A DNA stretch of 64,000 nt from contig CAYQYZ010000002.1 of the NCBI GenBank assembly GCA_964422025.1, positions 3,765 to 67,764 of the forward strand, in the 5' to 3' direction. This DNA comes from an uncultured Gammaproteobacteria bacterium (lineage in GTDB: Bacteria > Patescibacteriota > Microgenomatia > UBA1406 > HO2-37-13b). Under the pieces are notes generated by a model, which was given only the letters and a program-made list of their open reading frames with translations, was not told where the DNA came from and did not search any database. Made by a program: the position numbers and the translations under genes. Position 1 is the first letter of the stretch, and each line of letters starts with the position of its first letter. This document shows, in pieces, positions 1 to 64,000 of this stretch.

Positions 1-2200
1 GTACCGACAGAGGTTAGTGATGAGGCAGTAACTCCGACACCAAGTGCAGTTCCAGAAAGAACATCGGTTCCATTGATTTTGTAGGTGGAGCCTGATGAGA
101 GGTTAGTTGAACCTGCAACATCGAGTTTAAATGCAGGAGTGGTTGTACCAACTCCCAAGTTACCCGAGATGTCTGCGGTACCGACTACTGAAAGCTTGTT
201 TGTTGGTGAGCTTGTGCCAACTCCCAAGTTGTCCGCAGTGGTAGTAAGAGCTACGATAGAACCAAAGTCGGTGAACCCTGAGACGTTTCCAGTATTTGAA
301 TCAGTCGAACAGGCCCATCCACCTGCGTCAGTATATTTGAGAAGTTCGCCATCAGTACATCCTTTGAGCAAAGTAAGTCCTCCTGAACCAACCTCCAAAC
401 CTGAGTTAGATGAAGTTGAGCCGGTGGTTCCTGATGAGGTTAGATTTACCGCCAGAGCATTCGAGCTGACCGTTATACCACTTCCTGAAAAATCGGTAAC
501 TGTTTCTGAATTGATTGAAACACCGGATAAAGCAGTAAGTAGACCTGCTAAGTTAAGCCCACCTGCACCCGTAAAGTCAGTTCCGCTGTTGCCAATGTCA
601 GTAATTATATTCGTCGCCATGTTGATTGTTCCACCAGCAGTGAAAGCAGAGATGGTATCGGTTGAACTGTCAAATGAAATTCCTCCGTTTAATGCTGAAG
701 TGCCGGTAACGGTAAGATTTCCAAGTGTTCCAAGACTGGTTAATGAGGAAGACGTAACTCCTACACCGAGGGCAGAGCCGGTGAGCACATCAGTTCCATT
801 GATTTTGTATGTTGAACCCGATGAAAGGTTGGTAGATCCGGCAATGTCTAATTTAAAGGCAGGGGTAGTAACTCCAATTCCCAGGTTTCCTGAGATATCT
901 GCGTTTCCAACTACTGAGAGTTTGTTTGTTGGGGAAGATGTGCCAACTCCGAGATTATCTGCGGTAGTTGTGAGTGCTACGATACTTCCGAAATCGGTGA
1001 AGCCTGCCAAATTCGCGCCGGTTGTATCGATATCAATTGCACACGCCCAACCAGAAGCATCGGTGTATTTAAGTAATTCATTATCTGCACAGCCTTTGAG
1101 GAGCGTAAGTCCTCCCGAACCAACTTCCAACCCCGAGTTTGATGAACTAGATCCTGTTGTTCCGGATGAGGTAAGTCCGACCGTTAATGTGCCACCGCTC
1201 AACACGATTCCGTTTCCAGTTAAGTCAGTGATTGCGTCTGAATTTACATTCAACGCTTGTCCAGCTGCAAGCGTGAGTCCACCATTGCCAACAATTGCTC
1301 CGGTGACTGTTAAGTTTCCAAGTGTCCCTAGCTGAGTAAGTGATGAGGACGTAACACCTACTCCCAAAGCGGAACCGGAGAGGACATCAGTTCCATTGAT
1401 TTTGTACGTATTCCCCGCTGAAAGATTTGTGCTCCCTACGACGTCAAGTTTGAATGCCGGAGATGTTGTTCCAACTCCCAAGTTTCCTGAGATGTCTGCG
1501 TTTCCAAGTACAGAAAGTTTATTGGTAGGTGATGATGTGCCAACCCCCAAGTTATCTGCAGATGTTATTAAAGCCACGATATTCCCAAAATCCGTGAATC
1601 CTGAAGTACTTCCCGATGTTGTATCGATATCAGCCGAACATGCCCATCCGCCAGCATCGGTATACTTAAGAAGTTCTCCGTCAGAACAACCCTTAAGCAA
1701 TGTAAGTCCGCCCGTACCTACTTCCAAACCTGAATTTGACGAAGTTGCGCCCGTATTACTACTAGTCGTCAAGTTGACAAATAGCGAATTACTCGTAACC
1801 ACGATTCCGTTTCCGGAAAAATCAGTAACCGTTTCTGAATCAAGTGAAACTCCAGATGAGGCTGTGAGAAGCCCCGCAAGTGTTAATCCGCCACTTGCAG
1901 TAAAGTCAGTTCCCGCATTTCCAACGTTTGTTATGAGATTATTTGCAAGATTAATGGTTCCACCGGCTGTAAAGGCTGAAATAGTGTCGGTCGAGTTATC
2001 AAAAGTAATTCCTCCGTTTAGGGCTGAGGCGCCTGTTACAGTTACATTTCCAAGTGTTCCAAGGCTTGTTAAGCTTGATGCCGTGACTCCAGTTCCCAAT
2101 GCAGTTCCTGTAAGAACGTCTGCTCCATTAATTTTGAACGCATACCCCGATGCAAGATTAGCATCTCCGGCAACATCTAGCTTATACCCAGGTGTAGAAG
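1..2200 (-). repeat. Tandem coding modules (about 726, 597 and 732 nt) inside the surface-protein gene
   Basis: The same peptide block recurs in the shadow ORFs at nt ~88, ~814, ~1411 and ~2143 (EPDERLVEPATSSLNAG / EPDERLVDPAMSNLKAG / FPAERFVLPTTSSLNAG / YPDARLASPATSSLYPG). The first 84 nt match a module end, so the array extends leftwards out of the window. Confidence 0.7.
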
Positions 2201-2963
2201 TTCCGATTCCTACATTGTCACCACTATCGGTAAGACGCACATTTGTGCCATCATCAATCCAGCCAGTACTGAGCCCACTTGTGATTGTTAGAATTTTATT
2301 TGAGGCGTCGGTAGTAAGTACAATTCCTGATCCGGCCGCCACAGTAAGCTTGTCGCTGTTTGAACCAGCAACAATATCGCTTTGACCAGAAACAGAGAAT
2401 GTTTTGAAAATATTTTGAGCAGATCCTTTGTCGGTATTCGCGATTTCCAGTCCATCTACCGAAATACCATCGCCTTCTTCAAGTGATACATCGCCTGTTC
2501 TACCTGAAATAGATGAAACAACATTCAAATCAAGTTTAATTTCGGGCGTTTGGCCTTCGCTTATTAAAATTCCTTTGCCGGCCGTTAATCCGTAAAGTAC
2601 GTTAGATGCAGTTAATTCCCCTGTCCCTAAATCGAGATCCTGATTGGTCAGTGTGACTGTGTCGTTAAACGTACTGGGACCATTAACTTCGAGCGAAGAT
2701 CCAAGTGTTACTAGATCTTTGAAAAAAGCGGGAATGGTAAACGTAACTCCGGTTTTTGATCGATCGACCGTTGCAGCCAGTACAGAAGGGGATGTTTTTT
2801 GATTTTGAGCAGTCTTTTTTTGGGGTTGTGAAGTGACGGGTGGCTTGTATGCAAATTTACTCGTAAAGTCATGGAATTTTTCAGGCAATGATGATACAGT
2901 AGATGAAACTAGTAATACTAGTCCCGCAAGTATGCTTACTGCTTGTTGGAGAAAATGGTTCAT
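1..2963 (-). CDS. Large cell-surface repeat protein, N-terminal part (gene continues past window start); tail-fibre-like GxGTxxPxxKLxVxG repeats
   Basis: Absent from the ORF track because it runs off the edge. My minus-strand translation from ATG at 2963 reads MNHFLQQAVSILAGLVLLVSSTVSSLPEKF (anchor/signal helix). It continues ...NVGIGTSTPGYKLDVAGDANL..YAFKINGADVLTG...LGVGTSSPTNKLSVLGNADISGNLGVGTTSPAFKLDVVGSTNL..YKINGTDVLSG. The frame was open as far as I translated (to about 1330). The repeat structure continues to nt 1. Confidence 0.75.
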   Translation of the reverse strand, partial: MNHFLQQAVSILAGLVLLVSSTVSSLPEKFHDFTSKFAYKPPVTSQPQKKTAQNQKTSPSVLAATVDRSKTGVTFTIPAFFKDLVTLGSSLEVNGPSTFNDTVTLTNQDLDLGTGELTASNVLYGLTAGKGILISEGQTPEIKLDLNVVSSISGRTGDVSLEEGDGISVDGLEIANTDKGSAQNIFKTFSVSGQSDIVAGSNSDKLTVAAGSGIVLTTDASNKILTITSGLSTGWIDDGTNVRLTDSGDNVGIGTSTPGYKLDVAGDANLASGYAFKINGADVLTGTALGTGVTASSLTSLGTLGNVTVTGASALNGGITFDNSTDTISAFTAGGTINLANNLITNVGNAGTDFTASGGLTLAGLLTASSGVSLDSETVTDFSGNGIVVTSNSLFVNLTTSSNTGATSSNSGLEVGTGGLTLLKGCSDGELLKYTDAGGWACSADIDTTSGSTSGFTDFGNIVALITSADNLGVGTSSPTNKLSVLGNADISGNLGVGTTSPAFKLDVVGSTNLSAGNTYKINGTDVLSGSALGVGVTSSSLTQLGTLGNLTVTGAIVGNGGLTLAAGQALNVNSDAITDLTGNGIVLSGGTLTVGLTSSGTTGSSSSNSGLEVGSGGLTLLKGCADNELLKYTDASGWACAIDIDTTGANLAGFTDFGSIVALTTTADNLGVGTSSPTNKLSVVGNADISGNLGIGVTTPAFKLDIAGSTNLSSGSTYKINGTDVLTGSALGVGVTSSSLTSLGTLGNLTVTGTSALNGGISFDSSTDTISAFTAGGTINMATNIITDIGNSGTDFTGAGGLNLAGLLTALSGVSINSETVTDFSGSGITVSSNALAVNLTSSGTTGSTSSNSGLEVGSGGLTLLKGCTDGELLKYTDAGGWACSTDSNTGNVSGFTDFGSIVALTTTADNLGVGTSSPTNKLSVVGTADISGNLGVGTTTPAFKLDVAGSTNLSSGSTYKINGTDVLSGTALGVGVTASSLTSVG

Positions 2964-3127
2964 TGCTTATATTAGACTAATCAATATTAATAAGGAAATC
3001 AAGAGCAAATTACTATGAAACAGGATCAAAAACCCTATACCCCCACCCGTATATTTGATCACACTACTACAACAATAAAAATTGTACTTTTAGCCATTTA
3101 ACTCAAAATTCTCCGATAAATCATTGA

Positions 3128-3961
<834 letters not shown>

Positions 3962-3963
3962 CT

Positions 3964-4464
3964 ATGAACCTATTTTCAAAAAAAACCAATCAAAGCGAAG
4001 AGGAAATTATTCTACATGCCCATAAAAAGGCTCAAGCGATTATTAAAGAAGCCGTCGACAGCGCACAACAATTACTAACGCAAACACAATTACTTACTGA
4101 CTCATTAAAAGAGCAAACAGCGCTTGGAATGAAATCGGCGGTTGAAGCTCAAACGAAACGACTAGATGCCGAAATGAAAGCAGGAATCGAAAAAGTGCTT
4201 GCGGAATTTAATACGAACGTGCAAAAACAGCTAACGGATAGTTCTAAATTACTTGAAACAAAAACTGCTGACGAATTTATAAAAGTTCAGGCTGAACTGG
4301 CTGAGTATAAGAAAGCAAAAGAACTCGCTATGGAAGCGTTGGTTGCCAAGAAAGTGACTGAAATTGCCCAGGACGTGTTGGGTAAAACTATTGATGCAAA
4401 AACCCATGAATCGCTTGTTATAGAAGCGATTGAAAAGGCAGGAAAAGGTGGGTTTTTTAGATAA
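3964..4464 (+). CDS. ATP synthase peripheral-stalk b-like coiled-coil protein with no membrane anchor
   Basis: 166 aa of Ala/Lys/Glu/Gln-rich coiled coil in the operon position of atpF. The N-terminus MNLFSKKTNQSEEE has no hydrophobic helix. Confidence 0.6.
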   Translation: MNLFSKKTNQSEEEIILHAHKKAQAIIKEAVDSAQQLLTQTQLLTDSLKEQTALGMKSAVEAQTKRLDAEMKAGIEKVLAEFNTNVQKQLTDSSKLLETKTADEFIKVQAELAEYKKAKELAMEALVAKKVTEIAQDVLGKTIDAKTHESLVIEAIEKAGKGGFFR

Positions 4465-4465
4465 T

Positions 4466-4897
4466 ATGCAATACGAAATGGTAGACGAATCACTGGTTAC
4501 TGTATCTCAGAGAGATCAACTTGTTGAAAAACTTGAAGCACTTTCTAAGGGCATATATGCAAAAAAGGGCCAAACGTCGTTAGACGATTTAACGATTACA
4601 GTGCAAAACATGATTGTGTCATTCTTGCAAAAGAATAAAGTCGATACGAAAAAAAATACAGACGTATTAAAAGCGTTCAATACTCTGGCAGCACACGTTA
4701 AGTCGCTCCCTACCCTAACGATTGAAATGGCATTTGAACCAACCGTTTCCCAACTAGCTAAATTTGCGGGAAAAATTGAACTATTCGGATCGCGACCGTT
4801 GCTAAAAGCAAAAGTAAATCCACAAATGTTAGCTGGAGCAGTTCTTGAAATGAATGGTAAACGGCTTGATCATTCTATAAATAACACGAACGTATGA
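4466..4897 (+). CDS. atpH: ATP synthase delta (OSCP) subunit, short form
   Basis: Operon position. The C-terminal ..KAKVNPQMLAGAVLEMNGKRLDHSINN matches the OSCP C-terminal pattern (..IGG..i..g....D.S). ATG at 4466 follows the upstream stop; the stop overlaps the atpA start (ATGA). Confidence 0.7.
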   Translation: MQYEMVDESLVTVSQRDQLVEKLEALSKGIYAKKGQTSLDDLTITVQNMIVSFLQKNKVDTKKNTDVLKAFNTLAAHVKSLPTLTIEMAFEPTVSQLAKFAGKIELFGSRPLLKAKVNPQMLAGAVLEMNGKRLDHSINNTNV

Positions 4898-6534
4898 AAT
4901 CATATAACGAATATCTAAAAATAACCGGCGAATTTGGAGAAGTTACTGAAATTAAGTTACCCCTCGTAACGGTAACCGGTTTACCAAGCGTTGCTCCTTT
5001 TGAGCTTGTTCTATTTGAATCTGGAATAGTTGGTGAAGTGTTTGCTATTCATAAACATGCAGTTGAAATAATTCTGTTCAGCAAAAAAAGTCCTGCAACG
5101 GGCGAAAAAGTGGTTCGTACAAAAGAGCTACTCCAAGTCCCTGTTGGAAGCGAGCTTTTGGGAGCAGTCATCGATCCAACGGGCGGCGCAATTGGTACGT
5201 CAGCAAAGGTTGCCGCAAAGAAAACAAACGATTTGAATGGAAAAGTGATGGGTATTACGTCGCGTGCAAGCATCACTAAACCATTCGACTCAGGAATGAC
5301 GGTCATCGATATGCTACTTCCACTTGGGAAGGGTCAAAAACAGTTAATCATTGGCGATCGTAAGACAGGTAAAACCTCATTTCTATTATCAATTCTTAAA
5401 GCGCAAGCAAAAACAGGAACCGTGGTTATTTACGCAGCTATCGGAAAGAAGCAAAGCGATGTGCGTCACGTATTGGCATATATCGAGAGTGAAAAGTTGC
5501 AAAAACAAACAGTTGTGGTTGCGTCAAACTCGTCAGATTCCCCCGGACTCATTTACTTAACTCCATTCACAGCTATGACAATTGCAGAAGGCTTTCGAGA
5601 TGAAGGCAAAGATGTTGTCGTTATTTTGGATGATTTAAGCACGCATGCAAAATTTTATCGTGAAATGAGCCTTATTGGAAAACGATTCCCGGGTCGAGAA
5701 TCGTATCCAGGAGATATTTTCTTTACCCATTCACGACTTCTTGAACGTTCGGGAAATTTCCTGCAGGAAGGAAAAAAAGAAGAGGTATCAATTACCTGCT
5801 TGCCGGTGGTTGAAACTGTTGAGTCCGATCTAACAAGCTACATTGCAACCAATATTATGTCGATGACCGACGGCCATATTTTCTTTGATCAAGGAACATT
5901 CGCCAAAGGACGCAGACCTGCTATAAACATTCCCCTTTCAGTTACTCGTGTGGGTCGACAAGCGCAGTCGCCCTTGCGGCGCGACATTAATCAAAAACTC
6001 ACTGCATTCCTGTCACTATTTGAACAAATGGAAAATTTATCGCATTTTGGAGCTGAACTATCGGGAAAGGTACAAAATACGATTAAAACTGGGGAACGCA
6101 TGCATGCGTTCCTGAATCAACCTAAGCACGTTATTATTGATACACACATACAGCTGGTCGTTTTTGCTCTTATGTGGGGAAATAGTATTGAAGATGCAGA
6201 TCCCGCATCTATTCAGGAAAAGATTCGAAAACTTGCGGAGGCATCAGAAAAGGATGCTGGACTAAAGAAAACACTTCTAGAAATCACGTCCGTAGAAAAT
6301 TTGGATGACTTATTATTACAAGTGAATCAAAAAAGAGATCAATTTTCGGCTATCATTGGCGAAGTTAAAACAGTGACTACTGAAACGGTTGTGACTACTG
6401 AGCCTCCGGCTGCTCCCGGATCCACGCCGGCAACCACTCCAGCAAATCCTCCTACGCCACAAACCACAACGGTTACCAAAACCATTACCCAGACTGACAG
6501 TATTTTATTCGTTCCCATGACTGATAAAAAATAA
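4894..6534 (+). CDS. atpA: ATP synthase F1 alpha subunit with Pro/Thr-rich C-terminal extension
   Basis: Walker A GDRKTGKTS, ILDDLSTHAKFYREMSLIGKRFPGRESYPGDIFFTHSRLLERS. The last ~50 aa (TEPPAAPGSTPATTPANPPTPQTTT) are non-canonical. Confidence 0.95.
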   Translation: MKSYNEYLKITGEFGEVTEIKLPLVTVTGLPSVAPFELVLFESGIVGEVFAIHKHAVEIILFSKKSPATGEKVVRTKELLQVPVGSELLGAVIDPTGGAIGTSAKVAAKKTNDLNGKVMGITSRASITKPFDSGMTVIDMLLPLGKGQKQLIIGDRKTGKTSFLLSILKAQAKTGTVVIYAAIGKKQSDVRHVLAYIESEKLQKQTVVVASNSSDSPGLIYLTPFTAMTIAEGFRDEGKDVVVILDDLSTHAKFYREMSLIGKRFPGRESYPGDIFFTHSRLLERSGNFLQEGKKEEVSITCLPVVETVESDLTSYIATNIMSMTDGHIFFDQGTFAKGRRPAINIPLSVTRVGRQAQSPLRRDINQKLTAFLSLFEQMENLSHFGAELSGKVQNTIKTGERMHAFLNQPKHVIIDTHIQLVVFALMWGNSIEDADPASIQEKIRKLAEASEKDAGLKKTLLEITSVENLDDLLLQVNQKRDQFSAIIGEVKTVTTETVVTTEPPAAPGSTPATTPANPPTPQTTTVTKTITQTDSILFVPMTDKK

Positions 6535-6536
6535 TT

Positions 6537-8794
<2,258 letters not shown>

Positions 8795-8795
8795 T

Positions 8796-9059
8796 ATGGA
8801 CACTTCGATCAAAATTACGATTCATGACGCCGATAAAATCGTGTATGAAGGCCAGGCAGAATCAATAACTACTTTTAACGAACGTGGAGTTTTCGATATA
8901 CTGCCTTATCATACCCAGTTTATATCGATTATTAAAACGTCGATTACTATTAATAACAAAGGACAAGAGAAAAAAGAATTTACGATCGATTCGGGGATTT
9001 TAGAGGTGCTGAATAATGAGGTGAATGTATTCTTGGGGATTGATGTGGTAAGGATTTAG
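8796..9059 (+). CDS. atpC: ATP synthase F1 epsilon subunit (beta-sandwich domain only)
   Basis: 87 aa, last gene of the operon. ..ITTFNERGVFDILPYHTQFISIIK.. fits the epsilon N-terminal domain. No C-terminal helices are present. Confidence 0.8.
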   Translation: MDTSIKITIHDADKIVYEGQAESITTFNERGVFDILPYHTQFISIIKTSITINNKGQEKKEFTIDSGILEVLNNEVNVFLGIDVVRI

Positions 9060-9063
9060 GATC

Positions 9064-9645
9064 TTATTCCATCACTCTTTCATCTGTTCGTGAATACGAA
9101 AGTACTTCCGCATTTGAAAACCACAATGGAATTTCATAAGCGGCTTCTTCAACATTACCTGAAGCATGAATCAAATTCTTGATTGGTCGCTTCGCGGTGT
9201 TTGCTAAGTATGATGAGTCGAATGAATAGTCTCCTCGGATTGTTCCTGGGGCAGACATAAGCGGTAATGTATGACCACAAATTTTGCGAACAAGTTCAAC
9301 AGCATGAGGTCCTTCAAGTACAAAAGCAAACACTGGACCGCTGGTAATCATGTCAGCCAACCATTCTCGAATCATCTTTCCAATTTCAAGCGGATCGCTG
9401 GTACCTAATTCTTTTACTAAATCGACGCCTAATTTCTCGTAATTTTCAACCGTTTTTCCACCCATTCCTCTGATGAATTCTTCTCGGGAAACAGGATAAT
9501 GCTTATCGGCAAGTTCACGATCGGCATGAATGAGCTTTGCAGCGACCATTTTAAGTCCAACTTTTTCAAAGCGAGAAACGATGGCGCCAATAAGTCCACG
9601 TGAAACGGCATCGGGTTTTAAAATAACGAGTGTTTGTTCTTTCAT
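9064..9645 (-). CDS. ndk: Nucleoside diphosphate kinase (with internal insertion)
   Basis: LVILKPDAVSRGLIGAIVSRFEKVGLKMVAAK, GTIRGDYS, NLIHASGNVEEA. The track ORF extends to 9681, but MKEQTLVILKPD at 9645 is the conserved start. Confidence 0.9.
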   Translation of the reverse strand: MKEQTLVILKPDAVSRGLIGAIVSRFEKVGLKMVAAKLIHADRELADKHYPVSREEFIRGMGGKTVENYEKLGVDLVKELGTSDPLEIGKMIREWLADMITSGPVFAFVLEGPHAVELVRKICGHTLPLMSAPGTIRGDYSFDSSYLANTAKRPIKNLIHASGNVEEAAYEIPLWFSNAEVLSYSRTDERVME

Positions 9646-9693
9646 AGTTTGTATTGTACTGGGTTTACGACAAAAAAACAATGAGTAGGTGGG

Positions 9694-10479
9694 TTAAAAT
9701 CCGAAAAGTTGGTGAAAAAAGGCCGTTATAGGCTTGCCAGCAACTAAAATTGCAACTGTGCCTAGAACTAAAAAGGGGCCAAAGGGTAACTTACTTTTCA
9801 ATCCCTTTCTTCTTAGCAGTAACAGCGCCAGTCCGACAAGTCCACCGGTTACAAAAGCAACATATAATGCTAAAAATCCGCCCTCAAGCCCCAACAGAAA
9901 CCCCATGGGAAACGCGAGTTTAACATCGCCAAAACCCATTCCCCGCCCTTTAGTAACGAAAAAGAAGAAAAATAGGGTAAGCATGAGCGCAACTGCAGCG
10001 GTTAGATTTGGCAGCAAGGCTTGGAGCGAGTCGGCAGAATACACAGGAAGTAGGATCGATGCTACCAAGAGAGCGATTGTGGCTTCGTCGGGAATGATGT
10101 GATATTTTAAATCGGCAAAGAAAATTACGATAAGGCTGGATGCGATAGTTAAGTACAAGAATAACCAGATGGATTGTCCAGTCAAGAACGTAATTCCAAG
10201 GGGAAAAAGTGAGAAATATATTGCAACAAATATAACGGACGTTAAAATCTCTACAATAGGGTAATAAAAAGAAATGTGTTTTTTACAATATCGACACTCT
10301 CCTCTATTAAGTATATATGAGAGTACCGGAACCAAATCCCGAGCTCGTAGCTGCTTTTTACAATGATCACAGTGTGACCTTCCTCCGATTCCCTCTTCGT
10401 TTGAAAGACGATCGATAAGCACGTTCAAAAATGATCCAATACACAGTCCAAGAATTCCAATATAAATTGCAACAAGCAT
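9694..10479 (-). CDS. pilD: Prepilin peptidase (A24 family)
   Basis: CIGSFLNVLIDRL, Zn-finger-like CDHCKKQL..CRYCKKHISFYYPIVE, GMGFGDVKLAFPMG. The start at 10479 avoids overlap with the upstream gene. Confidence 0.9.
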   Translation of the reverse strand: MLVAIYIGILGLCIGSFLNVLIDRLSNEEGIGGRSHCDHCKKQLRARDLVPVLSYILNRGECRYCKKHISFYYPIVEILTSVIFVAIYFSLFPLGITFLTGQSIWLFLYLTIASSLIVIFFADLKYHIIPDEATIALLVASILLPVYSADSLQALLPNLTAAVALMLTLFFFFFVTKGRGMGFGDVKLAFPMGFLLGLEGGFLALYVAFVTGGLVGLALLLLRRKGLKSKLPFGPFLVLGTVAILVAGKPITAFFHQLFGF

Positions 10480-10489
10480 AGGATCAAGA

Positions 10490-11767
10490 TTACCCGATTC
10501 GAAGGGCTTTTTCAAACGGAGTCTTATTCTTAAACGGAGCGATGAGCGACATATTAAGCCCCCCATTTACAAATACATCTTTTGCGACAGCAATTACCTC
10601 TTCTTTTGTAACTGCCTGTATTTTATTAATCAATTCTTCTGGAGAAATAATTTCTTTTTGCATAAGCAGCTTTTTGCCATAAAATGAGGCAACATTTAAT
10701 GAGTCTTCGAGTGAAAGAATAAGTCCACCTTTCATAAGCTCTTTTACACGGGTAATTTCTTCATCAGATATACTCCCCCCAAGTATCTTGGAATGCTCTG
10801 CTAGAATGACCTTGATCGATTCAAGTACTTGTTTTTCATCAGCTCGGATTCCAGCGTGTGTTACGATTGTTCCAGTGTCGGAATAAAAATCGGTGTATGT
10901 ACTTACATGGTAAGCCAATCCCCTGCGTTCACGAACTTCCATGAATAATCGTGAAGCCATTCCCTTTCCGAGAATCGCAGAAAGTACCTGGAGTGCATAT
11001 CGGCGAGGATCTTCGTATGAAAATGCTCGGAATCCAATACATAGGTGAGCCTGCTCCGTTTTTTTGCTTCTAAAAAGTGTTTGTGGTGCAGTTTGATTCT
11101 CAATCACCGGTAAGTACGAGCCCGCTTTTCCATCTTTCCAACCTGCGAACTTTTGATCAATGATTTTTTCGGCATTAATTCCCGCAAATCCGCCCGCTGC
11201 TACAAACACGGCATTTGACGGGTGGTAGAATTCGCCAATGTAATCGGTGAATGTTTTACGATCAAAGCTCATAACTGTTTCCTTGCTTCCGGCAATATCA
11301 AAGCCAAGTGGATTCCCTTGATATAGTAACCCTTCAAAGAGCTCGAAGACCTTGCGCTGGGGCATATCTTCATACATGTTGATTTCTTCTACAATAACGC
11401 CCTTCTCACGTTCAATCTCATCGGGGCTAAGAAGCGGTCGTTGAACCATATCGGCAATTACATCCGTGATTTGTTCAAAATGTTCACTGGGAGCTTTAAC
11501 GTAATAGCCTGTGTGGTCTTGTGAAGTAAATGCGTTAAATGCCCCACCAAGTCCTTCGATAATTGATGCAAGTTGTAGGGTGCTTGGATACTTTTTTGAA
11601 CCCTTGAATGCCATATGTTCGAAAAAGTGGGCAATACCGTTGTTTTTAGCATGCTCGTATCGAGATCCGGCACCGACTAATAAGAGAGCTGTTACCGATG
11701 GAAATGCTTCGGTGTCTACGACGATCGTATTAAGATTGTTGGAAAGTTTTTTGAGGTGAGTTTTCAT
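10490..11767 (-). CDS. M16 family zinc peptidase (insulinase-like)
   Basis: HxxEH motif in GIAHFFEHMAFKGSKKY; 425 aa, two-domain M16 layout. Confidence 0.9.
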   Translation of the reverse strand: MKTHLKKLSNNLNTIVVDTEAFPSVTALLLVGAGSRYEHAKNNGIAHFFEHMAFKGSKKYPSTLQLASIIEGLGGAFNAFTSQDHTGYYVKAPSEHFEQITDVIADMVQRPLLSPDEIEREKGVIVEEINMYEDMPQRKVFELFEGLLYQGNPLGFDIAGSKETVMSFDRKTFTDYIGEFYHPSNAVFVAAGGFAGINAEKIIDQKFAGWKDGKAGSYLPVIENQTAPQTLFRSKKTEQAHLCIGFRAFSYEDPRRYALQVLSAILGKGMASRLFMEVRERRGLAYHVSTYTDFYSDTGTIVTHAGIRADEKQVLESIKVILAEHSKILGGSISDEEITRVKELMKGGLILSLEDSLNVASFYGKKLLMQKEIISPEELINKIQAVTKEEVIAVAKDVFVNGGLNMSLIAPFKNKTPFEKALRIG

Positions 11768-11779
11768 AGGATGAAGAAA

Positions 11780-14353
11780 TTATATCACAAAGTTCAATAC
11801 TCTACCCGCAACATAAATGACTTTATATTCTTTCCCGTCAATATACCGTTGCACGCCATCAAGCTTTAGGGCTTGCGATAAAACTAACTCCTCAGTCGCC
11901 TGTGAAGATTGCATGCTTACGATGCCTCGGACTTTACCTTGTACTTGAATTGCAATTGTTACCTGCTTTTCAAGTGTAAGAGAATCGTCCTTTTGAGGCC
12001 ATGGGGCAATATGGATGCTTTCTTTTTGACCAAACACATCACGCCAAATATGATCACTCATGTACGGAGCGAACGGAGCAAGCAATTTTAGGAAATCTTG
12101 AGCTCCTTGCATACTAAGCATCTCATCCTTTGACTCTTCCCACAGGTTCAAAAATTTCATTAAAGCAGAAATGCACGTGTTGAACTTCACGTTCGTAATA
12201 TCTGAGTCAATAGTAGAAATGACACTTTGAAGCTCTGCGTCTAATGTGTTTGATATATGACCTGTTGACTTAGCGAACTTATCAGACGAGTAGTACAACT
12301 GCCAGGTCCTACTTATAAAACGATACGCACCTTGCATTGCGGCCGTTGACCACGCGACTTCCTGCCCAAATGGGGCCATAAACATTTCATATACTCGCAG
12401 TGTATCAGCACCAAATTCATCGATCACGTCATTAGGGTTAATTACGTTTCCTAATGACTTACTCATTTTACGGCTATCAGTAGCAAGGACCATGCCTACG
12501 TTGCGTAATCGAGTGAAAGGTTCCTTAAAATCAACCAAGCCAATATCATTTAAAGCTTTCATCCAGAAGCGCGAGTACAGCAAATGAAGTACTGCGTGCT
12601 CGGCCCCACCAATGTACCAGTCAATGGGATTCCAAGCCATAGCAGGCGGTTTGATGAGGTCATTCCAGGCTTGCAAAGATGGTTTGGTATTAGTTGGAAA
12701 ATCATCGCCACGGGGAAAGTATAAAAAGTACCAGCAGCTCCCTGCCCAGTTTGGCATGGTGTCCGTTTCGCGGGTTGCTGGTTTTTTACAATGCGGACAC
12801 GTGGTGTTTACAAATTCTGGGATTTGAGAAAGTGGTGATTGACCCGTTTCGGTTGGTTCATATGAGTCGACATACGGGAGTGTTAATGGTAACTGATCAT
12901 CAGATAATGGAAACCACCCATATAAAGAATCCTCAATTTCACCTACAAATTCTGATATCTTTTGAGCTATTTTAGGAGTATTTGGATATAGGTTTTGGTC
13001 ATTTTGGACGGTTGACCAATATGACACTTTATCATCAGCACAGGCCCTGCAAAACACCATAGGGATCGGTTCCCCCCAATATCGCTGTCGCGAAAAAACC
13101 CAATCGCGAAGATGATATGATGTTTTCTTTTCTCCGATTTTTTCTTTGGTAGACCATTCAATAAATTCTGCAGTAACTGCCGTAACTTCTTTTCCGGTGA
13201 ATGGACCAGAATCGAGTAATGTTCCACTACCTTCATGAGCATTTACTGGGGTATCGGTTTCGCTTTTTACCACTTCACGTAATGGAATATTGTACTTTTG
13301 GGCAAATTCGACATCGCGAACGTCGTGGGCTGAACATCGAATCGCTCCGGTTCCAAACGACATAAGGGCAAAATTTGCAATCCAGATGGGCATTTTTTCA
13401 TTCGGTCTAAATGGATCGGTTGCGTATAGTCCGGTGAATACGCCTGTTTTTTCTTTGCTCTGAGCCCGATCGTTGGGTGCAATAGAGCGAATTTCGGTAA
13501 CATAATTTACTACCTCAGGACTTGCTCCACTCTTTAATACCTTATCAACTAATGGATGCTCGGGTGCTACGACTAAATATGTATCTGCAAAACTCCATGC
13601 CGGGTATGCGGTAAACGTATCTAAAACATACTCCATTCCTTCTACCTGGTGGTGAATTACCATCCCCTCTTTCTTCCCAATCCAATTGCGCTGCATTTGC
13701 AGAATTCCTGAAGGCCAATCAAGACCGTCAAGATCGGCAAGCAAGTCATCGGCATACTTAGTAATTCTAAAAATCCACTGTGGTAATATGCGCTCCTCGA
13801 CCTTATTCCCACATCGTTCATGCGTGCCATCGGCTAAAACCTCTTCAAGAGCCAAACCTGTTTTACAACTCGGGCAATAAAAAATAGGCGTTTCTTTTTT
13901 ATGCAAAAGGCCCATTTTAAAAAACTGAATAAACAGCCACTGAGTCCATTGGTAATATGATGGATCGGTCGTCGAGAATTCTTTAGACCAATCATATGAC
14001 AGTCCGATTCGTTGCATTTGTAGTTTAAAATTCGCGATATTTTGGGGAACAATATCTATAGGGTTCCTTTTGAGCTTAATGGCTGCGTTTTCAGCAGGCA
14101 AGCCAAAGGCGTCCCATCCCATGGGGTGCAGAACCGATTCCCCTTTCATCCGATGGTATCGAGCAAGCACATCGGTTCCTGTGTATACACGGGCGTGACC
14201 AGTGTGAAGTCCGGAACCAGAAGGATACGGGAACATTACTAAGGTGTAGGACTTATTATTACCAGGAGTTGCAGTCGCTTTATACGTACCCTCAGTCTCC
14301 CACTTTTGAGCAATCACGGGTTCAATATCTTTTGGAATATATTTACGATACAT
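11780..14353 (-). CDS. leuS: Leucyl-tRNA synthetase
   Basis: MFPYPSGSGLHTGHARVYTGTDVLARYHRMKG (HIGH-type), KMSKSLGN. The likely start is MYRKYIPKDIE at 14353. Confidence 0.95.
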   Translation of the reverse strand: MYRKYIPKDIEPVIAQKWETEGTYKATATPGNNKSYTLVMFPYPSGSGLHTGHARVYTGTDVLARYHRMKGESVLHPMGWDAFGLPAENAAIKLKRNPIDIVPQNIANFKLQMQRIGLSYDWSKEFSTTDPSYYQWTQWLFIQFFKMGLLHKKETPIFYCPSCKTGLALEEVLADGTHERCGNKVEERILPQWIFRITKYADDLLADLDGLDWPSGILQMQRNWIGKKEGMVIHHQVEGMEYVLDTFTAYPAWSFADTYLVVAPEHPLVDKVLKSGASPEVVNYVTEIRSIAPNDRAQSKEKTGVFTGLYATDPFRPNEKMPIWIANFALMSFGTGAIRCSAHDVRDVEFAQKYNIPLREVVKSETDTPVNAHEGSGTLLDSGPFTGKEVTAVTAEFIEWSTKEKIGEKKTSYHLRDWVFSRQRYWGEPIPMVFCRACADDKVSYWSTVQNDQNLYPNTPKIAQKISEFVGEIEDSLYGWFPLSDDQLPLTLPYVDSYEPTETGQSPLSQIPEFVNTTCPHCKKPATRETDTMPNWAGSCWYFLYFPRGDDFPTNTKPSLQAWNDLIKPPAMAWNPIDWYIGGAEHAVLHLLYSRFWMKALNDIGLVDFKEPFTRLRNVGMVLATDSRKMSKSLGNVINPNDVIDEFGADTLRVYEMFMAPFGQEVAWSTAAMQGAYRFISRTWQLYYSSDKFAKSTGHISNTLDAELQSVISTIDSDITNVKFNTCISALMKFLNLWEESKDEMLSMQGAQDFLKLLAPFAPYMSDHIWRDVFGQKESIHIAPWPQKDDSLTLEKQVTIAIQVQGKVRGIVSMQSSQATEELVLSQALKLDGVQRYIDGKEYKVIYVAGRVLNFVI

Positions 14354-14429
14354 ACGACATATTATACAACACGATCCTATGATTGCTTTTTTTCTTGGAA
14401 ACATTCATAATGATAGTACGATAAGACGT

Positions 14430-14942
14430 ATGAAAAAATACCACACATTACTTGCATACTACAGTTTGATTATTTCAACACTATTAATTGTATGGTCAAC
14501 AATTTTTGTATCAAAGCATAGTGGATATATACTAGCGCTTTTAATCCTTCCAATTAGTGTGTATTTTTGGATACTTGTGACGGGTAAATTACCTCATGTA
14601 CATACCGAAGACAGTTCTTCAGATTCAAGTCAGACCATTTTTACCTTTTTACTTACCATTGCCTTTATTATTAGTTCCGCGAGTATTGTTCTGTATATTG
14701 CTGTTCTTGGATTACAACCAAAAAGTTCGCAGCAAACCCAAACGCTTCCCGATCTAACGAAGCTAGAAAAACAAATGCAATCAATTAAACACAATAATGA
14801 ACTATTGGAGAAGGTGGTTATTAAGCTTGACATACTTGAAACCAATATTAATAAGCTCGATGTGGAAACATCAATTCCTACGAGCAGCCCTGAAGCATCT
14901 ATGGAAGCCCGGATCAAAGAATTATTAAAAACATCGAATTAA
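14430..14942 (+). CDS. Small membrane protein (3 TM) with C-terminal coiled coil; paralog family member 1
   Basis: Hydrophobic helices. It shares the motif YILALLILPISVYFWILV with the next two genes. The start MKKYHTLL at 14430 is preferred over the track start 14379, which would overlap leuS. Confidence 0.6.
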   Translation: MKKYHTLLAYYSLIISTLLIVWSTIFVSKHSGYILALLILPISVYFWILVTGKLPHVHTEDSSSDSSQTIFTFLLTIAFIISSASIVLYIAVLGLQPKSSQQTQTLPDLTKLEKQMQSIKHNNELLEKVVIKLDILETNINKLDVETSIPTSSPEASMEARIKELLKTSN

Positions 14943-14945
14943 ATT

Positions 14946-15497
14946 ATGCGTTTAGTTGAAAAGATTTTCTTTGTTTATTGCACAGCACTTGCACTTTTTT
15001 TCACAGTCGCAGCTACGGTCGTACTGTTTAAAGGTAACAATTATATATTAATACTTTTTATACTTCCAATTCCTGGCTACTTTGTATATTATATGGTTCT
15101 TGCACTTGCAAAACGAAGATCTTTACCTCAAGGCTCAACTTCACGAACGTTTATTTTAATGGTAATACTATGTCTATGTTTATTAACATCCTATGCGGTA
15201 AGTAAAATATACATTCAGCCAAATGCGAGCAAATCACAAGCTAGGTGGCAAAAATTAATACAGCCAAGCATAACTCCTAGTAAGAACTTAGGGTACATTG
15301 AAGTTGATCCTGAACAAGCATCAGATTCGTGGGTCAACCTGCGCAATAACCCTTCTACAGAAGCGGCAGTAATTGGAAAAGCAACAGTTGGAAAAAAATA
15401 CTCTATATTAGTGATACGATCAAATTGGATTAAAATCCAAATGGACGCATCAAGTTCGGCATGGATTAGTAAAAAATTTATAAAAAATACACAATGA
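14946..15497 (+). CDS. Small membrane protein (3 TM) with C-terminal bacterial SH3-like domain; paralog family member 2
   Basis: YILILFILPIPGYFVYYMV motif. The C-terminus GYIEVDPEQASDSWVNLRNNPSTEAAVIGKATVGKKYSILVIRSNWIKIQ resembles SH3b. Confidence 0.65.
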   Translation: MRLVEKIFFVYCTALALFFTVAATVVLFKGNNYILILFILPIPGYFVYYMVLALAKRRSLPQGSTSRTFILMVILCLCLLTSYAVSKIYIQPNASKSQARWQKLIQPSITPSKNLGYIEVDPEQASDSWVNLRNNPSTEAAVIGKATVGKKYSILVIRSNWIKIQMDASSSAWISKKFIKNTQ

Positions 15498-16147
15498 AAA
15501 AGATAATACTAATTTATAATGTGGCAATAATAACGGTCGTTACATTTATAGGATTCATAGAATCAACGTCATACGCACAACTTATAAGCAGTATTATTTT
15601 CTTTCCGCTCACGATTTATTTCTGGAGGATGATCGTTCCTTCAACTGCAAGCACACCAAATGTTGCTTTAAAAAAAGCAGCTGTACTTAAGAAAGCAAAA
15701 AAGATTGATGCTAAACCAGAAGATGCCCCTATTAAACTCACTGAGTTAGATGAGATAAAAGATACGGACGTAGATAATAACCGACGTATGTTTTTACGAC
15801 TTATTGGATCTGCGGGCGTGTCTGTTTTTATTCTTTCAATATTTACAGGCAAAGCTGAAGCGGCATTTTTTGGAAGTAACCCTGGTCCTGGTACTATTGG
15901 AGTCAAAGATTCATCGGGAACACTTATCGATCCATCCGAAAAACAACCAACCGATGGATACAACATTTCACAAGTAGATGATGAAATACCTTCATACTAT
16001 GGTTATGTAAATAAAACAGGCGCTTGGTACATTGTAAAAGAAGATGCTACGGGAGCATATAGATATGTGAAAGGAGCAAGTAGTTTTTCAACTAATTGGA
16101 CAAATCGCGCTAGCTTAACATATGACTATTTTGATTCTATTTTTTAA
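15494..16147 (+). CDS. Membrane protein: 2-TM paralog module + internal twin-arginine-like signal + globular C-terminal domain
   Basis: SSIIFFPLTIYFWRMIV motif, then DVDNNRRMFLRLIGSAGVSVFILSIFTGKAEA-AFF at residues 93-123 (nt ~15770-15862). ATGA overlap with the upstream gene. Confidence 0.65.
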   Translation: MKKIILIYNVAIITVVTFIGFIESTSYAQLISSIIFFPLTIYFWRMIVPSTASTPNVALKKAAVLKKAKKIDAKPEDAPIKLTELDEIKDTDVDNNRRMFLRLIGSAGVSVFILSIFTGKAEAAFFGSNPGPGTIGVKDSSGTLIDPSEKQPTDGYNISQVDDEIPSYYGYVNKTGAWYIVKEDATGAYRYVKGASSFSTNWTNRASLTYDYFDSIF

Positions 16148-16177
16148 GTTTTTATGCTATAGTAACTAAATATTTCT

Positions 16178-16672
16178 ATGCCAACTAATCAGACTCTTTT
16201 CGTTACCGACATTAATGGCTCAGTTAGAGAATGTTTAAATATTTCACATGACACGACATACCCGGGATACGTGAAGGTGGAATTTTCTTCTAACAGAAAT
16301 GCTCCAGCGACATATTTTGAGTGGTACCCGGTAGATGATTTTATTCAAAATAATCCAACACTTGCCCATATTGTAAAGAAAGGCAAGCAACCAGCAGATG
16401 ATGATTTGGGTACAGTAACCCGCGCTACATTTACTACAATCACTGATAAGACCAAATCATGGCAACCAGGTATTTACAAAGGTATTCCCCTATGGATTTC
16501 TCGAGGAATTGGCGAAGGACAAGTTAGAAATGTAACAGATAATACGCATAATTCGCTCACTATCGATGAAAAATTTGACATTAAACCTGACAAAACATCG
16601 CAATATGTTCTATCGTATAATGTACATAATCCAACCGTTATGAATAATGCATTACCAGAAAATGAAAATTGA
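16178..16672 (+). CDS. Hypothetical cytoplasmic protein (164 aa)
   Basis: Intact ORF in the same-strand cluster. No signal peptide and no motif I recognise. Confidence 0.55.
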   Translation: MPTNQTLFVTDINGSVRECLNISHDTTYPGYVKVEFSSNRNAPATYFEWYPVDDFIQNNPTLAHIVKKGKQPADDDLGTVTRATFTTITDKTKSWQPGIYKGIPLWISRGIGEGQVRNVTDNTHNSLTIDEKFDIKPDKTSQYVLSYNVHNPTVMNNALPENEN

Positions 16673-17111
16673 ATATTTTTTAGGCGGAGCAGCTGGATTG
16701 GTTATTTTTGGATACGTTTTAGATATCCTTGCTGGACCACTTACGTTAGTTATTAATTCCCCGTTTGATTTTCTTACGCCGGTTATGCTTTCTACCTATC
16801 CATTCACGGCCGTATCGGTTGGCGCAAAGACAGTTGCCATTTTTGTTAGTACGGTAATGATTGTAACTACTGCTGGGGGCACTAAGTATAGTTTGCAATC
16901 AATAATTGTTTTTATTATGGCAGCACTTATGGAACTTTTTGCAATTCAACAAATAGCAACTCACGGCAATAACGTTTCTATGCAGTGGAATTTAGCATTT
17001 GCATTCTCTGGCGTATTACTTGTAGTTCCTGCAGTTATATATATGATTATGGCGATGGTAAAATCTGCACATAAAAATTTAGTGGCAGATCCGTACGAAT
17101 CTGACTCGTAG
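16662..17111 (+). CDS. Hypothetical polytopic membrane protein (~4 TM)
   Basis: MKIEYFLGGAAGLVIFGYVLDILAG... with four hydrophobic segments. The ATG at 16662 overlaps the upstream stop by 11 nt (track start 16647). Confidence 0.6.
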   Translation: MKIEYFLGGAAGLVIFGYVLDILAGPLTLVINSPFDFLTPVMLSTYPFTAVSVGAKTVAIFVSTVMIVTTAGGTKYSLQSIIVFIMAALMELFAIQQIATHGNNVSMQWNLAFAFSGVLLVVPAVIYMIMAMVKSAHKNLVADPYESDS

Positions 17112-17160
17112 CACTACCGGTGAAACAATTCGTCGTCAGTAAGGATGCTAGCAAAACTTT

Positions 17161-17189
17161 TCGACAAGGTCAGAAGAATATGCTAAATT
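17161..17189 (+). promoter_or_regulatory. Sigma70-type promoter of the giant gene (leaderless arrangement)
   Basis: TCGACA-N17-TAAATT, then 6 nt, then ATG 17196. Confidence 0.45.
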
Positions 17190-17195
17190 TATAGT

Positions 17196-20100
17196 ATGGC
17201 AACAATTACAATCGATCGAAGTATTAATGCAGATGATGCATTTGCAATGTCTGCGGGTATCACATTTGTTGCTCTCGCATCTGGATCTGCATCATACCAA
17301 ACTCAACCGACAGGTATTACCACGTGGACAACAGCGACTATTGTTCAATCCTCTGCTTGGCAATCTGTGTGTTATGGAAACAATATTGTTGTTGCAGTAA
17401 GCTCCACATCTGGAACAATCGCTGCTACTTCCCCGGCTGGTGTCACCGCGACATGGACATTACGGACAATGCCCGCAACAGCAAGCTGGTATGCAGTTGC
17501 ATATGGCTTATCGAAATTTGTCGCAGTGACAGGTGGTGCTTCAACTGTTGGAGCTTATTCGATTGACGGAGCAAAGTGGACACTCACGGGTGCACTGACA
17601 ACAAGCGGAGACTGGAGAGCCCTGACTTTTGGAAATGATCGCTTTGTTGCACTTTCGTACAACAGCACAAACACGAACTATTCAACAAATGGTACAACGT
17701 GGAGTGCAGGAGGTGCACTTCCTGCGACTCGTAACTGGACATCGGTGACCTATGGAGAGAGCACCTTTGTCGCAGTTGCCTCAGGAACTGATAAAGGAGC
17801 ATACTCGACAGACGGCGGAGTCAACTGGACAGAAATGACGATGCCATCATCTTCAAACTGGAATTCGGTCACGTATGGAAACGGAACGTTTGTCGCTGTA
17901 AGTAATACGTCGGGGACTATCGCAGCATATTCTGCTAATGGTATCGCTTGGACTTCTGCAACACTCCCAAACACACGAACCTGGGTTGCTGTCGCATTTG
18001 GGAATAACCTATTCACAGCAATTGCCAGCACTTCAACAACAGGAGCAGCATTTAGCTATGACGGTGTCAGTTGGAGTGGAGGCTCCATTGCAACTGTTTC
18101 GCAAGCAATTAGCTGTATGTGCCACACGCCCACCACCTGGAACTCAAACGACACACTTGTTATTACAAACAATTCAACTCTCACTGTCAATACAGACCAA
18201 AGTAAATTCTGGGGCTTCATAACCCTCACGAACGGAAAACTGCTCATTACAAATTCATCTACATCCACGGGTATCCGCTTTACCATGGGTCGCGTATCTG
18301 GGGCAGCTGCCGCGACTATCACTCCGGGATCAGGTATTGGAGATATTGAAATTACGGGAGACTGGATCGAGTTAGGTACCGGAGATGGAAGCTCTGGACA
18401 AACTATGACAGCCCCCTTCTCAGACTACATTGCGGCGCTCTGGGTCGAAACGGCATCTGGTTCGGGAATCTATGAACAGTGGCTCAATGCAACCGGCTCA
18501 TACAGCGACGCGTCCCCTATTCTCCGCGAAGGATTTGCAGCAATCGGGTCAGGTAGACGAGGTAAATTTTTCATCCAACAGGCAAATGCATCTCCGTATG
18601 GACCAACTATCCTCAACGGGACAGATGGAAGTATCGCACAAAAACTCATTACTGTTGACTCAACCACAGGACTCTATCCAGGCGCTTCGATTCTTGGCCC
18701 CGGAATCCCTGCAAACACGGTCGTGAATCGGGTCATTTCATCCACCCTCCTTGAAACAAATGCCATCTCCACGACTGAACTCTCCCCTGATTGGACCTCA
18801 GTCGCATATGGAAACAGTGTTTACGTGGCAGTGTCCGGTACCAGCTCAAACATAGCAGCAACATCTGCTGATGGGGTTACCTGGACCAAACGAACACTTC
18901 CATTTGTGGCTAACTGGAACTCAGTTTGTTATGGAGCAACGAGTGCCTTGTTTGTGGCAGTCTGTTCAGATGTGACGACAACTGGAGGAACTGCCATTGG
19001 GTCGAGATTTTGTGCAACAAGCCCTGATGGCATTACGTGGACAAGGCGTGCTATTCCACTCCCTTCTGTACTTGCTCAAAACTGGACATCAGTTGCTACC
19101 AACGGCACAAGCTTTGTCGCAGTTGGATCACTTGCAGACGGAACCGCCACGACAGTAGGTGCGTATTCTGCTGACGGGATCACCTGGTCAGCATCAACCA
19201 TGACCTCAGCAATATGGCGTTCAGTCACCTATGGTGCTGGTGCGGCCAACAGATATGTTGCCGTTTCAAGCACGACTATTTCTAACTGGGACGCGGACGG
19301 AACAGGCACATGGACAAACGGTGGTGCTATGACATCCGCAAACTATTTGAGCATCGCATGGAATGGAACGCGCTTTTATGCAGTTTCTGGTTCAAGCACG
19401 GTCAGTATGTGGTCCACAGATGCTACATCTTGGACGACGGGTGCTGTACTGAACAACTCGACGAGTCGCGGAGTCGCTTGGGACGGAACAAACTTCGTAA
19501 TCGTTTCAACAACAAACTCAGTTAACACATCCAGAACCCCTGCAGGTACGACGGGGACGCTCACCAACACAACCATGGCAGCAGCCAATGCAAACAACTG
19601 GACGGCGGTGTGCGCAAATGGAACAACGTTGGTAGCTGTATCATCCTCATCAAACTTGAGAAGTGCAGCGTTGACCTCCACAGACTCTGGAGCCAACTGG
19701 ACACTTCAAACGGGAACTCCTCTGGACGTATCACTTACCTGTTATAACCCGTATGTATCCCAACTTTCAAATACAGTCGAATTTGGCGACAACATCAATG
19801 GAAATAAGGTTCCCTCAGGGGCAAAAGTCAGATGTCCCAACATCATGTTTACATCTGCAGTGCCCGTCAACATCCAAACAGCATCCTCCATCGTCGGAGC
19901 AAACATGGTCATGACTGCAGGAGGATCACTTGTCGCCAATACCTGCTTGTTTGATGAGTCATACAACACCTTTAATCAGGCAGAAACACTTTCCCTCACA
20001 AATGTTGGTTTCTCTATCCCACCACTCATCAATGAATCGTATGGTGTCACGTTTAATAGTGTTGGCTTTGCCCTTGAGCCAGTCCGCCGGTATTACACCT

Positions 20101-23100
20101 ACTCAGCGACTATTGGTTCGGATGGCTGGTTTACTCGCGATAGACGTTACGGAGCTGGAACGACCACTTGGACATACTTGAATAATGCAAGCATCACTGA
20201 TTTTAATTACTGCGTTGGCTCGCCAAAAGCACTCCAAGTGGCAGTTTCTTCAGTAACCGCCCCTGCGCCAATGTTAACCATCTCGTACACACAAAACTCA
20301 ACGTGGAGCTATGTCCGCTTTTACGCTCTCAATTGTGTCGCTTCCTTTCAAGATGCATTTAACTTCCTCACGAACTTTAATGACAACACGATGGAGCACC
20401 TGGAAATGTACGGTGTTGCCCCCATGCTGTTTCAGACTTCAAGCGGAAATACGTTTACAGATGTACGCATTGCAGAAGATATGTTTAATGGATATAGAAG
20501 CTTTCCGACCACGGGTGCACGCATCGGCAATGATCCAACTGCGCAGGCTAAACTCGTCGATGACACCAAGTACTATCTGAAAGTCCGAACTTTTTATGAC
20601 TGGAACAATCTTTCAAATTATGCAGAAGGCCGAACAGTATCTGCAACGCCGTTTATTGGAAGTAAATTTTTCCCAGCAATATTTGGAGCAATAAATACCG
20701 CCACTCGTGCCGTCACTCTGACATGGATCAGGCGTGACCCTACATCCAGCGGTGCAGCGGGAACGACGACGTATCAAATATTTAGAAGCACTTCACCAGG
20801 CTTTACTCCCAGCTCTGCAAACAGAATATTTGACACTTTGACCGTCGCAACCGTTTCATACCTCAACGGTTTTGTCGCGACCATAACCGCCACAGCGTCG
20901 CCCGTAAGAACAATTACGTTTGCTGCAGCAGGTAGAACAATCACCCTTGGTGGTGCTGGTGCAGGAAGCTTTACAACCGCAGGATTTGTGGCTGGAGGAA
21001 ATGTGGTTGTAGCCGGAACTGTTTCTAACAATGGCACGTACACCATACTATCTTTTACAGCGACTGTCATCACCCTGACCACCAATCACACCAATTTAGT
21101 CAATGAAACTGCTCCAAACGGCGCAACTCTCGATGGTCAACCACCTGTAAACGGCACAAGTTACTACTATAAATTACGCAAGCACGATGCAATCCTCACG
21201 GGTATAACAAGTGCTTCAGGGACCGTCGCAACGACTACCCTCACAACAGCTGGAAACTTTAATACGGGTCTTGGGTCAGTCATCAACCTTCAAGGAATAA
21301 GCGGGCAAACCAAAATCAGGATTCCCGTCAGATCTACCACCAACTTTATGGCAGCGAACATTTTCCCTGGCCTCACCCTTGCAGGAACAGGTATCGGATC
21401 AGGGGCAAAGGTTGTGAGCATCGACACCGCATGGCAGATAACCGTCGATGTGACCAATTCATCGACGTTTGTTGGGACAACAGCCACTTTGGGGTTAGCC
21501 AACGGGACAGCGCCTGACAACATCTACGTTGTTGGGCCCGGAATCGCCCGCCCAACACGCGTGGCATCTATCACAAACTCGACCACTTTAGAGGTTGATA
21601 CCGCATTTATTGCAACCCTTTCTGCTCAGGCGATATTTTTTGAATATGGGACAGACAGCGCAGAAGTTGAAGTTACCCCAAGCGGTCCGACTACTGCCGC
21701 ATTTAACTTCCTTACTCAATCAAATGACTTCACCCATGCCAACTGGGTAAAAACAAATCTCACCGCGACAGCAAACCAAGTCTCGGGACCAAATGATATT
21801 GGCTTTGGTATCGCCGCAGCTCCAACCGCCGACCGACTCGTTTCGACCGGCCCAACAGCAAAGGCTGTACAGACTATCACCTCATACCTGGAAGTCGGCG
21901 CTATCTATACTTTCTCCGTATATATCAGATGTGACGCTCATCATTATTCCCAAACTGTCTCGGGAAAGATTTCTATCAATACAACAGTTGCCACGGATCA
22001 AGCATTTACAGCATCAGGAGTCTGGCAACGAATCTCAGCTACTTTTACCGCAACCGCCGTCACGCATGAATTTACCATTCAGATGACAACAGAGGGAAGT
22101 TACATCTATGCCTCAAGTGCTCTGGTTAATCAGGGCTCCTCCGCTCTTGTCCCCATCACCACCACCACCGTAAAAACAGCTGTGGCAAGCGGTGGACGCA
22201 CACTGACTTTTGCATCAGGTATCGACGGAGCCAATACCATTACCGCCTCATCAGGCGACTTCACAACAGCACCTGCTTTTGCAATTGGAGACAGTATTAT
22301 TGTGCAAGGAACATCTGATAATGACGGCACCTATGTATTATCTGCTGTAACAACTACTGTATTGACAGTGACTCCAGCACAACCCCTAGTTACGGGTGCG
22401 GGAGCACAATCATCTGGCTCCATCGTCGGGTCTGTTCTTGCCTCAGCAGCCCAAGAGCTTACCTCTGCACTTGCGTGGTGCCGAGCAACTGGAGGTAACA
22501 CGTCAAATCAGGGTATTGAAGTTGCTTTTGCTGCATTGCCAACTGGATCATTTTGGACTGAGCTGTATGTTGGGACGACAGCAGGCTTTACACCATCTTC
22601 TATTAATCGCGTTGGTTATACTCTTAACTTGCTTGGAGCTTCAACCTCCTTTTACCTCCTCAACTCCAATAACAACATTATCGACACGCTCGCTCAGGAA
22701 GGATACGGCGGATATTCTGGTACACGAGTATTCTTGCGAGGTGCTTCGAACAACAAATTCCTCGATTGGAACATTGACTTTAACTATGGTGCTGTACCTG
22801 CTATCGGAGATGTCGCAAATCTTTCCAACGACAATATCTTTGACGACTTCACCGTCAAAAACTTTAGAAACCTCAACACCTCACCGTTTATTTCTATTAA
22901 TGATAGTAGTGGACTTACCCTTCAAAACATCACCATTGAGCAAGCAAATGATATCCCCTATTCACTTCAATCATTAAACACCATTCTCAAGGGTGTGACG
23001 GGAGCCAATGCCGCTCAAGCAACGAACGCCACAACATATTTCTTCGGAGCAGGCGCATTTGCAACTGACGGACTTGCCATCGCCTATCAAGCCGTGTATG

Positions 23101-25967
23101 ACAACATCTTTTATGAACTGTACCATTCGCCCACAACCGGTGCACTTCACATGCTTTTCAACGCAAGCTCATCTGACACACCACCGTATACTATCGTCTC
23201 GGGCACACCAGCATTTGGAAACAACGGCCGTTTGTATTTGCGTACTGCTGGTGACTCGATCGAATACACCTGGCCATACCGTATTTATGGTATTTCCAGC
23301 TTCCGCGATATCATCCTCAAAAAAAATGGATTGGATCTGGGCTCAAGCTTGGACGGACTTGAATCACTTCTGGTTGAATTCAAAATCGATACGGGTACAG
23401 GAACAACGTACGGCGCATACCAAACTGCTACCCCAGCCAACCTTGCAGCCACATCTGTTTCCACCACCACCGGATTCCTTCTGAAAATCCGCATTACCGC
23501 CCAACCCGGAATGCTTTTTTCTACTCAAACAAATGCCTTTGTTGTCGGAGAAGAAATTGAAGGAACTACGTCTGGCGCAACAGCTACCGTTGATGATGTG
23601 CACAACCTAACAACAACAACGGGATGCGTCATATTGTCAAATATCACCGGCTCATTTATTCCCACAGAACTTGTTCGTCGTAATTCTGACAACCAAACGC
23701 GCGCAACGAACGTCGTAACCAACACGCAGTTCGCCCTGTTCCCATCCTTTAACAGCTATATTGACGGTTTGCAGATTTTTACCAATACCGTTGGCCCTGG
23801 TGATTATCCTGGGAGAATCGTGGACATTGTTCTGACCAACGTAACCACCGGAAGTACCTATTATGTATATAAAACGTCGGGAGGGTTACTTCTGGGCTCT
23901 GGGACAGCCAGTGGCGCGACAGTCACCATTCCAAATGTGGCGTATGTGACTGATTTTGGTATCACCATCCGTGTCCGCAAGTCCAGCGCCGTCACAAAGT
24001 ACCTTCCATTTGAAACGCAGGCTACAGTAACCGTTGCTGGTGCAAATGTATTTACATCGCAAATCGAAGATGCTATTGTAGCAGCCTCCTACGGTTCAAT
24101 TGGTAGTGACTTTACGATAAATTACACGCAAAAGCGTATCTATCACTCATCGGGAAGCTCTGTGTACTCCGTGAATGCTTTGTATTCATATCTACAAGAT
24201 GTGTTTGATGAAGAATCACAATTAGATGACACCGTACCAATGTCCGCACAAACGCCAACCGAATACACGCTCATCAACGGATGGTTCATGGATGATGAGT
24301 CATTTAAATACCTCACGGGTGGGGCTGTCCAAACATCGGGCTGGACGGGTGGTGTTATTCGCATGAAAGCATATGATGCGACCGGTGCTGGTACAGCGTT
24401 TGGATCGTCAGATATCGGTAAAGTGATTACGGAGACAGATAGCGGTGACACGGGAACCATCCTTGCCTATGATGAACGCACAGCCACTGAGATCGGCTAC
24501 GTGTGGATCCGCCCTGATACTCTGGCTGACACGTTTGCCGATGTAAACTCTGCCTACACCGTAGCGACAAGCTCCGCAGCCGGCGTCTTTACTGCAGCCA
24601 GCAGCACTGGTGAAACGATTTGGTCCAATATATTCTCGCTCGGTACGCTTGTAAGTGGTTCTACACTAGATGTCTGGCAAAATGATGTCCAAATCACTCC
24701 ATGGTGGACCAGCGGGCATATAGATATCTTGGTGAAGGTAAAAGAAATGGGAACAGAAACAGATAGCGGCAACATCACCGTTCTTGCCCGTAAATATTCT
24801 ACTCTCTATGACCATTTTGTCATCGATGCATCTACCGGTCGCAACCCGGTGCCTTTGGCGGCTTTTGCCGATGGAAATAATGAAACAGCATCGGGCACCG
24901 TAGCCGGATATTCAGATATAACATTTGATTTTGGGGCTTCAAGTCAAGATCTTGGGAATGGCAACGGAAGCCAACCGTATGATGTGGTCATTGACGGAGC
25001 CGGTCGACCACTCACTGAAATATATGAATACCTCAAATATGTAACGCGTTCAGGCTCTGGAACAACCCTTAACGGTGTTAACGGTGAGTTCTATATTGCG
25101 GTCGGCGACTACCGTTTTAACTACGATACAGAAGCATCTGGACCATTTGTGGAGGGTGAGCGAATTAACGGTAGCGGCGCCGTGTATGGCTATCTTGTGT
25201 CGCTTATTGACAGCGGAGCAACGGGCACCATGACGCTGCGCAATGTTCATGGAAGTTTTGCAGATGATATGGCAATCTCAGGAGTAACATCAGGTGCAAC
25301 AGCGGCCGTTAATGGAGCCCCGGAAGCAATTACTGCTTCTAAGCAAGCGCCTTTCGGAACCTTTGCCGGAGGGTCATTTTTCGGAGCCCGCGGCGTATTC
25401 CTAACTAATATGGATATTGCCGACGCCAATAACTATGAATTAATCGATGCAACGAACACCAGTCAAGTTCCACCTGCCACCGTAAACGTCCTGGTAGGAG
25501 GCTTAGTCTCCGGTGACCGAGTGAGCGTTTTCCGAACCACCGGAGCAAACGAAATCATCAATAAAACATATCTCGCTTCTCACGCCACTACCAACTCAGC
25601 AGCAACCACCGCATGGGAAGCAACCGGAGCGATCCCTGCCGACACACCAGCGGCGGGCTTTATTCGTCTTGTAAAGACCGCATCAAGTACTGAAGAGCGC
25701 TTAGAGTACACATCGTGGACGGGTGCTATTTTTACACTTGCAGGGGCGCATGCTGGCGGTTATGGCACCGGCGACACCGCGTATGTACCGTACATTGACG
25801 AACAAGCCAGCAGTACAAGTATTTCCAAGAGTGTTACCTATGTTTCTGATCGTACGGTGATGACCCGAGTTCGAAAAGTTGGCATTCAACCATTCACCAC
25901 CACCGGATCACTAACATCAACGGGTTACTCCGCAACAGCAGTAAGGACCGCAGATACCATCGCATAA
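17196..25967 (+). CDS. Giant (2923 aa) Thr/Ser/Gly/Ala-rich protein: two beta-propeller repeat arrays, beta-helix-like and FN3-like segments, tail-fibre-type jelly-roll module
   Basis: Single uninterrupted ORF. It has about 7+7 repeats of W-x-[SA]-V-x-[YF]-G-x-x-x-F-V-A-V with [ST]-x-[DN]-G-x-x-W (residues ~40-300 and ~530-830). The segment NFLTQSNDFTHANWVKTNLTATANQVSGPNDIG..ADRLVSTG..YTFSVYIRC.. recalls phage tail-fibre carbohydrate-binding modules. No N-terminal signal peptide is present. Confidence 0.9.
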   Translation: MATITIDRSINADDAFAMSAGITFVALASGSASYQTQPTGITTWTTATIVQSSAWQSVCYGNNIVVAVSSTSGTIAATSPAGVTATWTLRTMPATASWYAVAYGLSKFVAVTGGASTVGAYSIDGAKWTLTGALTTSGDWRALTFGNDRFVALSYNSTNTNYSTNGTTWSAGGALPATRNWTSVTYGESTFVAVASGTDKGAYSTDGGVNWTEMTMPSSSNWNSVTYGNGTFVAVSNTSGTIAAYSANGIAWTSATLPNTRTWVAVAFGNNLFTAIASTSTTGAAFSYDGVSWSGGSIATVSQAISCMCHTPTTWNSNDTLVITNNSTLTVNTDQSKFWGFITLTNGKLLITNSSTSTGIRFTMGRVSGAAAATITPGSGIGDIEITGDWIELGTGDGSSGQTMTAPFSDYIAALWVETASGSGIYEQWLNATGSYSDASPILREGFAAIGSGRRGKFFIQQANASPYGPTILNGTDGSIAQKLITVDSTTGLYPGASILGPGIPANTVVNRVISSTLLETNAISTTELSPDWTSVAYGNSVYVAVSGTSSNIAATSADGVTWTKRTLPFVANWNSVCYGATSALFVAVCSDVTTTGGTAIGSRFCATSPDGITWTRRAIPLPSVLAQNWTSVATNGTSFVAVGSLADGTATTVGAYSADGITWSASTMTSAIWRSVTYGAGAANRYVAVSSTTISNWDADGTGTWTNGGAMTSANYLSIAWNGTRFYAVSGSSTVSMWSTDATSWTTGAVLNNSTSRGVAWDGTNFVIVSTTNSVNTSRTPAGTTGTLTNTTMAAANANNWTAVCANGTTLVAVSSSSNLRSAALTSTDSGANWTLQTGTPLDVSLTCYNPYVSQLSNTVEFGDNINGNKVPSGAKVRCPNIMFTSAVPVNIQTASSIVGANMVMTAGGSLVANTCLFDESYNTFNQAETLSLTNVGFSIPPLINESYGVTFNSVGFALEPVRRYYTYSATIGSDGWFTRDRRYGAGTTTWTYLNNASITDFNYCVGSPKALQVAVSSVTAPAPMLTISYTQNSTWSYVRFYALNCVASFQDAFNFLTNFNDNTMEHLEMYGVAPMLFQTSSGNTFTDVRIAEDMFNGYRSFPTTGARIGNDPTAQAKLVDDTKYYLKVRTFYDWNNLSNYAEGRTVSATPFIGSKFFPAIFGAINTATRAVTLTWIRRDPTSSGAAGTTTYQIFRSTSPGFTPSSANRIFDTLTVATVSYLNGFVATITATASPVRTITFAAAGRTITLGGAGAGSFTTAGFVAGGNVVVAGTVSNNGTYTILSFTATVITLTTNHTNLVNETAPNGATLDGQPPVNGTSYYYKLRKHDAILTGITSASGTVATTTLTTAGNFNTGLGSVINLQGISGQTKIRIPVRSTTNFMAANIFPGLTLAGTGIGSGAKVVSIDTAWQITVDVTNSSTFVGTTATLGLANGTAPDNIYVVGPGIARPTRVASITNSTTLEVDTAFIATLSAQAIFFEYGTDSAEVEVTPSGPTTAAFNFLTQSNDFTHANWVKTNLTATANQVSGPNDIGFGIAAAPTADRLVSTGPTAKAVQTITSYLEVGAIYTFSVYIRCDAHHYSQTVSGKISINTTVATDQAFTASGVWQRISATFTATAVTHEFTIQMTTEGSYIYASSALVNQGSSALVPITTTTVKTAVASGGRTLTFASGIDGANTITASSGDFTTAPAFAIGDSIIVQGTSDNDGTYVLSAVTTTVLTVTPAQPLVTGAGAQSSGSIVGSVLASAAQELTSALAWCRATGGNTSNQGIEVAFAALPTGSFWTELYVGTTAGFTPSSINRVGYTLNLLGASTSFYLLNSNNNIIDTLAQEGYGGYSGTRVFLRGASNNKFLDWNIDFNYGAVPAIGDVANLSNDNIFDDFTVKNFRNLNTSPFISINDSSGLTLQNITIEQANDIPYSLQSLNTILKGVTGANAAQATNATTYFFGAGAFATDGLAIAYQAVYDNIFYELYHSPTTGALHMLFNASSSDTPPYTIVSGTPAFGNNGRLYLRTAGDSIEYTWPYRIYGISSFRDIILKKNGLDLGSSLDGLESLLVEFKIDTGTGTTYGAYQTATPANLAATSVSTTTGFLLKIRITAQPGMLFSTQTNAFVVGEEIEGTTSGATATVDDVHNLTTTTGCVILSNITGSFIPTELVRRNSDNQTRATNVVTNTQFALFPSFNSYIDGLQIFTNTVGPGDYPGRIVDIVLTNVTTGSTYYVYKTSGGLLLGSGTASGATVTIPNVAYVTDFGITIRVRKSSAVTKYLPFETQATVTVAGANVFTSQIEDAIVAASYGSIGSDFTINYTQKRIYHSSGSSVYSVNALYSYLQDVFDEESQLDDTVPMSAQTPTEYTLINGWFMDDESFKYLTGGAVQTSGWTGGVIRMKAYDATGAGTAFGSSDIGKVITETDSGDTGTILAYDERTATEIGYVWIRPDTLADTFADVNSAYTVATSSAAGVFTAASSTGETIWSNIFSLGTLVSGSTLDVWQNDVQITPWWTSGHIDILVKVKEMGTETDSGNITVLARKYSTLYDHFVIDASTGRNPVPLAAFADGNNETASGTVAGYSDITFDFGASSQDLGNGNGSQPYDVVIDGAGRPLTEIYEYLKYVTRSGSGTTLNGVNGEFYIAVGDYRFNYDTEASGPFVEGERINGSGAVYGYLVSLIDSGATGTMTLRNVHGSFADDMAISGVTSGATAAVNGAPEAITASKQAPFGTFAGGSFFGARGVFLTNMDIADANNYELIDATNTSQVPPATVNVLVGGLVSGDRVSVFRTTGANEIINKTYLASHATTNSAATTAWEATGAIPADTPAAGFIRLVKTASSTEERLEYTSWTGAIFTLAGAHAGGYGTGDTAYVPYIDEQASSTSISKSVTYVSDRTVMTRVRKVGIQPFTTTGSLTSTGYSATAVRTADTIA

Positions 25968-25984
25968 CCAAATACTATATTTAC

Positions 25985-26593
25985 ATGAGCAAAACTAAAA
26001 GACAAACATTTTACTCCGATTATAACGACACAATTAATCTTGTAAAGAAAAATGGAGCTTATTCAATAATAGTTGATAAATTTGAAGAATCTGGTATAGA
26101 AATTGAAGCATTATGGGAAGAAGTGTTCAATAAGTTTGAACAGCAAATATCACTGTCAAACGTGCTTATACTTGGCTTTGGAGCAGGGTCAATTATGAAG
26201 ACGTTTAGAAAGAAATACCCCTTAAGCAAAATTACTGGAATTGAAATAGATCCAGAAATGATACGCATAGCAAACGACTACTTTCCTGAAAATATGAAAG
26301 ATGTAAATGTCATCATTACCGATGCCGTGTCGTACATTAACAACTTGGAGGACAAGGTTATGTATGACCTTATTGTGGTGGATTGTTATTTAGGCGGTAC
26401 GCTTTTTACGGGAATATCGAATATGCAGTTTTTGCTCAAACTAAAAAAAATAGCCCGACGAGTACTATTTAATCAAGTATTTTTACCACATGATAAAGAG
26501 GAATTAAAAAAGATTGAGTATCTACGGACACTTGATGTGGTTCATAAAGTAAAGGCATTAAAATTACCATATAACATAATTCTTGAATATTAA
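25985..26593 (+). CDS. Class I SAM-dependent methyltransferase / spermidine-synthase-fold protein
   Basis: VLILGFGAGSIMKTF (motif I), ITGIEIDPEMIRIANDYF, DLIVVDCY. Confidence 0.7.
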   Translation: MSKTKRQTFYSDYNDTINLVKKNGAYSIIVDKFEESGIEIEALWEEVFNKFEQQISLSNVLILGFGAGSIMKTFRKKYPLSKITGIEIDPEMIRIANDYFPENMKDVNVIITDAVSYINNLEDKVMYDLIVVDCYLGGTLFTGISNMQFLLKLKKIARRVLFNQVFLPHDKEELKKIEYLRTLDVVHKVKALKLPYNIILEY

Positions 26594-26623
26594 TTCGCCG
26601 TGTGATATGGTAAGCAATGTATT

Positions 26624-26824
26624 ATGGATAAACATTATGTTTGTATTGGCGGATGTGGACTGGTTGCCGACGCTATGATTAAGTGCAATAGTGTAGGTTG
26701 TTGGCGTGCCCGAAATCCGCTTGGAGAATGCTTTTGTGAGGATTTCAAACACGATGATTTCCACAAACAGTATGGAATCAACAATAAAGAAAGTGAGAAT
26801 TCTAATATAACAAATTCGGATTAA
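26624..26824 (+). CDS. Small Cys-rich protein (66 aa), putative metal-binding
   Basis: YVCIGGCG..IKCNSVGCWRARNPLGECFCED: seven Cys in the first 40 aa. Coding status is uncertain. Confidence 0.45.
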   Translation: MDKHYVCIGGCGLVADAMIKCNSVGCWRARNPLGECFCEDFKHDDFHKQYGINNKESENSNITNSD

Positions 26825-26864
26825 ATATATCAAATTCGGATTAAGTATATCAATACTCCGAAAG
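26805..26864 (+). repeat. 20-bp tandem repeat, about 2.5 copies (ATATAnCAAATTCGGATTAA)
   Basis: ATATAACAAATTCGGATTAA / ATATATCAAATTCGGATTAA / GTATATCAATACTCCGAAAG. It spans the small-ORF stop and abuts the -35 of the next promoter. Confidence 0.7.
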
Positions 26865-26867
26865 TCC

Positions 26868-26897
26868 TTGACAGTGATTATTTGCAAACTTTATACT
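26868..26897 (+). promoter_or_regulatory. Sigma70-type promoter of the 657-aa gene
   Basis: TTGACA-N17/18-TATACT, followed by a ~50-nt leader to ATG 26949. Confidence 0.55.
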
Positions 26898-26948
26898 GTT
26901 TCTCAGTATTCATAATTTACACATAAACTTTTTTTAAAGAAATAAGCA

Positions 26949-28922
26949 ATGGCAACCATTAGTTCAGATTTTACAATTGATTACGTTAATAAACGTGTCT
27001 ACCATTCAGCAAATAATAATGTATACACCGTAAACGCACTCTATTCCTATCTACAAGATACCTTTGATGAACTTGCCCAGATGGATGACACCATCCCGAT
27101 GTCGGCACAGACACCAACAGATTACACCCTCATTAACGGATGGTTCATGGACGAGGAATCATTTAAATATCTCAAAGGAGGAGCCATTCAAACAAGCGGA
27201 TACAACGGAGAAATTCAAATTCTTCTGCTTGATGGGACATATGTAAGCGCTGTATCTGGAGACATCGGTAAAACAGTACTTGATGATGCTGTCGCTTCCG
27301 GCCAGCTCCTTGCATACGACAACACTCTGCAAAAATGGTGGATCCGGCATACAGGAACGATAGCAAATAACTCTGTCATGACAATCTCCACCGGTACCGG
27401 TGCTGGAGATGCGCTTGGAGCATCTGTTACCGGAGAAAACCTATACCCAAACGTCTATACTCTTGGATCTATCGAAGAAGATGACAGTCAACAGATTTAC
27501 ATTATTCAAAATGGATCACGACTGACCGAGTGGTGGCCAGAATCAGGATCCGGAACGCAGCAGATTGATGTACTTATCAAAGTCAAAGAGGCAGGTACCG
27601 AAATAAATAGCGGTGCTATCACTGTATTTCTTAGACATTACCCAAGCGGCGGAAATGCCGACTTGTACGACCACTTCGGAATCGATCTTACCGCTGGAGG
27701 CCGAAATGCGGTTCCTCTTGCTACCTCTCCTGACTTAAACAACTTGACTGCCACAGCAACCGTATCAGGATACAGTGACGTAACAATCGCTTTCGTAAAT
27801 GGAACCCTCACCTATACGGGCATGTCAGCTGCTTTTACGAACCTTGAGACTGTCACACAAGCCTCAAGCGGTGCAACTGGTATCTATCTTTACTCCACCA
27901 CATCAAGCGGAGCAGGAACCATGACGCTCGGAAATGTTGTTGGGACTTTTGACGGGACAAACGTTATTACTGGCGGAACCTCAGGATCAACCGCAACATC
28001 CTCTTCAACACTCACCAATGCCTACACGATGGATAAAAACTTCGACCAAGGATCTTCATATCCGTATTCTGTTATTGTTGGATGTGCAACCCGACCTTTG
28101 ACAGAAGTATATGAATATCTCAAGTACATCACCCGTGTTGGATCAAGCTACAACACCTATCCAACAGCAAAGGCCCAAGGTGGAGCAATAACATTTGCAG
28201 CGCTCACAGGACAACAATACATTCGAGCCCATGAAGATAATCAGACATCACCTGATAATACGTTTTCACCAGCCAAGGCTTCCCCATTCGGTACCTTTGC
28301 AGGAGGAAAGCTCTTCGGTGCGCAAGGTGTGTGGGTTGAAAACATGGATGCAGCAGACATTCAAAACTTCCAGCTTATTGACTCAGACGGCACAACACGA
28401 ACTCCACCGAACAAACAAAATGTCACTATTACGAATCTTCTTTCCGGAGACCGCGTCTCAGTTTTCCGAACATCTTCTGGGACAACAATTGATAAGGCAA
28501 TGTATTCCCTTGCTGCAAGTAATGATTCCGGCGATAGTACAATCATTGTTACGGGAAGCATATCTGTTGATACACCTTCTACCGGCGCGATTAGACTTGT
28601 AGATACAAGCGATCTAACAGCAACGCGAGAAACACGATACACGTACACATCATGGTCTGGATCGACATTTTCAGGCGTATCTCCTGTTCTTGATCGCACA
28701 TACACAGCATCTGATGATAAAGCATACGTACCGTTTATCGATGAACAGGCATCGAGCACATCAATTTCTGTACAGGTCATTTATTCTACAGATCGATCAA
28801 TTCTCCTCCGTGTCCGACGAAAAGCATCTGTTGCCATTCTGCCATTTGAAACAACGGGAACATTCGGATCAACTGGATTTTCAACATCTGCAATTAGAAC
28901 ACCTGATACAATCGTTACTTAA
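26949..28922 (+). CDS. 657-aa paralog of the C-terminal ~620 aa of the giant protein
   Basis: SDFTIDYVNKRVYHS..VYTVNALYSYLQDTFDELAQMDDTIPMSAQTPTDYTLINGWFMDEESFKYLKGGAIQTSG compares with giant residues ~2306 on (SDFTINYTQKRIYHS..VYSVNALYSYLQDVFDEESQLDDTVPMSAQTPTEYTLINGWFMDDESFKYLTGGAVQTSG). The C-termini also match (AYVPFIDEQASSTSIS.. vs AYVPYIDEQASSTSIS..). Confidence 0.9.
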   Translation: MATISSDFTIDYVNKRVYHSANNNVYTVNALYSYLQDTFDELAQMDDTIPMSAQTPTDYTLINGWFMDEESFKYLKGGAIQTSGYNGEIQILLLDGTYVSAVSGDIGKTVLDDAVASGQLLAYDNTLQKWWIRHTGTIANNSVMTISTGTGAGDALGASVTGENLYPNVYTLGSIEEDDSQQIYIIQNGSRLTEWWPESGSGTQQIDVLIKVKEAGTEINSGAITVFLRHYPSGGNADLYDHFGIDLTAGGRNAVPLATSPDLNNLTATATVSGYSDVTIAFVNGTLTYTGMSAAFTNLETVTQASSGATGIYLYSTTSSGAGTMTLGNVVGTFDGTNVITGGTSGSTATSSSTLTNAYTMDKNFDQGSSYPYSVIVGCATRPLTEVYEYLKYITRVGSSYNTYPTAKAQGGAITFAALTGQQYIRAHEDNQTSPDNTFSPAKASPFGTFAGGKLFGAQGVWVENMDAADIQNFQLIDSDGTTRTPPNKQNVTITNLLSGDRVSVFRTSSGTTIDKAMYSLAASNDSGDSTIIVTGSISVDTPSTGAIRLVDTSDLTATRETRYTYTSWSGSTFSGVSPVLDRTYTASDDKAYVPFIDEQASSTSISVQVIYSTDRSILLRVRRKASVAILPFETTGTFGSTGFSTSAIRTPDTIVT

Positions 28923-28924
28923 TT

Positions 28925-29482
28925 ATGACATCAGATACGTTTACTGGCTCCAAACCGAAAGCTGTCCGTGGACCAAATGGACGGTTCGTAAGTAATAAGG
29001 TACCAGAGCCTCCTTTGGAAGAAGCACCACAAGACTTGCATGACCAAGCAGCTACTATTGATCCACCCGTAGAAGTCATATCTGAAACACAGCATATTTT
29101 CTTCAATGATCTTTCATATTATGGCGAATATATTAGACGCGTATATAAAAATAGTGAGTGGTTTTTTGTCATTGAAGACCTTTTTCCCTTAGCGAATATT
29201 ACAGAACCGAATAAAGTTATCGACGCTTTTGAACATTCTCCCTATTACACTGATTCCATTGGTACAGATCTTTTCGAAATCGAGATTCCTAAAAATAATT
29301 TAGGACAGAGCCACTTAACCATTGGTAACAAAAAAACCATTCTAGCTTTTATTCAACTGTTACGATCAATGAGCCACTTCTTCCCGGGCAGATTTCCTGA
29401 ATGGATAGAAGAAACCACCCACGTAGATTTTGCGGAAGCTGACGCCAAACGAAAAAGCATTCTCAATCAAAATCTTAATTAA
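28925..29482 (+). CDS. Hypothetical protein with Bro-N/KilA-N-like segment
   Basis: FFNDLSYYGEYIRRVYKNSEWFFVIEDLFPLANITEPNKVIDAF fits the Bro-N pattern (vRvv..dge.wFva.Dva.aLg...) by eye only. Confidence 0.5.
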   Translation: MTSDTFTGSKPKAVRGPNGRFVSNKVPEPPLEEAPQDLHDQAATIDPPVEVISETQHIFFNDLSYYGEYIRRVYKNSEWFFVIEDLFPLANITEPNKVIDAFEHSPYYTDSIGTDLFEIEIPKNNLGQSHLTIGNKKTILAFIQLLRSMSHFFPGRFPEWIEETTHVDFAEADAKRKSILNQNLN

Positions 29483-29519
29483 TATTTCTCTGCGCTAACA
29501 TGGTAAGAAAGATACATAT

Positions 29520-30830
29520 ATGGCATTAACATTTGATTTCACTGATAGTATTATTGAAGTTCCTGCTCCTCAGACAACGCTTGTCATGCAGGACTTGATT
29601 AATGAAATTCGTGACGTAGAAGATGAGCTAACTCCTGGTATGGTTAATAATAAAATCGCCGATGCTTCGGGCAAGGAAGATTTAGGAGGCGGCGTATCTA
29701 CAGCTATAACTGTTCGTTTGCTTGATAGCTGGCGGGTGCGATTCGAAGCTCGAGGCGGGCCCACCACTGAGCAAATGGTTATTACCGGAGGCAATTTAGT
29801 AGGAGGTTTACTAGGAAGTCCAATAGCGCCTTCTGCGTATACTCAAGTATTGAACTTAAGCTCGGCATCGGGAACGATTGCTACACCTGCTACGGCAAGT
29901 GATGCAACAAATCTTAAATATCTTCTTGCATCAGCATATAGCGGCCAAAAAACAATTGGAGACATTTTCTATTGGGATCCTGTTTCAGGAAGTGATTCAA
30001 ATAATGGACTTACACCTGCTACGGCAGTGCTCACCTTTGCGTCGGCTCATACATTAGCTACATCGGGAATGCATGATGTGATTTTCTGTCTTTCTTCCGA
30101 TCCATCGGGTATTACTACGGTTACTGAAACACTTGCCATTACAAAGCACACGCTTAAAGTACGAGGTCCCGGTTATACATTCCAACTTATTCCATCAGCC
30201 GATACTGCTGATACCATATCAGTCACTGGTAATAACTCAGAAGTCTCGGGGCTATATATTTCAACCGCAGGAACCGGAACACGCAATGGTATTAGCGTGG
30301 CAGCGAATAATGTTGTCGTAAAAGATTGTTGGGTCTCGCAAACACGCGGACATGGTATAAGCCTGAGCAATGCAAATTTGTGTAGCTTAGGTATTAATGT
30401 CGTTGATTCAAGTGGACTATCGGGAACTGGAAATGCAATTAACTTAGGTGACAATACAACCCAAACAGTTATTGCTAAATGTATTATTTCAGACAGCATT
30501 GACGGAATAGCTTTGTCGGGGACTGGCTTATCAGATAATATTGTCGAAGATAGTTTGGTATATAAGAACTCTGGATATGGATTGCATGTTGGTTCTGGAG
30601 TCTTGAGAACCGTTGCTCGATCAGGTAATACGTTTATTAATAACACCACAGCGAATACGCTTGATTCTGGTACCGACACGTACATTGAAAGTGCGGCCGG
30701 AGGCGCATCTGCATCGGAAATTGCCGATGCTGTATGGGATGAGGTCATTTCTGGCCATGTAACATCGGGCACATCAGGTCGATTCCTTAAAGACGCCAAG
30801 CTTAAAGCAACAATCGCTTCACTTAAATAG
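29520..30830 (+). CDS. Right-handed parallel beta-helix protein, tailspike/tail-fibre-like
   Basis: Repeated PbH1-like turns (NGISVAANNVVVKDCWVSQTRGHGISLSNAN..NAINLGDNTTQTVIAKCIISDSIDGIALSG..NIVEDSLVYKNSGYGLHVGSG). The C-terminal SEIADAVWDEVISGHVTSGTSGRFLKD motif is common in phage tail fibres. No signal peptide is present. Confidence 0.75.
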   Translation: MALTFDFTDSIIEVPAPQTTLVMQDLINEIRDVEDELTPGMVNNKIADASGKEDLGGGVSTAITVRLLDSWRVRFEARGGPTTEQMVITGGNLVGGLLGSPIAPSAYTQVLNLSSASGTIATPATASDATNLKYLLASAYSGQKTIGDIFYWDPVSGSDSNNGLTPATAVLTFASAHTLATSGMHDVIFCLSSDPSGITTVTETLAITKHTLKVRGPGYTFQLIPSADTADTISVTGNNSEVSGLYISTAGTGTRNGISVAANNVVVKDCWVSQTRGHGISLSNANLCSLGINVVDSSGLSGTGNAINLGDNTTQTVIAKCIISDSIDGIALSGTGLSDNIVEDSLVYKNSGYGLHVGSGVLRTVARSGNTFINNTTANTLDSGTDTYIESAAGGASASEIADAVWDEVISGHVTSGTSGRFLKDAKLKATIASLK

Positions 30831-30888
30831 AGCTTGATACCCTATTGAAGTGCTTGCATTTTTATTCGGTGTTTGATACTCTCAAGTG

Positions 30889-39035: not shown

Positions 39036-40292
39036 TTATGGTTTATAGTTATACCAATTGTGACCTGGAGAACTTACCAATGTAGTTAAGTGTTCAACGA
39101 TTCTACGCGCATTACGACTCGCAGAAACTTCTGTTGCACTAAGATCTTCAGGTGGTCGAAATCCCATTTTTGACCAAAATGGTTTTGCTGAATCCTTGGG
39201 CCTATTAACTCCCCAAATAGCCCTACCCGTATCGGCGATATACTGCTCGAATTCCTGTACAACTTTCCTTCCAACACCTGTTACGCGTAGGTCTTCCCTA
39301 ACATAAAGATGAGTAATTAATGGAGGTAAATTTCTAATTCCTTCTGTTAAATCTATGTTCAATTGTGTAAGTACCTTCTTATCAGTATTTACAATACCGT
39401 AACTTCCACTCCATGAATCTGATAGAACTCTCGTATTAATTCCATGCATACTAAGCCTTTCTTGTAATGCATAAGCAGCATCTCCATCAGATATTCTGTG
39501 CTTTATTAGTCGTTCTACCGATCCCTCTGAAACTCTTGCAACACCTCTTTCCACATCCCCCGGACCAGGACTGAGCATGCCTAAAGCTAGAATTCCCGCT
39601 GCTGCTCCCCTACCAAGTGATTTATAGGCAGAATCAATTGATTCTGAGCCAGCAGATGTTCCGTTGATCTTGTCACCAATCCACGTAGCAATTCCTCCAA
39701 TTCCAGAAACAGCTTCTGTTGACGCCATGAGTGTTCCTACTGAATTAAGACCCTCTTCTCCCATAAACTTTTCACCTTTTTCATCTCCACCGCACTGACC
39801 AATGGCTTTCCAGAAATATTTCATACTCGGATCCTGCTGACATAAATCATGGCCAGTTGGGTCTGCCGCCATGACGGGATTGTTTGAAACATATCCGTAG
39901 CGAACAGGTCCTTTGACTGAGTCAGGTTGGATAAAAAGCGCGCTTGTTGGGTTGTAATAACGGGCGTTGTAATTATAAACTGAAGATTCATCAGTTACCT
40001 TTTGTTGACCGGTGTATTGTTTGTTCGTCTCTCTCAGAGGGACTTGAGTTATCGAGGAGCCATATGGATAGTATGAAGGGGCGTTTGAAACTGTTCCTTT
40101 CTCAGAAATAACTACTTTGGTGGATGAAAGATAATCTGAAACGAGGATTTTTTTGGTGGTAGCTTCATCCTTTTTCTCTACAATTACCGTAGATTTATGC
40201 AAAGGAATCTGCAAACGTGAAGTATGTGAAGCAGCAAAAGCAACGCGTGGAGAAAATAGGACCACGAAAACAGCCAGCACAACAAGGTACAT
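39036..40292 (-). CDS. Polymorphic toxin: signal peptide + RHS/YD core-end motif + GNAT-like acetyltransferase C-terminal domain
   Basis: MYLVVLAVFVVLFSPRVAFA. YYPYGSS..YTGQQKV..SVYNYNARYYNPTSALFIQPDSVKGPVRYGYVSNNPVMAADPTGHD is an RHS repeat-associated core end. The C-terminus LYVREDLRVTGVGRKVVQEFEQYI...FWSKMGF fits the GNAT motif A pattern R-x-x-G-x-G. Confidence 0.8.
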   Translation of the reverse strand: MYLVVLAVFVVLFSPRVAFAASHTSRLQIPLHKSTVIVEKKDEATTKKILVSDYLSSTKVVISEKGTVSNAPSYYPYGSSITQVPLRETNKQYTGQQKVTDESSVYNYNARYYNPTSALFIQPDSVKGPVRYGYVSNNPVMAADPTGHDLCQQDPSMKYFWKAIGQCGGDEKGEKFMGEEGLNSVGTLMASTEAVSGIGGIATWIGDKINGTSAGSESIDSAYKSLGRGAAAGILALGMLSPGPGDVERGVARVSEGSVERLIKHRISDGDAAYALQERLSMHGINTRVLSDSWSGSYGIVNTDKKVLTQLNIDLTEGIRNLPPLITHLYVREDLRVTGVGRKVVQEFEQYIADTGRAIWGVNRPKDSAKPFWSKMGFRPPEDLSATEVSASRNARRIVEHLTTLVSSPGHNWYNYKP

Positions 40293-40352
40293 ATAAATAT
40301 AAAACTAATCTAAATCAGGAAGAATTACAAGTGGTAAGCCCTAAATCGATGA

Positions 40353-41189
40353 TTAATCAACCTTTACCTGTACCGAAGGAGTCATTGAAAGTTTAAGATA
40401 CGCAGATTTGATGTTTTTTGTGTTTACGGCTTTTATGAAAGCGGCAATGTTTTCAACCAATTGTTTGTCTTCAAACGATTTTTTACCCACTAATTGATGA
40501 AGCAATGGGAATTTAGCTTCAGATTTAAATCGCAACGCTCCACCTGAATATTTCTTAGCAACTTCTTCTGGTTTCTCAGAAACGGTGCCGTTTTTAGGGT
40601 TTGGCATAAGTCCTTTAGGTCCTAAAACTCGTGCGACCTTGGCTAATTTTGGCATAAACGATGGATGAGTGATAAGTACATCAAAATCGATTTTTCCACC
40701 TTCTATAGCCGCAAGTAATTCATCGGTCACGACCGCTACTTTTACTGATTTTCCGGTACCATGTGGAAGCGTGACTTCACCTTTTATACCTGCTTCGACT
40801 AAATTAAGGTGCAGTTCGACAGATTCATCGAATTTAGCTGTAGATATTTTTTTCAAAAGGGAAACGCCTTGAACGACTGTGTAAACTTCATCACTCGTGA
40901 CTTGTCGCTTGGCTGCTCGGTAGTTTTTTCCACGAGCGTGTGCTTTAGATGATTTTTTTCCGCCAGCTGGCGGATTTTTAGCATCTTTTTTTTCTGAAAC
41001 TTCATCGCTCAACTCTGTAGGTTCAAAAGCAGCGGTCACTTCGGGAGATTCAATGACTTCTTTTTCTTTTTTAACCTTTTCAGCTTCGACGCTTTCAGCC
41101 TTTTTAGCTGCACGACGAACAGCAGCATCTTGAGCTTGTTTTTTTTCAACGTCTTCGTTTCCGATTAATTTGGTTCTAATTTTTCCCAT
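40353..41189 (-). CDS. rplA: Ribosomal protein L1 with ~90-aa charged N-terminal extension
   Basis: ...KNYRAAKRQVTSDEVYTV..., VELHLNLVEAGIKGEVTLPHGTGKSVKVAV, ARVLGPKGLMPNPKNGTV. Confidence 0.9.
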   Translation of the reverse strand: MGKIRTKLIGNEDVEKKQAQDAAVRRAAKKAESVEAEKVKKEKEVIESPEVTAAFEPTELSDEVSEKKDAKNPPAGGKKSSKAHARGKNYRAAKRQVTSDEVYTVVQGVSLLKKISTAKFDESVELHLNLVEAGIKGEVTLPHGTGKSVKVAVVTDELLAAIEGGKIDFDVLITHPSFMPKLAKVARVLGPKGLMPNPKNGTVSEKPEEVAKKYSGGALRFKSEAKFPLLHQLVGKKSFEDKQLVENIAAFIKAVNTKNIKSAYLKLSMTPSVQVKVD

Positions 41190-41194
41190 AGGTG

Positions 41195-41617
41195 TTATTC
41201 AGTTTCAATTCCCATTGAACGGGCGGTTCCATACACAATATTAACTGCTTGTTCTACGTCATTTGCGTTCAAGTCATCCATTTTTTCTTTTGCAATTTTT
41301 TCAGCAATTGCGCGTGAAAGCTTACCGGCTTTTTCACGTCCGGCATTTCCACTGCCTTTGGCAATTCCTAGTTCCTTTTTAATCATGGCGGTTACTGGAG
41401 GAAGTTTGGTAATGAATGTGAATGATCGATCTTCGTAAACGGTAATGACGGCTGGAATGATTTGACCTTTTTGGTCGGCAGTTTTAGCATTGTATTCTTT
41501 AATGAAGTCCATGATTGGAACTCCATGTTGCCCTAAAACTGGTCCAACAGGAGGAGCAGGAGTTGCTTCACCAGCAGGTAAGTTAATTTTGATCAATGTT
41601 TTTATTTGTTTTGCCAT
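41195..41617 (-). CDS. rplK: Ribosomal protein L11
   Basis: [31 protein letters not shown]... Confidence 0.95.
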
Positions 41618-41623
41618 ATTATT

Positions 41624-42232
41624 TTAGAGCTTTGCAATTTGCAAGAAATCCAATTCTACCACAGTTTCGCGCTGAAAGATGTCGACAAGTACGCGAACCT
41701 TTCCTTTAGTGTCATCAATTGACTCAATAGTAGCAAAAGAATCCGATAATGGACCGTCCGTAATCTTGACTGGCATACCGACTGAAAACTTTGTCTTGAA
41801 TGTTGGTTCTTTTTGTTCTACGAATCGTCGAATAGCTTCTACTTCTTTTTCGGTGATAGGTGTTGGTTTTGTTCCAGCACCTACAAATCCGGTAATTCCC
41901 TGGGTTGTTCGAACAACAAGCCATGAATTATCATCAAGAATCATACGAATAAGAAGGTATCCTGGGAATACTTTTTCCTTGATCATCTTCTTTTGACTCT
42001 TTTTGATCGTCATGACTTCGCGCATAGGAATAACGATTTCAAAAATACGATCGGAGATTCCAAGCGTTTTGACACGTTGTTCCAAACCTTCTTTTGCTTT
42101 GGCTTCAAAGCCAGATTGAGCATGAACTACATACCATTTACCAGCATTTTGTGCGTCAGGCGTTGGAATAGCATCCTGTGTAGCAGGTTCAACGGGTTCT
42201 GTTATTGGATCTTGTTTTATATCGTCAGCCAT
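41624..42232 (-). CDS. nusG: Transcription antitermination factor NusG (N-terminal extension)
   Basis: WYVVHAQSGFEAKAKEGLEQR.., FPGYLLIRM, and a KOW segment VGMPVKITDGPLSDSFATIESID. The start MADDIKQ at 42232 follows the secE stop. Confidence 0.9.
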   Translation of the reverse strand: MADDIKQDPITEPVEPATQDAIPTPDAQNAGKWYVVHAQSGFEAKAKEGLEQRVKTLGISDRIFEIVIPMREVMTIKKSQKKMIKEKVFPGYLLIRMILDDNSWLVVRTTQGITGFVGAGTKPTPITEKEVEAIRRFVEQKEPTFKTKFSVGMPVKITDGPLSDSFATIESIDDTKGKVRVLVDIFQRETVVELDFLQIAKL

Positions 42233-42233
42233 A

Positions 42234-42431
42234 TCAGCGTTGGGTAAAATAAGTAAGGACTTGTGCAAGTCCAAGGTCTATTATACCGATATATATGCCT
42301 ACAATCAAGGAGATAGCAAAAACAGCCATGGTAAGGCGTATTGCTTCTGCTCGTTTTGGCCAGGTAACCTTTTTAAGTTCTTCTCTAATTTCGTTGGCAA
42401 ATACTTTTCGGTCTATTTTTTTTGAATCCAT
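42234..42431 (-). CDS. secE: Preprotein translocase subunit SecE
   Basis: IREELKKVTWPKRAEAIRLTMAVFAISLIVGIYIGIIDLGL. The conserved secE-nusG-rplK-rplA order supports the call. Confidence 0.8.
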   Translation of the reverse strand: MDSKKIDRKVFANEIREELKKVTWPKRAEAIRLTMAVFAISLIVGIYIGIIDLGLAQVLTYFTQR

Positions 42432-42470
42432 AAGATATATTGTAGCATAGAGTTTACTATAATAATAGTC

Positions 42471-42992
42471 ATGAAACGAATACAAACATCGCCTGCACTC
42501 CCTACTCTATTGTCGGGGTTATTACTATTTAGTATGTCTTTTGGAAATATATACGCTTCTACCACAACATCGGGCGCGTTTCGAATTGATAAGCCGCAAG
42601 TAATTATACAAGGTGGATTAAATGGAGAAGGAATGGTAGGAATTGCACAAAGGAGCTCGGCACAAGATGCACTGGAATTCCAAAAAACGGGTGTATTAAT
42701 TCAGCGCGCAGCAGGATCAAGTTTGAAAGCAACCGTAGGCATGCAACTTATTGAAATTGGGGAAACCAATATGGATATTCCAAATGTACCCATGTATGTG
42801 AGCAGCAAAACTGCATATGAGTATATACACGTTCGTAGAGGTTCAGATTTACATCGTTCGGTAACTTATACCTTACTACAGAAGCTTGACCAAAATGGTA
42901 CGAGTGATTCGATTAGCCTAGCTCTTCCTACAGATCTTTCGGGGAAGAATTCATTTTTAGGCACGTTAGAAATATTTGCGGGGTCATACTAA
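42471..42992 (+). CDS. Secreted hypothetical protein (173 aa)
   Basis: Signal peptide MKRIQTSPALPTLLSGLLLFSMSFGNIYAS. No recognised domain. Confidence 0.6.
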   Translation: MKRIQTSPALPTLLSGLLLFSMSFGNIYASTTTSGAFRIDKPQVIIQGGLNGEGMVGIAQRSSAQDALEFQKTGVLIQRAAGSSLKATVGMQLIEIGETNMDIPNVPMYVSSKTAYEYIHVRRGSDLHRSVTYTLLQKLDQNGTSDSISLALPTDLSGKNSFLGTLEIFAGSY

Positions 42993-42993
42993 T

Positions 42994-43941
42994 ATGAGAT
43001 TGCGTATATATATTATTGTATTAATCCTTGCGGGAGCATTCCCTGTGGCTGCACATGCGCAGAGCGTTGGGGTGGAAATTCAACCAGAACTGAGCACGGT
43101 GTATGTTAAACCAGGAAGTACTATTAAGATCCCTATTGTGGTCAAAAATACGGGCAACCAGGGTTCGTTTATAGCAGAAGGAGTTGCGCTTCAACCACAA
43201 GGCAACCAGGGCTCTATGGTGCAAGCACGGGATCTTCCACGAGGGATTAGTATTGAAACCCTCGCGAACGAACCGTTCTTTTTACCTACAGGTGCAGAAA
43301 AAAAGCTAGAGATGACAATTACGATCGATCCCCTACTTGCTCCTCGTGACTATTACCTCGCTACTCAAGTTACTTCCGTGGGTAAGAAAAGAAGCGAAGG
43401 CAAAAGTAGTATCGCTATCGATCTTTCTGCATTCTCGACCGTGTTATTAACTATAACCAATGATGGAAATATGAATATTTCAGGGTATATTAATTCTTTA
43501 ACAACAGGAAAAGATTCTAACGTGCGATTTTTTGATAGTACCCAGGCTATTCCTTTAGATCTGATTATGCATAATAGCGGAGATAATTGGATGTATACGT
43601 CGGGAACAATTGCTATTTCCGATATGTTCGGAAATATGGAGCTGATTCAAATTCCCCAACAACGAGTGCTAGCAGGTACAAAACGTTTAGTGAGAAGTTT
43701 GCAAACTACTACTCCCCAACACACGGCGATTTTGTCGGGTATGCATATGGGAAAATATACCGTAACCGCTCGAATGGCTGTTGAAGGTAAAAATACGATG
43801 CCAACTAAGACCATTACCTTTATTGCATTTCCGTTTAGACTCATCGGAGCATTAAGTCTTCTTGGCATTTTAGCTACGGTTATAGGCGCTCGCGCAAACC
43901 GTCCTGCCCAGCAACGGCAAGTCCATCCTCATCGATTGTAA
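42994..43941 (+). CDS. Secreted protein with C-terminal TM anchor (CARDB/DUF916-like N-domain, by eye)
   Basis: MRLRIYIIVLILAGAFPVAAHA signal. VYVKPGSTIKIPIVVKNTGNQGSF. C-terminal FRLIGALSLLGILATVIGARANR. Track start is 42976. Confidence 0.6.
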   Translation: MRLRIYIIVLILAGAFPVAAHAQSVGVEIQPELSTVYVKPGSTIKIPIVVKNTGNQGSFIAEGVALQPQGNQGSMVQARDLPRGISIETLANEPFFLPTGAEKKLEMTITIDPLLAPRDYYLATQVTSVGKKRSEGKSSIAIDLSAFSTVLLTITNDGNMNISGYINSLTTGKDSNVRFFDSTQAIPLDLIMHNSGDNWMYTSGTIAISDMFGNMELIQIPQQRVLAGTKRLVRSLQTTTPQHTAILSGMHMGKYTVTARMAVEGKNTMPTKTITFIAFPFRLIGALSLLGILATVIGARANRPAQQRQVHPHRL

Positions 43942-44770
43942 TAGTAATATCTCCTCGGTCGCGAGTCATGTAGAATTTTTTACCCAAGGCCTTGAAGTAA
44001 TCTAGTGTGGCTTTGGATGGATGATTGAAGCGATTTTTCATTCCTACACTTATCACACTAAGGGTTGGGTCTGCTAAGTTTAAAAAATCGTAGGTTAATC
44101 CGTTTTGTGAGCCATGATGAGGTACTTTAAGCACGTCAACATTTTGAAGGGTAGACGGATTATTTTGTGCAAGCACAGAAAGTACGAACGGACTTACGTC
44201 ACCAGCAAATAAGAACCGATAATTCTGAAAATTGAGCAAAAATACCTGAGAATGCTCATTAAGGTCACTACTAACGAGTCCGGTTGATGGCCATAGAAAA
44301 TCGAGTTTTGTCGTGGAATCTAATTTAATCTGTTGAGGAGCCGTGATGGTGCTTATGATTGTGCTATCCTCCAGCAAGAGCGCCTTAAGTTGTGCGTATG
44401 ATTTTGAATCTGTTTCCCCGGAACTTATGTAGAATCGTTCTATCCGGTAGTTTTGAGCTACTCCCAAAAATCCTCCATAATGATCAAAATGAGGATGACT
44501 AAGGAAGACATACTCGATAGTTTTATCAAAGAGGGGCATATTGCGGCCCAGACAACTGAGTATATGGTTGTCTGGGCCAGCATCGACTACTACATCGATA
44601 CCTGTAGGAGTTCTAATGTACGCACCGTCCCCTTGTCCAACGTCACAAAATACTACACGTCCGGAGTTTTTTTCAATGTATCCTCGGGTGAGCTGGATTG
44701 CTGAGATGAATAAACAAACCACGCTTACAATTACAATCCACCGATATGATATGGGTGAATTTTCATACAT
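43880..44770 (-). CDS. comEC: ComEC C-terminal metallo-beta-lactamase domain protein (separate ORF)
   Basis: VVFCDVGQGDGAYIRTP, FLSHPHFDHYGGF, VPHHGSQNG. Confidence 0.85.
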   Translation of the reverse strand: MYENSPISYRWIVIVSVVCLFISAIQLTRGYIEKNSGRVVFCDVGQGDGAYIRTPTGIDVVVDAGPDNHILSCLGRNMPLFDKTIEYVFLSHPHFDHYGGFLGVAQNYRIERFYISSGETDSKSYAQLKALLLEDSTIISTITAPQQIKLDSTTKLDFLWPSTGLVSSDLNEHSQVFLLNFQNYRFLFAGDVSPFVLSVLAQNNPSTLQNVDVLKVPHHGSQNGLTYDFLNLADPTLSVISVGMKNRFNHPSKATLDYFKALGKKFYMTRDRGDITITIDEDGLAVAGQDGLRERL

Positions 44771-44771
44771 A

Positions 44772-45590
44772 TTACATTTGAATAAATACGAACGGTATTT
44801 TTGCTAACATATCTACTATCCATAGAACATAGTCAAGCATGCTGAATACAATAAATGCAGGTAATAGGCCAAGGACGTATGAGATCTTCCCGAGGATAAC
44901 GGTAATAAACCCAACAATCATAATCGGACCTACCATGAAGCAAACTAGTACATTGGCGAGTGGAGCGATAATTGAGAATTGCCCAAAATGAAAGAAGATG
45001 AGCGGCGCGGTAAACAACTGCGCCGCGATAGATGTTCTGAATTCTCTTTTGAACTCTTGTACAATCTTTGCTTTAAACGTTCGTACTTCTTTATGATGAT
45101 TTGTATTAAACAGGAGCAAGCCCAGGGTCGCTCCGTACGAAAGCTGAAACGATATACTCGTGATCCATTCTGGCCAGAAAATACCCACAAATACCCCTGA
45201 TAAAAGGAGTAGATACAGTGGCTGTGCCTTTCTTCCAACTAGTAATGCAACGATCGTGAAAACACTGCAAAAACCGGCACGGACAACTGGGGCTTGTGGA
45301 GAAACGAAAGCAATAAAAAATATGATGATTAGCACGCTCAGCAATGAGGCTACTCTTCTGCCAAAAACGCCCATAATTCTCATGACGATACTCGTCATTA
45401 TGGTTATATTCATGCCTGAAAGAACGACCATATGGAGCAATCCTACAATTTTTAGTTTTTCATGCAAATCTTTATAGCCATTAACAGGTAATCCGAGTAG
45501 CATTCCATTTAAAAGTGCCGCATGCGGCTGAGGCAAGTACATTTCAGCCACCATTGCCAGCGTTTGGGGTGTAGGCATATTACAGCGCAA
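44772..45590 (-). CDS. comEC: ComEC/Rec2 competence membrane-channel domain protein (separate ORF)
   Basis: Polytopic: LLNGMLLGLPVNGYKDLHEKLKIVGLLHMVVLSGMNITI..., SFQLSYGATLGLLLF. Its stop lies 1 nt before the MBL ORF start. Confidence 0.85.
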   Translation of the reverse strand: MRCNMPTPQTLAMVAEMYLPQPHAALLNGMLLGLPVNGYKDLHEKLKIVGLLHMVVLSGMNITIMTSIVMRIMGVFGRRVASLLSVLIIIFFIAFVSPQAPVVRAGFCSVFTIVALLVGRKAQPLYLLLLSGVFVGIFWPEWITSISFQLSYGATLGLLLFNTNHHKEVRTFKAKIVQEFKREFRTSIAAQLFTAPLIFFHFGQFSIIAPLANVLVCFMVGPIMIVGFITVILGKISYVLGLLPAFIVFSMLDYVLWIVDMLAKIPFVFIQM

Positions 45591-46194
45591 TCTGATCTTT
45601 TATCTTGTCGAAAAGTGCCTTTCCAATAACCTTTTTTGTTGCTAAATCGCTAAGCAATTTATACGGTCTTTCATCGATAATCTTGCGCGCAGTTACATCC
45701 CCTACACCAGCTAAGCTGTTCAGACTTTCAAGACTGGCTGAATTTATATGAATAAGCGGGTCATCTTCAATTTCAACCACCACTTGTGCAACCCCGTCGC
45801 CCTGTTTAGGAATATATACCTTTTCTTGGTCAGTAAGCGTACGTGACATATTCATCGTTTTCTCGATTTGCTCTATGTCGGCTTTCTGAGAGTATCCTCC
45901 TGCCTTTTCAATGAGTGACTTTAGTCGAGTATTTTCTGGCAGTTTGTACACGTCCGGATATAATACTGCACCGGCGATGTCAACATATACATACTTTTCT
46001 TGGGCTTTTGTTGAGAGTTTTTCTGCAGCGGTCAGTCTTACCGGAGGTGTTTTAGCCTGCGTAGGCGTAATCAGAAAAAGTGCACTCGAAGCAAGTATTA
46101 TTAGTAAGGAGAGAGTAATAAGAATCAGTTCAGCTCTAAACTGGCTAATTACTCTACGGATCTGCTCTACCCTTTCTTCATCAAGAAATTCCAT
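45580..46194 (-). CDS. comEA: ComEA DNA-binding competence protein
   Basis: N-terminal TM. VYVDIAGAVLYPDVYKLPENTRLKSLIEKAGG (SLBB-like). INSASLESLNSLAGVGDVTARKIIDERPY (HhH). Confidence 0.85.
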   Translation of the reverse strand: MEFLDEERVEQIRRVISQFRAELILITLSLLIILASSALFLITPTQAKTPPVRLTAAEKLSTKAQEKYVYVDIAGAVLYPDVYKLPENTRLKSLIEKAGGYSQKADIEQIEKTMNMSRTLTDQEKVYIPKQGDGVAQVVVEIEDDPLIHINSASLESLNSLAGVGDVTARKIIDERPYKLLSDLATKKVIGKALFDKIKDQIAL

Positions 46195-46306
46195 ATACCC
46201 GTATCATAGACGGTATTTTTTCTACGTCAACGGCATATAAGTCACATTATTAGGAGTTTGGACTGTTGGAGTAATGTAAGAAAGCTCTTATACCACGTAT
46301 TTTGGC

Positions 46307-46345
46307 AACCTCGGAGGTGGTACGTGCCTGTTCAACCTCGGAGGT
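46307..46345. promoter_or_regulatory. Two copies of the palindromic 13-mer CAACCTCGGAGGT, 26 bp apart, upstream of comEA
   Basis: CAACCTCGGAGGT at ~46307 and ~46333. The first copy is nested in a CACGTA/TACGTG inverted repeat. Confidence 0.45.
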
Positions 46346-46362
46346 TGATAATTGGAAAAGGT

Positions 46363-47112
46363 TTATACCTTTGAAAGGATGCCTTTTACTTCTTTGAAGA
46401 TATCGAATGCTTCGAAGCTAATAAAGTTTCTGCCTACCAAGCTTTTTGGGAGCCCTGGATCTTCGCGTAGAAGCGTAATGTATTCATATAGAATTGCTTT
46501 CATTTTCTCATCCTTAGTTATGTCTTGCGAGAGCACATCGTGCCAGGTTTTGAACATAGCTCGATATCGCTTCTCTAACTCGCTTTTGTTCCACACCTTC
46601 TCGACTAAAATATCCATATTCCCAAATACATGCGTAGCTTCAAACGACTGTATAAAGTTCTCTTCTTCCTTTCCATATACAAGCTCCTTTAAGTTGTGTG
46701 TTATCGGGTGAGGTGTTATCCAGAATGAGCGGTGCCATGGCCCCAGTCCCCATCCGCGCATTTCTCGTCGAAGTCGATCACGGATTTCACGTTTGGATTC
46801 AGGAATTTCGTACGAGATAATCCTCCATAAGCCATCCCATTCTTCATTCACAAATCTGAAAAACGGAAACTCAAGAGACAGTATGGTTAGCCCTTTTGGC
46901 GTAAGTCGGTATCGAGCCTTGTCGGTACTTGAATCATCTTTCTGAAGTGATCCTTCCTTAATAAGTCCAGATAATGTTCCTCGAGTCTTTTGGTTGAGAG
47001 ATATGTCGAATATATCTTGAAGGCGTTCGTTAATTTCTAGTGATTCATCCTGAAGTTCAGGCATTAAGAAAAAAAGAAGCAGTAATTTAATCTTTCTATC
47101 TTTTATTGGCAT
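46363..47112 (-). CDS. PaaX-like transcriptional regulator
   Basis: ..KARYRLTPKGL.., EEWDGLWRIISYEIPESKREIRDRLRREMRGWGLGPWHRSFWITPHPI is the PaaX-family/Cas2-fold pattern. Confidence 0.6.
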   Translation of the reverse strand: MPIKDRKIKLLLLFFLMPELQDESLEINERLQDIFDISLNQKTRGTLSGLIKEGSLQKDDSSTDKARYRLTPKGLTILSLEFPFFRFVNEEWDGLWRIISYEIPESKREIRDRLRREMRGWGLGPWHRSFWITPHPITHNLKELVYGKEEENFIQSFEATHVFGNMDILVEKVWNKSELEKRYRAMFKTWHDVLSQDITKDEKMKAILYEYITLLREDPGLPKSLVGRNFISFEAFDIFKEVKGILSKV

Positions 47113-47861
47113 AAGTATTGTATATTATTGATATCAACGTTCGTGTATTGATATGCAAGAAGACTAACAGACGAAATATTCTTTGTCAATAAGAAATTGA
47201 GGAGAATTAAAATAAACCGGACTAAAATCACCGAAAAAAGTTCTAAAAATCACTTCATGCATGGACATTGCGATTCTGGCTACTCCAACAATCCGATTCA
47301 ATGTATAAAAAAAGCTAGCACTTAACTATCAACTCTGCTTTTTTCAAGCTATAATAGATATGCACCAAATTTCACGAAAACTCATAATCTTCATTACATT
47401 TGCAAAAAAATGTAACAGCTTACTAAATAGTACAACTAACTAGTCTTAAAACCTCTCACAAGGCCTCAGAAATTACTCGGATTGTCACAGCTGTCCAAAC
47501 ATAAATTTTGTTTTGCATAATATCGTGAAATATTTGTTAACAAACTGAATTTGCACTTCTTGTAAATCTGTAATCACTGGTCAAAAAGTGCATGCAATTT
47601 AAGGCTTCATAAGGCCATAAATCTGTATCCAGGCACGAAAATAGAATTGGCAAATTCTGCAAAATCATAAAACTTTACATAAGTACTATTAACCTACTTT
47701 GCTATGAGCTTAATGATATCTTTATATACATTGCGGTCTATTGATATTTCATGCGGTATATTGAATAAATGCAAGTAATTTTAAATATAAGCTCCTAAAT
47801 ACAAGTTTACTTCGCGTCTGCGAACTGTATCATACAGTATCTTTTTGGTTATTTTTAACCC

Positions 47862-47890
47862 TTGACAAGCCCTGGGCAATACTTTAGCAT
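47862..47890 (+). promoter_or_regulatory. Promoter of the integrase-SAM-like / surface-protein operon (leaderless arrangement)
   Basis: TTGACA-N17-TAGCAT, then 8 nt, then ATG 47899. Confidence 0.55.
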
Positions 47891-47898
47891 GAGTAAGT

Positions 47899-48345
47899 AT
47901 GAGTAAAAATAACCCAAATCGGTATAATGTACCTGCTATTACAAGCCAATTTGAAGATTATTTAGTTAGTAAAAACCTCAGCAAAATTTCTCGAAAAAAC
48001 TACATATCTGATCTTCGTATGTTCTTAACATGGATCGATGCACAGGAAGACGAACTTGAATTCAATTTGAGTAGCATCGTTTTATATAAGCAGTTTCTTC
48101 AGACTAGCAGACTGCCTGTTCAATCGATAAACCGGTCACTATCATCGATTAGAGCATACGGAGACCTACTTATGCACAGTCAGGAACAGTTTTCTAACCC
48201 TGCCCGTTTAGTTGCAAACATCCCTACCAAAATACCAGTGGTTCAAAGCAAGCTTATACAGGAATTTTCGCGATCAAACGAACTTTCGAAGGCTGACGCG
48301 TTAGCCCTTTCCGAATTCTTAAAACTTTCATATGACCACACCTAG
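47899..48345 (+). CDS. Stand-alone phage-integrase N-terminal SAM-like domain protein (no catalytic domain)
   Basis: FEDYLVSKNLSKISRKNYISDLRMFLTWI...SINRSLSSIRAYGDLLM matches XerD-type N-domain patterns. At 148 aa there is no R..HxxR..Y domain. Confidence 0.6.
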   Translation: MSKNNPNRYNVPAITSQFEDYLVSKNLSKISRKNYISDLRMFLTWIDAQEDELEFNLSSIVLYKQFLQTSRLPVQSINRSLSSIRAYGDLLMHSQEQFSNPARLVANIPTKIPVVQSKLIQEFSRSNELSKADALALSEFLKLSYDHT

Positions 48346-51300
48346 TATTAATCAGTATCGTCAAAAGCTTCAAAGCCAAGGACTTACTCCCGACGAGGTG
48401 GAGCGAAGAGTGCTTTTGGCGAGTAGCTTTACTGGCTGGATGCAAAAAAAGCAAACTCCCGCAGTTACCTCACCCACACAACCTACTGTGCCTGCCGCGC
48501 ATTCAAATAAAGGCTGGCTATATTCCTTAATAGTCGGGAGTATTGTTTTACTATTCATTATTGGAGCAGGCATAGCTAAAACCCAGCAAAAACCATCGGT
48601 ATTTGAATCTAAAACAGCCTACAAGCCCAATACTCGTACGCTTTCGTTCTCGGGAAAGCTTACCGATGCTAGTGGATTTATTATAGCGAATAAAACAAAA
48701 GTGGTATTGTCGCTTTATAACGACTCGCTCGGAGGAAAGCAGGTATATTCTAGCGGTGTTTGTAATGTGACCCCAAACCTACAAGGAACCTTTCAAACTA
48801 CGATTGGCGGGGCTTGTGGAAGCCCTATTCGCGAAGATGTGTTCACAGCAAATCCTCAGCTTTATTTAGGCATAAAAATCGGGAATGATTCAGAAATGCA
48901 ACCGCGCACCCCGATTACAACTCAAGCCGCAGCAAGTAACACTCCCACCGGCGACTTGGCCGTAAATGATGACGGAGAGATTGTATTATCAACTGAAACC
49001 GCTGCCATACGATCTACACTTGAATCAGCGAACTTTGCTATTACGAGTGCCCGGGGAATACTTCTGCAAAGCAGTCTTGATGGCAATGTCACACTTTCAG
49101 CTACTGAATCAGGACAGATCAAATTCCTAGTGGGCGGCGAACAAGTAAGCACAATTAAAGCAGGTGGCGAACTAGCTATAACTGGCAACATCATTCCAAC
49201 TAATACAGGTATTCAAGATTTGGGTTCAAGTAACAATCGGTTTGGATCATTATACGTAGAAAACATTTACCCGGGTTTATCCGGAGTATCTGGCTATTTG
49301 AAACGAGAAGGAAATACGCTATCGACAACTAATGCAGGTGATGAATTTATACTTGGATCATCGGTTGCCAGCCTGGCACGGATTCGTTTGTCTCCTTTTA
49401 CCAGCGATAAGAGCTGGTTAAATGCGGGTAACTTTGGAATCGGAACCACCAATCCCACGTTTAATTTGGATGTAGCAGGCACAGCCCGTGTTGGAGGTGA
49501 TTTGACTATTGGGGCTTCAGGAAGCCAAAAAATAAACTTCAATGCCTCTACCCTATCGTTCGCAAATGCAACAGGGGTAGCGCTACCAGGCAACACAGTA
49601 AACGCGCTCGCCTTCCAAACAGACCTATTAAGCCTTGATACAAAAAATAATCGAATGGGTGTGGGAACAATTGCCCCGGCGAGCAAACTGAGTGTGGTCG
49701 ATTCTCAAGCAAACCTATCAACGCTTCGGGTTGAGAATACAAACAGTGACGCTAGTAGTAAAGGCATACTTATTAAGTTAGGCTTCACCGGGGGTGGAAA
49801 CACGAGTAATGAATTTATTACCTTCGTAAAAGGCACCGACGAGGTCCAAGGTAAAATTCAAAGCAACGGAGCAAGCGGAGTCAGTTTTACTTCAGGAGGA
49901 GGAGATTTTGCTGAGTACTTTCTAAAAGACGCAAGTCTGAATCCGAATCACTCTCTCTGGAGCCCAGGCACGCTTATGTGTTTGGTTGCCGACGGTATGG
50001 TTCGCCCCTGCGATGTAACATATACTAATGTGCTTGGAGTGATTTCAAATAACGCTGCATTTGTGGGAAACAGCAAGGGAGAATACGATGAAAAATACAC
50101 GCTCGTTGGTTTAGTTGGGCAATTACCCGTTAAAGTTTCCTCAACATCAGGAACCATTGCTTCAGGCGACCCCCTTTCCTACTCCACTACTCCCGGGGAA
50201 GTTGCTCGCGCAACTCGTAACATGAGAATTGTGGGATTTGCTCAGGAAAGTTACAATGGAACAGGTACTAAAACCATTCGCGCGACTATTCAGCCTGGAT
50301 ATTATGAGGTCGCTCAAAAAGACCAGCTTGCGTATGATGGAACAGCGTTGACCACTCCTCAAGAGAGCTTGGGAGGATTTCTCTCCCGTTTCACCAACCT
50401 AATTGCAAAAACAATTCAAGTGGAAGAAAAAATCACGTCGCCCATAGTTGAAACGGATAATTTAATAGCTCAAAAAGCTCAAATAAAGACCTTGCAAACT
50501 CAAACAATTCAGCCTGTGCCTAAAAGTAACGTTGTTATCGATTTAGCTCCCGAGGAGGTCGAGTCCACCCCATCGGCTCCAATAGGCAGCTCTCGATCTG
50601 GCCCATTGTCAAAGCTCCTGATTCAAGGATTTAATAATCAGACCGTCGCTTCATTTGACGCGCAGGGCAATGCAACAATTTCGGGCACATTACAAGCACA
50701 GAATGTCGAAGCGCAGAACGTATCCAGCGAATCTGTGCAAGCTGGTTCTATAGAGAGCTCTCAATTTACCACAAAAGAAGCAAGCGTTTCAGGCACACTC
50801 ATAGCCAATCGTGTCGAAGCAAGCAATATTACTGATATTGAAAAAATGGTTAATGAATTAAAAAATGCCCCATTGCCCGATGCTCGGCTATATGAAAAAG
50901 ACACGTCCGTGTTTAATTCTGTAGATCCTATTAATGATATTACTGTCTTAAACAAAGCTAGTTTTTACGATGCTTCTGTGGCTAATTCCCTGATGGTCGG
51001 GAGTGTGTCTATTAAAGATGACACTATTACCGGCTTAGCTTTTGAACTCAAACTTACCGCCTTAGCCTCAATTAACTTGCTCGACGGTGCAGTTATGATT
51101 GCCCGTGATGGAACATTGACAACTAAGGGAGAGGTAATCGCCCAACAAGGAGTTCGAACTAATCGCCTTTCACCAATTAACAAAGGAGAAAGCATTAAAG
51201 TAAGCCTAAGTGATCAAGCACCGACTCCGGCAAGTTTGCAGATTTTAAATGACGAAGCTAAAGAAGTTGCATCCATTAATGCTTCTGGCTCAGCCTACTT

Positions 51301-51646
51301 TGGTGGGGGAATTGGAGTAAATACATTCATTGCCGATAGTGGCGATGTTCAAAATAAGTCAAGTCTTACTGCGGCAATTTCTACGAACGCGCAATCTGCT
51401 GGTACCGGAGAAATTCCTAGTGGTAAGAGTAATATCATTATTTACAACGAAAAGCTCTCCAAAAACTCTTTGGTATACCTAACCTCTACCTCAAAGACCG
51501 AGAATCAGCCGGTGTATGTTTCTGAAAAAAGAAGTTGTGAGACAACCGTCACTCCTACTCCAACAGACTGTAAAAACTATTTCGTAGTCACCATCGACAG
51601 CCCAATAAAAACAGCCGCTACTTTTAACTGGTGGATTATTAATTAG
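48332..51646 (+). CDS. 1104-aa membrane-anchored surface protein with tail-fibre-like repeats
   Basis: N-terminal cytoplasmic stretch plus TM (WLYSLIVGSIVLLFIIGAGIA). GNFGIGTTNPTFNLDVAGTARVGGDL, GVGTIAPASKLSVVDS. It also carries a module shared with the atp-operon first gene (VLGVISNNAAFVG...GTIASGDPLSYSTTPG). Confidence 0.85.
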   Translation: MTTPSINQYRQKLQSQGLTPDEVERRVLLASSFTGWMQKKQTPAVTSPTQPTVPAAHSNKGWLYSLIVGSIVLLFIIGAGIAKTQQKPSVFESKTAYKPNTRTLSFSGKLTDASGFIIANKTKVVLSLYNDSLGGKQVYSSGVCNVTPNLQGTFQTTIGGACGSPIREDVFTANPQLYLGIKIGNDSEMQPRTPITTQAAASNTPTGDLAVNDDGEIVLSTETAAIRSTLESANFAITSARGILLQSSLDGNVTLSATESGQIKFLVGGEQVSTIKAGGELAITGNIIPTNTGIQDLGSSNNRFGSLYVENIYPGLSGVSGYLKREGNTLSTTNAGDEFILGSSVASLARIRLSPFTSDKSWLNAGNFGIGTTNPTFNLDVAGTARVGGDLTIGASGSQKINFNASTLSFANATGVALPGNTVNALAFQTDLLSLDTKNNRMGVGTIAPASKLSVVDSQANLSTLRVENTNSDASSKGILIKLGFTGGGNTSNEFITFVKGTDEVQGKIQSNGASGVSFTSGGGDFAEYFLKDASLNPNHSLWSPGTLMCLVADGMVRPCDVTYTNVLGVISNNAAFVGNSKGEYDEKYTLVGLVGQLPVKVSSTSGTIASGDPLSYSTTPGEVARATRNMRIVGFAQESYNGTGTKTIRATIQPGYYEVAQKDQLAYDGTALTTPQESLGGFLSRFTNLIAKTIQVEEKITSPIVETDNLIAQKAQIKTLQTQTIQPVPKSNVVIDLAPEEVESTPSAPIGSSRSGPLSKLLIQGFNNQTVASFDAQGNATISGTLQAQNVEAQNVSSESVQAGSIESSQFTTKEASVSGTLIANRVEASNITDIEKMVNELKNAPLPDARLYEKDTSVFNSVDPINDITVLNKASFYDASVANSLMVGSVSIKDDTITGLAFELKLTALASINLLDGAVMIARDGTLTTKGEVIAQQGVRTNRLSPINKGESIKVSLSDQAPTPASLQILNDEAKEVASINASGSAYFGGGIGVNTFIADSGDVQNKSSLTAAISTNAQSAGTGEIPSGKSNIIIYNEKLSKNSLVYLTSTSKTENQPVYVSEKRSCETTVTPTPTDCKNYFVVTIDSPIKTAATFNWWIIN

Positions 51647-53683
51647 TTGAAAAGCATTTGTAATATGATTACAATAAATAGTATGTTCACGAAATCAAAA
51701 ATTGCCCTTTTAAGCGTCCTACTCGTTGTCTTCCCTTTATTCTTCCTGCCTATCACGCAGGAATTTTACAATACGAATAAATTCCTATTCTCATTTGTCG
51801 TAGCACTGCTCCTTTCAACAACATTATTACTTCAATTAATAACACAACGAAAAATTTCGTTCAATTACAGCGCTATCGACACGTCCGTGTTTGTTTTAAT
51901 AGTAGTAACCGCGTTAAGCACGCTTATTTCATCACCTAACAAAATGAGCGCGTTATTTCACTTGCCAGTTGGGGTAGCAGCGTTAATCGTGTTTTTTGTT
52001 CTGTACCTTATTATTAAAAACACCCCATCGGAACAATGGAAAGTTTTTAAACCATGGGAATTACTCAGCATCGGCGCGGCAATTACGGGCGTAATTTCAA
52101 TTCTATTTTACTTAAATCCATTTGCTTCCCAAACGCTTTCGCCATCCATCGCGTTTCTTAAAACCCCGCTGTTTAACACGGTTGGAAGCACGCTTGACCT
52201 AATGCTCTTCTCAGGATTCTTTGTTACTTTAGCCGTCGCTCGTTTAATTACCAAAGGGAAAAAAGAGCTTCCTGTATTAGTTGCTGGTGGAATTGCTACG
52301 ATCGTGATTGTTCTGAATGTATATTATATTGTTAAAACAAATCAGTTCCGTCTACCACCGGTTTCGCAATCATGGCTTGCAGCAATTGAAACACTTAAAA
52401 GTCCTCAGACCGCCTTATTTGGAGTTGGTATCGATAATTTCTCAGGCCAGTTCACGCTCGTAAAAAACACCGCATATAATTCAAGTGATTTATGGAATAT
52501 CAACTTTTCTCTTTCGCGAAGTGGTTTTTTGCATATGTGGACAGAAACGGGTTTAATAGGATTGGCAAGTATGCTTCTTGTTGCATTCCTTATTGTTCGC
52601 CAACTTTTTGAATTAGTTCGCAAAAATGATGAGCATGCAAAAGAGTTTATTTTTGGAGCTGTTTATTTAGTTAGCGCGTTTGTTTTATTTCCACCGTCAT
52701 TTCCAGTCCTGTTTTTGTTCTTTGTGTACTTGGGTCTTTTAGTTTCCCGAACCCAGCAAAAACGAATCGACTTTGATTTCCATAACAATTTACCTGCTTA
52801 TTTGGTTGTAATATTCACGCTCGCCGTTTTACTGCCAGCATCAGCTTACGCGTATGGCCGACGATATGCGTCTGAATATTACTTCAAGAGCTCATTGGAC
52901 GCTCTAAGCACCGGCCAAGTCGCCCCTATATATCAGAATCTACAACAAGCGATTATTATGAATCCGTACGAAGAAAAATATCGACTTACCTTTAGTCAAT
53001 TGAATTTGCTCGTGGCAAACAACATCGCGCTTCAACGAAAAGAAGCGCTTACCGCTCAGGATCGACAGAATATTACCCAAGCAATTCAAGATTCGATTCG
53101 TGAGGCCAAAGCGGCAGTTGCGCTTAACCCTGACAAAGCAAGTAACTGGGAAAACCTGGCCATTATTTATCAAAACTTGTTAAATGTCGCAGAAGGTGCA
53201 GATGCGTGGTCAATTTCTGCCTATCAAAAAGCCATATTACTTGATCCGGTAAACCCGCAATTACGACTTGCACTTGGCGGTGTATATTTTTCATTACAGC
53301 AATTTCCAAATGCTGCAACATTCTTTGCACAAGCAGTAAGCTTAAAACCTGATTGGACAAACGCACGGTATAACTTAGCCTGGGCATATTTTCAGAATAA
53401 GGAATACGATAAGGCGATTTCGGTTATGCAAAACGTATTGACACTTTTGGAAAAGGGCAGTCCTGATTACGCAAAAGCTGACGCGGATTTGAAACTATTC
53501 CTAGAAACTAAAAAGACGGGCGCACAAGCGACTCCTAAACCAGCTGCAGCCGCTCCTACTCCCACTCCTGCAGATCAGGTACCAAGCGCATCGCCTGAAG
53601 CAGCGTTAGAGTTACCAGAAAAACCAGAAGCAGTCGTTTCCCCTAAGATTGCCTTACCCACTGAAACCGCCCCGCAGAATTAA
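51647..53683 (+). CDS. O-antigen-ligase-like polytopic membrane protein fused to TPR repeats
   Basis: ~10 TM. ALFGVGIDNFSGQF and FLHMWTETGLIGLASML are Wzy_C-like. The C-terminal TPRs include NWENLAIIYQNL.., ALGGVYFSLQQFPNAATFFAQAV, YNLAWAYFQNKEYDKAI. Start codon uncertain (TTG 51647, ATG 51665/51683). Confidence 0.8.
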   Translation: MKSICNMITINSMFTKSKIALLSVLLVVFPLFFLPITQEFYNTNKFLFSFVVALLLSTTLLLQLITQRKISFNYSAIDTSVFVLIVVTALSTLISSPNKMSALFHLPVGVAALIVFFVLYLIIKNTPSEQWKVFKPWELLSIGAAITGVISILFYLNPFASQTLSPSIAFLKTPLFNTVGSTLDLMLFSGFFVTLAVARLITKGKKELPVLVAGGIATIVIVLNVYYIVKTNQFRLPPVSQSWLAAIETLKSPQTALFGVGIDNFSGQFTLVKNTAYNSSDLWNINFSLSRSGFLHMWTETGLIGLASMLLVAFLIVRQLFELVRKNDEHAKEFIFGAVYLVSAFVLFPPSFPVLFLFFVYLGLLVSRTQQKRIDFDFHNNLPAYLVVIFTLAVLLPASAYAYGRRYASEYYFKSSLDALSTGQVAPIYQNLQQAIIMNPYEEKYRLTFSQLNLLVANNIALQRKEALTAQDRQNITQAIQDSIREAKAAVALNPDKASNWENLAIIYQNLLNVAEGADAWSISAYQKAILLDPVNPQLRLALGGVYFSLQQFPNAATFFAQAVSLKPDWTNARYNLAWAYFQNKEYDKAISVMQNVLTLLEKGSPDYAKADADLKLFLETKKTGAQATPKPAAAAPTPTPADQVPSASPEAALELPEKPEAVVSPKIALPTETAPQN

Positions 53684-53698
53684 TCTAATACTCCGCTC

Positions 53699-53786
53699 GA
53701 TATCATGATTCTCAGCTTGAAGTGGGTTCCCTCCCATTCCAATGCGTATCGGAACGGGCCTCCCAACAAGCTTCGAATCAGATATC
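53699..53786. repeat. Long imperfect inverted repeat (nested hairpin) between convergent genes
   Basis: GATATC-a-TGATTC-tc-AGCTTG ... CAAGCT-tc-GAATCA-GATATC (18 bp paired). An inner GTTCC/GGAAC stem lies within it. Confidence 0.5.
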
Positions 53787-53804
53787 TCGCGCTGTATTAT
53801 TAGA

Positions 53805-54899
53805 TTACTTCAAGTACCCCAGTGGATTCAGCAACACGCCTCCTTGGCGTATTTCAAAGTGCAAATGTGTTCCGGTTGATCGGCCGGTTGATCCCATGTT
53901 TCCAATGGTGCTTCCACGGCCCACCGATTGCCCCGGATTGACTCCAATTCGTGACAAATGCCCATACAGTGTTTGGAACCCATTTCCATGATCGATTATT
54001 ACGTGACAGCCATATCCCCAGTTCAAACAACCCGCATACGTAACGGTTCCTGCATCTGAAGCAAGGATTGGCGGCGATGATGAGTTGGCGATATCAAGCG
54101 CCATATGGTACCACACCGGATACGTGGTAATTCCTCCACTGGCTGGCCAAATAAAGTTTCCACTTCCCTTTCCGGCCACGATTGGACCATTGTAGAATCC
54201 ACCTGGTCCAGACTTACGGACTGGAGCTACCGGAATTATGCTTCCATCAGGTACAAAGAGCGTTTGACCGCTGGTAAGTGCAAATGTTTCCGCGTCGGAA
54301 TAGTCGTTGAACGGGAAGTTAACAATCGCCTGGGCATCGGTATGATATTTTTTAGCAATCGAATAAATCGTCTCTCCCGAAGATACCTTATGAGCTACAC
54401 CAGTAACGGGGAGGATTTTAAGCTTTTGGCCCGGTTTAATTATTTCACCTGATAAATCGTTTTCCCATTTAATGGTGTCGACACTAATATCGAACTTCTT
54501 TCCAACGGATTCGAGCGTATCACCGCCCTTAACAGCATACTCTATGACAGTATCTCGAGGCTTTTGGGAGAAGGTAGTATTGGTTGATTTTGAGTATACA
54601 TCGACATCAAGAACGGCAGCCGAGGGGGCGGATTGATTCGCGTTCAAATAGTCACTCAAAAATGGATTGTTTTCTGCAATTGCCGGGCCTGCCACAACAG
54701 CCGCAGAAATAAGCAAGAAAAACGACGTATTCAGAAACGATTGAGAGTACTTTCCACGTTTAACCACCAGAATAGCTACAATGAAGCCTTTTATGCGCTC
54801 GAACCGAGAACCGTACGTAAATAAATGTCCTTTCAGGTATGAAGTAGTGAAGCGAGTAAATTCGGTAATGTCACGCCAAAAAGCCCGGGCTGAGAACAT
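53805..54899 (-). CDS. LysM-domain M23 peptidoglycan metalloendopeptidase
   Basis: Two LysM repeats (YAVKGGDTLESVGKKFDISVDTI; HKVSSGETIYSIAKKYHTDAQAI). M23 motifs HMALDIA, GHLSRIGV, GSTGRSTGTHLHFEI. Confidence 0.9.
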   Translation of the reverse strand: MFSARAFWRDITEFTRFTTSYLKGHLFTYGSRFERIKGFIVAILVVKRGKYSQSFLNTSFFLLISAAVVAGPAIAENNPFLSDYLNANQSAPSAAVLDVDVYSKSTNTTFSQKPRDTVIEYAVKGGDTLESVGKKFDISVDTIKWENDLSGEIIKPGQKLKILPVTGVAHKVSSGETIYSIAKKYHTDAQAIVNFPFNDYSDAETFALTSGQTLFVPDGSIIPVAPVRKSGPGGFYNGPIVAGKGSGNFIWPASGGITTYPVWYHMALDIANSSSPPILASDAGTVTYAGCLNWGYGCHVIIDHGNGFQTLYGHLSRIGVNPGQSVGRGSTIGNMGSTGRSTGTHLHFEIRQGGVLLNPLGYLK

Positions 54900-54926
54900 A
54901 GAGTAACTGATTATACCACGACGCGG

Positions 54927-55163
54927 TTAGATCCGAAATACCTTCTCGAGAATTTCTTCAGTGTTTTTGCGATTTGAGGAAGTTTTGCAGATACCCTCCT
55001 TGAGTACTAGTAAGCCAATTTTGGAAAGTGCTTCGCGGGCTGCCAATATTTGTTGGGCAACATCTTCACAATCGCGCTCGCTATTAATCATGCGTCTAAT
55101 GCCCTCTATTTGACCAACAAGGCGGTTGATTCTGCTATCAATACTAGTTTGCTTGGGTTTCAT
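54927..55163 (-). CDS. CsoR/RcnR/FrmR-family metal-sensing repressor
   Basis: RINRLVGQIEGIRRMINSERDCEDVAQQILAAREAL. 4-nt overlap with gdh. Confidence 0.8.
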   Translation of the reverse strand: MKPKQTSIDSRINRLVGQIEGIRRMINSERDCEDVAQQILAAREALSKIGLLVLKEGICKTSSNRKNTEEILEKVFRI

Positions 55164-56485
55164 GGTCGTCGTAGTTTTTCTGCCGAAATAATGCGTTCAA
55201 CTGCCAAAACATATGCTGCTTTGCGTAACGAAGTCACATTCTTCTTGTTTGCCTTCAATTCTAAGTACTTACTAAATATCTTATCAAACGATACTTTCAT
55301 TTGTTTCTCGAGCTTTTCATCGACTTCTGCTTCGGGCCAGTAGTATCCGTAGTTGTTTTGCACCCATTCAAAATATGACACCGATACTCCCCCGGAGTTT
55401 GCGTAAATGTCAGGTACTACCAGCACATTTCGCTTATTTAACTCCTCATCCGCTTCTGGGGTAACCGGTCCATTTGCCATTTCGATAATGACTGCTGCTT
55501 TTACACCTTTTACGTTATCGCCATTGATTGCGTTCTCAAGCGCACTTGGAACTAACACGTCTACGGGAAGCTTCAACATATCTTCATTACTCATCAGTTT
55601 ACCGTTCTTAATGTCGCATACGCCGCCTTTGCAGTAACACCCTGCCAAACTACCCTTTTCTTGTTTACACTCCAATGTAGCGACCGGATCAAGCCCTGCT
55701 TCAATGTACGTTGCTCCCTTAGAGTCGGATACGGCAACAACTCGAAATCCCATCTCGCTGGCAATCTTTGCAAAAAAGTACCCTACATTTCCAAATCCTT
55801 GAACAGCAATGGTAATTTGGGAAATCGGTTTCATGTACCATGCGCTGTGGTCGGATGAGTCGTTGAGCTTGAGTTGTTCAATTAAGAATCGCAATGCAAG
55901 TACGCCTCCAAAGCCGGTTGCTTTATCACGACCCATACTCCCGCCCAGTATAAGGGGTTTGCCCGTAAATGTGCCTGGTTCCAAATGCCCTACTACTTTT
56001 TCATACTCATCAAGCATCCATGCCATAATTTGTCCGTTGGTATTTACGTCGGGAGCAGGAACATCGACCCGGGGTCCAATATGAGGGGCTAGAAATCGCG
56101 CATACGCGCGCGAAAGGGCTTCCAATTCTTTGGCTGACAATTTCTTGGGATCGACAATAATTCCACCTTTTCCACCACCCAATGGGAGTCCGGCTACTGA
56201 GCATTTTAAGCTCATCCAGAGTGAGAGCGCCTTAACCTCAGATTCAGATACATTCTGATGAAAACGAATACCACCTTTATACGGACCAAGTGCATCGTTA
56301 TGTTGACTTCTATATGCCTGAAACTTTTTAGTTTTTCCACCGTCCATACTTACCTGGAGCATATCGGAATGGACTTTGTTAGGAGTCTTTAACCGTGATA
56401 AATACGGTTTAGATTCTTTTGAAAGAAGCGATGAAATTTCATCGAGGAATGTTATTGCGTTTGTAAATGGATCTGAAACTTGCAT
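55160..56485 (-). CDS. gdhA: Glutamate dehydrogenase (Glu/Leu/Phe/Val dehydrogenase family)
   Basis: GPYKGGIRFHQNVSESEVKALSLWMSLKCSVAGLPLGGGKGGI; Rossmann segment VQGFGNVG. Confidence 0.95.
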   Translation of the reverse strand: MQVSDPFTNAITFLDEISSLLSKESKPYLSRLKTPNKVHSDMLQVSMDGGKTKKFQAYRSQHNDALGPYKGGIRFHQNVSESEVKALSLWMSLKCSVAGLPLGGGKGGIIVDPKKLSAKELEALSRAYARFLAPHIGPRVDVPAPDVNTNGQIMAWMLDEYEKVVGHLEPGTFTGKPLILGGSMGRDKATGFGGVLALRFLIEQLKLNDSSDHSAWYMKPISQITIAVQGFGNVGYFFAKIASEMGFRVVAVSDSKGATYIEAGLDPVATLECKQEKGSLAGCYCKGGVCDIKNGKLMSNEDMLKLPVDVLVPSALENAINGDNVKGVKAAVIIEMANGPVTPEADEELNKRNVLVVPDIYANSGGVSVSYFEWVQNNYGYYWPEAEVDEKLEKQMKVSFDKIFSKYLELKANKKNVTSLRKAAYVLAVERIISAEKLRRP

Positions 56486-56495
56486 ACTACCAGGT

Positions 56496-56525
56496 AGTAT
56501 AGAGTATGGGAGAATGGGATGTCAA
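56496..56525 (-). promoter_or_regulatory. gdh promoter (short or no leader)
   Basis: Minus strand: TTGACA-N18-TATACT, then 10 nt, then ATG 56485. Confidence 0.5.
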
Positions 56526-56654
56526 GGGGGATTTTGAGGTATGCTGGTCGCGAAGTAAAACCAGTTGCATAGCTGAACTGTTTTTTTAATATGATTTGAC
56601 ATTCATATGCCGAAATGTTTATTCTTAATAAAGGCAAAAAGATCTTGTATATAG

Positions 56655-56683
56655 TTGAATATAGTATTTTAGACTGTTATAAT
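56655..56683 (+). promoter_or_regulatory. Near-consensus orphan promoter with no downstream gene
   Basis: TTGAAT-N17-TATAAT. It is followed by ~130 nt holding a CTGAGGA/TCCTCAG hairpin and ending in a T7 run at ~56819-56825. Confidence 0.5.
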
Positions 56684-57286
56684 AAGCTAAATTGAATGTA
56701 GACATGCTGAGGATTATTAATCTCCTCAGCAGCCACTACTACCTTCGCACAGGTATGTAAATGGTTTTGCCCAATCGTAGAAAAGGCTCCTTCGGAAGCT
56801 TCCGCTTCTCTGGGAGTCTTTTTTTGTCGGGTCTATAGCGTACTAAGAAAGTACACATAATAAATACCTCCTCCCTAGGGAACTTATAATGCCACCCCCT
56901 GTTGTACGGACGTATTATATTTCCCCAAAGAAGTACTGGAAAATACCCAGCATGACTACACTCAATGTTAATGTGCCACAAAAAATCCCCTGATAGCGGC
57001 CCTAAAGCTGTGGAAAGCTATAGTGCTATTACCAAGGGAGTTTTAAAAATCAAACTTCTTTTCTAGTGCTATGTAACGTTCCACTTTACATTTGACCTCA
57101 AATAATCTTTGAAGATTATTTGTATCATAGTACTATTTCTTCGGCTTAAAGTCAAATGATTATTGGCAAAGACGCATTGATACTGCCAGAAGGCTCCATG
57201 CAGGCTATACAATGGTCTATTTGACTAAACTCAGTGTGCTTAGAGTATATGCGCTGACCTTAAGCTAGACAACTCCGAGAGTTCTC

Positions 57287-64000: not shown

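Follow-up and report, generated by a model that had tools for sequence, protein, structure and literature searches.

Three Paralogous Membrane Proteins Are Encoded in One Operon

The window analyzed here, a 64,000-nucleotide stretch of DNA from an uncultured ultra-small CPR (Microgenomates) bacterium, contains an operon of five genes, A, B, C, D and E:

Gene A, 14430–14942, plus strand: 170 aa; hairpin module (residues 1–57), long hydrophobic TM3, coiled-coil tail.
Gene B, 14946–15497, plus strand: 183 aa; hairpin module (residues 1–57), TM3, C-terminal SH3b (residues 130–180).
Gene C, 15494–16147, plus strand: 217 aa; hairpin module, charged linker, internal Tat-type signal, small beta domain.
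Gene C residues 1–50, 15494–15643, plus strand: hairpin module, from two alignments; AF2 helices at residues 2–22 and 27–47.
Gene D, 16178–16672, plus strand: soluble protein, 164 aa, two small beta barrels.
Gene E, 16662–17111, plus strand: 4-TM membrane protein; the ORF opens at 16647, and read from MKIEYF the protein has 149 aa.

The gene A ORF opens at 14379, and its orthologs start with MKKYH or MRKYH. Genes B and C overlap in an ATGA, and P0323 is the 149-aa form of gene E.

The initial annotation of this region had described three consecutive genes with a common N-terminal TM module, and the strings that it quoted, YILALLILPISVYFW, YILILFILPIPGYFV and SSIIFFPLTIYFW, are present in the translated ORFs. 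A module HMM was built from residues 1 to 50 of 118 gene C homologs and searched against the window ORFs. It matched gene A with an E value of 4e-6 and, after one HMM iteration with B left out of the training set, gene B with an E value of 1.6e-4; apart from A and B it recovered no further ORF in the window, the next best E value being ∼7. By pairwise BLASTP, A matched B (2e-6) and C (0.003), and no similarity between B and C was detectable by this method. As judged by these sequence comparisons, the N-terminal two-helix hairpin is common to A, B and C beyond chance and the three are paralogs, which bears out the original description.

The domains assigned beyond the module held up in part. 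The SH3b domain of B is matched by Pfam SH3_3 (PF08239) with an E value of 3e-8 and 34.1 bits, above the gathering cutoff of 27. The assignment of A to a coiled coil fits the window's own gene, in whose outside part only the coiled coil remains, but not its orthologs, which usually combine a coiled coil with an SH3b tail. The sequence of A contains no twin-arginine motif and that of B no Tat consensus.

Gene C is a member of a large Microgenomates family that lacks annotation and comprises 1400 representative clusters; 366 homologs were recovered at ∼100% coverage. Conserved positions of the hairpin module in this family include Y8, G20, F36, P38, Y42 and F43. The AF2 model of the protein has a pLDDT of ∼90 for the hairpin and falls to low confidence across residues 122 to 131. 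The linker that follows the hairpin is of low complexity and spans 27 to 75 residues in the 118 aligned homologs, reaching several hundred in a 479-residue reading frame from another locus (L035).

An Internal Tat-Type Signal in Gene C

Downstream of the linker, gene C contains the following feature:

Gene C residues 94–123, 15773–15862, plus strand: Tat-type signal; D-x-N/D, R97-R98, x-F-L-R/K, h-region, basic c-region, A121-x-A123.

In the gene C protein, D92-V-D-N-N precedes R97-R98-M-F-L-R (R97-R98 encoded at 15782–15787), followed by the h-region L-I-G-S-A-G-V-S-V-F-I-L-S-I-F (residues 103–117, 15800–15844), then T-G-K and A121-E-A123, after which the sequence continues A-F-F. The stretch is thus present as first described, although the residue numbering given for it was off by one. 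The observation that no in-frame start codon separates the TM module from the motif also stands: ATG, GTG and TTG are absent in frame between codon 46 and R97. Gene C is the sole ORF of the window that combines an RRxFL motif with an h-region and AxA, as had been noted, and a scan of the 1217 ORFs of C-family loci detected no further Tat-like signals.

In all C-family members examined, the hairpin and charged linker lead into DxD(R/K)RxFLK, after which come a short hydrophobic stretch rich in Gly and Ser and then K/R. In the alignment of 118 homologs, R98 and F100 are each found in 118 of 118 sequences, and position 97 has R in 112 sequences and K in the other 6. Position 101 is L or I in 116, with V in the other 2, and position 102 is K or R in all 118. 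Other basic positions in this alignment swap K and R freely, and all six Arg codons are in use at both positions of the RR pair. The motif [RK]RxF[LIVM] occurs in 38 of 38 C-like ORFs and in 0 of 39 module proteins outside the C family. It is always internal, beginning at residue 97 in gene C and at a median of residue 106 among 140 distant representatives of the wider family. Orthologs lacking the RR pair, which the initial annotation had regarded as speaking against a signal, do occur in part: the 140 representatives carry RR (78), KR (61) or RK (1). KR in place of RR is known in natural Tat signals but is rare.

Homologs with a plain N-terminal Tat signal would point to an origin by fusion, and all short candidates of this kind that we examined failed. 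One (P0194, locus L041) proved to be a 270-aa ORF containing two modules, another (P0226, L044) has an upstream start and the module, a third (P0265, L043) is an ORF cut by the contig end, and in a fourth (P0232, L042) an in-frame stop lies between module and signal. The apparent N-terminal versions of the motif therefore proved to be gene-call artefacts.

Profile searches gave TIGR01409 as the sole recurrent NCBIfam match, in 13 of 29 C members at E≤1 (best E value, 7.9e-4); gene C itself scored 12.4 bits, under the curated cutoff of 16.7. PF10518 matched 2 of the 29 homologs. Published descriptions of Tat signals list S/T-R-R-x-F-L-K, a Gly-rich h-region no shorter than 12 residues, basic residues in the c-region and AxA (PMC7317946). 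The C family shows all of these features, AxA in the RR subfamily only. At the putative cleavage site, position −3 is A or T and position −1 is A or G in 118 of 118 close homologs. AxA is missing from the KR subfamily, where Pro often stands beside the site (..RRGVPFFGS, ..RRVEVPFFGR, ..TRKFGTFFGR), so cleavage would not be a family trait.

The Third Segment of C Is Shorter and Appears Less Hydrophobic than Those of Its Paralogs

The uncharged stretch of the third segment is 15 to 18 residues long in C, compared with a mean of 20.6 for the TM3 of the paralogs. With a simple Hessa-2005 sum, a position-independent approximation, the RR segment of C scores +1.6 to +1.7, its uncharged stretch giving +1.63, and the paralogs' TM3 −0.56. 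On the same approximate scale the hairpin helices of C score −0.24 (TM1) and +1.0 (TM2); with TM2 and the RR segment about equally weak in hydrophobicity, the hydrophobicity argument is a relative one. The four residues after the segment contain a mean of 1.9 K/R in C vs. 1.05 in the paralogs, and one or two K/R occur at residues 118 to 121, the c-region, in 118 of 118 homologs. Low hydrophobicity and trailing positive charge are the two features that were shown to make Sec pass a segment on to Tat (Tooke et al. 2017, PMC5449189).

Either two or four TM helices precede the motif in every homolog examined. Among C homologs, K+R amount to 1.8 per 4 aa at the N terminus and 0.23 per 8 aa in the TM1–TM2 loop, and the linker is rich in them. 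These positive-inside counts support a cytoplasmic location of the twin-arginine motif; a position in an outside loop, which had been named as evidence against a Tat signal, is the opposite of what they predict. The plan predicted for A, B and C begins with an N-in hairpin; a segment in the cytoplasm and a third one in the membrane follow, and a small domain lies outside. Where the outside domain is of SH3b type, it would likely bind the wall.

The Putative Exported Domain of C Is Predicted to Be a Small, Cofactor-Free Beta Domain

The remainder of the protein is a compact domain:

Gene C residues 124–217, 15863–16144, plus strand: predicted exported domain; invariant AFFGSxPGPG start, then a 4-strand beta domain.

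The structure prediction that the initial annotation had proposed for this part of the protein gave an AF2 pLDDT above 90 over residues 150 to 217. The domain is Cys-free in 113 of 118 homologs and has no conserved His, and Pfam and NCBIfam searches with gene C returned no match to a cofactor family. The domain thus appears cofactor-free, and the usual reason for Tat use is missing.

Compared with the SH3b tails of the paralogs by hhalign, the C domain gave a probability of 87% and an E value of 3.6e-6. It has no match in Pfam, SH3_3 included, and no Foldseek match to SH3 structures; a structure search of the PDB with gene C returned nothing below an E value of 0.1. What had been called a globular domain is therefore itself probably a divergent SH3b-like domain, as judged from the hhalign comparison. 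Its closest relative, reached through the protein P0268, is an uncharacterized stand-alone phage protein (BLASTP, 2e-15) that sits in a phage structural module; a BFVD match was obtained at 1.5e-5. An IMG/VR scan with the C alignment recovered no family member, and the neighboring genes contain no further copy of the domain. Since the stand-alone phage homolog is without any signal, the C domain evidently can fold in the cytoplasm.

Gene Neighborhood and Linkage to tatA/tatC

Downstream of the operon lie several large genes and a Tat cluster:

Giant gene, 17196–25967, plus strand: 2923 aa, without an N-terminal signal.
Large signal-less proteins, 26949–30830, plus strand: P657 (26949–28922), P185 (28925–29482) and P436 (29520–30830, Beta_helix).
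Tat cluster, 30886–32650, plus strand: TatA (30886–31149), TatA (31151–31285), TatC (31294–32046), TatA (32089–32232), PrsW-like (32186–32650).
Further TatA paralog, 34900–35040, minus strand: Pfam TatA_B_E, 2.5e-13.

Within the Tat cluster, Pfam identifies TatA_B_E (PF02416; 6.6e-10 and 8.2e-17), TatC (PF00902; 6e-38) and PrsW (1.3e-7), and the TatA-like ORF at 32089–32232 was recognized by translation only. A Tat cluster with expanded TatA, reported previously, is thus confirmed as TatC with four TatA-like copies ∼15 kb from gene C. Seen from C, 12 of 40 genome loci have tatA/tatC no more than 10 kb away, and tatC adjoins C in two (L039 and L083). Seen from tatC, C is nearby in just 2 to 3 of ∼13 long CPR loci, which rules out a universal linkage. 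The proposed co-occurrence with tatC is thus seen as co-localization, and the linkage is lineage-specific.

The constant partner of C is gene E, which in 31 of 37 loci is the next gene downstream of C, in the same orientation, and which has no family match in Pfam or NCBIfam. The giant gene, whose adjacency the initial annotation had stressed, does not hold this place, as the large downstream genes vary. The C-terminal ∼620 aa of the giant protein are paralogous to the 657-aa gene at 26949–28922, and its sole Pfam match is one stretch (EPTP, 23 bits) that fails the E-value limit on its own. Gene D (53 homologs; AF2 pLDDT, 87.7) is near C in ∼13 of 40 loci, often but not always in the operon. 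Foldseek linked it only weakly (E values of 2e-3 to 0.04) to phage tail tube and tailspike N-domains, and Pfam, NCBIfam and Foldseek gave nothing informative for D or E. In many loci the gene immediately before tatA/tatC is P436-like; sequence searches of the PDB with P436 and P657 returned nothing.

We also considered, and rejected, the idea that the region is a prophage or mobile element. No PHROGs match was obtained for A, C, D, E, P657, P185 or P436, and P436 has no tblastn match in 50,697 phage records. The neighbors are housekeeping genes (ATP synthase, NDK, PilD, LeuRS), and synteny is conserved across genera.

C Is Probably a Dual Sec/Tat Substrate

The core of the initial annotation, namely three paralogs of which one has a genuine internal twin-arginine signal, as in Rieske proteins, was supported by every computational test that we ran. 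The paralogy, the conservation and specificity of the motif, the topological logic and the synteny described above lead us to consider it probable that C is a Rieske-like dual Sec(YidC)/Tat substrate with an exported, cofactor-free 94-residue beta domain, its third segment being a Tat-type signal where A and B have an ordinary anchor. Sec/YidC would insert the third segment of A and B, a plain hydrophobic anchor; in the C family a Tat-type signal would have taken its place, consisting of DxDRRxFLK, an h-region of 15 to 16 Gly/Ser-rich residues and then K/R. By analogy with the actinobacterial Rieske proteins, Sec/YidC would insert the hairpin of C cotranslationally, and Sec would then refuse the third segment, which is weakly hydrophobic and trailed by positive charges. 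Folding of the C-terminal beta domain, 94 residues long, would take place in the cytoplasm, and the TatA/TatC translocase, encoded in the same gene neighborhood in many lineages, would carry the domain across. After transport the segment would stay as a third anchor; in the RR/AxA subfamily, which includes the window's C, signal peptidase may instead cut it. The paralogs are probably held together in one envelope complex by their shared hairpins and by the constant 4-TM neighbor E. The dedicated membrane platform proposed earlier may exist, an idea helped by the second, fused module copy in 14 of 38 C-like ORFs.

Rather unlikely, in our judgment, is that C is an ordinary three-TM protein with a Sec/YidC anchor, made without Tat, in which DxD(R/K)RxFLK is a cytoplasmic juxtamembrane motif retained for some other role, for example as a positive-inside determinant or a contact with E or lipids. 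The frequency of KR in distant representatives (61 of 140), the score of gene C under the TIGR01409 cutoff, the lack of a cofactor in its domain, the absence of tat linkage to C from most tatC-side loci and the fact that A and B, built on the same plan, clearly manage without Tat all fit such a protein. A mere positive flank, however, would swap K and R at both positions, and R98 and F100 are invariant; moreover, the motif is the canonical Tat consensus residue by residue. With fewer residues and lower hydrophobicity than the TM3 of the paralogs, and with K/R behind it, the segment of C disfavors Sec insertion, and tatA/tatC recur in the same operon-like array as C.

It is distinctly unlikely that C is a tethered secretion precursor, the hairpin and linker forming a membrane-bound pro-region that brings a cleavable Tat signal to the membrane and from which, once Tat has acted, signal peptidase I, cutting at A121-x-A123, frees a 94-residue protein beginning AFFGS into the medium or onto the cell surface. 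The conserved small residues at −3 and −1 of the close homologs would suit such a cut, as would an h-region of 15 residues, the length of a signal peptide and short for a permanent anchor, and the low AF2 confidence at residues 122 to 131. Yet the KR subfamily, without AxA and often with Pro near the site, indicates that cleavage is neither ancestral nor general, and the invariance of AFFGSxPGPG far exceeds the needs of a cleavage site.

In a broader proposal that we regard as very improbable, the Tat-targeted, phage-related domain of C would be both carrier and anchor in a CPR system for Tat-based display of phage-derived surface fibers on a hairpin/SH3b envelope platform. That the C domain binds the giant protein, P657 and P436 as signal-less, fiber- or spike-like partners from its own operon that have folded in the cytoplasm, takes them through an enlarged multi-TatA translocase and then anchors them is exceedingly improbable: signal-less large proteins do lie between C and tatA/tatC in many loci (a P436-like one directly before tat), there are 3 to 4 TatA paralogs, a phage structural module includes a homolog of the C domain, gene D weakly resembles tailspike N-domains and P436 has a beta-helix, but binding of the C domain to large proteins is putative, the large genes vary by locus and are missing near C in some, searches gave no phage or PDB homolog of P436 or P657, and a 2923-residue cargo is far above known Tat cargo size.

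To our knowledge, very few protein families depend on both Sec and Tat for assembly into the membrane, and all of these have metal cofactors. A metal cofactor is the accepted reason for the use of Tat by dual families. If C is indeed a dual Sec/Tat substrate, a large unannotated CPR family would share this architecture with a tiny, cofactor-free beta domain, and the dual pathway would serve other purposes, for example a fast-folding domain, an oligomer or a carried partner. The family would then also be a likely principal client of the poorly understood Microgenomates TatA/TatC systems. The sister paralogs, with the same hairpin and an ordinary third anchor, would be natural variants for reading the rules of Sec-to-Tat hand-over, for which established E. 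coli reporter assays are suited.

Comparison with Known Systems

The closest parallel is provided by the actinobacterial Rieske proteins (Streptomyces coelicolor Sco2149 and Mycobacterium tuberculosis QcrA), which are 3-TM proteins inserted by both Sec and Tat (Keller 2012, PMC3471235; Tooke 2017, PMC5449189). Like these, C has two N-terminal helices, a cytoplasmic loop that ends in a conserved RR before the last segment, positive charges trailing that segment and a C-terminal globular domain predicted to lie outside. Unlike them, C, which has no homology to Rieske proteins, carries a 94-residue beta domain without an Fe-S cluster or other cofactor ligands, a possible AxA site, a low-complexity linker of variable length and, in the wider family, frequent KR; it occurs in CPR bacteria that have a Tat system of TatA and TatC only.

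Other dual Sec/Tat families include Sco3746 (heme/MoCo, 5 TM), a polyferredoxin (5 TM) and the metallophosphoesterase YkuE (4 TM) (Tooke et al. 2017, PMC5449189). C shares with them TM helices, an RR motif and a final TM with trailing positive charges; those proteins, in contrast to C, carry metal cofactors. Because candidates in that study were picked by cofactor domain (Tooke et al. 2017, PMC5449189), the C family would have been skipped.

With respect to SH3_3 cell-wall-binding domains, B carries a bona fide copy and the A and B orthologs end in SH3b, whereas the C domain is closest to an uncharacterized phage protein and resembles the paralog tails by hhalign (87%).

The phoD-tatAd-tatCd genes of Bacillus subtilis encode a minimal TatAC translocase, without TatB, beside its substrate. 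PhoD is an enzyme with a plain, N-terminal, cleavable signal in which an acidic residue precedes the RR (..FDRRKFIQGAG). Unlike that of PhoD, the C signal is internal, and the tat linkage is found in part of the lineages only; as in the phoD-tatAd-tatCd arrangement, C and tatA/tatC occur in one neighborhood and an acidic residue stands before the RR.

Genes A, B and C are paralogs within a five-gene operon

Five closely spaced genes occupy positions 14430 to 17111 of the + strand:

14430-14942, +, gene A, small membrane protein, 170 aa
14946-15497, +, gene B, small membrane protein, 183 aa
15494-16147, +, gene C, small membrane protein with twin-arginine motif, 217 aa; its start overlaps the stop of gene B in ATGA
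16178-16672, +, gene D, 164 aa
16662 or 16647 to 17111, +, gene E, 149 aa from 16662, the form of its database homolog

The giant gene (2923 codons) follows gene E at 17196-25967. Because the upstream genes encode LeuRS, in divergent orientation, and, farther up, ATP synthase, NDK, prepilin peptidase and an M16 peptidase, the operon region is ordinary chromosome. The exact C homolog is labeled "Microgenomates group bacterium", and its relatives belong to Roizman-, Ames-, Levy-, Davies-, Woese- and Gottesmanbacteria. In several loci a conserved gene of ~143 aa (N-terminus MASHIYNVKQAAKILGLSTNTTYKYLNEGRI..) precedes the module genes (L014 5907-6338, L015 2186-2614, L019 1937-2368); by eye its product looks like a helix-turn-helix protein, a candidate that may regulate the operon.

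Pairwise BLASTP matched A to B (2e-6 over 101 residues) and A to C (0.003 over 40 residues) and gave no match between B and C. We searched a profile of the N-terminal hairpin module, made from residues 1-50 of 118 C homologs, against 3731 ORFs from the window and 40 related loci. It matched gene A with an E value of 4e-6 and, after one iteration, gene B at 1.6e-4, B being absent from the training set; no other ORF of the window scored better than E ~7, despite the many other membrane proteins encoded there. The initial annotation had described a common N-terminal transmembrane (TM) module in these three genes and a Tat-like motif in C; this observation is confirmed. The module was present in 78 ORFs of the window and loci, comprising 38 C-like ORFs (14 with two modules in tandem fusion), one further C-family member with the motif (in L020) that the FFGSxPG filter had missed, and 39 A/B-like ORFs. 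In the last group the module is followed by a long hydrophobic third helix and then by (a coiled coil and) an SH3b domain, which in gene B is a bona fide Pfam SH3_3 match. Since comparison of profiles aligned the C-terminal domain of C to the A/B-like SH3b tails over 54 columns (probability 87%, E 3.6e-6), A, B and C are probably homologous across the whole plan and not in the module alone.

The twin-arginine motif of C is conserved

We retrieved 366 word-indexed homologs of C with ~100% coverage, and, at E<=1e-3, residues 94-217 as sole query gave 1400 representative clusters. C is not covered by any family of Pfam or NCBIfam. All strings quoted in the initial annotation were found in the sequence, and the Tat-like stretch is indeed present, but its numbering was off by one, the actual residues being 92-126.

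Conservation of the motif among 118 C homologs
D94: 117 D
D/N96: 117
R97: 112 R, 6 K
R98: 118 R
F100: 118 F
Position 101: 116 L/I (91 L, 25 I), 2 V
Position 102: 107 K, 11 R

After position 102 come LIGSAG(L)(S/T)(L/V)F(L)(F)S(I)F, T-K/R-K/R and A-x-A/G, and the stretch closes with an invariant AFFGSxPGPG. In Tat signals an S/T-R-R-x-F-L-K consensus is followed by an h-region rich in Gly/Ser, a c-region whose basic residues serve "Sec avoidance", and an AxA site (PMC7317946). The motif of these 118 homologs agrees with this consensus residue for residue, and the h-region, c-region and AxA site are also present in them. The second arginine is constant, with K and R swapped freely at the other basic positions; all six Arg codons were seen at both positions across 40 loci, indicating selection at the protein level. 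The sole family to recur across C homologs was the TIGR01409 Tat-signal profile, matched by 13 of 29 with a best E of 7.9e-4; gene C of the window scored 12.4 bits, below the 16.7 cutoff. The window and the C loci together have 1217 ORFs of >=80 aa, and no further Tat-like signal was found in them, in line with the earlier claim that C is the only Tat-substrate candidate in the window.

The twin-arginine motif is internal and follows one or two hairpins

There is no ATG, GTG or TTG in frame from codon 46 to R97, as had been noted from the sequence. In each C homolog whose complete sequence was read, one or two hairpins (two or four helices) precede the motif, and distant members with KR in place of RR likewise carry hairpins there. 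One homolog, a 479-residue ORF with two hairpins (L035 6576-8012), has a Ser-rich spacer of >200 residues before RR, so that linker length is evidently unconstrained. The seemingly N-terminal signals were set aside: those of L041 and L044 are wrong gene calls, that of L043 is cut off by the contig end, and L042 (736-nt contig; 1-200) has an in-frame TAA between the hairpin module (..LLAYFAFKILPRR) and the KR signal, which could reflect an error in sequencing, a pseudogene or a gene that is naturally split.

The charge distribution of C obeys the positive-inside rule; the family averages 1.8 K+R in the four N-terminal residues and 0.23 in the eight-residue TM1-TM2 loop, and the linker holds 12. 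In the AF2 model a disordered linker joins the hairpin (pLDDT ~90) to a helix at 91-118, and residues 150-217 form a beta domain modeled with confidence.

Third hydrophobic segment, C family versus A/B paralogs
Uncharged stretch: 16.1 residues (15-18) versus 20.6 (15-32)
Best 19-residue Hessa sum: +1.63 versus -0.56
K/R in the following four residues: 1.9 versus 1.05

In Rieske proteins, Sco3746, polyferredoxin and YkuE, low hydrophobicity and C-terminal positive charges cause Sec to release the last helix (PMC5449189). The C family has 1.9 K/R after its third segment; the Hessa sum of +1.63 for the segment comes from a scale that is a position-independent approximation and on which TM2 of C is also weakly hydrophobic.

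The C-terminal domain lacks cofactor ligands

Residues 124-217, the predicted exported domain, are without Cys in 113 of 118 homologs and have no conserved His, so no metal cofactor is expected. Foldseek found nothing in the PDB and, in BFVD, matched the domain to an 89-residue uncharacterised Caudovirales protein (A0A6J7WTL6, E 1.5e-5). A stand-alone 92-aa homolog (39% identity over 77 aligned positions, BLASTP 2e-15) lies at L045 8064-8342 on phage contig IMG/VR UViG_3300009175_001422, flanked by a major head gene (phrog_371) and a baseplate-like gene (phrog_20556), and the cellular proteins P0261 (two tandem copies) and P0268 carry the domain without a signal. Cytoplasmic folding of the domain is evidently possible, which we infer is a plausible reason for the use of Tat.

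Close family members have A/T at -3 and A/G at -1 of the putative cleavage site. The KR subfamily (motif D-I-D-K-R-x-F-L-K; L083 3069-3701, L041-L044) ends in ..RRGVPFFGS, ..RRVEVPFFGR or ..TRKFGTFFGR; these sequences lack AxA and often contain Pro, so cleavage would be optional at best. By analogy with Rieske proteins, a retained third anchor is the more likely family-wide state.

Neighboring genes and linkage to tat

Among 40 genome loci, E directly follows C in 31 of 37 and D lies near C in ~13 of 40. D is soluble and is modeled as two small beta barrels (pLDDT 87.7); the motif WISRGxGEGQ..N..P..SQY is invariant in it. Foldseek gave D weak matches, at E 2e-3 to 0.04, to phage tail-tube and tailspike N-terminal domains. 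For E, which has four TM helices, no relatives are known outside the Microgenomates clade. Beyond the giant gene lie P657 (26949-28922, 657 aa), a paralog of the last ~620 residues of the giant protein, and P436 (29520-30830, 436 aa), a beta-helix protein; all three lack an N-terminal hydrophobic signal and have no phage or PDB homologs. A 66-aa Cys-rich ORF (MDKHYVCIGGCGLVADAMIKCNSVGCWRARNPLGECFCEDF..) lies at 26624-26824, between a methyltransferase gene and P657. In many loci tatA/tatC is directly preceded by a P436-like gene or by the last ~40 residues of such a gene, which are conserved. The site of these genes between C and tat invites the speculation that the large proteins might be carried by C as Tat hitchhikers.

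The tat region of the window contains:

30886-31149, 31151-31285 and 32089-32232, +, TatA-like ORFs
31294-32046, +, TatC
32186-32650, PrsW-like intramembrane protease gene
34900-35040, -, fourth TatA-like ORF

The multi-TatA and PrsW layout recurs in L014, L019, L022, L030 and L039. In 12 of the 40 genome loci tatC lies <=10 kb from C; 11 of these have both genes on one strand and 10 have tatC downstream of C, and a P436-like gene usually precedes tatC. C adjoins tatA/tatC in L039 and L083, in the latter ~570 nt upstream of tatA-tatC; in several loci without tatC the flank is taken up by giant genes, as in the window. For a reverse scan we took as starting points 64 metagenome loci whose TatC is related, ~13 of them with long flanks; C lay <=10 kb from tatC in only two of these (L059, L083), and also in L046, which is closely related to the window (80% identity in TatC). 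Given this weaker result, the linkage is real but lineage-specific. The Tat cluster with expanded TatA copy number reported near C stands. In L048 (6612-7823), with no C present, a 403-aa protein whose N-terminal Tat signal (..TRRDFFKVAGAAAAGA..) is of the classical kind lies 4 kb from a related CPR tatC, which indicates that related CPR translocases have other clients in some lineages.

Comparison with known dual Sec/Tat proteins

The main rival explanation makes C a plain three-TM protein, inserted by Sec/YidC, whose juxtamembrane motif is conserved. The KR variants, the missing cofactor and a tat linkage that is incomplete speak for it; we nevertheless regard it as unlikely. The evidence best supports C as a dual-pathway protein of Rieske-like plan that carries its Tat signal internally, and we consider this reasonably probable. 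In known dual Sec/Tat families a cofactor domain is a defining feature, whereas the C family has none, and Tat signal peptides are N-terminal, whereas the C-family signal is internal. Because these two features are absent, we liken the C family to the described families but do not place it in them: it is described as working like dual Sec/Tat proteins while being a member of no described family.

What the first reader, a model, noticed from the sequence alone, without database searches (positions are those of the whole stretch)
17196..25967. 2923-aa signal-peptide-less giant protein with two 7-bladed-propeller-like arrays and tail-fibre modules
Seen in sequence:
- One uninterrupted 8.8-kb ORF has its own promoter abutting the ATG.
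- There are two arrays of about seven repeats with the pattern W-x-S-V-x-Y-G-x-x-x-F-V-A-V ... S-x-D-G-x-x-W. They cover roughly nt 17316-18100 and 18786-19690 and are separated by a beta-helix-like stretch (TLVITNNSTLTVNTDQSKFWGFITLTNGKLLITNSS).
- Further on come FN3-like segments (TLTWIRRDP..YQIFRSTSPGFTPSS).
- There is also a jelly-roll module (FTHANWVKTNLTATANQVSGPNDIG..ADRLVS..YTFSVYIRC) of the kind I associate with phage tail-fibre carbohydrate-binding domains.
- The N-terminus (MATITIDRSINADDAF) has no Sec or Tat signal, although the composition and domains look extracellular.

Inference: this is a phage-tail-fibre-derived adhesin or host-attachment protein of an episymbiont. Its export route is unclear.
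Basis: partly seen in the sequence, partly recalled or inferred. Interest (0 to 1): 0.65.

Follow-up and report, generated by a model that had tools for sequence, protein, structure and literature searches.

The report
Giant phage-appendage-like protein in Microgenomates
This 2923-residue protein of an ultrasmall (CPR, Microgenomates) bacterium is real, carries two seven-bladed propellers on a backbone shared with giant phage virion-appendage proteins, and has been swapped recently between very distant CPR genomes, so it is probably a borrowed phage part used to bind other cells.

Summary
The ORF 17196-25967 is intact. It is colinear with more than 30 independently assembled orthologues and has no DNA repeats. 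AlphaFold2 plus Foldseek confirm two seven-bladed, Asp-box-like propellers. No signal peptide exists in any family member.

The new result is homology to phage proteins.
- The C-terminal 627 aa ("CM") belongs to an unnamed family of about 1500 clusters, related to the cyanophage Syn5 structural protein gp53 (hhalign 98%).
- CM is free-standing next door (26949-28922), in sister genomes, and in 133 IMG/VR viral-contig matches.
- A bona fide phage contig with terminase and portal encodes a colinear 2286-aa homologue of the backbone, without propellers. It is followed by a CM gene, then by the N-terminal domain of the window's beta-helix protein (29520-30830).

The roughly ten-gene cluster sits beside tatA/tatC in five of five CPR genomes. 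No terminase, portal or capsid match was found among the window ORFs scanned.

Residues 1-2294 are 80-91% identical to genomes whose L11, NusG and TatC are 38-42% identical. The gene is therefore a mosaic, horizontally exchanged cassette.

Best reading: a domesticated phage appendage module used as a glycan- or cell-binding fibre. Export route and function are untested.

The parts
17196..25967 (+). Giant ORF, 2923 aa, no signal peptide
   Evidence: Identical to P0128. More than 30 colinear orthologues at 59-84% identity.
17196..18095 (+). P1: N-terminal seven-bladed Asp-box-like beta-propeller (aa 1-300)
   Evidence: Motifs. AF2 pLDDT 80-96 with 28 strands. Foldseek tandem-propeller hits at probability 1.0. 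Weak Pfam EPTP hit.
18096..18785 (+). M2: all-beta module of short strands (aa 301-530), compatible with a beta-helix; shared with phage loci L028 and L034
18786..19730 (+). P2: second seven-bladed propeller (aa 531-845), an insertion absent from most distant homologues
   Evidence: Distant homologues join q1-532 directly to q848. AF2 and Foldseek. Diverges independently of the flanking modules: 66% against 80-91%.
19731..21125 (+). M4: conserved beta-rich backbone module (aa 846-1310), ending in an FN3-like stretch that is not verified
   Evidence: Matches phage L028 aa 352-719 at 29% identity, E 4e-32. FN3 is not supported.
21126..22430 (+). M5: variable middle region (aa 1311-1745), containing the CBM_4_9-like jelly-roll at about aa 1503-1640 (nt 21702-22115)
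   Evidence: Pfam CBM_4_9 in orthologues P0021, P0026, P0027, P0030 and P0036.
22431..24083 (+). M6: the backbone module best conserved with phage (aa 1746-2296). Its last ~85 aa form a small domain shared with the C-terminus of Syn5 gp54 and with the CM C-terminus.
   Evidence: 42% identity over 345 aa to phage L028. hhalign against gp54 gives 94.7%, E 5.6e-8. hhalign against the CM end gives 70%. 13 viral loci carry it. The AF2 model here is poor.
24084..25964 (+). CM: C-terminal module (aa 2297-2923), fused here and free-standing elsewhere; a Syn5 gp53-like family
   Evidence: hhalign against gp53 gives 98.2%, E 3.6e-14. AF2 pLDDT 80-96. 1496 clusters in 1.84 billion representatives.
26949..28922 (+). 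Free-standing CM paralogue (657 aa)
   Evidence: 60% identity to the Shapirobacteria counterpart.
28925..29482 (+). 185-aa conserved cluster protein of unknown function, no signal peptide
   Evidence: Weak counterpart in L082.
29520..30830 (+). Right-handed beta-helix protein (436 aa). Its N-terminal ~120-190 aa are shared with the gene that follows CM in about 50 viral loci, a tailspike-like architecture.
   Evidence: Pfam Beta_helix. tblastn. Conserved in L001, L082 and L084.
15494..16147 (+). 217-aa membrane protein with a conserved internal twin-arginine signal ([ND]RRxF[LI][KR]L...AxA) and a ~95-aa exported domain
   Evidence: Conserved in L001, L082 and L084.
16178..16672 (+). 164-aa soluble conserved cluster protein
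   Evidence: 40% identity in L082 and L084.
16647..17111 (+). 154-aa protein with four TM segments, immediately upstream of the giant gene
   Evidence: Conserved in L001, L082 and L084. No family match.
14946..15497 (+). 183-aa protein with three TM segments and a C-terminal SH3_3 domain
   Evidence: SH3_3 proteins occupy the same position in L001.
30886..32046 (+). TatA-like ORF (30886-31149, judged by sequence pattern only) and TatC (31294-32046)
   Evidence: TatC by Pfam. TatA and TatC lie next to the cluster in L001, L082, L084 and L085.
32639..34903 (-). 754-aa protein, counterpart of the large SH3_3 proteins that flank tatC in the other genomes
   Evidence: No Pfam hit in the window copy itself.

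Best explanation
The ORF encodes a modular fibre-like protein built on the backbone of a giant phage virion-appendage protein.

Shown:
- Modules M2, M4 and M6 are colinear with a 2286-aa protein of a phage contig that carries terminase and portal genes.
- The C-terminal 627 aa belong to the family of Syn5 structural protein gp53.
- The last ~85 aa of M6 resemble the C-terminus of Syn5 gp54.
- The CPR lineage has added a seven-bladed Asp-box-like propeller at the N-terminus. This sub-lineage has also inserted a second propeller.
- The middle of the protein carries a CBM_4_9-like jelly-roll.
- The gene sits in a cluster of about ten genes that is vertically conserved across Microgenomates. The cluster holds a free-standing gp53-like paralogue, a tailspike-like beta-helix protein with a phage-type N-terminal domain, three small membrane proteins, one small Tat-signal protein and tatA/tatC.
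- Residues 1-2294 behave as a mosaic cassette that has recently moved between very distant CPR genomes.

Inferred:
- The giant protein, the gp53-like protein and the beta-helix protein co-assemble. The fusion of giant and CM in some lineages, and their separation in others, argues for physical contact.
- They form an appendage exposed outside the cell.
- The conserved C-terminal parts hold the assembly together.
- The exchangeable propellers and CBM bind surface glycans or proteins of a partner or host cell.
- The beta-helix partner may cut polysaccharide.

Export is unexplained. Candidates are the conserved membrane proteins and Tat system of the cluster, or release by lysis.
For: Integrity and family.

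Propellers.

CBM.

Phage homology:
- 133 CM relatives in IMG/VR.
- L004 carries a collagen-like tail fibre (1e-51), tailspike or virion proteins and an HNH gene around its CM gene.
- L028 carries TerL (7e-23), portal and tailspike genes, plus the colinear giant, then CM, then the N-domain gene.
- Syn5 gene 53 by tblastn, E 7e-5; hhalign 98.2%.
- Syn5 gp54 C-terminus, 94.7%.
- BFVD fold hits are large phage structural proteins, DUF4815 proteins and baseplate proteins.

Fusion versus split.

Synteny with tat in five of five genomes.

Not a prophage: the ORFs scanned across the 64-kb window are housekeeping or uncharacterised genes. None matched a terminase, portal or major-capsid family.

Horizontal exchange:
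- Against L085, the giant is 80-88% identical, while L11 is 40%, NusG 39% and TatC 38%, all on the same contigs.
- Against L001, the giant is 80-91% identical, while neighbours are 40-55%.
- Against L084, P1/M2/P2 are 80% identical but M4-M6 only 54-63%.
- GC3 is 0.43 in the giant against 0.24-0.36 in neighbours.

Composition typical of extracellular beta-rich proteins: T+S+A+G 46%, K 1.6%, E 2.3%, 15 Cys.
Against: - None of the giant protein, the CM paralogue, the 185-aa protein or the beta-helix protein has a signal peptide or TM segment. Extracellular location is therefore unproven.
- Phage appendage proteins fold in the cytoplasm and leave by lysis, so a cellular copy need not be exported.
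- Nothing shows binding, glycan specificity or catalysis.
- No PHROG or Pfam family supports a tail-fibre assignment.
- PDB fold hits for CM are only generic beta-sandwich arrays.
- The M6 model is unreliable.
- From memory of Raytcheva 2014, antibodies to the Syn5 horn proteins did not block infection. The closest characterised relatives are thus not proven receptor binders.
- Some IMG/VR contigs of 330-494 kb that carry M6 may be CPR DNA rather than phage.
Confidence: 0.5

Rival explanations
1. The cluster is the fibre module of a defective prophage or of a phage-derived particle (tailocin- or GTA-like). The other parts of that particle would lie elsewhere in the genome. The proteins are made in the cytoplasm and released when a fraction of cells lyse.
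For: All four phage-like proteins lack signals. The three-gene order is the same as in phage L028. Small multi-TM proteins and SH3_3 proteins lie upstream, with a weak PHROG amidase-type SH3 hit, which could be lysis-cassette relics. A second phage-like patch lies at 47899-51646.
Against: No terminase, portal, capsid, tube or sheath family matched among the ORFs scanned across the 64 kb, or in the 20-28-kb loci of four other genomes. The cluster sits at the same chromosomal place, next to tat, in genomes whose neighbouring genes are only 40-55% identical. That argues for long-term retention rather than a decaying prophage.
Confidence: 0.2
2. It is mainly an enzyme complex. GH74-like propellers, a CBM and the neighbouring beta-helix protein would degrade a polysaccharide such as host capsule, EPS or cell wall, with binding secondary.
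For: The best-identity fold matches for the propellers are GH74 xyloglucanases. CBM_4_9 is present in orthologues. The partner carries Beta_helix and NosD domains. Giant genes of predatory bacteria have been linked to cell-wall degradation (bioRxiv 10.1101/2023.11.21.568195, title and abstract).
Against: No glycoside-hydrolase or lyase family reaches threshold. Identity to GH74 is 13% and catalytic residues were not examined. LRP and WD40 propellers score as well as GH74. The propellers are dispensable, since they are absent from the phage homologue.
Confidence: 0.12
3. It is a structural envelope or S-layer-type protein of the CPR cell, unrelated to host contact.
For: S-layer proteins (B. anthracis Sap, SbsC, SlaA/B) appear among the weak fold matches of CM. 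The composition is typical of surface arrays. CM paralogues are numerous in CPR.
Against: Those matches have probability below 0.6 and TM-scores below 0.3. There is no signal peptide or anchoring domain. Recent lateral exchange and module mosaicism are unusual for a lattice protein.
Confidence: 0.08
4. The phage copies derive from CPR genes rather than the reverse. Phages of CPR bacteria, or of their hosts, captured a cellular surface fibre.
For: CM and the giant backbone are most diverse and most numerous in Microgenomates genomes. The direction of transfer was not tested.
Against: The family reaches phages of unrelated hosts (Syn5 of Synechococcus) and contigs binned with many phyla and archaea. 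Absence of signal peptides is the viral condition, not the cellular one.
Confidence: 0.1

Closest known systems
Cyanophage Syn5 structural proteins gp53 and gp54. From memory, these are the two proteins of the 'horn' at the capsid vertex opposite the tail (Raytcheva et al. 2014, J Virol 88:2047). The citation is listed in PMC4102127; the paper itself is not held.
   Same: The CM module is homologous to gp53 over about 290 columns (hhalign 98.2%; tblastn E 7e-5). The last ~85 aa of M6 match the C-terminus of gp54 (94.7%). In both systems the two genes are adjacent, and both products lack signals.
   Different: Syn5 gp53 is 446 aa and gp54 is 622 aa, and both are virion parts of a T7-like phage. 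Here the homologous parts are embedded in a 2923-aa chromosomal protein with two propellers and a CBM, in a genome region with no phage head or tail genes. The horn's function is unknown.
Phage tail-fibre and tailspike (receptor-binding protein) modules
   Same: Modular, mosaic and laterally exchanged. A conserved N-terminal domain with a variable body is seen in the beta-helix partner. The phage homologues lie among tail-fibre and tailspike genes. Beta-helix and carbohydrate-binding modules are present.
   Different: No sequence family of tail fibres matches. Trimeric fibre structure is not shown. The variable end here is the N-terminus, whereas in most fibres it is the C-terminus.
Domesticated phage structural modules in bacteria (tailocins, contractile injection systems, gene transfer agents)
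   Same: Phage virion genes are kept in a chromosome at a fixed locus, apparently under selection.
   Different: Those systems keep tube, sheath, baseplate or capsid genes and are released by lysis or dedicated export. Only the appendage genes are present here.
GH74-type double seven-bladed Asp-box propellers (PDB 1sqj, 6p2l); Pfam EPTP and DUF6242 repeats of giant secreted proteins
   Same: Two seven-bladed propellers of ~41-45-aa blades with an S-x-D-G-x-x-W loop motif. The same repeat type occurs in giant FN3-rich proteins of other phyla, and EPTP and DUF6242 were confirmed on one of these, P0081.
   Different: The two propellers are separated by 230 aa and do not form a single cleft in sequence terms. 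No hydrolase signature was found. There is no signal peptide or sorting domain.

Membership tests
Syn5 gp53-like virion protein family (CM module; no Pfam or PHROG entry) | Significant sequence or profile homology to Syn5 gp53 | tested here: met
   tblastn E 7e-5 over aa 167-358. hhalign probability 98.2%, E 3.6e-14, 292 columns.
Syn5 gp53-like virion protein family (CM module; no Pfam or PHROG entry) | Encoded in phage genomes among virion genes | tested here: met
   133 relatives in IMG/VR. L004 and L028 contexts carry tail fibre, tailspike, TerL and portal genes. The window copy itself is not in a phage context.
Syn5 gp53-like virion protein family (CM module; no Pfam or PHROG entry) | Physical part of a virion appendage | not testable with these tools
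   Needs immuno-EM or proteomics.
Phage tail fibre / tailspike (receptor-binding protein) | Match to a tail-fibre or tailspike sequence family | tested here: not met
   PHROGs gave no tail family for the giant, the CM paralogue or the beta-helix protein, or for phage CM. Pfam gave none for the phage homologues.
Phage tail fibre / tailspike (receptor-binding protein) | Conserved N-terminal attachment domain with variable distal part | tested here: met
   This holds for the beta-helix neighbour: aa 1-120/190 are shared with the gene after CM in about 50 viral loci, and the rest differs. It was not shown for the giant protein.
Phage tail fibre / tailspike (receptor-binding protein) | Trimeric fibre or beta-helix fold | tested here: inconclusive
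   M2 and M4 are modelled as all-beta with good confidence, but they could not be searched apart from the propellers. The M6 model is poor. Oligomer state was not modelled.
Prophage or phage-derived particle | Terminase, portal, capsid, tube or sheath genes in the neighbourhood | tested here: not met
   Pfam and PHROG scans of the window ORFs tested found none. The precomputed Pfam annotations of loci L001, L082, L084 and L085 list none either.
Asp-box/BNR-type seven-bladed beta-propeller | Seven four-stranded blades | tested here: met
   Seven repeat units per array. 28 strands per array in the AF2 model. Foldseek probability 1.0 to propeller proteins.
Asp-box/BNR-type seven-bladed beta-propeller | S-x-D-x-G-x-T-W Asp-box motif | tested here: inconclusive
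   A shifted variant S-x-[DN]-G-x-x-W is present in 9 blades. No Pfam BNR hit; only a weak EPTP hit.
GH74 or sialidase-type glycoside hydrolase | Catalytic residues or family-level sequence match | not tested
   Only fold-level similarity at 10-13% identity. Catalytic positions were not examined.
CBM_4_9 carbohydrate-binding module | Pfam PF02018 above the gathering score | tested here: inconclusive
   Met in orthologue P0021 (28.2 bits against 25.9) and listed for four more orthologues. Not reached by the window protein itself.
Fibronectin type III domain | Pfam fn3 match or profile similarity to a known FN3 | tested here: not met
   No Pfam hit at E<=1. hhalign of the family profile against an FN3 of P0081 gave 10%. 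The resemblance rests on sequence pattern only.
Sec- or Tat-exported protein | N-terminal signal peptide or twin-arginine motif | tested here: not met
   None in the giant protein or its three phage-like partners. A conserved RRxFL[KR] signal exists only in ORF 15494-16147.

The most novel reading that the evidence does not exclude
Microgenomates bacteria have domesticated a complete phage appendage module: giant fibre, gp53-like protein and tailspike-like protein. They export it folded through the Tat system that is always encoded next to it, piggy-backing on the small conserved Tat-signal protein of the cluster. The result is a host-attachment organelle. Its binding head (propellers and CBM, aa 1-2294) is replaced by lateral transfer between distantly related episymbionts that share hosts.
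Probability: 0.1. Interest if true: 0.85.

Novelty: new variant of a known kind. Interest (0 to 1): 0.65.

Why it matters
How CPR episymbionts recognise and hold their hosts is largely unknown beyond type IV pili.

This locus gives a concrete candidate that is widespread in Microgenomates: a phage-derived appendage with swappable binding modules. It also links a large unnamed protein family (about 1500 clusters) to the functionally enigmatic 'horn' proteins of cyanophage Syn5.

The giant gene is 80-90% identical between genomes whose ribosomal protein L11 is 40% identical. This shows recent gene flow between distant CPR lineages, possibly through phages. It also offers a marker for shared ecology or shared hosts.

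Finally, the locus poses a clear export puzzle: 300-kDa signal-less proteins sit next to a conserved Tat system.

Tried and rejected
- PDB sequence and profile searches with the whole protein, the CM profile, the family profile, the beta-helix protein and the 164-aa protein found nothing significant.
- Pfam on the giant gave only a weak EPTP hit. PHROGs gave only a chance-level 'head protein' hit. Pfam on the phage homologues and on the 4263-aa relative P0038 found nothing.
- Foldseek of the C-terminal model against PDB gave only generic Ig, FN3 and S-layer arrays.
- The AF2 model of M6 was too poor to use.
- Syn5 gp54 does not resemble the beta-helix partner or CM as a whole. Syn5 tail fibre gp46 and internal virion protein gp45 do not match the giant family.
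- FN3 was tested by hhalign and not supported.
- Mis-assembly was considered and rejected. There are no DNA repeats, and colinear orthologues come from NCBI, ENA, JGI and Logan assemblies.
- Prophage was considered and ranked low, because no hallmark genes were found.
- The first viral scan, with the mixed alignment A1, failed for lack of conserved stretches.
- Exact look-ups of the window protein and of P0128 found no record.
- Raytcheva 2014 and Pope 2007 are not held. The horn assignment of gp53 and gp54 therefore rests on the cited title and on my memory.
- Literature searches found no description of this family in CPR.
Full report
OBSERVATION

The ORF 17196..25967 (+) is uninterrupted and encodes 2923 aa. 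It is identical to a protein on a 139.6-kb NCBI contig. Its 90%-identity cluster contains fragments named 'Microgenomates group bacterium'. The window is cellular DNA, with F1 ATP synthase subunits, NDK, prepilin peptidase, LeuRS, TatC, a class I W/Y-type tRNA synthetase, SHMT and ribosomal protein L1. No tRNA gene or Rfam match was found.

The protein is very rich in T, A, S and G (46%) and poor in K and E. It has no signal peptide or TM segment. The N-terminus MATIT..N.DD is conserved down to relatives of 34% identity. The gene start is therefore real.

The repeat motif W-x-x-V-x-[YF]-G ... There is no tandem or long direct repeat at the DNA level. More than 30 orthologues from independent assemblies are colinear over the whole length. 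Mis-assembly is therefore unlikely.

The claimed promoter is a single 9/12 consensus match in a region where such matches are common. It is not evidence.

ANATOMY

BLAST against 120 homologues divides the protein into seven modules.

| Module | Residues | Note |
|---|---|---|
| P1 | 1-300 | N-terminal propeller |
| M2 | 300-530 | short-strand all-beta module |
| P2 | 530-845 | second propeller |
| M4 | 845-1310 | conserved backbone |
| M5 | 1310-1745 | variable middle, with CBM-like region |
| M6 | 1745-2296 | backbone best conserved with phage |
| CM | 2297-2923 | C-terminal module |

P2 is an insertion: most distant relatives join residue 532 directly to residue 848.

An AlphaFold2 model of aa 1-1200 is confident (pLDDT 83.7, pTM 0.75) and all-beta. 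I count 28 strands in each array, which gives two seven-bladed propellers. Foldseek matches tandem-propeller proteins at probability 1.0. The highest identities (13%) are to the GH74 double seven-bladed propellers.

One of them was verified above the cut-off.

FN3 could not be confirmed. The fold of M2, proposed to be beta-helix-like, could not be examined separately.

THE C-TERMINAL MODULE IS A SEPARATE PROTEIN ELSEWHERE

Orthologues of about 2280 aa end exactly at residue 2294. In one such genome (L001) a free-standing 964-aa CM protein lies 441 nt downstream, after a 99-aa gene. The window also has a free-standing paralogue at 26949-28922.

CM defines a large unnamed family:
- 1087 hits in the word-indexed search, all 'hypothetical' with no Pfam domain;
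- 1496 clusters at 50% identity among 1.84 billion representatives.

The family occurs in Shapiro-, Roizman-, Gottesman-, Davies-, Woese-, Collier-, Beckwith- and Amesbacteria and in WWE3. More distant copies (35-45% identity) lie in contigs binned with many other phyla and with archaea.

The CM half of the second AF2 model is confident (pLDDT 80-96) and consists of beta-sandwich domains. PDB fold matches are generic.

PHAGE CONNECTION

A scan of IMG/VR found 133 CM relatives in viral contigs. The window's beta-helix protein (29520-30830; Pfam Beta_helix) has a match in about 50 of the 79 loci. Only its N-terminal 120-190 residues match, in the gene directly after CM.

Two loci were checked for phage hallmark genes.
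- L004 (85-kb contig) has a collagen-like tail fibre (1e-51), a tailspike or virion structural protein and an HNH endonuclease around its CM gene.
- L028 (95-kb contig) has terminase large subunit (7e-23), portal and tailspike genes within 10 kb.

L028 encodes a 2286-aa protein colinear with M2, M4 and M6 of the giant protein. Identity reaches 42% over 345 aa at the C-terminus, and there are no propellers. This protein is followed by CM (791 aa) and a 184-aa homologue of the beta-helix protein's N-terminus. The M6 C-terminal part occurs in 13 viral loci.

In isolate phages the only relative is cyanophage Syn5 gene 53, annotated 'structural protein' (tblastn E 7e-5). A profile comparison gives 98.2% probability over 292 columns. 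The last ~85 residues of M6 match the C-terminus of the adjacent Syn5 gp54 (94.7%). They also resemble the C-terminus of CM itself (70%).

According to Raytcheva et al. 2014, gp53 and gp54 are the proteins of the Syn5 'horn'. The reference is listed in PMC4102127, but the paper is not held, so this content is from memory. BFVD fold matches are large phage structural proteins, DUF4815 proteins and baseplate proteins, including a 622-aa Syn5 structural protein whose length matches gp54.

CHROMOSOMAL CONTEXT

None of the window ORFs scanned matched a terminase, portal or major-capsid family. The precomputed Pfam annotations of four other CPR loci list none either.

The cluster itself is conserved in Microgenomates genomes that are only 40-55% identical in neighbouring genes. 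Its usual order is:
1. SH3_3 membrane protein
2. a membrane protein with an internal twin-arginine signal
3. a 164-aa soluble protein
4. a four-TM 154-aa protein
5. the giant protein
6. the CM protein
7. the beta-helix protein
8. tatA copies and tatC
9. a large SH3_3 protein

Most or all of this order holds in L001, L082 (a 949-kb Shapirobacteria contig) and L084. L085 retains the giant gene and tatA/tatC but not the beta-helix protein or several of the small upstream genes. Tat genes adjoin the cluster in five of five genomes.

The motif [ND]RRxF[LI][KR]L, followed by a hydrophobic stretch and A-x-A, is conserved in ORF 15494-16147 and its orthologues. That small protein is a plausible Tat substrate and may by itself explain the linkage. 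The giant protein and its partners have no such motif.

LATERAL EXCHANGE

All comparisons below are between genes on the same contigs.

| Compared with | Giant modules | Other genes |
|---|---|---|
| L085 | 80-88% (P2 66%) | L11 40%, NusG 39%, TatC 38% |
| L001 | 80-91% (P2 66%) | neighbours 40-55%; CM 36% |
| L084 | P1, M2, P2 80%; M4-M6 54-63% | neighbours 36-55% (TatC 55%); CM 35% |
| L082 | 29-49% | fused CM 56%; free CM 60% |

GC3 of the giant gene is 0.43, against 0.24-0.36 for adjacent genes.

Residues 1-2294 are therefore a mosaic cassette that has moved recently between distant CPR lineages, with breakpoints at module borders. CM and the rest of the cluster have not moved with it.

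INTERPRETATION

Identity is well supported. The ORF is a chromosomal relative of a giant phage virion-appendage protein, fused to a gp53-like module and decorated with propellers and a CBM.

Function is inferred. The alternation of fused and split forms suggests that M6 and CM contact each other. The conserved C-terminal parts and the phage-type N-domain of the beta-helix protein suggest a three-protein assembly. The exchangeable N-terminal modules suggest ligand binding that is under selection to change. An exposed, host- or glycan-binding fibre fits these facts and the episymbiotic lifestyle of cultivated Patescibacteria (PMC12206443, abstract).

The weak point is export, because no signal exists. 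The options are the conserved membrane proteins, Tat hitchhiking, or lysis.

Rival readings are listed separately with their tests: a phage-derived particle released by lysis, a polysaccharide-degrading complex, an envelope lattice, and capture of a cellular gene by phages.

NOVELTY

No Pfam, PHROG or PDB family covers M2, M4, M6 or CM. No paper found describes this family in CPR. It is a new variant of a known theme, the reuse of phage receptor-binding or appendage proteins. It has three unusual features: giant size with propellers, conserved linkage to Tat, and very recent transfer between distant CPR lineages.

Noticed in passing
window 15494-16147 (+): A 217-aa protein has two N-terminal TM segments, then an internal, conserved twin-arginine signal (NRRMFLRL...AEA/AFFGS) and a ~95-aa C-terminal domain. 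This layout resembles dual Sec/Tat-inserted membrane proteins. It may be the real substrate of the adjacent Tat system.
   Followed up: partly
window 47899-51646 (+), with 51647-53683: A 148-aa fragment with a phage-integrase N-terminal SAM-like domain overlaps the start of a 1104-aa protein. That protein carries a Peptidase_G2 intramolecular-chaperone cleavage domain, the type found at the C-terminal end of phage tailspikes and fibres. A 678-aa TPR protein follows. This may be a second phage-derived patch.
   Followed up: partly
window 43880-44770 (-): A 296-aa ORF matches PHROG families annotated 'tail protein' (phrog_7043, E 3e-27) and an unknown-function family (phrog_14556, E 2e-31). It was not scanned with Pfam.
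   Followed up: no
window 25985-26593 (+): A 202-aa SAM-methyltransferase or spermidine-synthase-like gene sits between the giant gene and the CM paralogue. It has a low GC of 0.32 and no counterpart at that position in L001, L082 or L084, so it is probably an insertion.
   Followed up: partly
L001 7624-8220; L084 2728-3360: Y1-type (IS200-like) transposase genes lie just upstream of the giant gene in two other genomes. This fits a recombination-prone locus.
   Followed up: no
P0001, P0126, P0127 (other assemblies of nearly the same protein): One ENA assembly calls only residues 404-2923 (98-99% identical). An NCBI MAG holds the gene as partial pieces at contig ends. The gene therefore breaks or is mis-called in some assemblies, although the window copy is intact.
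   Followed up: partly
L164, L170, L172, L174 (IMG/VR contigs of 330-494 kb): Several 'viral' contigs carrying the M6 domain are as long as a large fraction of a CPR genome. They may be CPR DNA or huge phages, so counts of 'viral' homologues should be read with that in mind.
   Followed up: no
L122, L129, L134, L135, L160, L161 (genome contigs): CM homologues of 33-46% identity lie in contigs binned as archaea (Woesearchaeota, Archaeoglobales, Altiarchaeales, Nitrososphaerota). They could reflect archaeal viruses, mis-binning or cross-domain spread.
   Followed up: no
Genome contigs record titles: Many MAG records that carry close relatives of this CPR cluster are titled 'uncultured Gammaproteobacteria', 'Pseudomonadales' or 'Saccharibacteria'. 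These labels conflict with gene content and look unreliable.
   Followed up: no
window 35252-36205 (+): A 317-aa ORF with no Pfam domain matches the unknown-function phage family phrog_5978 (E 4e-11).
   Followed up: no

Follow-up and report, generated by a model that had tools for sequence, protein, structure and literature searches.

Fused and free copies of a conserved protein module in a Roizmanbacteria-like chromosome: ancient paralogues and probable distinct subunits of one appendage

The locus described here raises the question of why the C-terminal region of a giant protein (2923 aa; ORF 17196-25967) is encoded a second time by a separate ORF (657 aa; 26949-28922), and how the two products relate to each other. 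Both ORFs are present as described in the initial annotation, which considered the second copy to be either an alternative receptor-binding tip, analogous to those of phage tail fibers, or a separately expressed subunit co-assembling with the C-terminal domain of the giant. The window, that is, the whole 64-kb stretch of DNA analyzed, is a Roizmanbacteria-like (CPR) chromosome segment rather than a phage genome: it carries genes for ATP synthase, LeuRS, TrpRS, SHMT, L1, PilD, and TatC, and the synteny of the locus is conserved in related genomes. The relevant features are the following, with X denoting the upstream portion of the giant, MOD_F and MOD_S the fused and free copies of the module, and N-dom and CT motif its N-terminal domain and C-terminal motif.

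14379-17111, + strand: five small ORFs of 187, 183 (SH3_3), 217, 164, and 154 (~4 TM) aa
17196-24080, + strand: X part of the giant (aa 1-2295; from translation), variable
23919-24080, + strand: internal copy of the CT motif, ~55 aa (aa 2242-2295; hmmsearch with the CT profile, i-E 7e-6; also BLASTP)
24096-25967, + strand: MOD_F, complete module copy fused to X (aa 2301-2922 plus stop codon; alignment, profile)
24096-24353, + strand: docking-type N-dom of MOD_F (giant aa 2301-2386; N-dom profile, E 4.6e-47; homologous to the partner N terminus)
25985-26593, + strand: class I SAM-methyltransferase/spermidine-synthase-like gene, 202 aa (fold match)
26624-26824, + strand: Cys-rich 66-aa ORF, pattern H(Y/F)VC.GGCG..KC..GC.R.RNPL..C.C..KH
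26804-26853, no strand assigned: tandem repeat of a 20-bp unit (2.5 copies, AATATATCAAATTCGGATTA), shortly before the -35 box
26868-26897, + strand: putative sigma-70-type promoter of the free copy, TTGACA-N18-TATACT (11/12 match)
26949-28922, + strand: MOD_S, free 657-aa module (profiles, alignments, AF2 model)
28925-29482, + strand: 185-aa protein, function unassigned, conserved in the locus at a position that shifts between lineages
29520-30830, + strand: partner, 436 aa, N-dom followed by a right-handed β-helix (Pfam Beta_helix and NosD)
30886-32046, + strand: TatA (30886-31149) and TatC (31294-32046) (Pfam matches)

Smith-Waterman alignment bears out the collinear re-encoding of the giant C terminus: giant residues 2301-2922 align with residues 3-655 of the free protein with a score of 1122, against 84±10 (maximum, 110) for 100 shuffles, and the similarity is not of low complexity, 94 columns being invariant among 56 family members. 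Protein identity is 40% over 719 columns, gaps included, or 51.5% over the 557 aligned residue pairs; it reaches 75% in residues 1-85 of the free protein and 51% in residues 441-657, and is lower in the middle, where domain-sized insertions and deletions occur as well. The nucleotide identity of ~70% estimated by the initial annotation holds only for the first 85 codons, the value over aligned codons being 55%, with third positions saturated (33% identity). The short identical runs that it pointed out do exist, the longest being the 17-nt AACGGATGGTTCATGGA (at 24276 and 27135), and the best ungapped stretch covers 175 nt at 77% (24161-24335 vs 27020-27194). Long near-identical repeats between the copies, direct or inverted, were not found.

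The module belongs to a large family (MOD) that lacks annotation and is common among uncultivated bacterial and archaeal phages and prophages. We identified 1593 clusters (50% identity, E≤1e-3), consisting mostly of free proteins starting at residue 1, with a minority located inside proteins of 1400-4263 aa. MOD relatives are found in 76 genome loci, including those of archaea, Planctomycetes, Bdellovibrio-like bacteria, and Desulfarculales, and in IMG/VR viral contigs (n=254). In some loci the module adjoins terminase, portal, and major head genes (L055) or a homolog of the central tail fiber J (L057), and phages usually encode one MOD and one partner. Close matches numbered >1173, all of them ~655-690 aa long, and came from Roizmanbacteria, Shapirobacteria, Levybacteria, and CPR3. 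MOD_S, with its 657 aa, has the full-length form typical of the family. Its parts are the N-dom (aa 1-85), the β-sandwich insert (86-165), the core, the SH3-like insert (291-372), the conserved C-terminal region of ~220 aa, and the CT motif (~585-657). The insert domains differ between MOD_F and MOD_S, with the SH3-like insert located at different positions. In the AF2 monomer, the inserts have pLDDT >90 and the conserved core is of low confidence; a Foldseek search with this monomer gave no informative PDB match.

The giant, in turn, arose by fusion of one MOD copy to the upstream gene, X, because X and the first MOD are separate, abutting genes in other Microgenomates. In three such loci (L032, L029, and L014), the genes lie 3-11 nt apart, each MOD has its own ATG, and the reading frames differ in two of the three pairs. 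The internal CT motif, located 5 aa before the fused module in the window and 5-8 aa ahead of it in every giant examined, marks the former C terminus of X. Within the system, the module is best conserved and X is the variable part, ranging from ~850 to 3241 aa, with only ~30-42% identity between the X parts of the window and L001. Its N-terminal region contains β-propeller-like W..V.YG..FVAV repeats (EPTP repeat match). No hydrophobic segments were found in X, and signal peptides and TM segments are lacking in the giant as a whole, in MOD_S, and in the partner. The fusion origin of the giant, the CPR chromosome as host, the full-length status of the free protein, and the domain polarity described below are additions to the initial annotation.

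Comparison across genomes indicates that MOD_F and MOD_S are ancient paralogues that split before these lineages diverged. In all 36 genome pairs, free copies are more similar to each other (57-92% identity, in a comparison spanning Roizman- and Shapirobacteria) than fused copies are (51-87%), and fused-free identity is the lowest (40-54%). Within a genome, fused and free copies share 43-52% identity, no more than between genomes, and thus show no sign of gene conversion. In a neighbor-joining tree, the deep topology of which is unreliable, the fused copies form one clade, apart from a tight clade of free ~660-aa copies. Judging from substitution rates, both copies are under strong purifying selection (MOD_S vs L006: dN 0.051, dS 1.70, dN/dS ~0.03; fused copy: dN 0.087, dS saturated). 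The free copy also appears to have its own σ70-type promoter, with hexamers conserved across orders. Both hexamers reported earlier were recovered, although the spacer is 18 nt rather than 17; they are conserved in the window and in L006, L007, L008, L011, L016, and L017, and absent from L013. The 20-bp tandem repeat noted ahead of this putative promoter was likewise found, its unit being conserved in L006 and L007, and is a candidate operator.

In Microgenomates, MOD genes occupy a chromosomal locus that is inherited vertically and has the order membrane proteins, X, MOD_F, Cys-rich mini-ORF, MOD_S, (185-aa protein), β-helix partner, and TatA/TatC. The gene pair is kept in related genomes, where its absence would have counted against the initial annotation: two MODs occur in fixed order across Gottesman-, Davies-, Shapiro-, and Roizmanbacteria. 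Synteny with tatA/tatC extends across Microgenomates orders (the TatC cluster follows downstream of the module in 32 loci, and TatA does so in 23), and leuS is also nearby in the window and L001. The five small upstream ORFs regularly accompany the locus, with orthologs in L003, L001, and many other loci; the products of four of them, excluding that of 164 aa, resemble membrane proteins. The methyltransferase gene and Cys-rich mini-ORF described between the two copies are indeed located there. The former is a lineage-specific insert, present only in the window, L006, L007, and L011; the latter is conserved at the codon level, shares 48% identity with a 61-aa ORF of a Shapirobacteria locus, and belongs to a cluster whose members immediately precede the free module in 11 loci. 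MOD_F is absent from some Roizmanbacteria (L003, L007, L008, L011, and L018) and is therefore dispensable in those lineages.

The partner is encoded downstream of the module in 132 loci. Its AF2 model (pLDDT 80) matched pectate lyase (Foldseek, 8e-7), the Det7 tailspike (7e-5), and CBA120 TSP2, and its N-dom is related to that of MOD (hhalign: 92.8% probability, E 4e-7). Proteins with an N-dom comprised 169 MODs, 135 partners, and 8 others but never X proteins, whereas X-type proteins of ~55 phage and CPR loci terminate in the CT motif, which was not found in partners. The polarity is as follows: X ends in a CT motif, MOD begins with an N-dom and ends in a CT motif, and the partner begins with an N-dom and lacks a CT motif. 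This polarity parallels the gene order and suggests end-to-end docking rather than lateral co-oligomerization.

Given this correspondence, we propose, with a probability of roughly 0.55, that MOD_F and MOD_S are separate subunits of a single appendage, neither able to replace the other, and probably dock head to tail, the basis for the docking being solely domain distribution, gene order, and Rosetta-stone logic. They would then be two different obligatory links of one composite fiber or appendage, in which the CT motif of each protein would bind the N-dom of the next. The link between X and MOD_F would be covalent in the giant, the terminal CT motif of the giant would dock onto the N-dom of MOD_S, and the CT motif of MOD_S onto the N-dom of the β-helix partner. 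The MODs would serve as a conserved shaft or connector, with the variable 2295-aa X part and its β-propeller repeats, on the one hand, and the polysaccharide-lyase/tailspike-like β-helix, on the other, as ligand-facing ends. Counting against this model are the lack of signal peptides and TM segments in the giant, MOD_S, and the partner, the low-confidence core of the AF2 monomer, the absence of MOD_F from some Roizmanbacteria, and the features of Syn5 gp53 and gp55 described below.

Branched or serial receptor-binding assemblies are known in phages, such as CBA120 TSP1-4, G7C gp63.1/gp66, and the anchor-branch tailspikes of Klebsiella phages. Similar to the present locus, these systems involve neighboring genes whose products have common short terminal docking domains and are otherwise different, and include one right-handed β-helix tailspike-like part (compare the Foldseek matches to Det7 gp208 and CBA120 TSP2). 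By analogy, we infer assembly through modular terminal adaptors. Unlike the N-terminal branching in the phage systems, however, the proposed docking is serial, C terminus to N terminus, and neither the N-dom nor the CT motif showed a sequence or fold match to T4 gp10-like or XD adaptor domains.

A different arrangement, which we consider possible but unlikely, is that free MOD_S co-oligomerizes laterally with MOD_F, for example as a trimer, in a shaft or ring bearing one or a few giant arms. The underlying analogy is with pilus tip adhesins that have an assembly domain common to the major subunit, as in FimH/FimA of type 1 pili and sortase-pilus tip pilins, where the free subunit is the more abundant one; here, too, the C-terminal domain of a large binding protein also exists as a free, more conserved subunit, and its own putative promoter would permit an excess of it. 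The regions most conserved between the copies, the N-terminal 85 aa and C-terminal ~220 aa, constitute the family core, the inserted β domains differ, and low core confidence next to well-modeled inserts is typical of intertwined oligomers. Nevertheless, the fused-free divergence, with saturated synonymous sites and separate clades, is more typical of subunits with distinct positions, and the differing position of the SH3-like insert would make a mixed oligomer asymmetric. Furthermore, lineages without MOD_F retain an X bearing only the CT motif; hence this motif, not the whole module, links X to MOD. Lateral assembly also leaves unexplained a partner that shares only the N-dom. No homology to FimH/FimA-type or sortase-pilus proteins was found and, in contrast to those pili, the locus proteins lack usher, chaperone, and sortase signals as well as signal peptides. 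The earlier proposal of a separately expressed, co-assembling subunit is partly supported, being compatible in general with the putative promoter and purifying selection, although the polarity speaks against its lateral form.

It is doubtful that MOD_F and MOD_S build two independent appendages, each a homo-oligomeric fiber making no contact with the other and acting as a parallel adhesin of different specificity, the two either sharing an anchoring site on the cell or virion or recruiting the β-helix partner separately. One MOD is evidently sufficient in phages, given their usual single MOD and single partner, some Roizmanbacteria manage without MOD_F, and the insert domains differ between the copies. 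However, the fixed order of two MODs across four lineages, the presence of just one partner gene per locus, and the agreement of CT motif/N-dom polarity with gene order all argue against this reading.

The suggestion that the copies are alternative distal tips fares much worse. On this view, the free copy would serve as a spare cassette for receptor binding, able to replace the giant tip by recombination, a very improbable scenario that the data largely refute. The tandem copies in the same orientation, the short identical runs, and the existence of phage relatives might be taken in its favor, and the layout recalls Rhs/CDI "orphan" C-terminal modules and the invertible tail-fiber tips of Mu/P1-type phages, where the C-terminal region of a large protein likewise recurs downstream as a second copy. 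Unlike in those systems, however, the second copy here encodes a full-length protein, starts at its own ATG, has a conserved putative promoter, is under purifying selection, and is the more conserved of the two; third positions are saturated, gene conversion is not apparent, and variability resides in X rather than in the module. Neither a recombination border common to both copies nor inverted repeats or an immunity gene were found at the locus, and the scanned locus ORFs contained no recombinase, invertase, or reverse-transcriptase domains. That the duplicated module is a decaying prophage remnant, made up of phage structural DNA that no longer serves the cell, is scarcely credible, the abundance of the family in viral contigs and the lack of a detectable export signal notwithstanding, in view of the intact ORFs, the low dN/dS, the tatA/tatC synteny, and the window, in which no capsid, terminase, integrase, or tRNA genes were found.

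The only relative found in a cultured phage, gp53 of cyanophage Syn5, is remotely related to MOD (tblastn with a phage-type member as query, 7e-13; profile search, 1e-24; hhalign, 99% probability over gp53 residues 18-311). The phage analogy finds support in the abundance of the family in viral contigs and in this relative, which is not the tail fiber. The match is confined to the N-terminal two-thirds of the family profile, and the CT-motif profile did not match gp53. Syn5 gp55 (156 aa) resembles the partner N-dom (4.5e-11), such that the gp53-gp54-gp55 cassette, located among virion structural genes, parallels the locus in having the module first and a partner-type protein downstream; gp54 has no detectable homology to the module. 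No Pfam or PHROG family was found for the Syn5 cassette proteins or the module. The proteins gp53 and gp54 are reported to be the "horn" proteins (Raytcheva et al. 2014, J Virol 88:2047). At 4.7 Å, gp55 has been assigned to the capsid knobs, not the horn, which, if correct, misfits simple docking of gp55 on gp53. The Syn5 proteins are part of a virion, whereas the genes in the window reside in a CPR chromosome, where the module is duplicated and one copy is fused into the giant.

The features on which the analysis turns lie on the following intervals of the window:

17196-25967, + strand: ORF of the giant protein, 2923 aa, made up of a variable upstream part (X, residues 1-2295) and a module copy fused at its C-terminus (MOD_F)
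26949-28922, + strand: ORF of the free module (MOD_S), 657 aa
upstream of MOD_S: promoter-like site, TTGACA-N18-TATACT
29520-30830: partner gene, 436 aa, an N-terminal domain followed by a right-handed β-helix

The collinear C-terminal paralogy proposed in the initial annotation was borne out by pairwise alignment at both the protein and the nucleotide level: giant residues 2301-2922 align with MOD_S residues 3-655 with a Smith-Waterman score of 1122, against 84±10 for shuffled sequences, and the last 216 residues by themselves match between the copies at 2e-52 (BLASTP). Over 557 aligned residue pairs the two copies are 51.5% identical (75% across the 85 N-terminal residues and 51% across the C-terminal ~220), with insertions and deletions of domain size in mid-module. 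A ~60-aa SH3-like domain occupies residues 291-372 of MOD_S and a different insertion point in the giant (2648-2706), which carries an extra copy at 2112-2176. Nucleotide identity is 55% over aligned codons, with third positions saturated at 33%; the value of roughly 70% first put on it by eye holds for the first ~250 nt only. Without gaps, the copies match best over 175 nt (77%), and the short identical runs noted earlier are present, the longest being 17 nt. The giant has a GC content of 0.48 and a GC3 of 0.43 (window 18000-26000), compared with GC3 values of 0.27-0.40 for neighbouring and housekeeping genes, 0.36 for MOD_S and 0.31 for the partner. Recent transfer was considered and rejected, since GC3 is only modestly raised and the locus is vertically conserved; the higher GC of the giant may instead reflect composition or expression.

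The window encodes F-type ATP synthase subunits, leucyl- and tryptophanyl-tRNA synthetases, SHMT, ribosomal protein L1, a prepilin peptidase, an M16 peptidase and TatC; no tRNA genes were found in it, and a capsid or terminase domain was not detected in any of its larger ORFs. A phage identity was rejected: besides the presence of these genes of a CPR chromosome, no match among 50,697 phage records was returned when the region and the paralog served as blastn and tblastn queries, and PHROGs gave none either. The closest relatives of the 657-aa protein are from Candidatus Roizmanbacteria and other Microgenomates (56-93% identity, 655-690 aa, all unannotated). A 949-kb Shapirobacteria contig has the order small proteins, 2813-aa giant likewise terminating in the module, 61-aa Cys-rich ORF, 662-aa protein, β-helix protein, three TatA and TatC. 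A literature search for a description of the Microgenomates locus found nothing relevant. Many MAG records with the typical locus (L006, L010-L012, L018, L021-L026 and others) are titled 'uncultured Gammaproteobacteria' or 'Pseudomonadales', which are probably placeholder or wrong taxonomy labels.

Comparison of these loci points to the origin of the giant. A second copy of the ~55 residues that close the module (the CT motif) lies inside the giant, at residues 2242-2295, five residues before the point matching residue 3 of the free protein, and in every giant examined the CT motif lies 5-8 aa ahead of module residues 1-3. In three other Microgenomates X and the module are separate genes: in L032, an X of 1016 aa ends in a stop codon, followed after 4 nt by the ATG of a 626-aa module; in L029 (Gottesmanbacteria), 11 nt separate an X of 1275 aa from a 626-aa module; and in L014, 3 nt lie between an X of 933 aa and a 624-aa module. 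Each module of these closely spaced pairs (3-11 nt) has its own ATG, and the frames differ in two of the three. With its halves being intact adjacent genes in relatives and its junction coinciding with their termini, the giant is, by the Rosetta-stone signature, a gene fusion of X and MOD_F. In a neighbour-joining tree, the free modules of 624-626 aa nest within the clade of giant-fused copies, and the free copies of ~660 aa form a separate, tight clade. Roizmanbacteria loci L003, L007, L008, L011 and L018 have X only (850-980 aa), with the CT motif at its end and no fused module. Together with the separate X and module genes, these loci make X - MOD_F - MOD_S - partner the likely ancestral arrangement in Microgenomates, and the X-MOD_F fusion likely arose in the lineage of the window. 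No signal peptide or transmembrane segment was detected in the giant, MOD_S or the partner; the N-terminus of the giant was rejected as a signal peptide by comparison with locus L001, the hydrophobic stretch being part of an FVAV propeller repeat.

When all neighbours at the module loci (~160) were clustered, 132 of these loci, the window included, had the partner family no more than three genes downstream of the module. The first ~90 residues of the partner are homologous to the N-terminal ~85-aa domain of the module (N-dom; hhalign probability 92.8%, E 4e-7). The remainder is a right-handed β-helix (Pfam Beta_helix, 1.5e-6; a NosD-type match; AF2 pLDDT 80), for which Foldseek returned pectate lyase Pel9A (8e-7), the Det7 tailspike (7e-5) and CBA120 TSP2 (1e-3). 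By profile and predicted fold, the partner is classed as a right-handed parallel β-helix of the tailspike or polysaccharide lyase-like type; in many phages it consists of the N-domain only (150-230 aa). N-dom is present in 169 modules, 135 partners and 8 other proteins, and in no X. Six of these eight are N-dom-only ORFs of 82-118 aa; such ORFs (L029, 7652-7999; L052, 8303-8991; L068, 8528-8776; L069, 9965-10240; L081, 2502-2756) stand upstream of the module in Gottesman-, WWE3-, Beckwith- and Roizmanbacteria loci and could serve as caps or competitors for the docking site proposed below. The CT motif closes every module, is absent from partners, and in ~55 phage and CPR loci also terminates the product of the gene directly before the module. 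X thus ends in a CT motif, the module begins with N-dom and ends in a CT motif, and the partner begins with N-dom, a layout with the same polarity as the gene order. In giants, CT motif and N-dom are covalently joined through a linker of 5-8 residues, and by Rosetta-stone logic this junction suggests that the two contact each other when they lie on separate chains.

Both copies are present in nine genomes, and in all 36 pairwise comparisons identity between free copies (57-92%) exceeds that between fused copies (51-87%), which in turn exceeds that between fused and free copies (40-54%); the duplication is therefore older than the split of Roizman- and Shapirobacteria. Within one genome, the fused and free copies are 43-52% identical, which is not above the between-genome value and argues against gene conversion since that split. 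Relative to the closest genome (L006), dN is 0.051 and dS 1.70 for MOD_S (ω ~0.03), and dN is 0.087 with saturated dS for MOD_F, values that indicate strong purifying selection on both copies, with the fused one evolving somewhat faster.

The elements described earlier between the copies, a methyltransferase gene, a Cys-rich mini-ORF and, ahead of the promoter, a 20-bp tandem repeat, are all present, as is the promoter-like site of MOD_S itself, although its spacer measures 18 nt, not 17. Seven loci, Shapirobacteria included, retain TTGACA-N18-TATACT ahead of the free module but not the non-coding sequence around it, which supports a genuine promoter of its own for MOD_S. Immediately ahead of the -35 box, the tandem repeat (26804-26853) extends over the stop codon of the mini-ORF; L006 and L007, the nearest relatives, retain its unit, ATATCAAATTCGGATTAA, and it may be an operator or regulator-binding site. 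The methyltransferase is a lineage-specific insert. In 11 loci, the window (26624-26824) and L001 (9752-9937) among them, the mini-ORF immediately precedes the free module; it is conserved at the codon level, and the pattern of its product, H(Y/F)VC.GGCG...KC..GC.R.RNPL..C.C..KH, resembles a zinc ribbon.

We favour the reading that each copy is a link of its own in a single composite appendage assembled head to tail: the CT motif of one protein would dock onto the N-dom of the next, and the ligand-facing parts would be the partner β-helix and the β-propeller-rich X of the giant. This retains the spirit of one of the two alternatives in the initial annotation, namely that MOD_S is a separately expressed subunit co-assembling with the C-terminal domain of the giant. 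Its strict form, lateral hetero-oligomerisation of MOD_F and MOD_S, is a rival reading and less favoured than head-to-tail links. Two independent fibres, one for each copy, are another rival. The other original alternative, that the copies are exchangeable distal receptor-binding tips, fails, because the module is the constant part and X the variable one, MOD_S is a complete gene with its own ATG and a promoter conserved across orders, whereas a spare cassette would have no expression signals of its own, and neither substrates nor traces of recombination were found between the copies. Invertible tail-fibre segments and Rhs/CDI orphan modules have near-identical borders or inverted repeats, neither of which was found between MOD_F and MOD_S. 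Exchange by recombination or inversion was rejected accordingly: no inverted repeat over 16 nt connects the copies, their longest common run is the 17 nt already mentioned, and fused-free identity is the same within as between genomes. By itself, the occurrence of a module once fused and once free is nothing unusual in modular protein evolution. What is not described in the material searched is the context: a large family of phage-appendage proteins that lacks annotation, the polarity of its docking, and its retention as a core locus of Microgenomates chromosomes.

A family profile search recovered 1593 clusters at 50% identity, 478 of them with E≤1e-30. Members are mostly free proteins starting at residue 1, with a minority embedded in proteins of 1400-4263 aa, and relatives occur in archaea, Planctomycetes, Bdellovibrio-like bacteria, Desulfarculales, Bacteroidales and others, with 254 on viral contigs. 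At L055 the module adjoins terminase, portal and major head genes, and at L057 a homologue of the central tail fibre J. The minimal core of ~460 aa corresponds to profile positions 1-85, 162-290 and 373-661, to which Microgenomates modules add further β-domain inserts. The module has no match to an annotated tail fibre or receptor-binding family or to a solved fold: searches of PHROG, Pfam and NCBIfam gave no match, a profile search of PDB sequences gave noise only, and Foldseek of its AF2 model (a monomer with the conserved core at low confidence) against the PDB gave nothing below 1e-3, the best being a CGTase β-sandwich domain at 2.8e-3. Matches of the model in BFVD were weak (TM ~0.1) and to uncharacterised or 'structural' phage proteins. 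The largest fused member, P0121 (4263 aa; 968 bits), has six matched stretches, the best at 3016-3289, and may contain more than one module. On an IMG/VR contig (L109, 3123-9983), a 2286-aa protein encoded directly upstream of a module contains the ~75-aa β-sandwich insert domain (profile positions 87-163) ten times in tandem.

The sole match in a cultured phage is to cyanophage Syn5. In tblastn, gp53 was reached only by the 459-aa Desulfarculales member of L057 (7e-13); a Bdellovibrio-prophage module and a phage partner protein found nothing among phage records. The window-based profile matches gp53 at E 1.9e-6 in three collinear segments, and a profile of short phage-type members does so at E 1e-24 and, by hhalign, with 99.0% probability (E 9e-18, gp53 residues 18-311), a remote match confined to the N-terminal two-thirds of the family profile. 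The N-dom profile of the partner matches gp55 at E 4.5e-11. By homology and by the gp55-like gene downstream, the module is assigned to a Syn5 gp53-like family of predicted virion-appendage ('horn') proteins. No homology to the module was detectable in gp54, encoded between the two; it was rejected as a second module or X-type protein despite a weak Foldseek match (rank 50). None of gp53, gp54 and gp55 has a Pfam family, and GenBank labels gp53 and gp54 'structural protein'; the Syn5 tail fibre is a different gene, gp46. Together, gp53 and gp54 reportedly make up the Syn5 horn, on the vertex facing away from the tail, and infection is said not to have been blocked by antibodies to the two proteins; we know of no explanation of the horn's function. 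The gp55 gene (10112-10582) sits two genes after that of gp53. The published identity of its product, a capsid 'knob' protein, was deduced indirectly from a 4.7-Å map in which no model was built, and may be worth revisiting.

The results define a family of ~1600 clusters and its partner gene in phages of bacteria and archaea, link it to a reported horn protein, and provide for it a simple hypothesis of docking between CT motif and N-dom. A further proposal is doubtful, with a probability of about one in four in our estimate: Microgenomates would have domesticated a phage appendage cassette of the Syn5 gp53/gp55 type into a core, vertically inherited locus beside tatA/tatC, and would use it to build a modular cell appendage by CT motif/N-dom docking, with giant X arms that evolve fast and a glycan-active β-helix at its business ends. 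Such an appendage could be the host-attachment organelle of these episymbionts, about whose cell biology and host contact almost nothing is known to us. If the proposal is correct, this docking code would also account for the cassette, so far without annotation, that hundreds of uncultivated bacterial and archaeal phages carry, and from it the build of the puzzling Syn5 horn could be predicted. The findings as a whole, if right, offer a concrete, testable candidate for a Microgenomates surface or attachment structure, and would explain some giant genes of these bacteria as fusions of a variable arm with a conserved connector.

Several other genes of the window were observed in passing. Directly downstream of tatC, a PrsW-like intramembrane protease and a protein of ~750-900 aa (32186-32650 and 32639-34903, - strand) are kept in many of the same loci; relatives of the latter have a weak SH3_3 match, and both may be part of the same system. 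At 48332-53683, a 1104-aa ORF precedes a 678-aa TPR protein and has a Peptidase_G2 intramolecular-chaperone autoproteolytic domain, which is characteristic of the C-termini of phage tailspikes and endosialidases; with this ORF, the chromosome holds a second gene that resembles those of phage appendages. Finally, a 217-aa protein (15494-16147) has two N-terminal hydrophobic segments followed, near residue 95, by an internal twin-arginine-type motif (DNNRRMFLRLIGSAGVSVFILSIFTGKAEA/AF), and since the locus adjoins tatA/tatC, this protein could be its Tat link.

Follow-up and report, generated by a model that had tools for sequence, protein, structure and literature searches.

The stretch of DNA analysed here (the window, 64,000 nt) carries, between rplA and glyA, a gene for a 418-aa protein in which the end of an RHS core is followed by a C-terminal region resembling a toxin tip, and beside which lies an aberrant tRNA. 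The question raised by this locus is what such a protein does, and whether the tRNA has a part in it, as had been speculated in an earlier reading made from the sequence only. We consider, with slightly more confidence than doubt for the explanation as a whole, that the protein is a putatively Sec-exported RHS effector of a Candidatus Roizmanbacteria (CPR/Patescibacteria) cell, composed of four modules (a signal-like N-terminus, an RHS core, a linker of ~100 aa and an orphan tip of ~165 aa), with the tip as an exchangeable enzyme. The features of the locus are as follows.

41195-41617, minus strand: rplK, labelled by Pfam on contig L024 (identical) and on contig L023 (syntenic).
40353-41189, minus strand: rplA, from Pfam labels on L024 and L023; 60-nt gap to the toxin gene.
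39036..40292, minus strand: whole gene of the 418-aa putatively secreted RHS-core effector, from the ORF list; stop codon at 39036-39038.
40233..40292, minus strand: signal-peptide-like segment, aa 1-20, from reading of the sequence.
39849..40232, minus strand: two or three beta-hairpins and the RHS-associated core, aa 21-148, from TIGR03696 and PDB alignment.
39907, minus strand: recombination breakpoint at codon ~128, just past QPDS, from blastn.
39543..39848, minus strand: linker A, aa 149 to ~250, from the family alignment.
39039..39542, minus strand: orphan GNAT-like tip, aa ~251-418, from Pfam, weak PDB matches and Foldseek.
39153-39317, minus strand: putative AcCoA-binding half of the tip, aa 326-380, with R336-x-x-G339-x-G341 and F372-W-S-K-M-G-F378.
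38857..38943, minus strand: 8/4 allo-tRNA with anticodon GAU, from Rfam tRNA-Sec and the MFE fold.
38815..38843, minus strand: sigma-70-like promoter match (TTGACA-17-TAATAT, TG-extended) from a consensus scan, in a region where such matches are no more numerous than in shuffles.
38795..38810, minus strand: segment antisense (15/16 nt) to the anticodon arm at 38901-38916, from a repeat search.
38750..38773, no strand: bidirectional intrinsic-terminator hairpin with A-run and T-run flanks, closing both glyA and the toxin/tRNA unit.
37422-38729, plus strand: glyA (SHMT), convergent, marking the constant right-hand limit of the swapped cassette.

Using identical or syntenic contigs with Pfam labels, the neighbours named in the earlier reading (rplK, rplA and glyA) were confirmed, and a near-identical copy of the protein (P0001, 99.5%) was found on contig L024 from an independent sample. 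A simple motif scan of the 64-kb window, which is weak evidence on this point, gave no L7/L12-like ORF that could represent rplJ or rplL. There are no terminator-like sites between rplA, the toxin gene and the tRNA, and rplK, rplA and the toxin gene appear likely to be co-transcribed; no clear Shine-Dalgarno sequence precedes the toxin ATG. The claimed signal peptide was borne out as a prediction: the N-terminus (MYLVVLAVFVVLFSPRVAFA before the predicted cut, AS after it) combines a hydrophobic core of 12 residues with an A-x-A site, a signal-like hydrophobic N-terminus ending in FAQ or FAA is kept in all 27 aligned relatives, and a helix at aa 2-13 is the sole block that AF2 models at pLDDT 88. 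Export would apparently use a Sec signal peptide rather than T6SS, as in WapA. When the gene was compared with its 72% orthologue (P0002, locus L001), dN/dS was 0.11 for the whole gene, 0.08 for the core and 0.14 for the tip (pS 0.62-0.78), and pN of the linker was 0.20 with synonymous sites saturated; purifying selection acts on every module of the protein.

The assignment to RHS-core polymorphic toxins or effectors holds at the level of the family: across 27 relatives, a conserved N-terminus is followed by C-termini that vary. Residues 1-148 are common to 32 relatives, which differ beyond that point, the alignment parting after DPxG into at least 8 tip types. Among the tips, Pfam recognises GNAT (three), AvrPphF/HopF ART (two), Tae4, PL14 and transglutaminase-like types, and the tip of P0008 carries a HEAIH motif (HExxH type). 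For example, in P0003 and P0004, which are adjacent in L004, the beta-hairpins, core and linker are identical (~240 aa) and the tips are unrelated. All cassettes are intact ORFs that have a start codon and a signal peptide-like N-terminus of their own, and the family has to date been seen in Roizmanbacteria-type genomes. The 3' part of the toxin gene is exchanged by recombination inside the RHS core: in L023 (a sister strain, 95.7%) and in L007 (81%), nucleotide homology to the window ends at 39907 and restarts at the glyA stop at 38729, and the 1.18 kb between the breakpoints is replaced in L023 by another tip together with BrnT/BrnA. The gene had been described as inserted beside rplA. Instead, its position between rplA and a convergent glyA is common to Roizmanbacteria contigs (rplK-rplA-toxin followed by glyA in L007, L009 and L023; rplK-rplA-toxin up to the contig end in L011), so that the insertion is not a recent one, and it is the tip that changes. 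A hypervariable toxin region directly after the core, exchange of tips by recombination within the core and several paralogues per genome are all shared with the Rhs/YD-repeat toxins (E. coli and Dickeya Rhs, P. protegens RhsA, B. subtilis WapA and TcC).

The canonical end of the RHS core, also read earlier from the sequence, was confirmed by the NCBIfam model TIGR03696, which matches aa 74-148 (39849-40073) over its full length (56.2 bits against a cut-off of 32.5, E 3.7e-15). In a phmmer search of the PDB, aa ~52-148 match the RHS core at the C-terminus of TccC3, YenC2, Rhs and SGS1, and the best alignments of the core are those to TccC3, YenC2 and SGS1. The core of the window protein ends in P139-x4-D144-P-T-G147-H148, and R111, D124, P139, D144, P145 and G147 are invariant among the 27 aligned sequences. 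By alignment, D124, D144 and G147 correspond to the catalytic residues D651, D674 and G677 of TccC3, whose roles are described in PMC7861908. The core, with its PxxxxDxxG end and both catalytic Asp residues, resembles that of the Rhs toxins, and the residues of a putative aspartyl autoprotease are conserved in it. At the predicted P1 position the window protein has His148, and its relatives have Asn, Tyr, Lys or Gln, unlike the Leu or Trp that is usual at the cleavage site of RHS cores. Polar or charged P1 residues are found in 29% of TcC proteins (PMC7861908). A larger difference from the Rhs toxins lies in size (418 aa against 1,400-2,500 aa), as the window protein has no YD-repeat shell inside: Pfam and NCBIfam gave no match to RHS_repeat or YD repeats, and the stretch between signal peptide and core consists of ~50 aa of beta-hairpins only. 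RHS cores are not known to fold, or to cut, in the absence of a shell.

In relatives, the shell is encoded by a separate gene. A YD-repeat protein of ~2,000 aa lies directly upstream of 2-3 cassettes in L002, L004, L008, L026 and L027, and in all five of these loci the shell overlaps the first cassette by ~20-25 nt. The three shells that were translated (L002, L004 and L008) end in ...YYFGxxEDEYxxE, and the TIGR03696 core is absent from the L004 shell, the one that was scanned. In one MAG, a shell locus (L002/L006) occurs together with a cassette next to rplA (L007). A simple motif scan of the 64-kb window gave no YD-repeat shell gene; a 2,923-aa ORF of the window, considered as an RHS shell, was rejected as unrelated. 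The placement of cassettes behind a core-less YD-repeat protein suggests a split Rhs, and we tentatively propose, with rather more doubt than confidence, that the cassette proteins serve as the detachable plug and cargo of a split Rhs cocoon, with a separate gene supplying the shell. For the split point in the L004 shell, the C-terminal 599 aa gave only weak, repeat-level matches in the PDB (E 0.02). TcB and TcC of the Tc (ABC) toxins provide a precedent for an RHS cocoon of two polypeptides with core and toxin on the second. Unlike TcC, which contributes ~650 aa of shell, the window protein would supply the plug only, and unlike in the Tc toxins, no TcA-like translocator was seen and both partners have their own export or anchor signals; assembly in trans is only proposed here.

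The C-terminal region of ~270 aa, regarded earlier as toxin tip throughout, does follow the core at that length, but its first part (aa 149-~250) is a linker common to relatives with unrelated tips (P0002-P0007 and P0009). This linker A contains a Cys pair (C151/C167), Gly/Ala-rich hydrophobic segments (196-206 and 229-240) and a final SPGPGD, and the linker modules, searched by themselves, have no Pfam match at E<=10. The remainder is a probable GNAT-type acetyltransferase. At the sequence level the GNAT-like nature of the tip was upheld, as Pfam thresholds are passed by both the window protein and its 72% orthologue. On aa 326-380, Acetyltransf_10 (PF13673) scores 26.9 bits (cut-off 23.6, E 5e-6) and Acetyltransf_1 (PF00583) 20.8 (cut-off 20.7), with sub-cut-off matches to Acetyltransf_7 and FR47, and P0002 passes three cut-offs (PF13508, 28.3 vs 27; PF13673, 26.3 vs 23.6; PF00583, 22 vs 20.7). 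These matches span beta4-alpha3-beta5-alpha4 only (55 aa), and the N-terminal half of the GNAT fold is undetectable in the tip by sequence; the lengths flanking the match (~78 aa on its N-terminal side and ~38 aa on its C-terminal side, A2 alignment numbering) are near those of the GNAT PaiA (1tiq). About two-thirds of the weak PDB sequence matches of the tip are acetyltransferases. The pyrophosphate loop of motif A (R-x-x-G-x-G), which is under purifying selection, reads R336-V-T-G339-V-G341 in the window protein and K-G-K-G-I-G in P0002, and in motif B (xFYxKxGF) both orthologues have Trp373 where a Tyr is usual, so that catalysis may be atypical or absent.

AF2 reached pLDDT 43 both for the tip, with two sequences, and for the full protein, with 27 sequences (above 65 only in the signal helix and first hairpins), and the models were set aside as evidence save for the family of the Foldseek matches. 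Using the pLDDT-43 model of the tip, the top 50 matches are essentially all GNAT-type acetyltransferases (E 0.008-0.06, TM 0.22-0.33); the order of secondary-structure elements in the tip is compatible with a GNAT fold. A deeper alignment of the tip was impossible because no further homologues were obtained: an exhaustive HMMER search of 1.84e9 representatives returned only the cluster of the tip itself and two spurious repeat matches, and a profile of the two orthologues against a 5.8e9 database returned nothing at E<=1. BLASTP found no similarity between the window tip and P0021, another GNAT tip of the family; these two tips were acquired independently. The GNAT toxins of TA systems (TacT, AtaT, ItaT and KacT) have the same kind of AcCoA-binding motifs, show GNAT in use as a growth-inhibiting warhead and offer, by analogy, a plausible mechanism in acetylation of the amino group of aminoacyl-tRNA. 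Unlike them, the window GNAT is fused to a secretion/processing scaffold, has Trp for Tyr in motif B and has no RHH/DUF1778-type antitoxin gene beside it (the neighbours are rplA and glyA, and the spacer contains no such ORF). A PDB profile search (E up to 10) gave generic GNATs only, none of them named as a TA toxin, and no specific similarity to TacT, AtaT or ItaT, and NCBIfam gave no match of the window protein to a GNAT TA toxin. The sequence-only reading is right that ItaT targets Ile-tRNA: charged tRNAs are acetylated by the GNAT toxins of TA systems, with Ile-tRNA as the substrate of ItaT (cited in PMC13617354). Nothing found at this locus ties the window GNAT to the ItaT subfamily.

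No immunity gene follows the toxin gene, in agreement with the earlier reading, and all ORFs of >=20 aa in the spacer (38730-39035) overlap the tRNA-like element. The absence is not peculiar to this locus, but a trait of the whole family. No immunity gene was found after any cassette in ten non-redundant loci (~18 cassettes), and no immunity ORF was seen in L001, L002, L004, L007, L026 and L027, where tandem cassettes are separated by 12-82 nt (L002, L004, L026 and L027) and the toxin-to-glyA gap is 14-22 nt (L007 and L001). In this respect the family is unlike the classical Rhs, CDI and WapA systems, which always pair the tip with an immunity gene. Given the absence of immunity genes in ten loci, the probable targets of these effectors are non-kin.

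The aberrant GAU tRNA is a real element, as had been supposed, with a clean cloverleaf, the anticodon GAU and support from Rfam tRNA-Sec (45.5 bits, gathering 47, E 4e-8) and from the MFE fold (-39.7 kcal/mol). It has an 8-bp acceptor, a 6-bp D stem with a 4-nt loop, a 6-bp anticodon stem, a 5-bp variable arm, a 4-bp T stem, G73 and an encoded CCA, and these are the features by which allo-tRNAs are defined (12-bp acceptor branch of 8/4 or 9/3, 6-bp D stem with tetraloop, long variable arm, G73 or U73; PMC5389517). A non-Ser anticodon and nearby toxin genes are further likenesses to the allo-tRNAs of Mukai et al. 2017 (PMC5389517), which come from Clostridia, Proteobacteria and Acidobacteria; the element described here differs in its CPR genome, in its anticodon GAU and in having behind it 16 nt that are antisense to the element's anticodon arm. 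It is detected neither by ARAGORN nor by Rfam at the gathering threshold, and is identical in L024. A tRNA-Val(cac) of 7/5 form proposed by ARAGORN -ps85 was rejected, as it stood among nine obvious false positives and the 8/4 form is backed by Rfam and the MFE fold. Under the identity rules of SerRS, its G73, its acceptor (G1-C, G2-C, A3-U) and its long variable arm let Ser, not Ile, be expected as its charge. A further basis for this expectation is provided by PMC5389517. The 11-mer core of the antisense pair is unique to two sites in 64 kb (expected 0.04), the MFE structure of a 205-nt transcript pairs the anticodon arm with the antisense segment (z = -7.0), and the sigma-70-like match sits between the 3' end of the tRNA and this segment.

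A pairing of toxin and tRNA was not found across relatives. L001, where the spacer measures 22 nt, is the sole orthologous locus that carries this tip, and it has no such tRNA; nor has any other locus of the family that was scanned. Further copies were found neither by blastn-short in 22 loci, nor by Rfam (E<=0.01) in ten loci, nor among the viral contigs scanned; L025, from a pattern scan of JGI metagenome contigs, proved a chance match to a canonical tRNA in a contig of 66% GC. Two observations had been named in advance as speaking against a toxin-tRNA link, and one of them was made, namely the absence of the tRNA from the orthologous locus; the other, an immunity gene elsewhere, was not. 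Since the same-tip orthologue has no tRNA and the slot is occupied by BrnTA in the sister strain, the decoy idea is not supported. The presence of BrnT/BrnA in that slot, and of nothing in the others, points to a slot that gathers small selfish elements, and the allo-tRNA appears to be a separate, strain-specific passenger in it.

We propose that, after export, the RHS core would cut after H148 and free the linker and tip. The core may act alone or, as we favour with some reserve, may dock as the missing C-terminal plug of a separate, membrane-anchored YD-repeat shell of ~2,000 aa. The Gly/Ala-rich linker may help the tip across the target membrane, and the tip would act as a GNAT-fold, acetyl-CoA-dependent acetyltransferase in a foreign (host or competitor) cytoplasm; as an acetyl-CoA-dependent tip works only in cytoplasm, its target would lie in a foreign cell, with aminoacyl-tRNA as one candidate among several. 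The producer would not need immunity, as it would export the protein unfolded and the targets or entry receptors would be non-self, and the downstream allo-tRNA(GAU) would be an independent small element outside the toxin mechanism.

Other readings of the locus can be weighed against this secreted effector. Instead of being a toxin, the tip may modify the producer's own envelope or a molecule of the host surface, either as an enzyme (secreted or at the cell surface) or as a catalytically dead module for binding, with the core as a recombination or processing handle. Trp373 in place of the motif-B Tyr, the missing immunity gene, a PL14 polysaccharide lyase tip in the family, which need not be toxic, and the location in a ribosomal-protein operon, which implies constitutive expression, are all in keeping with this, but an extracellular GNAT would have no donor, as there is no acetyl-CoA outside cells, the same scaffold carries HopF-type ART, Tae4 amidase and HExxH protease tips that are typical toxins, and the R-x-x-G-x-G loop is conserved under purifying selection; we regard this reading as unlikely. 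Quite unlikely, too, is a classical bacteriocin against kin or competitors whose immunity protein is encoded elsewhere, is too small or overlaps. The pairing of tip and immunity is universal in classical Rhs, CDI and WapA, Tae4-like tips are classical antibacterial effectors, and only 64 kb of the genome are visible. A polymorphic immunity gene should, however, travel with its tip, whereas no ORF co-varies with the tips in the ten non-redundant loci (~18 cassettes), and the segment swapped between the window and L023 offers no candidate but BrnTA, a self-contained TA pair.

We consider highly unlikely that the gene is a silent orphan cassette, an unexpressed reservoir for replacing the tip of a main Rhs gene, like the orphan rhs fragments of enterobacteria. 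The tandem arrays of 2-3 cassettes behind a large YD-repeat gene, the homologous 5' handle, the long identical stretches between paralogues that are typical of gene conversion and the lack of a clear Shine-Dalgarno sequence do recall orphan rhs/cdiA-CT cassettes. Yet those have neither translation starts nor export signals and always come with an immunity gene, whereas every cassette here is complete with start codon and signal peptide, the L004 YD-repeat gene (the one scanned) has no core to receive a tip, just 60 nt, and no terminator, separate the window copy from rplA, and strong purifying selection covers the whole gene. A toxin linked to the tRNA is most unlikely in our view: the tip would acetylate, for example, Ile-tRNA(GAU), and the allo-tRNA(GAU) would be the producer's decoy, resistant substitute or antidote. 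The allo-tRNA lies 91 nt past the toxin stop codon on the same strand, ahead of the sole terminator, was exchanged along with the tip between sister strains and is unchanged in a second sample; a functional link is conceivable for a tRNA that stands in the immunity slot, apparently co-transcribed and swapped with the tip. Allo-tRNAs have been reported near toxin-antitoxin systems, the most abundant group having the Ile anticodon UAU (PMC5389517), and the acetylation of charged tRNAs by GNAT TA toxins fits as well (cited in PMC13617354). Against this stand the L001 locus, which has the window tip (72% identity) and no tRNA, the lack of an allo-tRNA at all other family loci scanned, including that of the second GNAT-tip cassette P0021, the BrnT/BrnA pair or nothing in the tRNA slot of relatives, the lack of specific similarity to TacT, AtaT or ItaT, and the expected Ser charge; the signal peptide of the toxin, moreover, makes cytoplasmic self-intoxication unexpected. 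Equally improbable is the fuller form of this idea, a two-part swapped unit of a secreted, charged-tRNA-acetylating GNAT and an allo-tRNA(GAU) partner in the immunity slot that would be restrained by the downstream segment antisense to its anticodon arm and would serve as decoy, resistant substitute or regulator. If true, it would be the first RNA-based immunity or partner of a polymorphic toxin and the first function for allo-tRNAs.

In conclusion, the secreted RHS effector that we favour bears on how CPR/Patescibacteria, ultra-small and probably episymbiotic bacteria, may manipulate or kill their hosts. The locus extends allo-tRNAs to CPR bacteria and illustrates that standard tRNA finders miss such elements. 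The GNAT-type tip adds to the classical catalogue of polymorphic toxins (PMC3482391), which makes no mention of GNAT or acetyltransferase. The family is compact and lineage-specific, reuses an RHS autoprotease plug without its shell and swaps warheads at a fixed site behind rplA. If the split Rhs is true, it would give CPR bacteria an interchangeable, immunity-free and host-directed effector set, and a natural split Rhs may be useful for cocoon assembly and cargo loading. It also dispenses with immunity genes; the pattern points to non-kin (host) targets, and the family provides concrete candidates for symbiont-host effectors.

The protein encoded beside rplA is very probably a member of a polymorphic effector family. 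A search of 5.8e9 proteins recovered 32 relatives with 44-84% identity over the first ~150 aa and complete divergence beyond. The signal-like N-terminal segment, which in the window protein reads MYLVVLAVFVVLFSPRVAFA and then AS, with a hydrophobic stretch and an A-x-A site, has an equivalent in every relative (27-sequence alignment). The RHS repeat-associated core TIGR03696 of NCBIfam is matched over its full length by aa 74-148 (56.2 bits, cut-off 32.5 bits; E 3.7e-15), and by phmmer against PDB sequences aa ~52-148 align with the core at the very C-terminus of TccC3, YenC2, bacterial Rhs and mosquito SGS1. In TccC3, D651, D674 and G677 are critical for aspartyl autoproteolysis and lie in a PxxxxDxxG motif (PMC7861908); D124, D144 and G147 correspond to them in the phmmer alignment, and R111, D124, P139, D144, P145 and G147 are invariant across the 27 aligned sequences. 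From N- to C-terminus, the protein is predicted to comprise a signal peptide, an RHS plug, a linker and a tip; no YD-repeat shell lies inside it. The sequence-only reading thus described the locus accurately, in that the core, a GNAT-like C-terminal part and a spacer without an independent ORF are all present.

Features of the locus.
39036-40292, minus strand: effector ORF, 418 aa
38857-38943, minus strand: 8/4 allo-tRNA with anticodon GAU, G73 and encoded CCA
38815-38843, minus strand: sigma-70-like promoter match, preceding an antisense segment
38750-38773: bidirectional terminator, after the tRNA and the antisense segment

The whole 270-aa region past the core had been taken for the toxin tip, which proved too generous. 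Its first part, aa 149 to ~250, is a linker common to a subfamily (the window protein and relatives P0002-P0007 and P0009), with a Cys pair, then two Gly/Ala-rich hydrophobic stretches and SP(D/G)PGD at the end, and the subfamily tips diverge only past this end. Since the linker is shared by relatives with differing tips, the true tip is ~165 aa, which matches a GNAT domain in size. In Pfam, the 270 residues past H148 have no match other than aa 326-380, which match four GNAT families in register, over the half of each profile that holds motifs A and B. Curated cut-offs are exceeded by two of the four matches, and P0002, a 72% identical orthologue, independently passes three GNAT cut-offs. R336-x-x-G339-x-G341 fits the GNAT pyrophosphate loop, and FWSKMGF (372-378) fits motif B with Trp for the usual Tyr. 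The Pfam matches and this motif fit uphold the GNAT-like assignment at the sequence level, and the tip probably has a GNAT fold. It is an orphan, and only its own cluster was recovered among 1.84e9 representative proteins. The following tips were found in the family.

Tips of family members.
GNAT: three members, two unrelated kinds (Pfam)
AvrPphF/HopF-type ADP-ribosyltransferase (Pfam)
Tae4 peptidoglycan amidase (Pfam)
Polysaccharide lyase 14 (Pfam)
Transglutaminase-like (Pfam)
HEAIH metalloprotease motif: one further member, noticed by eye

The gene had also been described as inserted beside rplA. Because the order secE-nusG-rplK-rplA-toxin-<glyA-trpS is shared by loci L007, L009 and L023, and L011 has secE-nusG-rplK-rplA-toxin before its contig ends, this is a fixed site of the toxin gene and not a recent insertion. 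Each of these four loci carries a different tip. In L023, from a sister strain, the flanks are 95.7% identical to the window and fully syntenic; homology ends at 39907 (codon ~128, within the core) and returns exactly at the glyA stop. The 1.18 kb of the window replaced there holds the core end, linker, GNAT tip, tRNA and terminator, and L023 has instead a different tip and a BrnT/BrnA toxin-antitoxin pair. The pair (BrnA of CopG type; L023 11336-11894) lies between toxin and glyA, where the window has the allo-tRNA, and L002 has a PIN/Phd pair after its last cassette. In the simplest reading, the 3' edge of the cassette is the edge of a recombination hotspot which collects small selfish modules. 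Adjacent paralogues P0004 and P0003 (L004 8556-11362) are identical from the beta-hairpins through core and linker, ~240 aa, and have unrelated tips past it, one a HopF-type ART and the other an unknown domain. The pattern points to a recent duplication or gene conversion in which tips were swapped at the SPDPGD boundary, and this boundary would be a second recombination point in addition to the one in the RHS core. Within-gene breakpoints with swapped tips are the recombination signature of polymorphic toxins. Between the window and L001, the locus of P0002, synonymous sites are saturated (pS 0.62-0.78; pN 0.10-0.20), and dN/dS is 0.08 in the core and 0.14 in the tip; such low values across modules argue that all of them encode functional protein.

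Several other observations concern this neighbourhood. Ribosomal protein L1 (40353-41189, minus strand, 278 aa) has a Lys/Glu/Ala-rich N-terminal extension before the L1 domain, as in L007, L011 and L023, and in these genomes and that of the window rplJ-rplL do not follow rplA. A 148-aa ORF and then a 1,104-aa protein (47899-51646, plus strand) form a pair conserved in L023, where the counterpart of the former carries a Phage_int_SAM_1 domain; the latter has a Peptidase_G2 domain (intramolecular-chaperone autoproteolysis), as is typical of phage tailspike/fibre proteins. In the toxin region, the L006/L007/L008 MAGs are 81% identical to the window at the nucleotide level and show synteny of the Roizmanbacteria type, and the taxonomic label on their records looks wrong.

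The tRNA-like element lies 91 nt past the stop codon of the toxin gene, and no terminator separates the two. In the window, ARAGORN found no tRNA and Rfam had nothing at gathering thresholds; at a relaxed threshold, 38860-38944 (minus strand) scored 45.5 bits on tRNA-Sec (E 4e-8; gathering threshold 47). In its MFE fold the acceptor stem has 8 bp, the D stem 6 bp around a 4-nt loop, the anticodon stem 6 bp (loop CUGAUAC), the variable arm 5 bp and the T stem 4 bp, as in the 8/4 allo-tRNAs described by Mukai et al. (PMC5389517). That paper argues that an allo-tRNA with a long variable arm and G73 should be a SerRS substrate, so this tRNA(GAU), if active, would by analogy read Ile codons as Ser; the commonest group of allo-tRNAs, those with anticodon UAU, seem not to be active in translation, and CPR, to which the host here (Roizmanbacteria) belongs, is not among the lineages given (PMC5389517). 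The sequence is identical in a second, independent sample (contig L024), and pattern scans of the JGI metagenome and IMG/VR gave no further copy.

The sequence-only reading speculated that the tRNA might be linked to the toxin, for example as a decoy or resistant substrate. Allo-tRNAs are often near toxin-antitoxin systems (PMC5389517), and tip and tRNA were exchanged as one block between window and sister strain. However, L001, the only other locus with the same tip, has a 22-nt spacer and no tRNA, the other family loci scanned, including a second GNAT-tip cassette, have no allo-tRNA, and the slot holds BrnTA in the sister strain and nothing in others. A decoy or immunity role is thus not supported, and such a partnership is very improbable; that aminoacyl-tRNA is the target of the tip at all appears unlikely. 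Downstream of the tRNA by ~50 nt, 38795-38810 is complementary at 15/16 positions to the anticodon arm (38901-38916), and its 11-mer core is confined to these two sites in 64 kb (0.04 expected). In the MFE structure of a 205-nt transcript, this segment pairs with the anticodon arm and the cloverleaf is lost (z = -7.0). The segment could be a regulatory antisense element/sRNA or the scar of a partial inverted duplication. An imperfect 11-nt inverted repeat (10/11; 38726-38736 and 39044-39054) brackets the 306-nt spacer with tRNA, antisense segment and terminator, and may have arisen by chance or delimit a small inserted element.

Some relatives adjoin a separate shell gene. At five loci, a 1,940-2,090-aa protein is encoded just ahead of the cassettes, and the end of its gene overlaps the first cassette by ~20-25 nt.

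Shell and cassette loci.
L002: 1057-11257
L004: 2351-11362
L008: 126-7431
L026: 3757-14031
L027: 1781-12041

Both full-length shells translated (L002, L004) begin with a membrane anchor, and the three translated C-termini (L002, L004, L008) end in IYYFGVYEDEYTEE. The L004 shell has YD repeats matching TIGR01643 and, as the one shell scanned, showed no RHS core; faint RHS_repeat / TEN_YD-shell Pfam marks were found on those of L002, L004, L026 and L027. According to PMC8765631, a cocoon is sealed by the conserved C-terminal region, which spirals into it. A single MAG holds both a shell locus (L002/L006) and an rplA-adjacent cassette (L007), and the sample with the sister strain also gave a shell locus (L023 and L027). 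Past the signal peptide, cassettes open with hairpins and a "xxDxLSSTK...YYPYG" motif, which normally lead from shell into plug. TcB/TcC toxins are a precedent for a cocoon made of two chains. Given this precedent, the sealing role of the C-terminal region and the separate shell genes adjoining cassettes, we tentatively propose, at somewhat less than even confidence, that the ~400-aa proteins are interchangeable plug-plus-cargo subunits assembling in trans with a separately encoded shell. Alternatively, the window protein would act alone, as a secreted effector that cleaves itself; the 64-kb window contains no shell gene. Its 2,923-aa ORF (17196-25967, plus strand; one marginal Pfam match, EPTP, and no NCBIfam match) was rejected as a shell, as it shows no relationship to the relatives' YD shell.

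With Rhs/WapA/TcC toxins the window protein shares the core autoprotease, a hypervariable tip and recombinational tip exchange, but the in-protein YD shell and downstream immunity gene that define them are missing, and it is therefore not filed as a canonical Rhs. Its likeness to GNAT TA toxins is at the superfamily level only: no antitoxin gene adjoins it, and it shares no specific similarity with them. GNAT and acetyltransferase both go unmentioned in the classical catalogue of polymorphic toxin domains. In the literature, incompletely covered, neither a GNAT-tipped Rhs or CDI effector nor a description of the present CPR family was found, which is absence of evidence only.

The absence of a visible immunity gene was borne out. 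The spacer to glyA (38730-39035) has no ORF independent of the tRNA-like element, tandem cassettes (2-3 per array) are 12-82 nt apart in L002, L004, L026 and L027, rplA-adjacent cassettes stop 14-22 nt short of glyA (L007, L001), and no co-varying small ORF lies beside any tip in the window or the relatives' loci examined. The absence is thus a family property and not an annotation gap at the window locus. We infer that non-kin cells are targeted. The effectors would leave the producer unfolded via Sec, and the GNAT tip, confined to cytoplasm because acetyl-CoA is required, would act only in foreign cytoplasm; Tae4 or PL14 tips may not fit the producer's own envelope. Whether the window protein is a toxin acting in the cytoplasm of non-kin cells is evenly balanced in our judgement.

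In conclusion, the family is best described, from its sequences, as Sec-exported, immunity-free RHS-core effectors of Candidatus Roizmanbacteria (CPR, Microgenomates), shell-less or split. Non-kin targeting would suit CPR bacteria, which are presumed to live as episymbionts.
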